Assembly: GCA_034408875.1 (NCBI GenBank) | Contig: JAWXCJ010000340.1 | Span: 1-22,686 of the forward strand | DNA length: 22,686 bases | Source: Actinomycetota bacterium | GTDB lineage: Bacteria; Actinomycetota; Acidimicrobiia; IMCC26256; PALSA-610 | Direction: 5' to 3' | Shown: piece after piece, positions 1 through 22,686 of the stretch | Layout: each line of letters starts with the position of its first letter | How positions within the stretch are numbered: position 1 is the first letter of the stretch | Translations under genes and position numbers: made by a program | The notes under the pieces: model-generated | What the model saw: only the letters and a program-made list of their open reading frames with translations | Told to the model about the DNA's origin: nothing | The model's database searches: none

Positions 1-564
1 GAGCGCTTCGAGCGATTCGAGGATCGCGGCCGTGACAGCGGCCGGAGGTTGCACCGCGTCGACCGGTACCAACACGTCGCGTTCGCGGTAGAAGCCGAGC
101 AGCGGAAGCGTCTCGGCATGGAAGACCTCGAGCCGCCGTTCGACGGCGGACTCGTCCGCGTCGTCGGTGCGGTCCGATTGTTCGCGCAACCCGAGCCGCG
201 CCCGCGCGACGTCGTCGGGCACGTCGAGGTAGATGACGGCATCGGCCGTCTCTCCCGCGCGCGCGGCCCGATCGAACGCGCGCTGTGCTTGTGCGAGTGT
301 GCGCGGAAAGCCGTCGAGGACATACCCGCCGTACGAAGACGCCGCGACGATGGCGTCGCCGACGACATCGAGGACGAGTTCATCGGGAACGAGGTCACCG
401 CGCTCGAGGTACGCCCGAACCTGGCGCCCGAGTTCGGTATCAGTGGCGACGTGGTCGCGCAGCAGTTCGCCGCTCGACACGTGCGGCACACCGAAATGCG
501 CCGCAAGGACGCTGCCTTGTGTGCCCTTTCCCGATCCCGGCGCGCCGAGGAGTACGAGTCGCAC
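1..564 (-). CDS. adk: Adenylate kinase (short, LID-less type). The C-terminal end runs off the window start. Start codon is GTG at 564.
   Basis: Reverse-strand translation gives VRLVLLGAPGSGKGTQGSVLAAHFGVPHVSSGELLRDHV...YVLDGFPRTLAQAQ...RLEVFHAETLPLLGFYRERDVLVPVDA. This contains the P-loop GxPGxGKGTQ, the DGFPR NMP-binding motif and the core/LID arginines of adenylate kinases. GC3 is near-saturated in this frame. An ATG immediately upstream is followed by a stop, so GTG is the start. Confidence 0.85.
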   Translation of the reverse strand, partial: MRLVLLGAPGSGKGTQGSVLAAHFGVPHVSSGELLRDHVATDTELGRQVRAYLERGDLVPDELVLDVVGDAIVAASSYGGYVLDGFPRTLAQAQRAFDRAARAGETADAVIYLDVPDDVARARLGLREQSDRTDDADESAVERRLEVFHAETLPLLGFYRERDVLVPVDAVQPPAAVTAAILESLEAL

Positions 565-672
565 GGCGCGCTACATCCCCGCCGAATTCGCCCGCTCTGC
601 GTGGGCGGGACCGAGCGATACACTGCGCACTACGAGCCGGGTTCCACCCTGCTTCGACGATCGAAGGTTCGA

Positions 673-897
673 ATGCGCTATCTGTGTCGTGTCTCGGACC
701 GTGAAGTGCATGCGTACGCGAACAATCGCCGCGACTTCTTCCTCAAGGCTGACGACACACTGTGGGCCCATGAGTCGCATTCTTGGCTCTTGTCTTCCCC
801 GTCGGGAGCGAAGCTCGCGCATCGTATCGGCGCCACGTACTACGACGCCGAGACGAACGCGCCGCTGTTCTTCGAAACGGCCGAGCTGCCTTCGTGA
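673..897 (+). CDS. Possible small hypothetical protein (74 aa) in a lower-GC island between adk and the HTH gene.
   Basis: ATG at 673 to TGA at 897 translates to MRYLCRVSDREVHAYANNRRDFFLKADDTLWAHESHSWLL...APLFFETAELPS. The composition is protein-like (Y, F, N, K, H, W), not the Arg/Ala/Pro-rich pattern of spurious high-GC ORFs, and GC3 is moderately high. I see no recognisable family and no clear RBS. Confidence 0.2.
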   Translation: MRYLCRVSDREVHAYANNRRDFFLKADDTLWAHESHSWLLSSPSGAKLAHRIGATYYDAETNAPLFFETAELPS

Positions 898-936
898 CGT
901 GATCTGACCGGTGAGGCAGAGCGCCTCGCCGACGCT

Positions 937-1227
937 TCAGGCGAACGCGGCGCGCAGTCGTTCGATCTTCGCCAACCGCTTGGCGGCGTCCTCGGGAGCG
1001 AGATCGTTGTCGGCGCGGACGGCCTTCTCCATCGCGTCGAAGCGGACGCCTTCGCGCTTGCGAATGTCCTTTTGCTCGGCTTTGGGACGGCGCTTCAGCG
1101 CCCGGCGGTAGGCCGATACGGCGGCGCGGGCGCTGTCGCACTTGAGGTCCGCGGCGATTTTCACGAACGACGTTCCCTCGCGACGCAGAGCGAGCACTTG
1201 ATCTTCGTGCTCGGTTGCTTTCGTCAC
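937..1227 (-). CDS. Small (96 aa) DNA-binding protein with a sigma-70 region-4 / LuxR-like helix-turn-helix and a Lys/Arg-rich coiled C-terminal tail.
   Basis: The ORF MTKATEHEDQVLALRREGTSFVKIAADLKCDSARAAVSAYRRALKRRPKAEQKD... contains the segment VLALRREGTSFVKIAADL-x6-VSAYRRALKR. This matches the region-4 HTH pattern of ECF sigma factors (vL.Lr..eG.S..eIA..Lg....tVks...RA...L). Codon usage is good and the gene is divergent from the STAS operon. Confidence 0.5.
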   Translation of the reverse strand: MTKATEHEDQVLALRREGTSFVKIAADLKCDSARAAVSAYRRALKRRPKAEQKDIRKREGVRFDAMEKAVRADNDLAPEDAAKRLAKIERLRAAFA

Positions 1228-1445
1228 TGATGCTCCTCGCGCTCGTGTGGCCTACGAGAGTACCGGCAAACCCGCAGGCTGCGGATCTGGAGGTGCTGGT
1301 CGGGGGGTATGCTGACATCAACCTGCTTGGGTCATGACTCGCAGGGAAGCCCAATTTGGGGAAGTGACGCGCAGACCGAGCCGAAGGTAGCGATGCTGCC
1401 CGGCCTACTCGCCTCTTTCCAGGTGAAGGAGAGAGAGGGAGGCCC

Positions 1446-1799
1446 GTGCCGGTACCTGTATTCACCCCGCGTAACACGATCGACCTCGCCGACGTCGCAG
1501 CGTTGCGCACGGAGCTCACTGCGATCATCGATCGCCACGGTGGCGTCGTGATCGACTGCGCGGACCTCGATCATGTATGCGGCGCGGGTATGCGGGTGCT
1601 GGAAGTCGCGTCTCGTCACGGCTCCGTTTCTCTCGCGAATGCGTCACCGGTCATGCGTTTGCTCGCTGCTGTCTTCGGACTGCACGAGCCCGAATTCCGC
1701 GTCGCACGGTTGCCGCGCGTCGAACACAGCTTCGATGCCGCGGCCCGATCGTTGCGCGCGCACCACCCACTCGTCGTCTGCGCGTCGGACGACAACTGA
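1446..1799 (+). CDS. STAS-domain anti-sigma-factor antagonist (SpoIIAA/RsbV-like), GTG start.
   Basis: 117 aa, TIDLADVAALRTELTAIIDRHGGVVIDCADLDHVCGAGMRVLEVASRHGSVSLANASPVMRLLAAVFGL. This has the STAS fold pattern (charged N-terminal helix, VVIDCADL..V.GAG..VL core, C-terminal amphipathic helix). A purine-rich RBS GAAGGAGAGAGAGGGAGG ends 3 nt before the GTG. Confidence 0.75.
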   Translation: MPVPVFTPRNTIDLADVAALRTELTAIIDRHGGVVIDCADLDHVCGAGMRVLEVASRHGSVSLANASPVMRLLAAVFGLHEPEFRVARLPRVEHSFDAAARSLRAHHPLVVCASDDN

Positions 1800-1821
1800 T
1801 GATGGCCTTGGAGGTCTCACC

Positions 1822-2079
1822 ATGAACACCACCACCGAATCTGGTGAGCTCAAACGTCGCATCGAGCGTCTGTCCGCTGAACGCGTGACGCTGTTCGCCC
1901 AGCCGAACGCTTCGGCCGCCGACAAGGCCCGGCTCAAGACACTCGAGCGCGAGTTGGACGAGTGCTATCTCGAACAACGTCGGCTGCGGGCGGTCAAGGA
2001 CGCGCGGCGGTTCGTTTCCGAGTACTCCATCGTTCGGGTCCCGCGTCCTGACACGTCGTCGACCGCGCCCAGGGACTAG
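1822..2079 (+). CDS. Small coiled-coil protein (86 aa). From memory it resembles the actinobacterial DUF2630 family.
   Basis: A strong RBS GGAGG lies 7 nt before ATG 1822. The protein MNTTTESGELKRRIERLSAERVTLF...LKTLERELDECYLEQRRLRAVKDARRFVS has the I-x-x-L-x-x-E and ELDxC(W/Y)-x-LxQRRA pattern that I recall for DUF2630. It sits 22 bp after the STAS gene and 67 bp before the RsbA-like gene, suggesting one operon. Confidence 0.55.
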   Translation: MNTTTESGELKRRIERLSAERVTLFAQPNASAADKARLKTLERELDECYLEQRRLRAVKDARRFVSEYSIVRVPRPDTSSTAPRD

Positions 2080-2146
2080 CTCCCGGACATTTTCGCCTTC
2101 ACGGTTGAAGCCCCGGGCGTAGGGTAAGAACGCCCGGGAGGCCCGC

Positions 2147-3103
2147 GTGGGCACAACTGAACAGCAACTCGACTGGCATGGCGATGCCTTCCGCCACGAG
2201 GCGCTCTTCTACGCGGGCGATCGCGATTACGTACGCCACACCGTGCCGTTCATCGACGCCGGCGTCGCGAACGGCGAACCGGTCCTCGTCCTCGTACCCG
2301 CGTCCAAACTTGCGTTGCTGCGTGAGCACGTTCCCACCCCGGCGCCCGGTGTCGTATTCGGCGACGTGGAGCGCATCGGCCGCAACCCCAACTGCATCAT
2401 CGCGGTGTTCGACCGGTTCGTCGCCGAGCACGCGCGTGACGGTCAACGGGCGCGTGGGATCGGCGAGCCGATCTGGGCGAGCCGAACGCCGGCCGAACTC
2501 GTCGAATGCCAACGGCACGAAGAGCTGATCAACCTCGCGTTCGCCGGCGCGAACGAAGTCTGGATTCTTTGCCCGTTCGACACCGACGCGCTCGACGAAT
2601 CCGTCATCGCCGAAGCGCACCGAAGTCATCCCTGGGTCACCGGCGAGCAGATGGCGCAGCGCAGCGCCGAGTACGTCGACCCCATCAGTGCGTACGACGC
2701 GCCCCTCGCCGAACCTGCGGTGCCGACCGACACGTTTGCATTCGACCGCGCATCGCTCGGGCATCTCCGACAGGTCGTTACCGCCCGGGCGGTCGCACAC
2801 GTCGACGCGGCCGGGGTCGACGAGATCGTGCTTGCCGTCAGCGAGTTCGCGACGAACAGCATTCGTCACGGAGGCGGACGAGGTTCGGTCCGGATATGGA
2901 CCGAAGGTACGGCGTTCGTGTGTGAGATACACGACGACGGGCGCATCACCGATCCGATGATCGGGCGGCGACGCCCGGCCGCAGAGGGAATCGGCGGCCG
3001 CGGCGTATGGCTCGTCAATCACCTGTGTGATCTGGTGCAGATCCGTTCGGCTGATTCCGGAACCGTCGTACGTTTGACCTTCGGAACCGTCGAGCCGACG
3101 TGA
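2147..3103 (+). CDS. MEDS-domain + HATPase_c anti-sigma regulatory factor (RsbA/RsbW-like Ser kinase), GTG start.
   Basis: N-terminus HEALFYAGDRDYVRHTVPFIDAGVANGEPVLVLVPASKLALLREHV matches the MEDS sensory domain signature. C-terminus LAVSEFATNSIRHGGGRGSVRIW...EIHDDGRITDP...GGRGVWLVNHLCDLVQIR is a GHKL/HATPase_c anti-sigma kinase core (N-box, G-boxes). RBS GGGAGG lies 5 nt upstream. Confidence 0.8.
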   Translation: MGTTEQQLDWHGDAFRHEALFYAGDRDYVRHTVPFIDAGVANGEPVLVLVPASKLALLREHVPTPAPGVVFGDVERIGRNPNCIIAVFDRFVAEHARDGQRARGIGEPIWASRTPAELVECQRHEELINLAFAGANEVWILCPFDTDALDESVIAEAHRSHPWVTGEQMAQRSAEYVDPISAYDAPLAEPAVPTDTFAFDRASLGHLRQVVTARAVAHVDAAGVDEIVLAVSEFATNSIRHGGGRGSVRIWTEGTAFVCEIHDDGRITDPMIGRRRPAAEGIGGRGVWLVNHLCDLVQIRSADSGTVVRLTFGTVEPT

Positions 3104-3291
3104 ACCGGCCGCCGTCACCTGCGATCGGAACACGTCGAAGGGCCTGGGAGGATCAGGCACGGGAGCCGGCGAACGCGGTGAGTGTCAGCGTCAGTCGTTC
3201 GGGTCCGCGGACCGCGACCGGGGCAACATACAAGCCAACGGTCTCGTAGAGGCAGGCTGACACGCGCGGCGCGAACGCGCGAGGCTGCGCC

Positions 3292-4449
3292 GTGGCTTGG
3301 ACTCGCAACCGCCCGATCGGACTTACCTATCGCGACGAGTCGGCCGCTCTCTCCGGCTACGTGCTCTTCGCCTCGGCGCGCGGGCATCACGCCCTGCTCC
3401 TCGACGACGAGGGTCAAGTTGTGCACGCGTGGTACCACCCCGAAGGCGTGATCCACGTCTCCTTGCTGGAGAACGGGCATCTGCTCGCCCACACGCTGCC
3501 GCCGGAGCACGCAGACGGCGCCGAACGGATCGGCGGCTCCGCGGGCGCGCTCGTCGAACTCGACTGGGACAGCAACGTCGTGTGGGAGTACCGCGATCCG
3601 TTCATGCACCACGACTGCCGGCGCCTCGCGAACGGCAACACGCTCGTCGTCGCCTGGGACAAGCTGCCCGACGACTTGCGGCCGAACCTCGTCGGCGGTC
3701 ACGCGCACGCGGACGATCCCGAGTGGACCTGGGCCGATGTCATCAAGGAGATCGATCCCGACGGTGCGGTCTTGCGCGAATGGAAATCGTGGGAGCACCT
3801 GTCGTTCGAGGAGCACCGCATCTGCCCGTTGGAGAGTCACAAGGAGTGGACGCACTGCAACTCGATCGACCTCACCGCGACAGGTGACTGGCTGTTGAGT
3901 TTCCGGCTCACGAGCACGATCGCGATCGTCGATTCCGACAGTGGCGCGGTGAAGTGGAGCTGGGGGCCCGAGCAGTTGTCGCACCAACATCACGCCACCG
4001 AGCTCGACAACGGGAACATCCTGCTGTTCGACAACGGGTGCCATCGGCCCCGCATGCCTTCGTTCTCACGAATCGTCGAACTCGATCCGGAGTCGCACGA
4101 GATCGTGTGGAGCTACCACGCCGACACGATTGTCGCGTTCTTCAGCTTCATGGTCAGCGGATGCGAACGACTGCCCAACGGAAACACCTTCGTCACCGAA
4201 GGTGCGAGCGGTCGGCTCTTCGAGGTCACGCCGGGGCACGACATCGTCTGGGAGTTCGTGAGTCCGTGGATCTTGCCCAGCTTCTTCGGTCCGACTCCTG
4301 TCGTGTTCCGGGCCCACAAGTTCGCCCGCGACGACTCCCGGCTCGCGGGCCACGAACTCGATCCGAAGCGTTACGAGACGTTGAACCGCCGCATCGCCGC
4401 CGGCGTCGTGCTCCGCGAGGCCGACGACGTCGCGGCACTTGCGGGCTGA
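3292..4449 (+). CDS. Arylsulfotransferase (ASST)-family beta-propeller protein. It has no signal peptide. GTG start.
   Basis: 385 aa with repeated propeller-blade motifs RRLANGNTLVVAWD, LDNGNILLFDNG and ERLPNGNTFVTEG, plus W/H-rich blades characteristic of the ASST family. An in-frame stop at 3247 leaves GTG 3292 as the first start, with GAGG 7 nt upstream. Confidence 0.7.
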   Translation: MAWTRNRPIGLTYRDESAALSGYVLFASARGHHALLLDDEGQVVHAWYHPEGVIHVSLLENGHLLAHTLPPEHADGAERIGGSAGALVELDWDSNVVWEYRDPFMHHDCRRLANGNTLVVAWDKLPDDLRPNLVGGHAHADDPEWTWADVIKEIDPDGAVLREWKSWEHLSFEEHRICPLESHKEWTHCNSIDLTATGDWLLSFRLTSTIAIVDSDSGAVKWSWGPEQLSHQHHATELDNGNILLFDNGCHRPRMPSFSRIVELDPESHEIVWSYHADTIVAFFSFMVSGCERLPNGNTFVTEGASGRLFEVTPGHDIVWEFVSPWILPSFFGPTPVVFRAHKFARDDSRLAGHELDPKRYETLNRRIAAGVVLREADDVAALAG

Positions 4450-4473
4450 CGGCCGGTCGTCGCCGCAACCGCG

Positions 4474-4502
4474 TTGCACGTCGGGTGAATTAACCTTAGG
4501 GT
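4474..4502 (+). promoter_or_regulatory. Candidate sigma-A-type promoter for P1: TTGCAC - 17 nt - TAGGGT.
   Basis: TTGCAC (4474-4479), a 17-nt spacer, then TAGGGT (4497-4502, TANNNT class) lie about 35 nt upstream of the AGGAGG RBS and ATG 4537. Confidence 0.3.
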
Positions 4503-4536
4503 CGATGAACATCACGACTGCCAGGAGGCCCGCCTG

Positions 4537-5802
4537 ATGGAGGCCGCGCTCGAAGTCCCGAGAACTGCCCGCGCGGCCCGGACGGGCGTGCAGACCGGTG
4601 CACTTGCCCTGGCCGGCCTCGCCTCGCTCGGAGCCGGCGCGATCCACGCGGCCGCGATGGGTGTGCACAACGAGCACGACCAGGCCGTGCTCGCGTTCGG
4701 GATCGTCGCCGCGTTCCAACTCGGTTGGGGCGCCGCCGCGCTGACGTCGAGCAAGCGGTGGGTGGGTGTGGTCGGCGCGGTCGGGAACGCGGCCATCTTC
4801 GCCGGCTGGGTGCTCGCCAAGACGTCTGGTATCTCGTTCGTCGACGGACTCGAGGCGAGCGAGTTGGTGCAGTGGGCCGACGGCGTCGCGGTCGCGTTGG
4901 CCCTGCTGTCCGTCCTGGGTGTGATTGCAGTCGCGGTGCGCGGGCGCCGGCTGCTCAGCTCGCCGACCGCGTTCCCAATCGCGACGGTCGCGATCGCCGC
5001 GATAACCGTGAGCGCGATGGTCTCGGCCGCGAACGGCCACGCGCACGCGGCGGGCGGCGACGGTCACGGGAACGAAGCGACCGCCGCGGCTGCCGGCGAC
5101 GGCCACGGCGACGACCACGGTGACGCGCCGGCGACCGACGCGACCGTCGACCACGGCGACGACCACGGCGACGACCACGTCGACGACCACGTCGAAGCAG
5201 TAGCGAAGCCCTACGACCCCGCCGAGCCGATCGACCTGAGCGGCACCGACGGTGTCACACCCGCCCAGCAGGCCGCGGCCGAGAACCTCATCGCGTCGAC
5301 GTTGCTCGACTTGCCGCGCTGGGCCGATCCCGCGACCGCCGAAGCCGAAGGCTGGCAATCGATTCGCGACGGCGCAACCGGTTACGAGCATTACATCAAC
5401 CGATCGCTGATCGGAGACGGTCGTATCCTCGACCCCGACTATCCCGAGTCGCTGGTGTACACGGTCAACCGATCAACCGGGCAGAAGGAACTGGCGGCGG
5501 CCATGTTCATGCTCGAGCCGGGCGCGACACTCGACAACGCACCCAACGTCGGCGGCAACCTCATGCAGTGGCATATCCACAACAACCTGTGCTTCACGGC
5601 CCCACCGGATTCGCGCATCGCGGGTCTTACCAACCCCGACGGCACCTGCAACGCCCCGCTCGTCACGGGAATCCAACTGCCGATGGTGCACGTCTGGATC
5701 AAGTCCCACCCGTGCGGGCCATTCTCCGCGCTCGAAGGAGTCGGTGGCGGGCAAATCAAAGAGGGCGAAGAACGCCTGTGCGACGCCGCTCATGGCGCGT
5801 GA
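4537..5802 (+). CDS. Polytopic membrane protein P1 with a His/Asp-rich linker and a conserved Cys/His C-terminal extracytoplasmic domain. Uncharacterised family; paralogue of the gene at 14095-15276.
   Basis: AGGAGG lies 7 nt before the ATG. The N-terminal ~150 aa contain 4-5 hydrophobic helices with embedded His (IHAAAMGVHNEHD). Next comes GHAHAAGGDGHGNEATAAAAGDGHGDDHGDAPATDATVDHGDDHGDDHVDDHVE. The C-terminal ~170 aa carry motifs AEAEGW, GYEHY, LVY, LEPGA, WHIHNNLCF, MVHVWIKSHPCGPFSA that are shared with P2. Confidence 0.8.
   Translation: MEAALEVPRTARAARTGVQTGALALAGLASLGAGAIHAAAMGVHNEHDQAVLAFGIVAAFQLGWGAAALTSSKRWVGVVGAVGNAAIFAGWVLAKTSGISFVDGLEASELVQWADGVAVALALLSVLGVIAVAVRGRRLLSSPTAFPIATVAIAAITVSAMVSAANGHAHAAGGDGHGNEATAAAAGDGHGDDHGDAPATDATVDHGDDHGDDHVDDHVEAVAKPYDPAEPIDLSGTDGVTPAQQAAAENLIASTLLDLPRWADPATAEAEGWQSIRDGATGYEHYINRSLIGDGRILDPDYPESLVYTVNRSTGQKELAAAMFMLEPGATLDNAPNVGGNLMQWHIHNNLCFTAPPDSRIAGLTNPDGTCNAPLVTGIQLPMVHVWIKSHPCGPFSALEGVGGGQIKEGEERLCDAAHGA
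5035..5196 (+). repeat. In-frame His/Asp-rich low-complexity tract inside P1, including a 12-bp tandem repeat (gaccacggcgac / gaccacgtcgac, about 3.75 copies at 5149-5193).
   Basis: There are 13 His in 54 residues. The DNA shows direct tandem 12-mers encoding (D)DHG / DDHV. Confidence 0.7.
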
Positions 5803-5813
5803 GGGATGCTCTC

Positions 5814-7037
5814 CTAGACAGCGACGCGTGCGGGGGCGGGCGCCGAACGCGTCCGCACACTCGGCCGCGCGCTGACGCGCACCGAGATCGGGATCGCCAG
5901 GACCGCGAGCACGGCTGCGGCCACCAGCTGCGTGGTCTGCGGTGACAGCATCATCGTCGTAGGCCCGAGTGCGCCGGTAACCCACGCGATCTGGAGCACG
6001 GCCTCGCCGCGTGCGAACGCCCGGTTCCGTTCCTGCGGTTCAGACTCGCGTTGCACGATGCTGTCGTACGCGTGACGGCCGACACTCGACGCGAGGGCGA
6101 CGACAGGGAGTGCGAAGACGACTCCGACGATGCCACCGGCCGCGCCTCCCGCCACGACGAGCGCGCTCGCGGCCAGGCACGCGCCGAGCACCGTGCGTTC
6201 GTCGGTGTAGGCGCGCCGCACCCGCGGGCTCACGAAGGTGCCCGAGAAGCTGCCGAGCGGAACCGTGATGGCGACAACGCCGAACGCGAAACCCGACGCG
6301 TTGGCGCCCTGCAGCGTGAACGCGGCAGTGAACGCGAGGAGTCCCGTGGTCAGGCGTAGGGAACCCATGGCGAGTCGGGGCGCGAGCAGTGAGCGGGCCG
6401 GGCGTTCGGAAATAGCGTCGGCGTCGACCGCCTTTGTAGTGGGCGGGGGAACCGGAACGCGGCGCGAGAGAAGTGCCGCGGCGACGTGCAGCACCGCGGC
6501 GAGCTGGAGCACGAGGCCCGGGCCGGTGAGGTACATCAGCACGGTCCCGGTGAGTCCGCCGGCGGCCGCGGCGGTCGTGCCCGCGCGCGAGAGCTTTGCG
6601 TTCGCAGCCATGAGCTCGGCCGGGTCGGTCACGAGCGATGGCACGAGAGCGCGCTTGGTGATCGCGTAGCCGCGCCCGAAGACGAGCACGAGGAACGAAG
6701 CCGGGTGCAGCAGCAGTCCCAGAGGGTTCGCGGCAATCGCGAGTGCCAGTCCGGCGCGCGCCCAACTGGCTCCGGCGATGGCTCGCATCGGTGCCCGTGC
6801 CACGCGTTCGACCGCGGGCGCAAGAAACGGGGTGACGATCGCGAACGGGGCGAGTGTCAGGAGGAGGTACAGCGTCACCTGCGACCGGGCCGCGTCGGTC
6901 GGGAGATTGAAGAAGAGCGTCCCCGCGAGCGATACGGCGATGCACGCGTCTGCGGCCGTGCTCACCATGTGCAGGCGCGTCAAGCGGGCCAGCGGCTCCG
7001 AGCCTCGGAAGTACGCGGTGGGTGACATCGCGCCCAT
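5814..7037 (-). CDS. MFS-type transporter (12-TM major facilitator).
   Basis: About 407 aa of alternating hydrophobic helices (LLLTLAPFAIVTPFLAPAV..., GLALAIAANPLGLLL..., LGACLAASALVVAGGAAGGIVGVVFALPVVALA...) with short charged loops. The ORF-track N-terminal extension (MVIRLSRESS...) is Arg-rich and probably untranslated, so I chose ATG at 7037 (MGAMSPTAYF). It is convergent with P1. Confidence 0.7.
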   Translation of the reverse strand: MGAMSPTAYFRGSEPLARLTRLHMVSTAADACIAVSLAGTLFFNLPTDAARSQVTLYLLLTLAPFAIVTPFLAPAVERVARAPMRAIAGASWARAGLALAIAANPLGLLLHPASFLVLVFGRGYAITKRALVPSLVTDPAELMAANAKLSRAGTTAAAAGGLTGTVLMYLTGPGLVLQLAAVLHVAAALLSRRVPVPPPTTKAVDADAISERPARSLLAPRLAMGSLRLTTGLLAFTAAFTLQGANASGFAFGVVAITVPLGSFSGTFVSPRVRRAYTDERTVLGACLAASALVVAGGAAGGIVGVVFALPVVALASSVGRHAYDSIVQRESEPQERNRAFARGEAVLQIAWVTGALGPTTMMLSPQTTQLVAAAVLAVLAIPISVRVSARPSVRTRSAPAPARVAV

Positions 7038-7348
7038 TGATCGGCAACGAGAGCGTTTACCTGTGCTCGATTCTCGCGACAAACGGATGACCATCCGCCC
7101 GGGGCCTGGTCAGGAGGGGGATACCCCCGCGGGGAGGACAGGTGTCCCATCACCCTGGCGACCGGCCGCGACTTCACCAGCCGGGTTGGTTACTTGTGCC
7201 GACATCCACGACACGCGGCGTTGCGAAGAGAGTCCGGCATGGCCAAGGAATTGCAGAAGGGCTAGAACACCCCCCGAGGAAACGACCTTCGACGCGCGCG
7301 GCGCCGCGTTCCTCGAGACGATGCCGCGGCGCGAAAGCGACAATTCCG

Positions 7349-7377
7349 TTTACAACCCTGCTTTCTCGGCGTATCGT
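7349..7377 (+). promoter_or_regulatory. Candidate promoter for the flotillin operon: TTTACA - 17 nt - TATCGT.
   Basis: This is the best -35/-10-like pair in the 468-bp intergenic region. It would give a leader of roughly 120 nt containing several perfect small hairpins. Confidence 0.25.
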
Positions 7378-7505
7378 CTCATCGACGTCGGGACACGGCC
7401 GACCGCAAAGGTTGGTCGTTTCGGCAACGGACGTGGCCGGACGCCCGCTCACCAACGTGGTGAGCGCGCGAAGAGGCTGCCGGGTGGCAGCCACAGGAGG
7501 ACAGC

Positions 7506-9527
7506 GTGTCCATCGTCATCATCGGCGCAGCCGTTGTGTTCGCCGCGTTCGCGGCGCTCGCAGCGCTGCTGTCGATCAACACCATCGGCCCGACCGAAGT
7601 CGGGTTGGTTACCAAGCGCGTCTCGATGAAGAAGCTCGTCGACGACGACCCCATCGCGTTCCACGGCGAAGCCGGCTACCAGGCCGAGATGCTCATGCCG
7701 GGTCTGCGATTCAAGCTGTGGCCGGTCTTCGCGGTGCGCAAGTACCCGTGGGTGCAGGTGCCGGCGGGCGAGATCGGTGTCGTCATCGCGCAGATCGGCA
7801 AGCCGTTGCCGATCGGTGCGAAGAGCGCGGTCTACAAGCCCGAGTTCGCGAACTTTTCCGACCTTGACGCGTTCCGGCACGGCGAGGGTCAGAAGGGTGT
7901 GCAACGGCCGGTGCTTCCCCCGGGAACGCTGATGCCGATCCACCCCGTCGCGTTCATGGTCGTAATCGCGCACCAGGTGTACGGCGTGTCGGTGTCGTCC
8001 GATGTCGCCTCGCGCGCGCAAGCGACCGGCGGAGTGCTGCGACCCGAATCGTTCGGGCTCGCGGCCGAACAACTCCAAGTCATGGTGATCGCGCCGCGCG
8101 GTCCGCAGGACATGATCGGCATCGTCACCGTGCTCGAAGGCGAACCGCAGGAGTCGGGCGACATCGCGAGCCGGCTCGGTGGCTTTGCCGACGAAGCGCG
8201 CATGGAGCACGAGGAAGCCAACAACTCGGAACTGATCGAGAAGCTGCTCGGTTCCAAGAACGTCCTGCACAACAACTACCAGGACTTCCAGGGCTTCCTG
8301 GACGCCGGTGGTCGCATCGGCCTCCAGCATGACCCGCTGTTGTACGGCGCGTACTTGCTGAACCCGTTCCTCGTGCGCGTCGAAATGGTGCCGATGCTCG
8401 TCATCAACCAGGGTGAGGTCGCGGTCATCAAGGCGTACGTCGGTCAGCCGACGCTCGACACTTCCGGTACGGAGTTCAAGTTCGGTTCGATCGTGCGGCC
8501 CGGACACCGTGGTATCTGGCAGGAGCCGTTGCGCACGGGCAAGTACCCGATCAACCCGCGTGTGTACGCGGCGGAGATCGTGCCGACGTCGATCCTCACG
8601 CTCAACTGGGCGCACGCGGTGTCGCAGGCGCACAACCTCGACTCGCAGCTCTCGCCGATCGACGGTAAGAGCAGGGAAGGATTCGTGTTCCGCATCGATC
8701 TCCAGGTGCAGATCCACGTTCCCGACACGCGAGCACCGAAGGTCATCTCGATGGTCGGCACGATGCAGAACCTCGTGAACGAGGTGCTGCAGTCGGCGGT
8801 CGGCAACCACTTCCGGAACACGCTGCAGAGCTTGGAAGCGGTGCGGTTCATCGAGACCCGCCAGCAGGTGCAGCTCAGTGCCTTCGAGGCGATCACCGAG
8901 TACCTCGCGGCCTACGAGGTCGAGACACGCGGCGTCTACATCCAAGACGTCGAGTTCCCGGCCGAGCTGGTCGAGGTGCTGACCACGCGTGAAATCGCGA
9001 ACCAGGAAAAGGTCACCTACGCCGAGCAGGAACGGGCCGAGATCGCGCGTATCGAAATGGCGAAGGCGAAGGGTACGGCCGACATGCAGGCCGAACTGGC
9101 CAAGTCGCAGGTCTCGATCGACATCTCGAGCAACGAAGCGCAGGCGCGCGAAGCGCACGCCCGTGGTGAAGCTGCGTACGTCGAGCTGACCGGTAAGGCC
9201 GAAGCGTCGAAGACCGAAGCCATTGGTCTCGCCGAAGCCAAGGCGGTCGAGGCCCTTGGTCTCGCACGGGCCGAAGGCTTCGAGGCGCAGACGCGTGCGC
9301 TCGGTCAGGCGGCGACGGCACTCGTTGCGGTCGCGAACGCGGTGGCCGAGGGTCGCATCACGATCGTGCCCGAGGTGCTCGTCACCGGTGGCAACGGCGG
9401 CGGTGCGCTCGACGGGCTCGCGGCGACGCTCATGCGTTCCCTCAACAACGGCAACGGTCTCTCGCTCGAAGGCGCGAAGCCGAAGCCGGTCGAGGAAACG
9501 CCGGTCGCGGCGGAGGTCGCCAGCTAA
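7506..9527 (+). CDS. Flotillin-family SPFH/band-7 membrane scaffold protein (FloT/YqiK-like), GTG start.
   Basis: An N-terminal TM (IVIIGAAVVFAAFAALAALLSI) is followed by an SPFH domain and then an Ala/Glu-rich coiled coil (AEQERAEIARIEMAKAKGTADMQAELAKSQ...EAIGLAEAKAVEALGLARAEGFEAQTRALGQAA) typical of flotillins. AGGAGG lies 7 nt upstream of GTG 7506. Confidence 0.8.
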   Translation: MSIVIIGAAVVFAAFAALAALLSINTIGPTEVGLVTKRVSMKKLVDDDPIAFHGEAGYQAEMLMPGLRFKLWPVFAVRKYPWVQVPAGEIGVVIAQIGKPLPIGAKSAVYKPEFANFSDLDAFRHGEGQKGVQRPVLPPGTLMPIHPVAFMVVIAHQVYGVSVSSDVASRAQATGGVLRPESFGLAAEQLQVMVIAPRGPQDMIGIVTVLEGEPQESGDIASRLGGFADEARMEHEEANNSELIEKLLGSKNVLHNNYQDFQGFLDAGGRIGLQHDPLLYGAYLLNPFLVRVEMVPMLVINQGEVAVIKAYVGQPTLDTSGTEFKFGSIVRPGHRGIWQEPLRTGKYPINPRVYAAEIVPTSILTLNWAHAVSQAHNLDSQLSPIDGKSREGFVFRIDLQVQIHVPDTRAPKVISMVGTMQNLVNEVLQSAVGNHFRNTLQSLEAVRFIETRQQVQLSAFEAITEYLAAYEVETRGVYIQDVEFPAELVEVLTTREIANQEKVTYAEQERAEIARIEMAKAKGTADMQAELAKSQVSIDISSNEAQAREAHARGEAAYVELTGKAEASKTEAIGLAEAKAVEALGLARAEGFEAQTRALGQAATALVAVANAVAEGRITIVPEVLVTGGNGGGALDGLAATLMRSLNNGNGLSLEGAKPKPVEETPVAAEVAS

Positions 9528-9536
9528 CTTCCATCC

Positions 9537-10259
9537 ATGCAGGTCGTCGGATTGTGGCGGTACCCGGTCAAGTCACTCCAGGGCGAGCGGCTCGACACGG
9601 TCGACGTCACACCCGACGGGTTGGCGGGTGACCGCGAGTTCGGCATTGTCGAGCGCGCAACGGGGTTCGTGCTGACTGCTCGGCGCGAACCCCGGTTGCT
9701 GTTGGCGGCCGCGGCGCTCGTAGGCGACGGGGTGCAGATCACGTTGCCCGACGGCAGTGTCGCGACCGACGACAGTGCGCTCTCGGCGTGGTTGGGCCGC
9801 CCGGTGTCGCTGGCGAAGGCCGACAACACGGTTGCGGGCACGTACGAGACGCAGCTCGACTTCGAGCACGAGGACACCGCCGACTGGTTCTCGTGGGAGG
9901 GCCCGACCGGCCCGTTCCACGACTCCACGCGTACGCGGGTGTCGCTCGTGTCCGAAGCCACCATCGGGGCGTGGGATGCCCGCCGGTTCCGCGCCAACGT
10001 GTTGCTCTCGGGCGCGGGCGAAGACGACCTCGTGGGCACGGAGATCCAGGTCGGGAACGTGACGCTTGACGTGACGAAGCAGGTCGACCGCTGCGTCATG
10101 GTGACCCGCCCGCAACCGGCCATTCCCGGGAGTGGCGGCATCGAACGTGACCTCGGCGTGTTGCGCACGATCCACCGGGACCGCGCCGGCAACCTCGCCA
10201 TCGGCGCCCTCGTCACCCAACCCGGAACGATAAAGGTCGGCGACGCGCTCACGCCCTGA
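9537..10259 (+). CDS. MOSC-domain protein (MOSC N-terminal beta-barrel + MOSC).
   Basis: MQVVGLWRYPVKSLQGERLDTVDVTPDGLAGDREFGIV... and ...RANVLLSGAGEDDLVGTEIQVGNVTLDVTKQVDRCVMVT match the MOSC_N and MOSC signatures, including the conserved Cys in DRCVM. The start is 9 bp after the flotillin stop. Confidence 0.8.
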   Translation: MQVVGLWRYPVKSLQGERLDTVDVTPDGLAGDREFGIVERATGFVLTARREPRLLLAAAALVGDGVQITLPDGSVATDDSALSAWLGRPVSLAKADNTVAGTYETQLDFEHEDTADWFSWEGPTGPFHDSTRTRVSLVSEATIGAWDARRFRANVLLSGAGEDDLVGTEIQVGNVTLDVTKQVDRCVMVTRPQPAIPGSGGIERDLGVLRTIHRDRAGNLAIGALVTQPGTIKVGDALTP

Positions 10260-10275
10260 CTGGCACGATGGTCCC

Positions 10276-10652
10276 ATGTTCTCCTGGGACGGACAGTCGC
10301 ACAAGGTGAAGGCGGGTGACCGATCGCTCCCGACTGTCTGGGTGCGCGCCGAACGCAATGGATTCGAGGCACTCGTGCCCGTGACAAAGAAAGCGTTCGT
10401 CCACGTAGCGGCTCCGAGCCTCAGCGCGGACCGGGTCGCGGCCGCGCTGTGGAACGGCGAGCCGGGAGATGTACTCGCCGTCGCCGTTCTCATCGATGGC
10501 GACAAGCTCGATGCGCCGGCCGCGATACCCGTCTGCGAGCGCCCTTGTTGTTGCGCCGGCTCGACGTCATTCCGAAGTTGCGATGGAAGGCGTTCGACGA
10601 ACGGATCCCGACCTGGAACGGCCACTTCGAGGGCGTGCGCGCAACTTGGTAG
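10276..10652 (+). pseudogene. Small hypothetical ORF with an apparent -1 frame switch near 10545-10555. It may be a frameshifted gene or a sequencing error.
   Basis: Frame 1 is protein-like with high GC3 from ATG 10276 (MFSWDGQSHKVKAGDRSLPTVWVRAERNGFEALVPVTKK...LIDGDKLDAPAAIPVCERP). It then degrades to low GC3 (CCCAGSTSFRSCDG...). Over the same stretch frame 0 becomes protein-like with high GC3 (LLLRRLDVIPKLRWKAFDERIPTWNGHFEGVRATW*) and stops at 10652, just before the hairpin. Confidence 0.3.
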
Positions 10653-10663
10653 CGGCGCGGCGC

Positions 10664-10712
10664 TGTTCATTTACTCACTACCTACCTAAGAGGTAGTGAG
10701 TTAGTAAATGAA
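10664..10712. terminator. AT-rich palindromic hairpin between convergent genes, likely a bidirectional terminator.
   Basis: TTCATTTACTCACTACCT-acctaag-AGGTAGTGAG(ttag)TAAATGAA gives a 10-bp perfect stem, a 4-nt bulge and 8 more bp. Local GC is about 33% in a roughly 70% GC genome. It lies between the stop of the + ORF at 10652 and the stop of the - strand fadE at 10729. Confidence 0.5.
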
Positions 10713-10728
10713 CGATTCCGAGCTCGTA

Positions 10729-11934
10729 CTAGCGCCTGACTTCTTTCCAGGCGATGCCTTTGTCGACGCGGGGCTCGCCGGGGAGGCCGAGGACGCGTTC
10801 GCCGATGATGTTCTTCATGACTTCGTCGGAACCGCCCGCGATGTGGGCGGCGGGCGCGCCGAGAAGCGGTTGGTGCCAGTGGAAGTCGTCGCCGCCCGCG
10901 CCGCCCGCGACGCCGGCGGGGCCGACGATGGCGAGCGCGAGCTCACCCATCTCGGTGTAGATGCGCGCACCGAACAGCTTGCCGATCGAGCCTTCGGGTC
11001 CCGGCACCTTGCCCTGGGCCGCGGCCGTGAGCGTGCGCATGCCGAGGAACTTCGAGATGCGGCTCTTCGTGTAGAGGCGGGCGAGACCCTGTCGGAGGAT
11101 CGGATCGCCCGCGGCGCCGCGTCGTTGCGCGAGGTCGATCAGGTCGTGCACGCTGCCGCGCCCGCCACCTCCGCCACCCGAACCAATGGCCACCCGCTCG
11201 TTCATCAGCGTCGTGATCGCGACGGTCCAACCTTCGTTGACGTCGCCGATCACATGGTCGTGCGCCACGCGGACGTCGTCGAAGAACACCTCGTTGAACA
11301 TGGCGCCGCCGTTCATCTGCTTGAGCGGCTTGATCGTCACGCCGGGCGCCTTCATGTCGACGATGAACGCGGTGATGCCCTTGTGCTTCTCGGCGTCGGG
11401 GTTGGTGCGGCAGATGACTTCGCCGTAGTCGGCGATCTGCGCACCCGAGGTCCACACCTTCTGCCCGTTGAGGATCCACTCGTCGCCGTCGCGCACGGCT
11501 GTCATCGACAGTGACGCGACGTCGGACCCCGCGCCCGGTTCGCTGAACAGCTGGCACCAGATCTCTTCGCCGCGCAGCAGCTTGGTGAGGTAGCGCTCCT
11601 TCTGTGCGTCGGTGCCGCACGCGCGCAACGTCGGGGCGATCATGCCGAGACCGATGACGAACGCGTCGCCGGGCACGTGGTGCTTGCCTTCTTCCTGGCC
11701 GAAGATCACCTGCTGCATGCCGGTGCCGCCGCGGCCGCCGAACTCGGGTTCCCACGTGATCTTGGCGAAGCCCGCGTCGTACTTCTTCGCCTGCCACTTC
11801 TTCGCGCGCTTGATGTAGTCGGCGCTCGTGAACTCGCCCGAGCCCTCGCCCGCGACTTTCGGCGCGTTCTCCTCGAGCCAGGCGCGGTACTCCTCGCGCC
11901 AAGCGGCTTGTTCGGCAGTGTCGTTGAAGTCCAT
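10729..11934 (-). CDS. fadE: Acyl-CoA dehydrogenase (FadE family).
   Basis: 401 aa, MDFNDTAEQAAWREEYRAWLEENAP...CQLFSEPGAGSD...ILNGQKVWTSGA...GGSDEVMKNIIGERVLGLP. These match the ACAD N-terminal, middle beta-barrel and C-terminal helical domains and motifs. Confidence 0.85.
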   Translation of the reverse strand: MDFNDTAEQAAWREEYRAWLEENAPKVAGEGSGEFTSADYIKRAKKWQAKKYDAGFAKITWEPEFGGRGGTGMQQVIFGQEEGKHHVPGDAFVIGLGMIAPTLRACGTDAQKERYLTKLLRGEEIWCQLFSEPGAGSDVASLSMTAVRDGDEWILNGQKVWTSGAQIADYGEVICRTNPDAEKHKGITAFIVDMKAPGVTIKPLKQMNGGAMFNEVFFDDVRVAHDHVIGDVNEGWTVAITTLMNERVAIGSGGGGGGRGSVHDLIDLAQRRGAAGDPILRQGLARLYTKSRISKFLGMRTLTAAAQGKVPGPEGSIGKLFGARIYTEMGELALAIVGPAGVAGGAGGDDFHWHQPLLGAPAAHIAGGSDEVMKNIIGERVLGLPGEPRVDKGIAWKEVRR

Positions 11935-11965
11935 GGCGACGCTTTCGTCCTGGGCGTCGCGCCCA

Positions 11966-12277
11966 CTACTCCGAGGTCGAGGGCTCCTCGGGCGGTGCGG
12001 GCTCCGGCGCCGGATCAGCCGGTGGTGCCGGTTCGACCGGCGGAGGGGGAACGTAGCTGTCGAGCGCCGGGGTTGTCGTTTCCTGAGGTCGGTTCGCCTT
12101 CTTGCGCAGGGCGAGCGGCACCGCGATCCCGATGAGCAACCCGACGAGGGGGAGGATGAGCAGCAGGATGCTGTCGAGGGCGATGACGCCGAATATCAAC
12201 AGGTCGACACCGATCAGGAGGCCGAGGAAGAAGCCCGAGATGGCACCGAGGACGGGACGGCCGCGTTTGCGCATCAT
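11966..12277 (-). CDS. Small membrane protein (about 103 aa) with two TM helices and a Pro-rich C-terminal tail.
   Basis: MMRKRGRPVLGAISGFFLGLLIGVDLLIFGVIALDSILLLILPLVGLLIGIAVPLALRKK...PPPPVEPAPPADPAPEPAPPEEPSTSE. Its start ATG overlaps the TGA of the upstream gene (ATGATG/TGA), indicating translational coupling. The Arg-rich N-terminal extension in the ORF track is an artefact. Confidence 0.5.
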   Translation of the reverse strand: MMRKRGRPVLGAISGFFLGLLIGVDLLIFGVIALDSILLLILPLVGLLIGIAVPLALRKKANRPQETTTPALDSYVPPPPVEPAPPADPAPEPAPPEEPSTSE

Positions 12278-12813
12278 CCGCCTGCCCGAATCGCGACGAC
12301 GAGACCGACTGCGCTGAGTGCGGTGAGGACGAGCGCGGGAATGGCGGCCGGGCTGCCGATCCCGCTCTCGCCGATCGTGACGGTGATCGAGCCCTCGCAG
12401 CGGATGCCCTCTTCTTCGTGGTATCCGCTCACCGGGATGGGAATGCCTTCGAGGATGCTCGGCACGTCGTATTCGTACGTACCGTTCTTGGCGTACTCGT
12501 CGCTCGTGTCGCCCCAACTGCCGACGGTCACGGATCCGATCCCGCCGGGCAGGTCGACGACGACCTCGCCGCCGACCGCGCGTTCGGTGGGTGCGCTCGG
12601 CGAGTCGACCGCGCCCTGCCAAGCAACGTCGCCACTGGCGGGCAGACCCTCGGCCTCGTCCATGACCTTCGGGTCGTAGGTCTCACCGTCGACGACGCCG
12701 GACGCCGAGCACGGGTCGTCGAGCTTGGCGTCGGCCGGTGGAGCGCTCAGCAACATCACCGCCCCGGCGAACCCCGCGACGGCCAGAAGTCGCCATCCCA
12801 CGCGTCGGCGCAT
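12274..12813 (-). CDS. Secreted, C-terminally anchored protein (signal peptide + about 120-aa ectodomain + C-terminal TM).
   Basis: MRRRVGWRLLAVAGFAGAVMLLSAPPADA is a Sec-type signal peptide with an ADA-K cleavage site. The mature domain has two Cys. The C-terminal AAIPALVLTALSAVGLVVAI segment is a TM anchor. GAGGG lies upstream of the ATG. Confidence 0.55.
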   Translation of the reverse strand: MRRRVGWRLLAVAGFAGAVMLLSAPPADAKLDDPCSASGVVDGETYDPKVMDEAEGLPASGDVAWQGAVDSPSAPTERAVGGEVVVDLPGGIGSVTVGSWGDTSDEYAKNGTYEYDVPSILEGIPIPVSGYHEEEGIRCEGSITVTIGESGIGSPAAIPALVLTALSAVGLVVAIRAGG

Positions 12814-12892
12814 CCCCCGGCCCTCTCGTCGGCTCTCCGGAGGGTACGGGCGAAGGTGGCCCGGGTCAACGACCTGGGGTTACCGTCCCGTC

Positions 12893-14008
12893 ATGCCGAC
12901 CTTGAACGATGCTGCCCTGACCGACCTGCTCGCCCGGGCCCAGCGCGAAATCGACGAGGGGCACGTCCCTTCGTGTCAGATGGCGCTCGCCCTCGACGGG
13001 GAGGTGATCTTCGAGGCGACGCTCGGTGACGCGGCCCCGGATTCGCGCTACACGATCTTCTCGGCGACGAAGCCGGTCGTCGCCGGGGCGATGTGGATCC
13101 TGATCGGCGAGGGCGCGATCGACGTCGACCGCACCGTCGCCTCGTACATCCCCGAGTTCGCGGCGAACGGCAAGGACGCGATCACCGTCGAGCAGGTGAT
13201 GCTGCACACGTCGGGGTTCCCCCGCGCGCCGTTCGCCGCGCTCGACTGGGACGACCGGGAACGGCGCCTCGCCCGCTTCGACCGGTGGCGGACGAACTGG
13301 GAACCGGGGACGCGCTTCGAGTACCACCCGACGTCGGCCCACTGGGTGCTCGCCGAACTCATCGAACGGGCCTCGGGCATGGACTTCCGCGAGTTCATCA
13401 AGACGCGCATTCTCGACCCGCTCGGACTCACGAAACTGCGCGTCGGTGTTCCCGCCGCGGAGCAGGACGACATCAACGACCTGGTCAGCACCGGCGAGCA
13501 CGCGTCGGCCGAGGAGTTGATGGCGGCCATCGGTATCGCCGAACTGCCGCTCACCGAGGTGACACCCCAGGCGCTGATCGACATGAACGCGCCCGCCGTG
13601 CGCGCCGTCGGTGTGCCCGGCGGTGGTGGAGTGTCGACCGCCGGCGACCTCACCCGCTACTACCAGGCCCTGCTCCACGACCGGGCCGGGCTGTGGAAGC
13701 CGGAGGTCCTGGCCGACGCCAAGACGGCGGTGCGCAACACCTTCCCCGACTACATGGGGACGCCGGCCAACCGCACCCGGGGGCTGGTCGTCGCCGGATC
13801 TGACAATAAGTCCCATATGCGGGGGATGGGTCACACCGTTTCCGCCGGCGCGTTCGGGCACAACGGCGCCGCCGGTCAGATCGCGTGGGCCGACCCCGAA
13901 ACCGGCGTCTCGTTCGCGTATCTCACCGACGGCAACGACCTCCACGAGCTGCGCCAATGGCGGCGTACCTCCGCGTTGGCGAGTCGCGCGGGGAATTGTG
14001 TGACCTGA
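12893..14008 (+). CDS. Serine hydrolase of the beta-lactamase / class-C esterase family. No signal peptide.
   Basis: It contains the S-x-x-K active-site motif (FSATKPV), Y-x-x motifs and the C-terminal H-x-G (GHNGAAGQIAW) typical of PBP-fold class-C beta-lactamase/EstB esterases. The ORF-track N-terminal extension (from 12725) is Arg/Pro-rich and overlaps the divergent upstream gene, so I use ATG 12893 (MPTLNDAALTDLL). Confidence 0.7.
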   Translation: MPTLNDAALTDLLARAQREIDEGHVPSCQMALALDGEVIFEATLGDAAPDSRYTIFSATKPVVAGAMWILIGEGAIDVDRTVASYIPEFAANGKDAITVEQVMLHTSGFPRAPFAALDWDDRERRLARFDRWRTNWEPGTRFEYHPTSAHWVLAELIERASGMDFREFIKTRILDPLGLTKLRVGVPAAEQDDINDLVSTGEHASAEELMAAIGIAELPLTEVTPQALIDMNAPAVRAVGVPGGGGVSTAGDLTRYYQALLHDRAGLWKPEVLADAKTAVRNTFPDYMGTPANRTRGLVVAGSDNKSHMRGMGHTVSAGAFGHNGAAGQIAWADPETGVSFAYLTDGNDLHELRQWRRTSALASRAGNCVT

Positions 14009-14011
14009 CAG

Positions 14012-14039
14012 TTGCGCAGGGGTGCGCGACTCGTAAGAT
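14012..14039 (+). promoter_or_regulatory. Candidate promoter for P2: TTGCGC - 16 nt - TAAGAT. It is immediately followed by the TTGCAC-N5-GTGCAC inverted repeat.
   Basis: The -35/-10-like pair lies in the 86-bp gap before P2. The palindromic TTGCACtgctcGTGCAC (14039-14055) overlaps the predicted TSS region. Confidence 0.25.
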
Positions 14040-14094
14040 TGCACTGCTCGTGCACACCACCTTCGTGCGCGGTGTTTCCAATGGGGGGAACCGA

Positions 14095-15276
14095 GTGGAC
14101 GTTCGCAAGGTCGGAATCTGGATGGTCGCCGTCGGCGGCGCCGCACTCTCGGTCGGAATCGTGCTCGACGCGATCCAGCAGGCCGACGACCCGACGCTCG
14201 CGTCGAAGGAAGGGATCTTCGACCTTTCCCGCTTCGCGCACGCGTTGTTTTTCGGCGGCATGGCTGTCGCTGTGCTCGGGTTGTTTGCGTTGCTCGTCGG
14301 TGCGCACCTCTACGGCGGCGAGGGACGCGTCACGGTCGGACGCCGCATCATGCAGGTCGGTGCGCCGATCGCGGCAGTCATCGTGCTCGGGGCGACGGCC
14401 GCAGCCGCGAGCAACACCGCGTTGGGTGAACCGAACGGCGACGCGGCCGCGACCGAAGAAGTTGCCACAGCGGAGGCCGATGCCGCCGCGACCGACGAGA
14501 TGGCGGAGCACGCCCACGGTGACGAAGCCACCGCGGCCGACGCGACTGGTGAAACCAGCGAGCACGCGCACGGTCCCGTCATCGAAGGCACCGCGACCGG
14601 CGACTCGCCGTGCGAGGTCGCGTCACCGACTCCCGCGTCACCCGGTCAGGTCGGTACCGGTGAAGGTGGATCCGAAGAAGTGATCGGCGAGCACGGCGGC
14701 CGCGGCATGGTGAAGCAGACGCCGCTCACCGCCGACGAAATGCAGGCGCTTCAGGAGCAGATGGTCCAGGCCCGCACCGTCATCGAAAAGTACCCGACCG
14801 TCGCCGACGCCGAAGCGGGCGGCTACCACAAGTCGACCGTGTACGTGCCGTGCATCGGTGCGCACTACACGAATATCGCGCTCGTGCCCGGGTTCGACCC
14901 GACCGCGCCTTCGGAGTTGCTCTACGACGGTTCGACGCCCGACGCCAAGATCGTCGGCCTCAGCTACCTCGTCCTCGAACCGAGCGGGGAACCGCCCGAA
15001 GGTTTCGCCGGCAAGAACGACCACTGGCACCAGCACAACGCCAACGGCGGGCTCTGCTTCGGAGCCGGCCAGGTCGTCATCGGCGGCGAGGAGATGACCG
15101 AGGAAGAGTGCACCGAGATCGGCGGCACCAAGCGCGAGCTCACGAACATCTGGATGATGCACGCGTGGGTCGTCCCCGGCTTCGAATGCAGCTGGGGCGT
15201 CTTCGCCGGTGAGTGTCCCGAACTCGGTGGCCGCGCCGGCGGCACCGCCTGGGACGAACCCGCCCCCGCCAGCTAA
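14095..15276 (+). CDS. Membrane protein P2, a paralogue of P1: TM N-terminus, acidic/His-containing linker with two EHAHG motifs, conserved Cys/His C-terminal domain. Start uncertain (GTG 14095 or ATG 14119).
   Basis: The C-terminal domain aligns with P1: ADAEAGGY/AEAEGW, GAHYTN/GYEHYIN, SELLYD/ESLVYT, LVLEPSG/FMLEPGA, DHWHQHNANGGLCF/MQWHIHNNLCF, MMHAWVVPGFECSWGVFAGE/MVHVWIKSHPCGPFSALEG. The ORF-track start at 13885 overlaps the hydrolase and is rejected. Confidence 0.7.
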   Translation: MDVRKVGIWMVAVGGAALSVGIVLDAIQQADDPTLASKEGIFDLSRFAHALFFGGMAVAVLGLFALLVGAHLYGGEGRVTVGRRIMQVGAPIAAVIVLGATAAAASNTALGEPNGDAAATEEVATAEADAAATDEMAEHAHGDEATAADATGETSEHAHGPVIEGTATGDSPCEVASPTPASPGQVGTGEGGSEEVIGEHGGRGMVKQTPLTADEMQALQEQMVQARTVIEKYPTVADAEAGGYHKSTVYVPCIGAHYTNIALVPGFDPTAPSELLYDGSTPDAKIVGLSYLVLEPSGEPPEGFAGKNDHWHQHNANGGLCFGAGQVVIGGEEMTEEECTEIGGTKRELTNIWMMHAWVVPGFECSWGVFAGECPELGGRAGGTAWDEPAPAS

Positions 15277-15977
15277 CCCAACGGCGACCAGTTCGCGCTG
15301 CGCAACAACCGGCTCTGCCAGTCGTCGCGGACTTCGAGCGCGTCGTGCATCCACGTGCCGGGTTCCTTCACGCGCGCGGGGAGTTCGTGGGTGAACAGCG
15401 CGGGCAGCCGCTCGGGGTAGTCGACGCGTTGCCACAGCACGACTTCGCGCCGCCGGGGTGAACCGATCGCGGTCTGGAACACGCCGAGCAGTGTGAGCAG
15501 CGAACGCGTGGTCTGCTGTTCGAGGCTCGGCGCGTAGTGGGTGCGTGCCTTCTCGAGGTACGTGTCGAGCATGCCTTCGTAGGGCCACGCGCTGTCCTGC
15601 ATGTAGAGGACGGGGTCGTGTTCGCGCCCGTCGGTCGGCACCGCCGCCAGGTCGATCTCCCGGAGTGGCGACCACTCGACGGCGAGGAGCACCTTCCCGC
15701 GCACCTCGTGGCGCATGCGGTCGGTGTCGGCGGCCCACGACCGCAGGTCGCCGCGCTGCACCCGTTCGGCCAGGCGCTCGTACGCGTTCCCGTCGCGCAG
15801 GGCGGTGATCGTGACTACGTGGTACGCCCGGCCGGTGCCGTGGGCGATCCGCAGGAAGTAGAGGAGCCGCGCCCCGTCGTCTTCGGCGACCTCGGGCATG
15901 AAGCCCTCGCGGAACGTCCGCTCGAAGGCTTCCTCGTGGCGTCCGGCCACGGTGTGGAGCTCGTGCAGGAACAACAT
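15273..15977 (-). CDS. Tandem NIPSNAP/Dabb-like (ferredoxin-like alpha+beta barrel) protein.
   Basis: Two repeats, MLFLHELHTVAGRHEEAFERTFREGFMPEVAEDDGARLLYFLRIAHGTGRAYHVVTITALRDGNAYERLAERV and PVLYMQDSAWPYEGMLDTYLEKARTHYAPSLEQ..., follow the NIPSNAP pattern (hydrophobic strand, G..E.F, late aromatic, h.a.s..a.e.). ATG at 15977 was chosen because the upstream ORF-track extension is low-complexity. Confidence 0.45.
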   Translation of the reverse strand: MLFLHELHTVAGRHEEAFERTFREGFMPEVAEDDGARLLYFLRIAHGTGRAYHVVTITALRDGNAYERLAERVQRGDLRSWAADTDRMRHEVRGKVLLAVEWSPLREIDLAAVPTDGREHDPVLYMQDSAWPYEGMLDTYLEKARTHYAPSLEQQTTRSLLTLLGVFQTAIGSPRRREVVLWQRVDYPERLPALFTHELPARVKEPGTWMHDALEVRDDWQSRLLRSANWSPLG

Positions 15978-16071
15978 GGTGGGGCAGCCTCGCGCAATTC
16001 GGACACCGGCTCGACTCCGTGCCCCGACAACGGGGTTCACCGGGTCGCCCGAGACGCCGATCACTTCCGGG

Positions 16072-18642
16072 ATGGGCGATTCGCGGCGTCGGGAGTTGGT
16101 CGGGATGCACCCGGACCCCGTCGCGCTCGTCGCCCTCTCGCCGTCGCTCACCGCGGTCCTCGACGCCGACGGGGTGCCCCGCTACCTGAGCCCGAGCGCG
16201 GCGGCCCTGTTCGACACGGTGCACCCCGACGACACGACGGTGCTGGAGACCGCGTTCGCCGAAGCCGTCCTGCACCCGGGCCGGGCGGTGCCGGTGCACT
16301 TCCGTGCGCATGCCGGCGGCCGGATGCGGCACCTTGCCGGGCAGTTTCTCAACCGCGTCGAAGACCCGCGTGTCGGTGGGGTCGTGTTGCACCTCACCGA
16401 CGTCAGCTCGGAGTCGACGCTCGCGGTCATCGCACGCGACTTCATGGACCGCGGCCGGCACGACCTCGATGCGTGCGTTGTCGACGCGCTCGCCGCACTG
16501 GCCGACCTCGCCGATGCCGATCGTGCCGCGGTGTTCCACGTCCGCGAGAACGGGTTGGCCGCCGAACTCACCCACGAGTGGTGCCGTGACCCGAGCACGA
16601 GCCGCGCGGGCGACTATCAGAACGTGCCGCTCGACTTGGTGCCGCGCCTCGTCGACCTCCTGCTCGACCTCCGCACGACCGTGATCAACATCGCGGAGCG
16701 GCCCGAGTTCGCGGCGGACGCGGCTGCGATCGGCGCGGCGGACACCCGGTCGTGCGCGCTCGCGCCGCTGATCGTCGATGGTCGTCTGGTCGGATGCGTC
16801 GCGCTCGAGTTCATCGGCCGCGAACGCGCGTGGCAGTCGGCCACGCTGTCGCTCCTCGACCAGTTCGCGCCGGTGTTGTCGTCCGCACTGGAGCGGCGCC
16901 GCATCGAGCGCGAGTTCCGCGACGCGCAAACACGATTCGAACAGGCGTGGAAACACGCGCCCATCGGCATGGTCATGCTGTCCCGCGAGGGTGAGTTGCT
17001 ACGGGTAAACCCGGCGTTCTGCGAACTGCTCGGCTACCGCGAGTGGGAGCTGATCGGCGCGCCGTTTCCCGAGCTGCTGCACCCCACCGACCTCCGTGAG
17101 TACGAGGCCAACGTCGCGCGGCTCGACGCGGGCGAGGACGATCGGCTGCAACTGGAACTCCGGTTCGGTCGCCGCGTGCCGGGCGAGTCGGGGGAAGACG
17201 GGACGTGGTGCCGGGTCAGCTTGTCGCTCGTGCGCGACGACGACCGCGAGCGCACCTATCTCATCGGGCAGATCGAAGACGTCACGCAACGCCGCGAGTT
17301 CGAAGCACGTCTCGAGTACGAGGCGACGCACGACGCGCTCACCGGGCTGCCACAGCGCAACACACTCCTCGAAAGTCTCGAACGAGCGCTGGCCGGCGCG
17401 ACGCGCCGAGGCGACAACGTCGCGGTGTTGTTCATCGACGTCGACAACTTCAAGCGTGTGAACGACACGCTCGGGCACGCCGCGGGCGACGAGTTGCTCC
17501 AGTCGTTCGCCGGGAGGCTGTCGCGCGCAGTGCGCGCGTCGGACATGGCGGCCCGGCTCGGCGGGGACGAGTTCGTCGTCATGTGCACCGACCTTGCCGA
17601 CCCCCGCCAGGTCGTGCGGGTCGCCCAACGGATCCTGCACCTCGTCGAGCAACCGTTCCGCGTACGCGGCGTCGAGGTGTTCGTCGGCGCGAGTATTGGC
17701 ATCGCCGTCGCCGAGTCCGGTGTCGACGCGGCGACGCTGCTGCGCCACGCGGACACCGCGGCGTACCGGGCCAAGGACCGGGGCCGGAACCGGTACGAGA
17801 TCTTCGACGACGAACTCCGCGCCGCGGTCGCGCGCCGGCTCGAGACCGAAACCGCGCTGCGCCGGGCGATCGAAGACGACGAACATCGTCTGCATTTCCA
17901 GCCGATCATCGACGTGTCGTCGGGCCGGGTGGCGGCGTTCGAGGTGCTCGGCCGTTGGGACGACGACCGGCACGGTTCCGAGCGCTCTCACGATTTCCAG
18001 ACGATCGCCGAGGAAACCGGCCTCGTTGTCGCGATCGGCAAGCGGCTCATCCACGACGCGTGCGAACAGCTCGCCCGGTGGCAACGCACCTTCCGTGACG
18101 ACGCGCCGGGCATCTCGATCAACATCTCGGCCCGGCAGCTTGCGCATCCGTCGCTGCTCGACGACACCCGCGCCGCGTTGCGCAAGACGGGAGCCCGGGC
18201 GGCCGACCTGACGTTCGAGATTTCCGAGAGCGTGCTCATGGACGACACGCAGACGAGCATCGCCCGGCTCGAAGAGCTGCGCGCGCTCGGAGTGCGCATT
18301 GCCATCGACGACTTCGGCGCCGGCTATTCGTCGCTCAGCTATCTCCGCCGGTTACCGGTCGACGCCATCAAGATCAATCACGCGTTTGTCGTCGAGCTCG
18401 GTATCGACCACGACGGCTCGACGATCGTCGCGGCGGTGATCAACCTCGCGCGCGCGCTGGGTTTGGACATCGCCGCCGACGGTGTCGAAAGCATCGAACA
18501 CGTCGCGGCTCTGGTCACGCTCGGCTGCGACCGCATGCAGGGTGGATACTTCTCGGTTCCGCTGAACGAGGCGGATGCCACCGAGATGTTGCGCTGCCCG
18601 GTGCGTCAGGACTTGCCGGGGCCGACCACGTCGAGCACGTAG
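16072..18642 (+). CDS. Multidomain c-di-GMP signalling protein: PAS - GAF - PAS - GGDEF - EAL. Start uncertain (ATG 16072 or 16105).
   Basis: The GGDEF domain has an intact RLGGDEFVV signature with upstream DALTGLPQRN and FIDVDNFKRVND. The EAL domain has LHFQPIID, E-V-L, DDFGAGYSSLSYLRRLPVDAIKI and QGGYFSVP. N-terminal PAS-like and GAF-like segments are present (e.g. IGMVMLSREGELLRVNPAFCELLGY). The ORF-track start at 15898 overlaps the divergent NIPSNAP gene and is rejected. Confidence 0.8.
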   Translation: MGDSRRRELVGMHPDPVALVALSPSLTAVLDADGVPRYLSPSAAALFDTVHPDDTTVLETAFAEAVLHPGRAVPVHFRAHAGGRMRHLAGQFLNRVEDPRVGGVVLHLTDVSSESTLAVIARDFMDRGRHDLDACVVDALAALADLADADRAAVFHVRENGLAAELTHEWCRDPSTSRAGDYQNVPLDLVPRLVDLLLDLRTTVINIAERPEFAADAAAIGAADTRSCALAPLIVDGRLVGCVALEFIGRERAWQSATLSLLDQFAPVLSSALERRRIEREFRDAQTRFEQAWKHAPIGMVMLSREGELLRVNPAFCELLGYREWELIGAPFPELLHPTDLREYEANVARLDAGEDDRLQLELRFGRRVPGESGEDGTWCRVSLSLVRDDDRERTYLIGQIEDVTQRREFEARLEYEATHDALTGLPQRNTLLESLERALAGATRRGDNVAVLFIDVDNFKRVNDTLGHAAGDELLQSFAGRLSRAVRASDMAARLGGDEFVVMCTDLADPRQVVRVAQRILHLVEQPFRVRGVEVFVGASIGIAVAESGVDAATLLRHADTAAYRAKDRGRNRYEIFDDELRAAVARRLETETALRRAIEDDEHRLHFQPIIDVSSGRVAAFEVLGRWDDDRHGSERSHDFQTIAEETGLVVAIGKRLIHDACEQLARWQRTFRDDAPGISINISARQLAHPSLLDDTRAALRKTGARAADLTFEISESVLMDDTQTSIARLEELRALGVRIAIDDFGAGYSSLSYLRRLPVDAIKINHAFVVELGIDHDGSTIVAAVINLARALGLDIAADGVESIEHVAALVTLGCDRMQGGYFSVPLNEADATEMLRCPVRQDLPGPTTSST

Positions 18643-19760
18643 TCGATCGACGCGGTCAGCGCCCGCACGTCTTCGGGTTCGATCGCGGGGAAGAGCGCGA
18701 TACGAAGCTGGTTGCGGCCCAGCTTGCGGTACGGCTCGACGTCGAGGATGCCGTTCGCACGGAGTACCGCGGCGAGCGCGGCGGCGTCGACCGTGTCGTC
18801 GAAGTCGATCGTCGCGGTGACCGGGCTGCGGTAGTCGGCGTCTTTCACGAACGGCGTCGCGTGTGCGTGCGTCGCGGCCCAGCCGTACACGATGCCGGCG
18901 GAGGTGTTGCAGCGGCCGGTTGCCCAGGAGAGGCCTCCCTGCGCGAGCATCCAGTCGACCTGATTCGCAAGCAGGAAGAGGGTCGCGAGCGCGGGCGTGT
19001 TGTACGTCTGGTCGAGTCGCGAGTTCTCGAGCGCGATGGCGAGGTCGAGGGTCGGGGGCGTCCAGCGGCCCGACGCGTGGATCGACTCGATGCGGGCGAT
19101 CGCCGCGGGTGAACACAGCGCGATCCAGATACCGGCGTCGGTCGCGAAGCACTTCTGTGGCGCGAAGTAGTAGGCGTCGAAGTCGGCCGGGTCGACCGCC
19201 ATGCCGCCCGCGGCCGACGTCGCGTCGACGAGGACGAGGGCATCGACGAGGACGAGGGCGTCGCCGAGCGGCCGGTGCACCGGCACCGTCACGCCCGTCG
19301 ACGTCTCGTTCTGTGGGTACGCGTACGCGTCGCCGTTGACAACGTCGAGGCGGGCGGGCGTGCCGCCGGGTTCCGACTCGACGACTTCGGGGTCTTCGAG
19401 GTGCGGTGCATTGCGGGTCACCGCCGCGAACTTCGACGAGAACTCGCCGAGCACGAGGTGTGAGCTGCGCCGTTCGATCAGTCCGAACGCGGCCGCATCC
19501 CAGAACTGGGTCGAACCGCCGTTGCCGAGCAGCACCTCGTAGCCGTCGGGGAGTCCGAACAGCGACGCCATGCCCGTGCGCATGCGGCCGACGACCGAAC
19601 GGACCGTCGAGTGCCGGTGGCTGGTACCGAGGTATTTCGGCGCGGCGTCGGCGAGTGCGGCCACGGCGTCGTGGCGCACCTTCGACGGCCCCGACCCGAA
19701 CCGCCCGTCGTTCGGGAGCAGCGCAGCCGGGATGACGATCTCGGGGGTGCTCACGTTCAT
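18606..19760 (-). CDS. serC: Phosphoserine aminotransferase (actinobacterial-type SerC). It contains an in-frame 6-aa tandem duplication.
   Basis: 384 aa: GRFGSGPSKV...LLGNGGSTQFWDAA...VLVDATSAAGG...YFAPQKCFATDAGIWIAL... matches class-V aminotransferase SerC, with the PLP-Lys in the PQKC region. A GGAGG RBS is present. The 3' end overlaps the EAL gene by 37 bp (convergent). Confidence 0.8.
   Translation of the reverse strand: MNVSTPEIVIPAALLPNDGRFGSGPSKVRHDAVAALADAAPKYLGTSHRHSTVRSVVGRMRTGMASLFGLPDGYEVLLGNGGSTQFWDAAAFGLIERRSSHLVLGEFSSKFAAVTRNAPHLEDPEVVESEPGGTPARLDVVNGDAYAYPQNETSTGVTVPVHRPLGDALVLVDALVLVDATSAAGGMAVDPADFDAYYFAPQKCFATDAGIWIALCSPAAIARIESIHASGRWTPPTLDLAIALENSRLDQTYNTPALATLFLLANQVDWMLAQGGLSWATGRCNTSAGIVYGWAATHAHATPFVKDADYRSPVTATIDFDDTVDAAALAAVLRANGILDVEPYRKLGRNQLRIALFPAIEPEDVRALTASIDYVLDVVGPGKS
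19226..19261. repeat. Perfect-but-one 2 x 18-bp tandem direct repeat (cgacgaggacgagggc[a/g]t) inside serC, encoding DALVLV-DALVLV.
   Basis: Seen directly in the sequence. On the coding (-) strand it reads gat gcc ctc gtc ctc gtc twice, immediately before the D-A-T-S active-site strand. Confidence 0.8.
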
Positions 19761-19871
19761 TCCGCTACGGCCTCCGGTCCTCTATCTCCAGTATCTCCAG
19801 GCGAATTTCTTTGGGCGAACGCGAATCACGGCCCGGCCCCCCGGTCTGCGCGTGGCTGCTCACGATACCGG

Positions 19872-21263
19872 CTACGACTGTGCGAGAACCTCGTCAAAAC
19901 CCTCGCGCAGGCACGCGACGAGGGCGGCGGGGTCGGGCACAGCAGTGGTGTCGACGACGACACCGATACAGCACGTGTCGCAGTGCGAGATCAGCGACAC
20001 GTTGACTGCGGCACCCGCCGTCGGGGCGAACGCGTAGAGCCCGTCGACGCGAGAGCCCGCGCTGTACACGGGGATCGGCGCACCGGGAACGTTCGTGGCG
20101 ACGAAGTCGCAGCACTTCAACATGCCGCCGAAGAGCGCGGTCGTCGTAGCCGTGGGCAACCGGTTGAGTATCCCGGCGAGTGTGCTCGTCATCTGGAGCG
20201 CGGGTTCGGCCCGCCAGTCCTTCACCAGCCCGCGCACGCTCTGCATGCGCGCGACAGGAGTCGCCGCGCCCGCGGGCACGGGGAAGCGCGCCGGGGCGAA
20301 GCGATTGCCCCCCTTCTCGTCGGCGCTCGTGCGCAGGTTGATCGGCATCGTCATGCGCAGCGAGTGGAGTTCGGTCCCGTGGCGCTCGTGATACCGGCGC
20401 AGACCACCGACGACCGCGGCGACGAACGCGTCGTTCACGCTGCCCTCTGCGACCTTGGCCGCCCGGCGCAACTCGTCGAGCGAGACTTCGAACATCGCGA
20501 GCTCGCGCGCGAGGCCGCGGTTGCGCATGATCGGTGAGAGCGGCGCCGTGGCGGGAGCCAGTGTGCGCGCGATCGAGCGGGCAGTGCGGACGAACTCCGA
20601 CATGGTGCCGATCGGGTCGCGCAACGCGGTGCCGGTGCCGCGGATCATCGTGCCGGGGACGCGGCTGACGATTCCGACCGTGCGGCGGCGGTTGTGGGCG
20701 AACGAGTCGCGTACGAGGGCCGTGGTGGTGAACGACTCGGGCGCGGGCACGGCCGGCATCGCCGCGTCGGGGTTCGCCACCGGGTCGCGTTCGAGGTCGA
20801 CCAGCTCCGTCAGCAGCGCCATGCCGCCGACGCCGTCGGTGACCGAGTGGTGCACCTTCATCGCGAGGGCGGCGCGACCGCCTTCGAGGCCCTCGATGAG
20901 GGTGAACTCCCAGAGCGGGCGGGCCCGGTCGAACGCGGCGGCGGTGATGGGCCGCAGCACGGCGAGCAACGCCTGTTCGTCGCCCGGCGCGGGCGACCGC
21001 ACCCGGCGCAGGTGGTAGTCGAGATCGAACGACGGCTCGGTCGTCCACCGCGGCGGCGCGATGCGCATCGGCGGTGAGAGCACGCGATCGCGGAAGCGGG
21101 GGATCACGCGCGACGCGCGGTCGACGCGATCGCGCAGCCGCTCCCAGTCGGGTGTCTCCGCGAACGTGGCGACGGCGACGATCGTCGACCGCAGCACCGG
21201 GTCCTTCTCGATGTTCCACATGAGCGCGTCTTCGTCGCTCATGTGACGGGTGGTGGTACTCAT
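19872..21263 (-). CDS. Wax-ester synthase / acyl-CoA:diacylglycerol acyltransferase (WS/DGAT, Tgs family).
   Basis: The HHxxxDG catalytic motif is present (HHSVTDGVGG), and the overall length and sequence match the actinobacterial WS/DGAT pattern. Start ATG is at 21263 (MSTTTRHMSDEDALMW) or 21242. The upstream ORF-track extension is not supported. Confidence 0.75.
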   Translation of the reverse strand: MSTTTRHMSDEDALMWNIEKDPVLRSTIVAVATFAETPDWERLRDRVDRASRVIPRFRDRVLSPPMRIAPPRWTTEPSFDLDYHLRRVRSPAPGDEQALLAVLRPITAAAFDRARPLWEFTLIEGLEGGRAALAMKVHHSVTDGVGGMALLTELVDLERDPVANPDAAMPAVPAPESFTTTALVRDSFAHNRRRTVGIVSRVPGTMIRGTGTALRDPIGTMSEFVRTARSIARTLAPATAPLSPIMRNRGLARELAMFEVSLDELRRAAKVAEGSVNDAFVAAVVGGLRRYHERHGTELHSLRMTMPINLRTSADEKGGNRFAPARFPVPAGAATPVARMQSVRGLVKDWRAEPALQMTSTLAGILNRLPTATTTALFGGMLKCCDFVATNVPGAPIPVYSAGSRVDGLYAFAPTAGAAVNVSLISHCDTCCIGVVVDTTAVPDPAALVACLREGFDEVLAQS

Positions 21264-21288
21264 ATCGGTCCAGGGTACGGTCACGCAC

Positions 21289-22179
21289 GTGCGCAGTCGA
21301 TACGTGATCACCAACGGGATCCGTCTTCACGTCCTGGAAGCCGGGCCGCCCGCCGGTCCTTTGGTGCTGCTGCTGCACGGCTTTCCCGAACTCGCGCACT
21401 CGTGGCGCCATCAGGTAGAGGCGCTCGGCGCCGCGGGCTACCACACCGTTGCGCCCGACCTGCCCGGCTACGGGCGCTCCGACAAACCCGATGTCGCCTA
21501 CGACTGCGAGTTCATCAACGGCACCCTGGTGGGCCTGGTCGACGCGCTCGGTCACGACCAGTTCGTGGTCGCCGGTCACGACTGGGGCGGCATCCTCGCG
21601 TGGACGATGGCGCGTCAGTTTCCCGACCGCGTCGCGGGGGTTATCGGTGTGAACACCCCCGACCTGCCGCGCGGGCCGATCCCACCCGTGCAGATGTTGC
21701 GGATGATCTTTCCGGACACGCCGATCTACATCATCGGTTTCCAGGATCGCTACGTCGCCGAATGGGTGTTGTCATGGGGGCGGGGCGCCGACGACTTCAT
21801 CGACATGATGTTCCGCAACGCGACAGTGAAGAACGCGGATGCGTTCCCCGACGACGTGCTCGAGGTCTACAAGGAAGCGTTCCGGCCCGCGGGCGCGCTC
21901 ACACCACCGATCGAGTACTACCGAAACCTCGACCGCAACTGGGAGCTCACCGCGTCGATCGCGGAGAACAAGATCGAGGTCCCGTGCCTGATGATCTGCG
22001 CGGCCGACGACCCCGTCCTCCCGCCGGCGCTGAGTGAAGGCATGGAAGAACGCGTCCCCAACCTCGAGCGCGTCATCATCGAGAACTGCGGCCACTGGAC
22101 CCAACAAGAACGCCCCGAAGAAACCAGCGCCGCCATCCTCACGTACCTCACCCGCGAACACCCAAGGATGCGTCGATAG
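21289..22179 (+). CDS. Alpha/beta-hydrolase fold protein, epoxide-hydrolase-like. GTG 21289 is preferred; the alternative ATG 21250 would overlap the divergent WS/DGAT start.
   Basis: The N-terminal signature NGIRLHVLEAGPPAGPLVLLLHGFPELAHSWRHQVEALGAAGYHTVAPDLPGYGRSDKP and the nucleophile elbow VAGHDWGG (Asp nucleophile, as in epoxide hydrolases/haloalkane dehalogenases) match. The C-terminal IIENCGHWTQQERPEE carries the catalytic His. Confidence 0.7.
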   Translation: MRSRYVITNGIRLHVLEAGPPAGPLVLLLHGFPELAHSWRHQVEALGAAGYHTVAPDLPGYGRSDKPDVAYDCEFINGTLVGLVDALGHDQFVVAGHDWGGILAWTMARQFPDRVAGVIGVNTPDLPRGPIPPVQMLRMIFPDTPIYIIGFQDRYVAEWVLSWGRGADDFIDMMFRNATVKNADAFPDDVLEVYKEAFRPAGALTPPIEYYRNLDRNWELTASIAENKIEVPCLMICAADDPVLPPALSEGMEERVPNLERVIIENCGHWTQQERPEETSAAILTYLTREHPRMRR

Positions 22180-22210
22180 CCCACACGTGGTGTGGGCTAT
22201 CGACGCATCC
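22166..22210. terminator. 45-bp perfect palindrome (21-nt arms, 3-nt centre) overlapping the hydrolase stop codon; candidate factor-independent terminator.
   Basis: GGATGCGTCGATAGCCCACAC-gtg-GTGTGGGCTATCGACGCATCC. The arms are exact reverse complements with no following U-tract, as is common for actinobacterial terminators. Both ORF-track ORFs covering it translate to mirrored peptides. Confidence 0.45.
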
Positions 22211-22518
22211 CGTTGGTTGGGTGCGGCGGGCGGCCATGGCGCCCCGCGCCCATTCTCCCGGAAGAGATCGCACCGTTCGACTTCGGCCCGCGCGAAGTCG
22301 TCGGCATGTGGAGCACTCAGGACCTGCGGCTCGCGTCGGGCAACTGGATGGAAGCTGGGTCAGAAGCCCGCTGCGGTTCACGAAAGCCACCGGTATCAAC
22401 GCCGAGGTGACGGTCCACTTGCATCGCAGCGCGGTGGCCGATCGGGCGTGCCGCCCAGTCGTTGCTCGTCGAGTCGACCGCGGTGCGGCAACCGCCCGGA
22501 TCGCGACTCGAGAGCTCC

Positions 22519-22686
22519 TAGAAGTCGTCGGGCTCGCGCTCGACGTCGGCGGCCGACAGCTCGAACTCGCCGTTGCGGAACACGAGGCTCGCGGGCCGGC
22601 CCGCGAGGGGCGGGCGCAGGTCGCCCCGGTTCATGTCGACCCGCACCGCAATGGTGCGCCGGCCCGCGGCCGTGAGCATCGTGACC
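22519..22686 (-). CDS. 3' end (last 55 codons) of a hypothetical gene that continues beyond the window end.
   Basis: The reverse frame ends ...RTIAVRVDMNRGDLRPPLAGRPASLVFRNGEFELSAADVEREPDDF* with a stop at 22519-22521. GC3 is near 100%, against about 75% for the complementary frame. No family is recognised. Confidence 0.5.

Follow-up and report, generated by a model that had tools for sequence, protein, structure and literature searches.

An RsbA-family anti-sigma-factor kinase operon in an Actinomycetota genome, and a modestly new association between a divergent mini-HTH gene and DUF2630

Which regulator is controlled by a STAS–kinase operon that has no sigma-factor gene beside it? The question is raised by a 22.7-kb stretch of DNA from an Actinomycetota bacterium (22,686 nucleotides, here "the window"), in which three plus-strand genes (1446–3103) are transcribed away from a minus-strand gene (937–1227) encoding a 96-aa stand-alone helix-turn-helix (HTH) protein, hereafter the mini-protein, called as an open reading frame (ORF) and belonging to a family for which there is no Pfam model. 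An earlier, sequence-only reading proposed that the mini-protein is the target of the kinase. On balance we lean towards a different arrangement, in which the operon would be an orphan RsbA-type partner-switching unit acting on a distantly encoded sigma factor, its STAS protein would bind the kinase without a phosphorylatable serine, and the mini-protein would regulate the adjacent DUF2630-containing unit.

The operon encodes, in order, a 117-aa STAS-domain protein with an anti-sigma-antagonist fold (1446–1799), an 85-aa basic coiled-coil protein (1822–2079) and a 318-aa RsbA-family anti-sigma factor/serine kinase (2147–3103), separated by gaps of 22 and 67 bp. All four genes, the mini-protein gene included, carry a GGAGG, GGGAGG or GAGGAG motif 5–7 nt upstream of the start codon. 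The ORFs, gaps, motifs and domain scores were re-derived, and the earlier description of genes, spacing, ribosome-binding sites and domains holds. The 218-bp intergenic region between the divergent units (1228–1445) presumably contains the promoters for both; neither a consensus sigma-70 promoter nor a convincing terminator was found within 850–3300, nor any Rfam family or tRNA in the window. The four-gene layout is unchanged in the closest relatives (L001, L006 and L090), an identity of arrangement that plain inherited synteny would also produce.

The kinase is unexceptional: it belongs to a large and already named actinobacterial family of anti-sigma-factor kinases. It scores 340.9 bits against NCBIfam NF041045 ("anti-sigma factor RsbA family"; cutoff 210), with residues 15–312 aligned to positions 1–302 of the 303-position model, i.e., as a full-length member. 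Pfam recognises an N-terminal MEDS domain (residues 16–162, nt 2192–2632; 109 bits) and a C-terminal HATPase_c_2 domain (residues 200–312, nt 2744–3082; 69.3 bits), and the N-box residues E233 and N237 and G1 residues D263 and G265 are invariant across 24 homologues; beyond its own clade, the proteins most similar to the kinase are ~45–53% identical to it. When modelled with AF2 (pLDDT 87.9), the kinase has a C-terminal domain that aligns structurally with SpoIIAB, RsbW and UsfX at TM scores of 0.7–0.9, the range being 0.74–0.89 for the Bacillus structures (SpoIIAB 1l0o and 1th8; RsbW 6m36 and 6m37), while the M. tuberculosis UsfX structures 8jzt and 8ih8 are also among the fold matches. The window thus shares with the Bacillus RsbV–RsbW–SigB and SpoIIAA–SpoIIAB–SigF switches a STAS partner and a kinase with the N-box and G1 Asp retained; it differs from them in the MEDS sensor domain added at the kinase N terminus (which UsfX also lacks), in a Gly at the phospho-serine position of the STAS protein, and in that no PP2C phosphatase or sigma gene was found among the scanned window ORFs. 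The MEDS domain would set the signal input to the kinase. A full-text literature search returned no paper pairing "MEDS domain" with "anti-sigma".

As the sequence-only reading had stated, no sigma-70 gene lies near the operon: there is no Sigma70 Pfam domain in 22 scanned ORFs of the window (a set that does not include every short ORF), and our own sigma profile matches nothing over the ~7 kb that contig L090 (99.7% identical) adds on the left of the window. That reading had also treated the missing neighbour as remarkable, and here the family at large says otherwise. Of 47 RsbA-family loci whose flanking sequence extends 3 kb or more to either side, just 5 (~11%) have a sigma gene no more than 3 kb away; since a neighbouring sigma gene is missing at about 89% of loci, a locus of this family should not be singled out for a sigma-less neighbourhood. 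A STAS gene within 1 kb is found somewhat more often, at 20 of 79 loci (~25%). Our core finding is in this respect routine, i.e., one further orphan RsbA-type kinase in a family with thousands of members. Some homologues (L026, L051, L054 and L075) do reside in canonical STAS–RsbA–STAS–sigma operons, and because these include group-3 sigma factors, SigB-like sigmas are among those that the RsbA family serves. The alternative already allowed for in the earlier reading, a distant sigma target, is thus the best-supported one, with the kinase most likely binding and inhibiting a group 3 sigma factor of the SigB/SigF type whose gene lies in another part of the genome; as ~30 kb of this genome's sequence was examined, that target in trans is assumed. 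No SpoIIE/PP2C phosphatase Pfam match was obtained in the scanned window ORFs. A PP2C-type phosphatase is present at some homologous loci (e.g., L044).

Of the known systems, the S. coelicolor rsbB-rsbA-sigB locus, from whose RsbA the family takes its name, is closely comparable, combining as the window does a kinase of MEDS plus RsbW-like HATPase architecture with a STAS gene upstream in the same operon. The window departs from it in having no sigB-like gene after the kinase, a DUF2630-like gene between the STAS and kinase genes, and a divergent small HTH gene upstream. S. coelicolor RsbB reportedly also has no phosphorylatable serine, and the real antagonist in that organism, RsbV (SCO7325), is said to be encoded elsewhere. 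SigB there is regulated only by RsbA, together with SCO7325 (PMC8346170). The M. tuberculosis UsfX–SigF system, with RsfA and RsfB, offers a second actinobacterial case in which the antagonists are unlinked from the sigma and anti-sigma genes.

The STAS protein of the window passes the Pfam STAS model marginally (PF01740; 24.4 bits, cutoff 22.6), with further matches to STAS_2 (23.2 bits) and TIGR00377 (E 0.0024), and it is also recovered, at 24.8 bits, by an HMM built solely from canonical STAS proteins with the window clade left out. In the HMM alignment ("HVCGAGM" versus "FmDStGL"), Gly46 occupies the position of the phosphorylated serine, so that the phosphorylatable residue of the canonical D-S-(S/T)-G loop is missing and the canonical serine-phosphorylation switch cannot act on this protein; the orthologue from lineage L005 has Val at this position. 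Loss of the phospho-serine extends to many STAS proteins encoded beside RsbA kinases, which points to widespread phosphorylation-independent action of such antagonists. The STAS protein, if active, would thus bind the kinase without being phosphorylatable, and occupancy would be set by how much of it is present or by some other cue, in a manner analogous to S. coelicolor RsbB or M. tuberculosis RsfA. The latter is reportedly not controlled by phosphorylation; RsfA is controlled by cysteine redox.

The 85-aa protein is, by transitivity through its orthologues, a divergent member of DUF2630 (PF10944) as judged from sequence. Its own score (17.5 bits) falls under the 27-bit Pfam cutoff, the L005 orthologue (51% identical) is above it at 30.6 bits, and the L097 homologue reaches 21.2 bits. 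The placement of such a gene between antagonist and kinase, which had been called unusual, indeed is so, as this insertion was seen at none of 79 other RsbA loci, from which DUF2630-like homologues are missing altogether. The further suggestion that its product could be an extra component of the module receives some support, in that its gene is the one found together with that of the mini-protein. A tblastn search with the L005 orthologue found no match in plasmids, and a full-text literature search returned no paper naming DUF2630.

The mini-protein was previously described as consisting of a sigma region-4-like HTH, a description that stands for its fold and falls for its sequence. The confidently predicted structure has a three-helix HTH of the sigma-70 region-4 type (helices 1–3, also like those of LuxR and DeoR proteins), followed by a helical hairpin formed by helices 4 and 5 (residues 49–95), and nothing else; the core-binding and −10-recognising sigma region 2 is absent. 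GerE/LuxR-type and DeoR/SorC-type HTH domains are structural relatives of sigma region 4, and the C-terminal hairpin distinguishes the mini-protein from them. At the sequence level there is no match to the Sigma-70 region-4 models (PF04545 and PF08281) at E<=0.1, and the protein falls below every Pfam cutoff (e.g., GerE at 13.4 bits versus 23.5). Weak Sigma70_r4_2 matches occur in 4 of 60 members of its family, fewer than for HTH_38, HTH_18, HTH_68 or HTH_7. The mini-protein therefore resembles sigma region 4 in fold and is generic in sequence. Its family is uncharacterised and comprises about 126 clusters of ~100-aa proteins. With the whole model as query, Foldseek found no significant PDB match (best E 1.4), a profile search of PDB sequences returned only noise (TPR designs and bHLH proteins), and tblastn of the mini-protein against plasmids and phages found no match. 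A metagenome scan with the single protein recovered only copies 98–99% identical to it.

The sequence-only reading would have the mini-protein be what remains of a sigma factor after loss of all but region 4, held directly by the MEDS-HATPase anti-sigma factor until the STAS protein releases it. The gene-neighbourhood comparison proposed for this claim was run on mini-protein contexts from individual look-ups, eight independent lineages in total. An RsbA kinase adjoins the mini-protein gene in one of the eight, namely the window's own clade, and in none of the seven independent contexts outside it; a mini-protein homologue is likewise found at none of 79 RsbA loci. Because the kinase adjoins the mini-protein gene in the window clade only, sequestration by the kinase is left unsupported, and we regard this explanation as very improbable. 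Two genes of 100 and 92 aa that flank the kinase in L003 were considered as candidates and are not mini-protein homologues; the 100-aa gene also gave no match to our own STAS profile.

The same look-ups single out another partner. A DUF2630 or DUF2630-like gene adjoins the mini-protein gene in four of the eight lineages (the window clade, L005, L097 and, weakly, L096), of which one is a 681-bp contig and one a weak, truncated match; gene order and orientation differ among the four, and in three of them (the window, L005 and L097) the mini-protein gene and the unit with DUF2630 are transcribed divergently. A STAS gene adjoins it in two of the eight. In the remaining lineages (L008, L092, L093 and L094) both partners are missing, even though the L008 homologue is close (51% identity), and in half of the lineages the neighbours are unrelated: KshA/DEAD-box helicase, GAF-ANTAR/ABM, cold-shock protein and SnoaL/Crp. 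This association of the mini-HTH with DUF2630 is the sole novel lead of our analysis, and a modestly new one. In tying a family of ~100-aa HTH proteins to a domain of no known function, it provides a first testable handle on both.

Two further explanations bear on what this linkage means. The mini-HTH gene may be a neighbour that a few related Actinomycetota have simply inherited, regulating something else and having no tie to the operon, as the unrelated neighbours in half of the sampled lineages and the lack of a shared operator motif would suggest. We hold this to be possible if unlikely, in that a rare family such as DUF2630 recurs beside the mini-protein in three to four lineages with differing flanks and orientations, a recurrence not readily accounted for unless linkage is under selection. 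At the opposite extreme, the mini-HTH, DUF2630 and Ser-less STAS proteins could constitute a protein switch of their own, coupled here to the input of an RsbA kinase and having a transcription factor, not a sigma factor, as its output; in one such scheme, DUF2630 could silence the HTH protein by binding it, and STAS would compete for DUF2630. Such a switch would fit the L005 contig, which over 8.4 kb clusters all three genes in a different order and orientation and contains no kinase, and the DUF2630-like genes beside mini-protein homologues in L097 and, weakly, L096. It would also fit the identities between the window and L001, which are 96–98% for the three small proteins versus 89% for the kinase and 91% for an arylsulfotransferase. 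Partner-switching modules with non-sigma outputs have precedent in SypA/SypE, RbaV/W and an Anabaena STAS module acting on a glycosyltransferase (PMC8256260; PMC13555669). All three genes nevertheless occur together in only two lineages, four mini-protein lineages have neither partner, and local transcriptional control accounts more simply for divergent pairs of a small HTH gene and its target, which makes the switch a rather unlikely reading. The fuller version of the proposal, an undescribed Actinomycetota/Acidimicrobiia module in which the transcription factor is sequestered and which is wired here to an RsbA-type MEDS kinase with a non-sigma output, we consider more doubtful still.

We thus return to the favoured arrangement, an orphan RsbA-type unit beside a locally acting HTH regulator. 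The mini-protein would be a stand-alone HTH DNA-binding protein whose evolutionary partner appears to be the DUF2630 gene, at times with the STAS gene as well, rather than the kinase. Its most likely role would be to control transcription of the neighbouring DUF2630-containing unit from the intergenic region that lies between them. The window, L005, L096 and L097 share no more words in their intergenic regions than expected from shuffling, i.e., no common operator is conserved in these four, a point against such a regulatory role. The STAS protein additionally carries a C-terminal extension of ~35 aa, and its cysteines are Cys38, Cys45 and Cys111. The intergenic region of the window itself contains one short palindrome, CCGCAG-G-CTGCGG, at 1272–1284, a 6+6 element confined to the window among the four intergenic regions compared.

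All four open reading frames lie where the sequence-only reading had placed them: the gene for the 96-aa mini-HTH protein (937-1227, minus strand) is divergent from an operon (1446-3103) comprising a STAS gene (1446-1799, plus strand; 117 aa), a DUF2630-like gene (1822-2079, plus strand; 85 aa), and a MEDS-HATPase kinase gene (2147-3103, plus strand; 318 aa). The intergenic gaps of 22 and 67 bp within the operon were likewise confirmed, as was a separate ribosome-binding site for each gene, purine-rich and positioned 5-7 nt upstream of the start codon in all four, in a window of high GC content (64-72%). The best-supported joint reading is that an orphan RsbA unit, predicted to act in trans, here adjoins a stand-alone HTH protein that is linked to DUF2630 and would exert local transcriptional control.

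The kinase contains MEDS (109 bits) and HATPase_c_2 (69 bits) Pfam domains and is a full-length match to NCBIfam NF041045, "anti-sigma factor RsbA family regulatory protein" (340.9 bits; cutoff, 210). Across 24 aligned homologues, the N-box Glu and Asn (E233/N237) and the G1 Asp and Gly (D263/G265) are invariant; N-box and G1 residues are essential to Mg-ATP binding by HATPase proteins (PMC9137472). The AlphaFold2 model (pLDDT 87.9) displays an N-terminal MEDS domain similar to RecA/KaiC-like alpha/beta domains, followed by a C-terminal domain that superposes on SpoIIAB (1l0o, 1th8; TM 0.74-0.79), on RsbW (6m36, 6m37; TM 0.82-0.89), and on the anti-sigma chains of SigF complexes 8jzt and 8ih8; at the sequence level, the solved structures matching the kinase are of RsbW only. 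Four cysteines (C121, C142, C259, and C294, in the motifs ECQRHE, LCPYD, CE, and LCDLV, respectively) are fully or almost fully conserved in 24 RsbA-family homologues, which hints at a possible role in redox or metal sensing.

No sigma-70 domain was detected in any of the 22 scanned window ORFs, and our own-built sigma profile matched no sigma factor in the ~7 kb by which L090, a 32-kb metagenome contig 99.7% identical to the window, reaches past its left end, upholding the earlier statement that none lies nearby. The four-gene locus is flanked on the left by an adenylate kinase gene and on the right by genes for an arylsulfotransferase-like protein, a membrane protein, an MFS transporter, and an SPFH protein, along with metabolic genes. 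The missing sigma neighbour had been considered remarkable; it proves to be typical of the RsbA family. Among scored candidates, 4,315 proteins reach E<=1e-10, which makes this family very large. We compared 79 independent loci encoding kinase homologues at 45-51% identity; these came from MAGs and reference genomes representing Actinomycetota, Acidimicrobiia, Thermoleophilia, and Dormibacterota, among others. The loci were searched with sigma-factor, STAS, DUF2630-like, and mini-HTH profiles, and representatives were checked in Pfam. Of the 47 loci whose two flanks each extend 3 kb or more, only five have a sigma gene within 3 kb: four display the canonical STAS-RsbA-STAS-group-3 sigma layout (loci L026, L051, L054, and L075), and in the fifth (L060) an ECF sigma gene is directly upstream of the kinase, as it also is in L064. 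In 20/79 loci, the kinase has a STAS gene no more than 1 kb away; in further contexts (n=3), the kinase stands alone or beside unrelated small genes. Such rarity of sigma neighbours is consistent with the situation in S. coelicolor, where nine SigB-like sigmas are outnumbered by RsbW homologues (45), RsbV homologues (17), and PP2C phosphatases (44). The best-supported target is the distant sigma factor that the sequence-only reading had held as its alternative: the operon would be an orphan unit, built around an RsbA-type anti-sigma kinase, whose SigB/F-like sigma factor is encoded elsewhere and controlled in trans. As for the two ECF-domain ORFs (L060, 6232-7671; L064, 1945-3420), these lie ~300 bp upstream of the kinases and measure ~480-490 aa from stop to stop, with the ECF domain within the first ~200 residues; an ECF sigma beside an RsbW-like anti-sigma factor is an unusual pairing.

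The 117-aa protein matches STAS (24.4 bits; cutoff, 22.6), STAS_2 (23.2 bits), and an HMM for which only canonical STAS sequences from other loci were used (24.8 bits). MAFFT and HMM alignments agree in placing its Gly46 opposite SpoIIAA Ser58 and RsbV Ser56, the loop reading ...DLDHVCGAGMRVL versus the canonical ...DvsFmDStGLgvL; with Gly in place of Ser, this protein cannot be subject to the canonical phosphorylation switch. The orthologue in L005, a homologous locus, has Val at this position. In the RsbA family, STAS partners often lack the serine: Ile, Val, or Leu occupies the site in 13/20 RsbA-adjacent STAS proteins of other loci (twelve with FCD[I/V/L](S/T)G, and L057 with FID[V]AG), and D-S-T/S-G is kept by the STAS proteins of the four sigma-containing operons. 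Ser-less STAS genes lie directly upstream of RsbA homologues in L018, L028, L030, L033, L036, L038, L039, L041, L046, L056, L057, L065, and L079, a subgroup from mostly Dormibacterota and related MAGs. S. coelicolor RsbB reportedly also lacks the serine, its absence being the feature shared with the window protein, and the true antagonist of S. coelicolor RsbA is said to be RsbV, encoded elsewhere. SigB of that organism is regulated only by RsbA and SCO7325 (PMC8346170). The STAS protein of the operon would be non-phosphorylatable and RsbB-like. It also contains Cys38, Cys45 (adjoining the lost phospho-site), and Cys111.

The kinase belongs to a named family in which sigma neighbours are typically lacking and STAS partners without the serine are frequent; new are (i) the insertion of a DUF2630-like gene in an RsbA-type operon and (ii) the recurrent linkage of the ~100-aa mini-HTH family with DUF2630. 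The 85-aa protein itself scores 17.5 bits against DUF2630 (cutoff, 27), and we regard it as a divergent member because its 51%-identical L005 orthologue scores 30.6 bits. By profile search, such a gene was found in 0/79 other RsbA loci, bearing out the suspicion that its position between antagonist and kinase is unusual. For the mini-HTH, 1.84 billion cluster representatives were scanned in full with HMMER, yielding 126 relatives at E<=1e-3, almost all ~100 aa and matching end to end, the named sources being mostly Acidimicrobiales MAGs; the conserved pattern is D..VL.LR..G.SF..IA..LG......A..AF.RALRRRP..EQ..LR..E..RLD.L...VRA.

Eight independent mini-HTH contexts were obtained. All four genes are present in the window clade (window, L090, L091, L001/L007, and L006/L010; mini-HTH identity 96-100%). 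In L005 (54-59%), the order is rearranged to DUF2630 (minus), mini-HTH (plus), and STAS (minus), the kinase is absent from the contig (8.4 kb), and the locus is flanked differently, by penicillin amidase and cold-shock protein genes. An 85-aa DUF2630-like gene (Pfam, 21.2 bits) adjoins and diverges from the mini-HTH gene on the 681-bp contig L097 (50%), while in L096 (58%) the mini-HTH gene is followed by a 123-aa gene without assigned identity and then by a convergent truncated gene with DUF2630 as its sole Pfam match (15 bits). The remaining neighbours are a KshA-like Rieske oxygenase and a DEAD-box/CSD helicase on either side (L008/L009; 51%), GAF-ANTAR and ABM on either side (L092; 41%), a cold-shock protein (L093; 38%), and SnoaL, a 63-aa gene, and Crp (order SnoaL, 63-aa gene, mini-HTH, Crp; L094/L095; 40%). 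DUF2630(-like) genes hence adjoin the mini-HTH gene in 4/8 lineages, i.e., in 4/5 of those with at least 50% mini-HTH identity, compared to 2/8 for STAS and 1/8 for the RsbA kinase; in the window, L005, and L097, the DUF2630-containing unit and the mini-HTH gene are transcribed divergently. Compared with its relative L001 (93.6% identical), the window shows 96-98% identity in each of the three small proteins (mini-HTH, STAS, and DUF2630-like), versus 89% in the kinase and 91% in the arylsulfotransferase. Cold-shock-domain genes occur one or two genes from mini-HTH homologues in 3/8 contexts (a CspA-like gene adjoining STAS in L005, 8227-8427; another 40 bp upstream of the mini-HTH gene in L093, 4758-4961; and the helicase with C-terminal CSD directly downstream in L008, 6495-7958), which may hint that the family is tied to cold or RNA metabolism.

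The mini-HTH protein had been proposed as the target of the kinase, sequestered by it and freed by the STAS protein. By its entry description, 8jzt holds an RsbW-type anti-sigma factor crystallised with a region-4 fragment, and the AlphaFold2 model of the mini-HTH (pLDDT 92.9; three-helix HTH at residues 2-45, helical hairpin at residues 49-95) does match numerous sigma region-4 domains, including SigG1 (7.1), the PhyR sigma-like domain (6.8), SigF of 8jzt (6.4), FliA (6.4), SigR (6.3), and SigC, SigW, and SigE (about 6). However, LuxR/GerE domains match at 5.4-6.5, the whole protein has no significant Foldseek match in the PDB, and the weak Pfam matches among 60 members are to HTH_38 (22), HTH_18 (20), HTH_68 (11), HTH_7 (10), and Sigma70_r4_2 (4); judged by sequence, the HTH is generic. 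A region-4-like HTH with a helical tail is therefore fair as a structural description, but does not distinguish the protein from small HTH regulators like GerE. Sequestration by the kinase did not withstand the gene-neighbourhood comparison, with a mini-HTH homologue in 0/79 RsbA loci by profile search and the kinase in a single mini-HTH lineage, and we consider it very improbable.

Somewhat less doubtful, though still unlikely, is that the mini-HTH, DUF2630, and STAS proteins form a protein-protein switch of their own, here coupled to the kinase; partner-switching systems whose output is not a sigma factor are documented (PMC8256260; PMC13555669; PMC3999984), but very few lineages stand behind this arrangement. 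We favour a stand-alone HTH protein whose conserved partner would be the DUF2630 gene and not the kinase. As the two genes are divergent, local transcriptional control would be the simplest mechanism, which we infer only, since no operator common to the mini-HTH intergenic regions of the window, L005, L096, and L097 was found.

Elsewhere in the window, an unannotated 75-aa ORF (673-897, plus strand; MRYLCRVSDREVHAYANNRRDFFLKADDTLWAHESHSW...) lies between the adenylate kinase and mini-HTH genes, convergent with the latter; it has no Pfam match and is uncalled as a gene in the public records of L001 and L006, in which its protein identity is 99% (versus 89-98% for neighbouring proteins). A 421-aa predicted membrane protein without Pfam match (4537-5802, plus strand) carries a His/Asp-rich repeat tract, GDGHGDDHGD...DHGDDHGDDHVDDH, resembling a metal-binding low-complexity region. 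Four more sizeable ORFs lack significant Pfam matches, with coding-like GC3 at 12274-12813 (minus), 13885-15276 (plus), and 15273-16151 (minus), and GC3 that is not coding-like at 22034-22675 (plus). At a distance of 13 kb from the operon lies a gene (15898-18642, plus strand) for a c-di-GMP signalling protein of GAF-PAS-GGDEF-EAL architecture, and in L003 a PAS-GGDEF-EAL gene (5240-7483, minus strand) is divergent upstream of a unit of a 100-aa gene and an RsbA homologue (L003/L004); the proximity of c-di-GMP genes to RsbA units in both settings may be coincidence.

Follow-up and report, generated by a model that had tools for sequence, protein, structure and literature searches.

The P1 and P2 genes and their surroundings

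The window, by which we mean the whole stretch of 22,686 nucleotides that was analysed, carries two genes, P1 and P2, whose products share a homologous outer domain. The P1 product, a genuine and so far uncharacterised membrane protein of Acidimicrobiia, consists of a membrane module of five helices, a disordered tether rich in His and Asp, and a compact outer domain (ectodomain). The features referred to in the text are the following.

4474..4528, + strand: putative own promoter region of P1, read by eye (TTGCAC at 4474-4479, 17-nt spacer, TAGGGT at 4497-4502)
4523-4528, + strand: Shine-Dalgarno AGGAGG of P1, from sequence reading
4537..5802, + strand: P1 gene from the ORF list, 421 aa plus stop, ATG start; single-ectodomain form of the family
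4594..5046, + strand: membrane module, residues 20-170; five helices, N-terminus predicted in, C-terminus predicted out
5032..5202, + strand: disordered His/Asp-rich tether, residues 166-222, with HAH, DGHG and DDHG/DDHV repeats
5203..5799, + strand: ectodomain, residues 223-421; long N-terminal helix, then a six-stranded sheet
5386..5391, + strand: E284-H285 in the first strand; His family-wide, Glu in P1-type proteins only
5566..5592, + strand: Q344-W-H346-I-H348-N-N-L-C352 motif, from alignment conservation
5683..5697, + strand: M383-V-H385-V-W387, invariant in alignment A2 (below); residues 383-387 form a strand in the model
14095..15276, + strand: P2 gene, 393 aa plus stop, with a GTG start that matches the N-termini of homologues; unrelated three-helix anchor
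14686..15273, + strand: P2 ectodomain, a distant homologue of that of P1 (family profile E 3e-64)

The preliminary description had taken the P1 reading frame to be genuine, and we agree: its third-position GC (GC3) of 0.85 is of the coding type, a Shine-Dalgarno sequence precedes the start, the product is 100% identical to one “hypothetical protein” at NCBI, and homologues fall into at least 1,647 clusters. For the promoter of P1 we infer only, because the consensus scan called none upstream of the gene. Scans for promoters, terminators, Rfam families and tRNAs detected nothing, and neither a regulator site nor a riboswitch was detected upstream of P1. The perfect palindrome GCAACCGCGTTGC (4465-4477) was considered as an operator and dropped, being present in 0 of 173 fetched loci and weakly expected by chance.

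The gene upstream of P1 encodes an ASST-like protein (Pfam 1e-21) and that upstream of P2 a beta-lactamase-fold protein (5e-59); no N-terminal signal peptide is seen in either on reading the sequences, as had been stated before. The suggested co-occurrence of the domain with these neighbours did not survive, as none of the 81 related loci has an ASST gene and the beta-lactamase gene lies next to P2 in a close relative only. The adjacency is therefore unconserved and carries no functional signal, and we rejected both genes as functional partners. A convergent MFS gene, found downstream both in the window and among relatives, was likewise set aside: the two MFS proteins are unrelated, and the recurrence is thus coincidence or plain synteny. 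No metal-related genes were found near P1, P2 or about 80 ectodomain-family loci, which show housekeeping synteny only.

Membrane module and His/Asp tether of P1

A polytopic anchor with intramembrane His had been proposed and is borne out here. Hydropathy analysis gives five hydrophobic segments, AlphaFold models helices at residues 24-43, 48-70, 74-96, 113-135 and 145-165 with pLDDT above 90, and H37 sits within TM1. The N-terminus and inner loops of P1 are rich in Arg and Lys, and the positive-inside rule predicts that the tether and the ectodomain lie outside the cell.

The unnamed family of this His/Glu module, with four to five helices, is defined by alignment A4, in which H37, H44, E46, F54, Q61, N84, W91, G98 and D115 are invariant columns; P1 carries all of these, and M161, H168 and H170 are additionally conserved in P1-type proteins. 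The outer face of the module presents conserved H37, H44, E46, E109, D115, M161, H168 and H170, and Q61 and N84 are polar residues at mid-membrane. Profile comparison returned no match to CopD (PF05425) or to other annotated metal-binding membrane families; judged by its sequence, the module forms an independent, unannotated family of its own.

The tether was initially described as extraordinarily His-dense, with 13 His in 54 residues. The enrichment itself is strong (P = 4e-5 against chance for His), but the count is lower: the densest stretch of 54 residues (165-218) has 9 His alongside 13 Asp. AlphaFold assigns the tether a pLDDT of about 40. His-rich segments also precede the ectodomain where the anchor is of an unrelated kind, such as a lipoprotein signal peptide or a single helix, and MDH-type His-Met repeats are found in some linkers of ectodomain relatives. 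The linkers of the lipoprotein forms are often His-poor, with a median of 2 His.

What can be said of genomic context comes from distant relatives of the module (about 30-38% identity) and not from the ectodomain. Stand-alone module homologues score 43-67 bits across profile positions 8-144, nearly the full profile. The ectodomain is absent from 66 of the 67 metagenomic loci that carry the module, and in the examples read poly-His or His-Met-Asp tails come after the module instead. Its gene adjoins a multicopper-oxidase pair, the last gene of which overlaps the module start by 4 nt, and also occurs in a same-strand cluster with a P1B-ATPase and a Tat-signal multicopper oxidase. The neighbouring P1B ATPases carry SEHP, and CPH or SPC motifs or a YHS domain; enzymes of Cu-type (CPH) as well as of Co/Zn/Fe-type (SPC) are among them. 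Divergent ArsR+CDF pairs and ChrB/ChrA (chromate resistance) are further neighbours. Metal-type neighbours were seen in only 4 of 21 module lineages, and many of the contigs are short. Protein-database entries that look like “stand-alone” versions of P1's own module were left out of the evidence because most of them derive from frameshifted or truncated genes and have Arg/Pro-rich tails.

An ectodomain family with conserved ligand-type residues

The outer domain, earlier put at about 170 residues, spans about 200 (residues 223-421). Its unnamed family, defined by alignment A2, comprises about 3,700 sequence clusters. The A2 profile recovers P1 (E 1e-83) and P2 (E 1.5e-64) as the sole two copies in the window, with scores that are partly circular because A2 holds P1 itself and a 99%-identical relative of P2. 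Independent evidence of homology comes from hhalign, which aligns the P1-type profile with the P2-type one at a probability of 96-97% (E 1e-9 to 1e-11), and the two C-terminal domains match directly by BLASTP (E 2e-5).

P2 had been introduced as a paralogue with the same tripartite layout and all C-terminal motifs. The ectodomains are indeed homologous, but the anchors are unrelated: that of P2 has three hydrophobic segments, with no cross-hits to the membrane-module family and an hhalign probability of 1.2%. An acidic linker with EHAHG repeats leads to the P2 ectodomain, in which E284 is replaced by Ala, M323 is lost, the fourth Cys lies elsewhere and additional Cys residues are present.

Across 182 domain copies from 148 cluster representatives, H285, H346, H348, H385, C352, C371, C393, C415, M323, M383, W345 and W387 are each conserved in at least 91%, so the motifs first quoted for this region are present and conserved. 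Both P1 and P2 contain H285, H346-x-H348, C352, C371, M383-x-H385-x-W387 and C393-G-x-F; a set of 36 diverse copies shows no variation at these positions, and in the 182 their conservation is at least 96%. The ligand-type residues are kept across P1 copy A, P1 copy B and P2-type domains, and D278, E284, D294, D299 and E304 are conserved acidic residues. M383, H385 and W387 are alternate residues of the strand modelled at 383-387 and would as such face the same side. The Cys residues probably form two disulfides; for the redox link once suggested we found nothing in support, and the four Cys are more simply explained as disulfides of an exported domain. Most relatives carry two ectodomains with a second His-rich spacer between them, an arrangement that fits a binding or relay role.

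The domain was said to fit no known family, and our searches concur. Its sequence has no match in Pfam, NCBIfam or PDB, and its fold matched neither cupredoxin, CopC, Sco nor any other solved structure; the sequence profiles of cupredoxin, CopC, Sco and PCuAC and their beta-sandwich or thioredoxin folds were unmatched. The LAS/M23 zinc peptidase motifs (H-x(3-6)-D, H-x-H) on a Hedgehog/DD-peptidase fold were not found. Neither ectodomain was matched in a tblastn search of plasmids, large representatives (up to 943 aa) contain no informative fused Pfam domain, and our literature search found no description of either module. Hence neither a confident profile match to a characterised family of non-metal function nor a loss of the His, Cys and Met positions in homologues, the two outcomes named beforehand as telling against the initial reading, was encountered; Trp positions are conserved in homologues as well.

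There is a sub-threshold match to DUF1264 (PF06884), with E 0.04-0.24 and 11-13 bits (best 12.9) against a family cut-off of 25 bits. It recurs in 4 of 36 ectodomain-family members and in none of the P1-type members tested, spanning the strand, loop and W-H-x-H of P2-type domains (domain residues 70-113 against profile positions 42-82). DUF1264 is an oil-body-associated protein family of unknown function, for which neither export nor metal binding is known.

Proposed role, alternatives and comparison with known systems

On the evidence above, we consider that P1 may well be an extracytoplasmic transition-metal handling protein, with copper as the best guess, and we hold this with about even confidence. 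The same role had been suggested previously; it gains indirectly from module relatives with His tails beside multicopper oxidases and P1B-type ATPases, but at the locus itself no metal genes flank P1. Such a protein could work in several steps: (I) the flexible His/Asp tether would gather metal ions close to the membrane, (II) the ectodomain would bind one ion at a His/Met/Trp site (H285, H346, H348, H385, M383 and W387), and (III) the ion would exchange between the ectodomain and the outer-face site of the module. The net role would be to buffer metal or to exchange it with other envelope proteins, and not to catalyse a reaction.

Catalysis is nevertheless the first alternative to be weighed. 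P1 could be a membrane-anchored metallo-enzyme, a hydrolase or oxidase, in which a His-bound metal together with E284 and Asp/Glu residues would act on an envelope or external substrate and the tether would be a spacer. The very strong conservation, the acidic residues near the His ligands and the compact, well-ordered domain speak for it, as does the order of H-x(n)-D then H-x-H, which bears a loose resemblance to LAS/M23 zinc peptidases. However, no enzyme family is matched by fold or sequence, P2-type domains do without E284, substrate-related neighbours were not found, and binding proteins typically show tandem duplication with spacers rich in His, and linkers made of His-Met repeats. We therefore regard an enzyme as unlikely.

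The conserved polar residues at successive depths of the bilayer raise the further question of uptake. A metal importer would use the module of four to five helices, probably as an oligomer, to conduct an ion via H37, W91, N84 and Q61, with the tether and ectodomain as a tethered substrate-binding device. This architecture is analogous to that of the CopC-CopD fusion YcnJ, and the module adjoins exported copper enzymes that require copper. Set against this, no conserved cytoplasmic-side ligands were seen, the helices number just four to five, and the neighbours are mostly of the efflux or resistance type (P1B ATPase, CDF, ChrA), so that detoxification fits better than uptake; import is quite unlikely.

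A non-metal role, as an envelope structural or ligand-binding protein with a low-complexity His/Asp spacer and His residues that are structural or bind a non-metal ligand, would accord with the lack of metal gene context around the ectodomain family, with the often His-poor linkers of lipoprotein forms and with the recurrent DUF1264 match, as that family has no known metal role. Four His, a Met and a Trp are nonetheless kept across very divergent copies, His-rich tethers recur behind unrelated anchors and the membrane module has metal-gene contexts, which makes this reading very improbable. Least of all do we expect a metal sensor signalling across the membrane. In its favour are the polytopic anchor of P1 with its ligand-type domain outside the cytoplasm, and one database cluster (P0290) in which the ectodomain is joined to a Ser/Thr kinase domain. 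However, no more than about 20 residues of P1 are cytoplasmic, an output domain is missing, no conserved partner regulator lies nearby, and the fusion, which we rejected, is probably a chimera because a truncated kinase abuts the ectodomain with no transmembrane helix between.

A metal-handling P1 would find a close parallel in the CopC-CopD systems, including fused YcnJ of Bacillus subtilis and YobA-YebZ of E. coli. Like P1, these combine an extracytoplasmic metal-binding domain, putative in P1, with a polytopic membrane protein bearing conserved His; like the module relatives, they are often encoded near multicopper oxidases, and their logic, in which metal is captured outside and then passed to a membrane partner, is that proposed for P1. 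In contrast to CopC and CopD, P1 matches neither their Pfam models nor their folds, its module has 5 helices and not the 8 of CopD, and its ectodomain lacks the Ig-like beta-sandwich fold with a His site at the N-terminus. The M383-x-H385-x-W387 motif with further His resembles in ligand kind the Cu(I) sites of CusF type (Met2-His with a Trp cation-pi contact).

Similarly, the tether recalls the disordered extracytoplasmic segments rich in His (and Met/Asp) of the PcoE/SilE sponges and the MDH octapeptide repeats of Pseudomonas CopA/CopB; repeats of MDH type are also seen in the linkers of ectodomain relatives and the tails of the membrane module. Unlike PcoE/SilE, the segment in P1 tethers two folded, conserved modules and is not the whole protein, and it is rich in His and Asp with no Met. 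Periplasmic zinc-trafficking proteins with His-rich loops offer a further comparison. One of them, PA4063, is a small exported, soluble alpha+beta protein, regulated by zinc limitation, whose disordered His-rich loops contribute to zinc binding (PMC8561739). Between P1 and PA4063, no sequence or structural similarity was detected.

More speculatively, and with considerable doubt, the module and its His-rich tail might be the core of an unrecognised, widespread actinobacterial relay for copper or transition metals on the membrane's outer face, beside multicopper oxidases and P1B ATPases, to which Acidimicrobiia would have added a metal-binding ectodomain of new fold, duplicated in most species. 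If so, a new class of envelope metallochaperone or transporter would be described for the first time with P1.

Freshwater, marine, soil and wastewater communities contain Acidimicrobiia in abundance, and annotation of how these bacteria handle metals in their envelope is sparse. Two conserved modules have been delineated here, neither of which is represented in Pfam, NCBIfam or PDB. Should the metal role prove true, they would represent a new component of bacterial copper or metal homeostasis and a new metal-site scaffold, and would give names to thousands of “hypothetical proteins”.

Architecture of P1 and spread of its ectodomain

P1, the product of a reading frame of coding-type composition (GC3 0.85 in a window of 68% G+C), is 100% identical to the NCBI entry "MAG: hypothetical protein [Actinomycetota bacterium]". 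Its homologues form at least 1,647 clusters, every one unnamed and without Pfam domains. The tripartite layout of the preliminary description stands, and its 4-5-helix anchor resolves into five helices: hydropathy reveals five hydrophobic segments, and the full-length AlphaFold model (pLDDT 84) has the same number of membrane helices (each pLDDT >90), followed by a disordered tether (pLDDT ~40) and a folded domain.

4523-4528, + strand: Shine-Dalgarno sequence AGGAGG of P1, 8 nt 5' of the ATG
4537-5802, + strand: P1 ORF, ATG start, 421 aa
P1 residues 24-43, 48-70, 74-96, 113-135 and 145-165: membrane helices of the N-terminal module
P1 residues 166-222: His/Asp-rich tether
P1 residues 223-421: ectodomain

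The earlier count of 13 His in 54 residues has to be corrected, residues 165-218 containing 9 His and 13 Asp; enrichment over the other window proteins is still non-random (P = 4e-5 for His, 5e-6 for Asp). Because Arg and Lys residues occupy the N-terminus and loops 71-74 and 135-138, we infer from the positive-inside rule that the tether and the C-terminal domain lie outside the cell. P1 is probably transcribed on its own. The 87-nt spacer 5' of the gene contains TTGCAC-17-TAGGGT, read by eye and not called by a promoter scan of the upstream region. At window positions 4465-4477, GCAACCGCGTTGC forms a perfect 5-3-5 palindrome that overlaps the putative -35 element; it was rejected as a control site for P1, being missing from 173 of 173 related loci and near chance expectation.

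Most P1 homologues are 610-680 aa long and carry two tandem ectodomains with a second His-rich spacer between them, as found in 112 of the 120 best matches. P1 represents the single-copy form, its ectodomain being nearest to copy B (52-64% identity, versus 44-51% for copy A). An ectodomain profile search of 1.84 billion representatives returned 3,715 clusters at E ≤1e-3 and 2,059 at E ≤1e-10, and a scan of GTDB species genomes returned 421 loci. The best 80 of these 421 come nearly all from Acidimicrobiia MAGs (Ilumatobacteraceae, Iamiaceae, Microthrixaceae, Acidimicrobiaceae) and include the cultured Desertimonas flava; the plasmids searched gave no match.

Loss of the His, Cys and Met positions in homologues had been proposed as one observation that would speak against the preliminary description. 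These positions are retained: across 182 copies from 148 cluster representatives, H285, H346, H348, H385, C352, C371, C393 and C415 are at least 91% conserved, as are M323, M383, W345, W387, E284, D278, D294, D299 and E304. Residues H285, P303, H346, H348, L351, C352, C371, M383, H385, W387, C393, G394 and F396 are invariant across P1-type copy A, copy B and the P2-type domain, that of the second family protein in the window.

The earlier failure to match this domain to a family was reproduced by every search. Neither P1 nor P2 matched Pfam or NCBIfam at E up to 1, a Pfam-type scan of 36 diverse ectodomain members gave only scattered sub-threshold matches, and the profile found nothing meaningful among all PDB sequences. 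A confident model built from a 36-sequence alignment (pLDDT 87.9, pTM 0.85) predicts one long helix, one short helix and six strands, for which the best Foldseek match in the PDB has E = 1.2. Within the PDB sequence and Foldseek searches, the modelled fold thus appears to be without a solved relative. The one remaining lead to a possible kinship is DUF1264, itself uncharacterised, which matches four P2-type members weakly (E 0.04-0.24, 11-13 bits where the cut-off is 25), at the same segment in the three members with an alignment shown. Literature searches yielded no description of the ectodomain or of the membrane module.

P2 and other carriers of the ectodomain

P1 and P2 hold the only ectodomain copies in the window.

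14095-15276, + strand: P2 gene, GTG start, preceded by GGGGGAA

Homologues of P2 form at least 1,114 clusters and start at the same M/V-D-V-R-K; because of these starts and the GGGGGAA site, we place the P2 start at GTG 14095. P0121, a 99% identical database entry for P2 (439 aa), begins at an ATG near 13957 (window 13885-14094) and so gains 46 aa, probably an over-extension.

The C-terminal domains of P1 and P2 match by BLASTP (E 2e-5), nearly the whole of the P1 domain profile aligns with P2-family proteins, and hhalign of the two domain types gives a probability of 96-97% (E 3e-9 to 1e-11). The P2 anchor has three hydrophobic segments and shows no cross-matches with the P1 module (hhalign probability 1.2%). 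Because the C-terminal domains are homologous and the anchors unrelated, P2, as judged from sequence, is a paralogue of P1 in its ectodomain only, and the three-part layout once taken as common to both is analogous, not inherited. Likewise, the claim that P2 shares all C-terminal motifs holds for the core His, Cys, Met and Trp residues and fails elsewhere: in P2-type domains E284 is Ala, M323 is lost and the last Cys sits at a different place. Two Cys residues are gained, one of them placed four positions ahead of the H285 equivalent and the other within TGDSPCE, a conserved motif of the linker.

The genes upstream were correctly identified as arylsulfotransferase-like before P1 (Pfam 1e-21) and beta-lactamase-fold before P2 (5e-59), and a reading of the sequences by eye showed an N-terminal signal peptide in neither enzyme. 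The suggested co-occurrence of these neighbours with the ectodomain did not materialise. The arylsulfotransferase-like gene is found at 0 of 81 related loci, including L007, that of the closest single-domain orthologue, and the beta-lactamase-fold gene accompanies P2 only in the close relative L003, being absent from loci L004 and L005. Two-domain orthologues reside in a conserved housekeeping block, ordered ABC-F, inositol monophosphatase, enoyl-CoA hydratase, family gene, convergent MFS, PEP-utilising enzyme and ABC1; its MFS gene was compared with the one downstream of P1 and is unrelated.

No metal-related genes were found within the window. Other genes in it are as follows.

2147-3103, + strand: MEDS sensory domain fused to HATPase_c_2 (RsbW-like anti-sigma/kinase; Pfam 2.7e-31 and 3.9e-19)
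7506-9527, + strand: SPFH/Band-7 protein, unusually long (673 aa)
15898-18642, + strand: GAF-PAS-GGDEF-EAL cyclic-di-GMP protein
18606-19760, - strand: class-V aminotransferase
19872-21314, - strand: WS/DGAT wax-ester synthase
21250-22179, + strand: alpha/beta hydrolase

The strand choice for 2147-3103 rests on its Pfam match, an equally long opposite-strand ORF (2099-3160) having nearly equal codon-position GC. The SPFH domain spans only residues 299-512 of its protein, and Pfam matches nothing in the flanks of 300 and 160 residues. In other Acidimicrobiia (L003-L005), the aminotransferase, WS/DGAT and hydrolase block keeps its synteny with P2 homologues. In one close relative only, the P1 orthologue is followed on its own strand, after ~190 nt, by a P-type ATPase gene (L008:2579-5056; motifs DKTGT and GDGVND), whose product resembles by eye a non-heavy-metal (Ca/Mg-type) pump.

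In other proteins a lipoprotein signal peptide (lipobox LAAC/LGAC) or a single-helix anchor precedes the ectodomain, and in several of them the linker is strongly enriched in His/Asp or His/Met, as in DEHGAEHADSGDHGEHSEETMDHSEETMDHGE. Within the 60 residues leading up to the ectodomain, P1-type proteins have a median of 5 His, and 10 of the 27 with other architectures have at least 5, lipoprotein forms often being His-poor; a His-rich tether is frequent, not obligatory. In P0290, a 406-aa metagenomic cluster, a Ser/Thr protein kinase domain, truncated at position 204 of its 263-position profile, runs straight into the ectodomain, and no transmembrane helix separates the two. The fusion is probably a chimera of assembly or gene calling; a genuine one would represent a sensor kinase that employs the ectodomain.

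The membrane module and its gene contexts

Many matches to P1 residues 1-171 that looked like stand-alone modules were discarded as frameshifted or truncated copies of P1-type genes. P0397, P0400, P0401 and P0408 begin as P1-type modules and continue into Arg/Pro/Ser-rich tails typical of frameshifts in high-GC genes, which inflate the stand-alone count. The remaining matches are genuinely different proteins of 158-296 aa (P0437-P0446), matched by the P1-family module profile at 43-67 bits over positions 8-144 of 148, and searches of Pfam, NCBIfam and the PDB gave them no relatives. Residues H37, H44, E46, F54, Q61, N84, W91, G98 and D115 (P1 numbering) are invariant in the module alignment, and the module is a family in its own right, independent of the ectodomain. 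A metagenome scan added 80 module loci. All module loci together yielded 67 module ORFs, 66 of them lacking the P1 ectodomain. Among those read, some end in tails of poly-His or His-Met-Asp, such as GHHHHHHG...HMDGDAHMDADGHMDGDHH...HQHHHDD, and others carry, after a His-rich spacer, a PD40 beta-propeller or another unassigned domain.

Small membrane proteins with such tails (GHHHHHH..., HMDGDAHMD..., ...HQHHHDD) are encoded at L112, L122, L126, L153 (1364-2113) and L162 (4259-5152), several of them adjoining genes for P1B ATPases, DUF302 proteins, YNCE-propeller lipoproteins or multicopper oxidases. This unannotated family probably deserves its own study. The PD40 (TolB-like) propeller, joined to the module by a His-rich spacer at L116:2849-4264, L136:1174-2514 and L121 (Pfam 1.7e-30), is a third ectodomain type on this anchor.

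Neighbours of the module were tallied by clustering and Pfam checks, as raw counts of loci.

Neighbour classes at 67 module loci
P1B-type ATPases (SEHP; CPH or SPC; YHS domain in the one scanned): 6
Multicopper-oxidase-type genes: 4
ArsR regulators: 5
DUF302: 5
YNCE-type propeller lipoproteins: 8

At L153, a P1B-ATPase, the module, a 100-aa ORF and a Tat-signal multicopper oxidase follow one another on one strand. Members of the P0437-0440 group are oriented divergently to a pair of ArsR-type regulator and cation-diffusion facilitator (CDF) and follow it two genes downstream, in a locus that looks like part of an integrative element; P0441 is flanked by an ArsR-CDF pair and ChrB/ChrA. Two multicopper-oxidase-type genes precede P0443, whose start falls 4 nt inside the stop of the second. 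The L091 (421-3402) and L092 cluster begins with a SLAC-like multicopper oxidase of two domains (351 aa) that is rich in His, Asp and Met at its N-terminus; a 468-aa cupredoxin/Cu-oxidase_3 protein follows, then the module gene, which overlaps the stop of that protein's gene by 4 nt, and then a 214-aa protein resembling a helix-turn-helix regulator. When loci are grouped into independent lineages at 60% identity, metal-type neighbours occur in 4 of the 21; many of the contigs are only a few kilobases long. The association of module and metal genes is real but modest, in relatives ~30-38% identical to the P1 module.

A proposed role in metal handling

Alongside the anatomy and conservation of P1 and the contexts of its relatives, which are observed, the best-supported reading is that P1 is an extracytoplasmic transition-metal handling protein, for which we infer binding, site geometry and the direction of transfer. 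The flexible His/Asp tether would gather ions, and the ectodomain could offer a site made of H285, H346, H348 and H385 with M383 and W387; M383, H385 and W387 alternate on one strand and so would share a face. On the module, H37, H44, E46, E109, D115, M161, H168 and H170 may form an outer-face His/Glu/Asp site, with Q61 and N84, both polar, further into the membrane.

Three things make copper our best guess for the metal: Met, Trp and His as the set of ligands, repeats of the MDH type in relatives, and neighbouring genes for multicopper oxidases and CPH-type ATPases. Neighbours of the CDF and SPC-type ATPase kinds keep Zn, Ni or Co as alternatives. Nothing was found in support of the redox link considered possible in the preliminary description, the four Cys most simply forming two disulfides in an exported domain. 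Rival readings would make P1 a membrane-anchored metallo-enzyme, an importer, a non-metal envelope protein or a sensor. As a metal-handling protein, P1 would functionally resemble CopC-CopD/YcnJ-type capture-and-hand-off systems, CusF-like Met/His/Trp sites and His/Met-rich periplasmic sponges; P1 failed every membership test for these families. It would be an envelope metal-binding protein built of two modules that belong to no curated family library and are without a solved structural relative.

Follow-up and report, generated by a model that had tools for sequence, protein, structure and literature searches.

A predicted extracytoplasmic domain of Acidimicrobiia with four near-invariant histidines and a possible role in metal binding

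Histidine-rich stretches and sites built from histidine, methionine and tryptophan are typical of periplasmic copper, zinc and nickel proteins such as CusF, CopC, ZnuA and ZinT. Folds organised around an HxH motif carry hallmarks of their own, namely HxxxD...HxH, the cupin motifs, or an HxH with a further histidine about 23 residues on. Soils, fresh water, oceans and activated sludge all harbour Acidimicrobiia in abundance, but few members are in culture and the surface biology of the group is poorly known. The gene described here, P2, comes from an Acidimicrobiia contig and was studied within the window, the whole stretch of 22,686 nucleotides that was analysed. The predicted protein resembles metal-handling proteins (CusF, CopC/PcoC, PCuAC, YcnI and ZnuA/ZinT/AdcAII) in being extracytoplasmic and tethered, with histidine-rich flexible regions and His/Met/Trp clusters. 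The likeness to the CusF, CopC and ZnuA types is one of presumed working mode, drawn partly from general knowledge, without a match in sequence or fold; unlike this class, P2 has no metal-homeostasis genes as neighbours.

The P2 gene, its membrane module and its linker

The main parts of the gene are as follows.

14083..14090, + strand: Shine-Dalgarno-like GGGGGGAA, 4 nt ahead of GTG 14095 (from the sequence)
14095..15276, + strand: P2 coding sequence, 393 aa, GTG start, TAA stop (open reading frame, third-position GC, orthologue N-termini, dN/dS)
14107..14424, + strand: N-terminal membrane module, three hydrophobic helices at about residues 5-28, 46-75 and 85-110 (hydropathy scan, AF2)
14425..14580, + strand: acidic Ala/Thr/Glu linker, residues 111-162 (sequence; AF2 disorder)
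14506-14520, + strand: EHAHG motif 1, residues 138-142 (from the sequence)
14560-14574, + strand: EHAHG motif 2, residues 156-160 (from the sequence)
14581..15273, + strand: conserved, predicted extracytoplasmic C-terminal domain, residues 163-393 (alignment A1, hhalign to P1, AF2)

P2 is a genuine gene under purifying selection. The GC content of the window (67%) and its many long spurious open reading frames could suggest a chance frame in high-GC DNA, but this is refuted by a third-position GC of 0.84 from 14095 on, against 0.61 upstream, by the more than 1100 P2-type homologues, and by a whole-gene dN/dS of 0.09 with L006, a 93% identical orthologue, as the sole comparison used. Mismatches with this orthologue fall 11/11/79 over the three codon positions, the third taking 79 of 101 substitutions, and the probability of a non-gene is negligible.

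The start codon is supported by the orthologues, which begin M/V-DVRK at the position matching GTG 14095 in alignment A1, and by GGGGGGAA just 5' of it. An indel of 1 nt at 14091/14092 between the P2 locus and that of L006 breaks the frame for every start 5' of 14095, among them GTG 13885 and the ATG on which the database entry P0001 (439 aa) is based. The earlier note had offered GTG 14095 and ATG 14119 as candidate starts and thought 13885 unlikely; the first candidate and the doubt about 13885 hold, as do its positions for the reading frame and its motifs, EEECTEIGG and FECSWGVFAGECPELGG among them. An Rfam scan of the whole window gave no match, and promoter and terminator scans around P2 returned nothing beyond the expectation from shuffled sequence.

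Three transmembrane helices, in line with the rough count of three made beforehand, are predicted both by hydropathy and by AF2 (residues 3-31, 47-73 and 81-106; pLDDT 76-96). The topology would be N-in, C-out, and the C-terminal domain is placed outside the cell because lipoprotein relatives put the same domain there. A role as a sensor is unlikely, given that about four N-terminal residues would lie in the cytoplasm and no cytoplasmic domain is present. The linker comprises 52 residues, with 14 Asp/Glu and 4 His, and is predicted to be disordered (pLDDT <50). Both of the EHAHG motifs previously noticed in this acidic spacer are present; they stem from an imperfect 54-nt tandem duplication (14477-14520 / 14531-14574), and dN/dS against L006 is higher in the linker (0.18) than in the rest of the gene.

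The C-terminal domain and its superfamily

In alignment A1 the C-terminal domain of P2 has 70 invariant columns. AF2 models it as a mixed alpha/beta structure (pTM 0.75), with a core at about residues 212-360 (pLDDT ~90). The strongly conserved N-terminal arm (GTATGxSPCE...GEHGxRGM) and the conserved C-terminal tail (pLDDT <50) are poorly modelled, and the model thus leaves out part of the functional surface of the domain. The most conserved sites are listed below, with conservation values computed over 78 non-redundant superfamily domains, across which other cysteines and most polar residues vary.

14611..14853, + strand: C173 and C253, P2-subfamily cysteine pair, invariant in A1
14863..14865, + strand: His257 (AHYTN), candidate metal ligand in a predicted beta-strand, 0.96 conserved
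15025..15039, + strand: W311-H312-Q-H314-N315, both histidines candidate metal ligands, H312 0.99 and H314 0.99
15055..15111, + strand: C321 and C339, superfamily-wide cysteine pair, 0.99 and 0.97 conserved
15154..15168, + strand: M354-x-H356-x-W358 in a predicted beta-strand, M354 0.91, H356 0.96 and W358 0.95
15187..15216, + strand: C365 and C374 in the tail PGFECSWGVFAGECPELGG, subfamily-specific, invariant in A1

With their i, i+2, i+4 spacing, the side chains of M354, H356 and W358 would share one face of a sheet. Among acidic residues, D268 (0.81) and the glutamate of P-E (0.74) are nearly conserved. All six cysteines of P2 fall within this domain of about 190-230 residues, which is probably stabilised by disulfides. 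The predicted extracytoplasmic location and the even number of cysteines suggest that C321 and C339 probably form one. The pair C173/C253 is absent from P1 and many other subfamilies, and superfamily-wide conservation is 35% for C365 and 4% for C374. The earlier note had regarded several cysteines as extra in P2; this stands for C173, C253 and the position of C374, but C339, in the EEEC motif, is common to P1 (C371).

Searches returned more than 1100 homologues of P2 type and more than 1600 of P1 type. At 50% identity the superfamily forms 3291 clusters at E <=1e-3, 1627 at E <=1e-10 and 434 at E <=1e-30, and 177 species-level genomes, almost without exception from Acidimicrobiia, contain the P2 type. 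Among cultured relatives, Dermatobacter hominis (CP085840.1) carries P0450. The motifs are therefore conserved far outside the source genome, and the doubt raised in advance, that they might be confined to it, falls away. Judged by these sequence searches, the domain is a large uncatalogued superfamily that is essentially restricted to Acidimicrobiia. The superfamily signature reads G-[YWF], H-[YFW], D-P-x-x-P-E, G-x4-W-H-x-H, L-C, C, M-x-H-x-W, G-x-F, and is fitted in P2 by G243/Y244, H257, D268-P272, G306, W311-H314, L320-C321, C339, M354-W358 and G368-F370. Conservation of the signature over the 78 domains is 0.81-1.0 except at P-E, where P2 has a shifted P-S-E.

The superfamily carries its domain on different anchors. 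P2 has it behind a transmembrane module, as expected for a member, with the topology predicted as above, and relatives of about 290 aa have a lipoprotein signal peptide and lipobox in place of this module; P0090 is a natural lipoprotein form. At least one HxH is found in the linker of 89% of polytopic members, and 81% have at least 5% histidine there (median 7.5-11%); an extreme case is P0286, with a DHDHG repeat linker of about 200 aa. The median linker histidine content of lipoprotein members is 0%. As these members keep the domain without a histidine-rich linker, the linker would not be needed for the function of the domain. Furthermore, P0244 joins a P1-type anchor to a P2-type domain, and sequence comparison thus indicates that membrane modules and domains are recombined in other genomes.

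The P2 domain had no match in Pfam or NCBIfam and none to a solved structure, in sequence or in fold; run against PDB sequences, the family profile picked up chance matches only (E >1). Pfam matched none of 40 long divergent superfamily members, the transmembrane module of a third subfamily had weak DUF7475 matches below the cut-off, and the clusters of ten divergent members were named 'hypothetical protein' only. Literature searches for a described family found nothing relevant. Several candidate identities were rejected. The SCO2097 family morphological protein (NF058603) scored 14.2 bits against a cut-off of 110 bits (E 0.042), in the transmembrane region only. A Spy/CpxP label from JGI is attached to the homologues P0059 and P0065, but neither P2 nor the labelled proteins have a Pfam match, and the domain is modelled as alpha/beta, not all-helical. 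For CopC, CusF, PCuAC, YcnI and ZinT/ZnuA no Pfam or NCBIfam sequence match and no solved-structure fold match was obtained, and the characteristic fold and motif order of LAS/M23 peptidases, cupins and alpha-carbonic anhydrase are absent from P2.

Relationship between P2 and P1

A second gene of the window, P1, encodes the same kind of domain.

4537..5802, + strand: P1, 421 aa, NCBI locus tag SGJ13_16570; membrane module, linker and homologous domain

The membrane module of P1 has 4-5 helices with conserved His/Glu, its linker is of the HG/DDHG type (9 His in 56 residues), and the homologous domain is present in one copy (nt 5203-5799). Pairwise, P1 and P2 show weak similarity by BLASTP (E 0.015, 26% identity, 89 gaps), but profile comparison with hhalign relates them at a probability of 97.7% (E 2.5e-12), and the domain alone gives E values of 1.3e-10 and 8.5e-13 (probability 97-98%). 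Against a combined superfamily HMM, P2 reaches 189 bits and P1 reaches 261. The homologous part of P2 lies at about residues 211-372 (~145 residues), in the C-terminal domain only. The motif blocks seen by eye in the earlier note are indeed collinear: G-Y/W, H-Y-x-N, DPxxP(E/S)(S/E)LxY, WHxHN, LC, C, MxHxW, C and F. No homology was detectable between the N-terminal membrane modules (hhalign probability 0.8%), and a shared ancestry of these modules was rejected on this score. The description of P2 as a paralogue of P1 is thus right for the C-terminal domain and does not extend to the membrane modules.

Like P2, the P1 subfamily has the homologous domain with the same four histidines, methionine, tryptophan and three aligned cysteines, together with a histidine-rich linker and a tethered, predicted extracytoplasmic arrangement. 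Unlike P2, its members are mostly proteins of about 640 aa with two tandem domains, and they lack C173/C253, the GTATGxSPCE arm and the PGFECSWGVFAGECPELGG tail, with a C-terminal CDxxHG instead. A recent local duplication is not supported, given the identity of about 25%, the separate Acidimicrobiia-wide subfamilies and the non-homologous anchors; by sequence, the relationship appears ancient and concerns one domain only.

The gene context was examined at 80 loci of P2 type and at seven others. The syntenic neighbours of P2 are an aminotransferase V gene, a WS/DGAT gene and an unknown gene in convergent orientation, along with a beta-lactamase-fold gene upstream; those of P1 are enoyl-CoA hydratase and MFS genes. 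P2, P1 and the third subfamily look monocistronic, in housekeeping syntenic regions. At these 80 and seven loci no operon partners were found, nor any metal transporters, metal regulators or cuproenzymes, and the neighbourhoods offer no functional hint for P2.

According to the earlier proposal, the locus retains two divergent paralogues that have undergone sub-functionalisation, perhaps by taking different metals or with one as a sensor and the other as an accessory to a transporter. They do share a domain on one 22.7-kb contig, and their linkers differ in histidine motifs. However, six unrelated genes and 8.3 kb separate them, and of 86 related loci just one has another gene with this domain within 6-8 kb. 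Each gene belongs to its own conserved synteny, neither protein has a cytoplasmic signalling domain, and the low identity and unrelated membrane modules also weigh against such a pair. The two genes do not form a conserved or co-evolving pair. The claim about the locus is largely refuted and the proposal as a whole very unlikely; functional divergence between the two subfamilies is possible.

Possible functions of the domain

The reading that we favour, tentatively and at a little below even confidence, is that the P2 domain is a tethered extracytoplasmic metal-binding domain. One metal ion would be held by the four near-invariant histidines, H257, H312, H314 and H356, with M354 and W358 on the same sheet face as this site. 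P2 itself combines three predicted transmembrane helices, a fast-evolving, repeat-derived acidic histidine linker and a C-terminal domain that is probably stabilised by disulfides. In polytopic forms, the flexible His/Asp/Glu linker may serve as a low-affinity arm that collects metal (of the copper, zinc or nickel class) at the cell surface, to be handed to the domain or the membrane module. The absence of metal genes nearby and of histidine-rich linkers in lipoprotein members speaks against this reading.

Alternatively, the invariant histidines could have a catalytic or structural role, or bind another cofactor. If catalytic, they would form the metal centre of an extracytoplasmic enzyme, a metallohydrolase or oxidase, that the anchor merely holds at the surface and whose substrate lies in the envelope or outside. 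From general knowledge, an HxH and a distant histidine on beta-strands resemble catalytic mononuclear sites. The very high conservation (the 70 invariant columns; dN/dS 0.07), the nearby D268 and glutamate of P-E, and the interchange of polytopic and lipoprotein anchors, which is typical of surface enzymes, are likewise consistent with an enzyme, although we consider it unlikely.

A role without metal was given the same low probability. The domain would here be of a divergent OBAP/DUF1264-like type and would bind a ligand or play a structural part at the surface, its histidines being structural, pH-sensing or otherwise employed; the histidine-rich linkers, which go with polytopic anchors rather than with the domain, would serve the membrane modules. 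DUF1264 (PF06884) is weakly matched by eight of 107 superfamily members (best E 0.036), and hhalign of alignment A3 against A5, which holds seven bacterial OBAPs, gave a probability of 69.3% (E 4.3e-5) over 58 columns. The superfamily and OBAP/DUF1264 would have in common the collinear elements H-Y, L-[IL]-[YF]-D-G, [RK]-[LI]-[IV]-G-[LIV]-x-Y-[LI]-[IV], W-H-x-H and H-x-W, and bacterial OBAPs, like the short relatives, are lipoprotein-like and secreted. HY, WHxH and HxW come into register only in a forced extended alignment, however, and the hhalign score is insignificant when corrected for the some 25,000 Pfam families. The P2 domain itself reaches 11.3 bits (E 0.27) against a Pfam gathering threshold of 25 bits, and P1-type profiles alone score below 1% probability. 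As aligned, OBAPs lack the C321/C339 pair, the DPxxPE motif and the leading long helix region, and they have neither polytopic anchors nor histidine-rich linkers. An OBAP query found no solved structures, and a literature search on DUF1264 gave 15 papers with incidental mentions, none of them naming it in title or abstract. Kinship with OBAP/DUF1264 is thus a possible, remote lead. It would fit a metal site equally well, since the same four histidines are conserved in OBAPs (those of HHY, WHxH and WHTW are invariant in the seven), and four near-invariant histidines with a methionine and a tryptophan would be unusual for a purely structural role.

In its widest form, the metal-binding reading would make the P1/P2 domain a new fold with a four-histidine site and methionine and tryptophan nearby, forming with the histidine-rich arms an Acidimicrobiia-specific system of surface metal capture or buffering, and a distant bacterial cousin of OBAP/DUF1264. 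The combination is rather doubtful. If both the metal fold and the cousinship were true, they would provide a first mechanistic hypothesis, metal at HY/WHxH/HxW, for the plant oil-body protein family, and the OBAP link by itself would tie the domain to a family widespread in plants, fungi and proteobacteria. Thousands of Acidimicrobiia proteins, two of them encoded in this window alone, carry the domain on anchors of several kinds; it is under strong purifying selection, yet has no Pfam or NCBIfam entry or PDB relative. Its definition offers a concrete target, a soluble unit, about 190-230 residues long, in which four histidines are candidate ligands. Even if the domain should prove ordinary, the annotation is corrected in the start codon, in the domain boundaries and in P1 and P2 being no co-evolving pair.

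The P2 gene and its start codon

The 22,686-bp window is a complete metagenome-assembled contig, held at NCBI as 'Actinomycetota bacterium' (locus-tag prefix SGJ13_). It contains many spurious open reading frames (ORFs) because of its high GC content (67%), and about 14 plausible genes remain after filtering by GC3. The coding signal is weaker at 1-3250 (GC3 0.72-0.78), where overlapping candidate ORFs occupy both strands. A 179-aa ORF (12274-12813, reverse strand; GC3 0.83), flanked by acyl-CoA dehydrogenase and beta-lactamase-fold genes, gave no match in a Pfam search. A GAF-PAS-GGDEF-EAL signalling gene (15898-18642, forward strand) lies between a conserved unknown gene and an aminotransferase gene. 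It is missing at that position in the related loci L001 and L002 and so looks like a lineage-specific insertion; its true start is probably downstream of the listed ATG 15898, which overlaps the divergent upstream gene.

Features of the window and of P2
2147-3103, forward strand, and 2099-3160, reverse strand: example pair of overlapping candidate ORFs in the 5' part
15273-15977, reverse strand: convergent gene (MLFLHELHTVAGRHEEAF...), about 234 aa, listed as ORF 15273..16151
P2 residues 111-162: disordered linker
P2 residues 138-142 and 156-160: two EHAHG motifs within the 52-residue acidic linker, from the translation
P2 residues 163-393: conserved C-terminal domain

Coding signal in the P2 frame begins at about 14095: GC3 is 0.84 from there on and 0.61 across 13885-14094. 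All P2 motifs listed in the earlier note are present in the translation, including EEECTEIGG and FECSWGVFAGECPELGG, and all six Cys residues lie in the C-terminal domain. Full-length orthologues have the N-terminus M/V-D-V-R-K exactly at the position of GTG 14095, and GGGGGGAA is found 4 nt upstream of this codon. DNA alignment with a 93%-identical orthologue (L006) revealed a 1-nt indel at 14091/14092, so that any start upstream of 14095 would be out of frame in one genome or the other. The indel excludes GTG 13885, already judged unlikely in the earlier note, as well as the upstream ATG of database entry P0001 (JGI, 439 aa, approximately 13957-15276), the public call for a 99%-identical protein, whose ATG overlaps the beta-lactamase-fold gene. 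Substitutions relative to L006 fall 11/11/79 by codon position, and dN/dS is 0.09 overall (transmembrane region 0.07, linker 0.18, domain 0.07). A start at ATG 14119 is less likely; the orthologue N-termini, the upstream GGGGGGAA, the indel and the codon-position pattern support GTG 14095.

One domain on different membrane anchors

Hydropathy and AF2 agree on three N-terminal helices in P2 (residues ~5-28, 46-75 and 85-110). In many relatives of about 290 aa, the transmembrane module is replaced by a signal peptide and lipobox (e.g., ...LVAAGCSSS), which indicates that the domain is extracytoplasmic and that P2 is N-in, C-out, essentially without a cytoplasmic portion. Both EHAHG motifs go back to a 54-nt tandem duplication whose imperfect copies (14477-14520 and 14531-14574) are 70% identical. 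Linker evolution thus proceeds by repeat expansion, in keeping with the raised dN/dS of the linker. In some relatives the linker reaches about 200 residues and is built from DHDHGTTTTTPGSTDTTQPH-type repeats, e.g., in P0286 (524 aa), which joins a P2-type anchor to a DHDHG-repeat linker; this takes the His/Asp linker of P1 and P2 to an extreme length.

P1 and P2 belong to separate large families (more than 1600 and 1100 homologues, respectively), and their direct BLASTP match is marginal (E 0.015, 26% identity, 89 gaps). Profile-profile comparison of the family alignments gave 97.7% probability (E 2.5e-12, 143 columns). With domain-only profiles, P2 matched the P1 domain at E 1.3e-10; its match to the first domain, which two-domain P1 relatives have in addition, was at E 8.5e-13.

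Positions of P2 and P1 paired in the profile alignment
H257 with H285
D268-P...P272 with D299-P...P303
W311-H312-x-H314-N with W345-H346-x-H348-N
L320-C321 with L351-C352
C339 with C371
M354-x-H356-x-W358 with M383-x-H385-x-W387
C365 with C393

The N-terminal membrane modules of P1 and P2 have no detectable homology (hhalign probability 0.8%). The P1 module, for which there is no Pfam model, comprises 4-5 helices with conserved His/Glu (GAGAIHAAAxGxHxEH) and invariant H37, H44, E46, N84, W91 and H168. Modules are also shuffled in other genomes; the homologue P0244, for example, has a P2-type domain joined to an anchor of the P1 type. In most P1 relatives the domain occurs twice in tandem (about 640 aa, with a range of about 610-680 aa), and the P1 of the window (421 aa; 4537-5802, forward strand) is a minority single-domain form. 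Paralogy of P1 and P2 is therefore confined to one ancient domain.

Gene neighbourhoods

P1 and P2 are the only matches to the combined domain HMM in the window. They lie 8.3 kb apart, separated by MFS transporter, SPFH, MOSC, acyl-CoA dehydrogenase, unknown and beta-lactamase-fold genes, and only one of 86 related loci has another gene for the domain within 6-8 kb. The proposal that they are sub-functionalised paralogues kept in one locus is thus unsupported. The exception, L036, holds a local tandem pair (1686-2702 and 3347-4300), which differs from the layout of the window; the Burkholderiales label of this metagenome-assembled genome (MAG) is probably a binning error.

P2 orthologues occur in a conserved syntenic block. 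Their most conserved neighbour is the convergent gene (about 235-240 aa), which lies directly downstream in 24 loci and no more than four genes away in 28. Next in the block come a class-V aminotransferase gene and WS/DGAT, and 13 loci have a beta-lactamase-fold gene upstream. In the window, the TAG stop of the convergent gene shares bases with the TAA stop of P2 (cTAa, 15273-15276), and a Pfam search with the product of the convergent gene gave no match. P1 relatives are flanked by enoyl-CoA hydratase on the upstream side and by an MFS gene on the downstream side. Genes of a third subfamily (about 540 aa), one of whose proteins comes from the cultured Dermatobacter hominis, also stand alone. 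No metal-homeostasis genes and no consistent co-oriented operon partner were found around P2, P1 or third-subfamily loci.

Fold, putative metal site and extent of the superfamily

The domain alone was modelled by AF2 from a 107-sequence alignment (pTM 0.75; pLDDT about 85-98 for domain residues 50-200), giving a long helix followed by a short one, and a sheet of some eight strands accompanied by two short helices. Model quality was poor in the conserved N-terminal arm (GTATGxSPCE...GEHGxRGM) and in the C-terminal tail. Among 78 domains non-redundant at 60% identity, four His are near-invariant: one alone (H257, 0.96), one HxH (H312 and H314, both 0.99) and one in M-x-H-x-W (H356, 0.96), which is predicted to lie on a beta-strand with alternate residues facing one side. 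Also conserved are G243 (0.99), G306 (1.00), the Cys pair C321 (0.99) and C339 (0.97), M354 (0.91), W358 (0.95) and F370 (0.92); C365 (0.35), C374 (0.04) and the C173/C253 pair are subfamily-specific.

The four His, the extracytoplasmic location and the conserved Cys pair point to a putative mononuclear metal site. Linker composition offers independent circumstantial support, since linkers of polytopic members have at least one HxH in 89% and at least 5% His in 81% (median 7.5-11%), compared with a median of 0% His in lipoprotein members. The His-rich arm thus goes with the polytopic anchor and not with the domain itself, which hints that the membrane module takes part in a hand-off, and weakens the case that the domain needs the arm. 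Metal binding by the domain is given slightly less than an even chance, and an enzymatic or a non-metal role are both live alternatives.

DUF1264 (OBAP, PF06884) was the sole recurrent weak Pfam match lying in the core of the domain, with 8 of 107 members matched at a best E of 0.036; P2 itself scored 11.3 bits, below the 25-bit cut-off. Seven genuine plasmid-borne bacterial 'OBAP family protein' genes, retrieved with a bait sequence scoring 251 bits on PF06884, were aligned. Against these, the superfamily alignment gave an hhalign probability of 69% (E 4.3e-5) in a 58-column match that spans LLYDG...KIVGLSYLV...WHQH. Given the number of families screened, this is non-significant, and P1-type profiles alone gave no signal. 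A forced extended alignment placed the invariant OBAP HHY, WHxH and WHTW in register with AHY, WHQH and MHAW of P2. Together these matches are suggestive of a relationship. No solved structure was found with an OBAP query, and a literature search for DUF1264 returned incidental mentions only, so an OBAP link alone would leave the function unrevealed. On Salmonella plasmid NZ_CP110932.1 (L097) and a Sinorhizobium plasmid (L096), OBAP/DUF1264 genes adjoin hdeB, encoding an acid-stress periplasmic chaperone, and an NrsF-family gene, which may indicate a stress context for OBAP/DUF1264.

Among 1.84 billion cluster representatives, a joint profile of the two families recovered 3291 clusters at E ≤1e-3, 1627 at 1e-10 and 434 at 1e-30. 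The shared motifs are conserved well beyond the source genome, contrary to the earlier note's alternative of recent duplication noise. The P2 type occurs in 177 species-level genomes. Practically all of them bear the label Acidimicrobiia, Acidimicrobiales or Microthrix, and the few with other labels are probably mis-binned MAGs. P1 and P2 had no Pfam-A match and reached no NCBIfam cut-off, 40 long divergent members had no Pfam-A match, and the family profile found no relative in a PDB sequence search. Homologues are named 'hypothetical protein' at source, apart from two JGI 'Spy/CpxP' labels without Pfam support, and a literature search found no paper on the superfamily. P2 belongs to a large, uncatalogued superfamily of the Acidimicrobiia, whose extracytoplasmic four-His domain lacks any known relative by fold and is one among many domains of unknown function.
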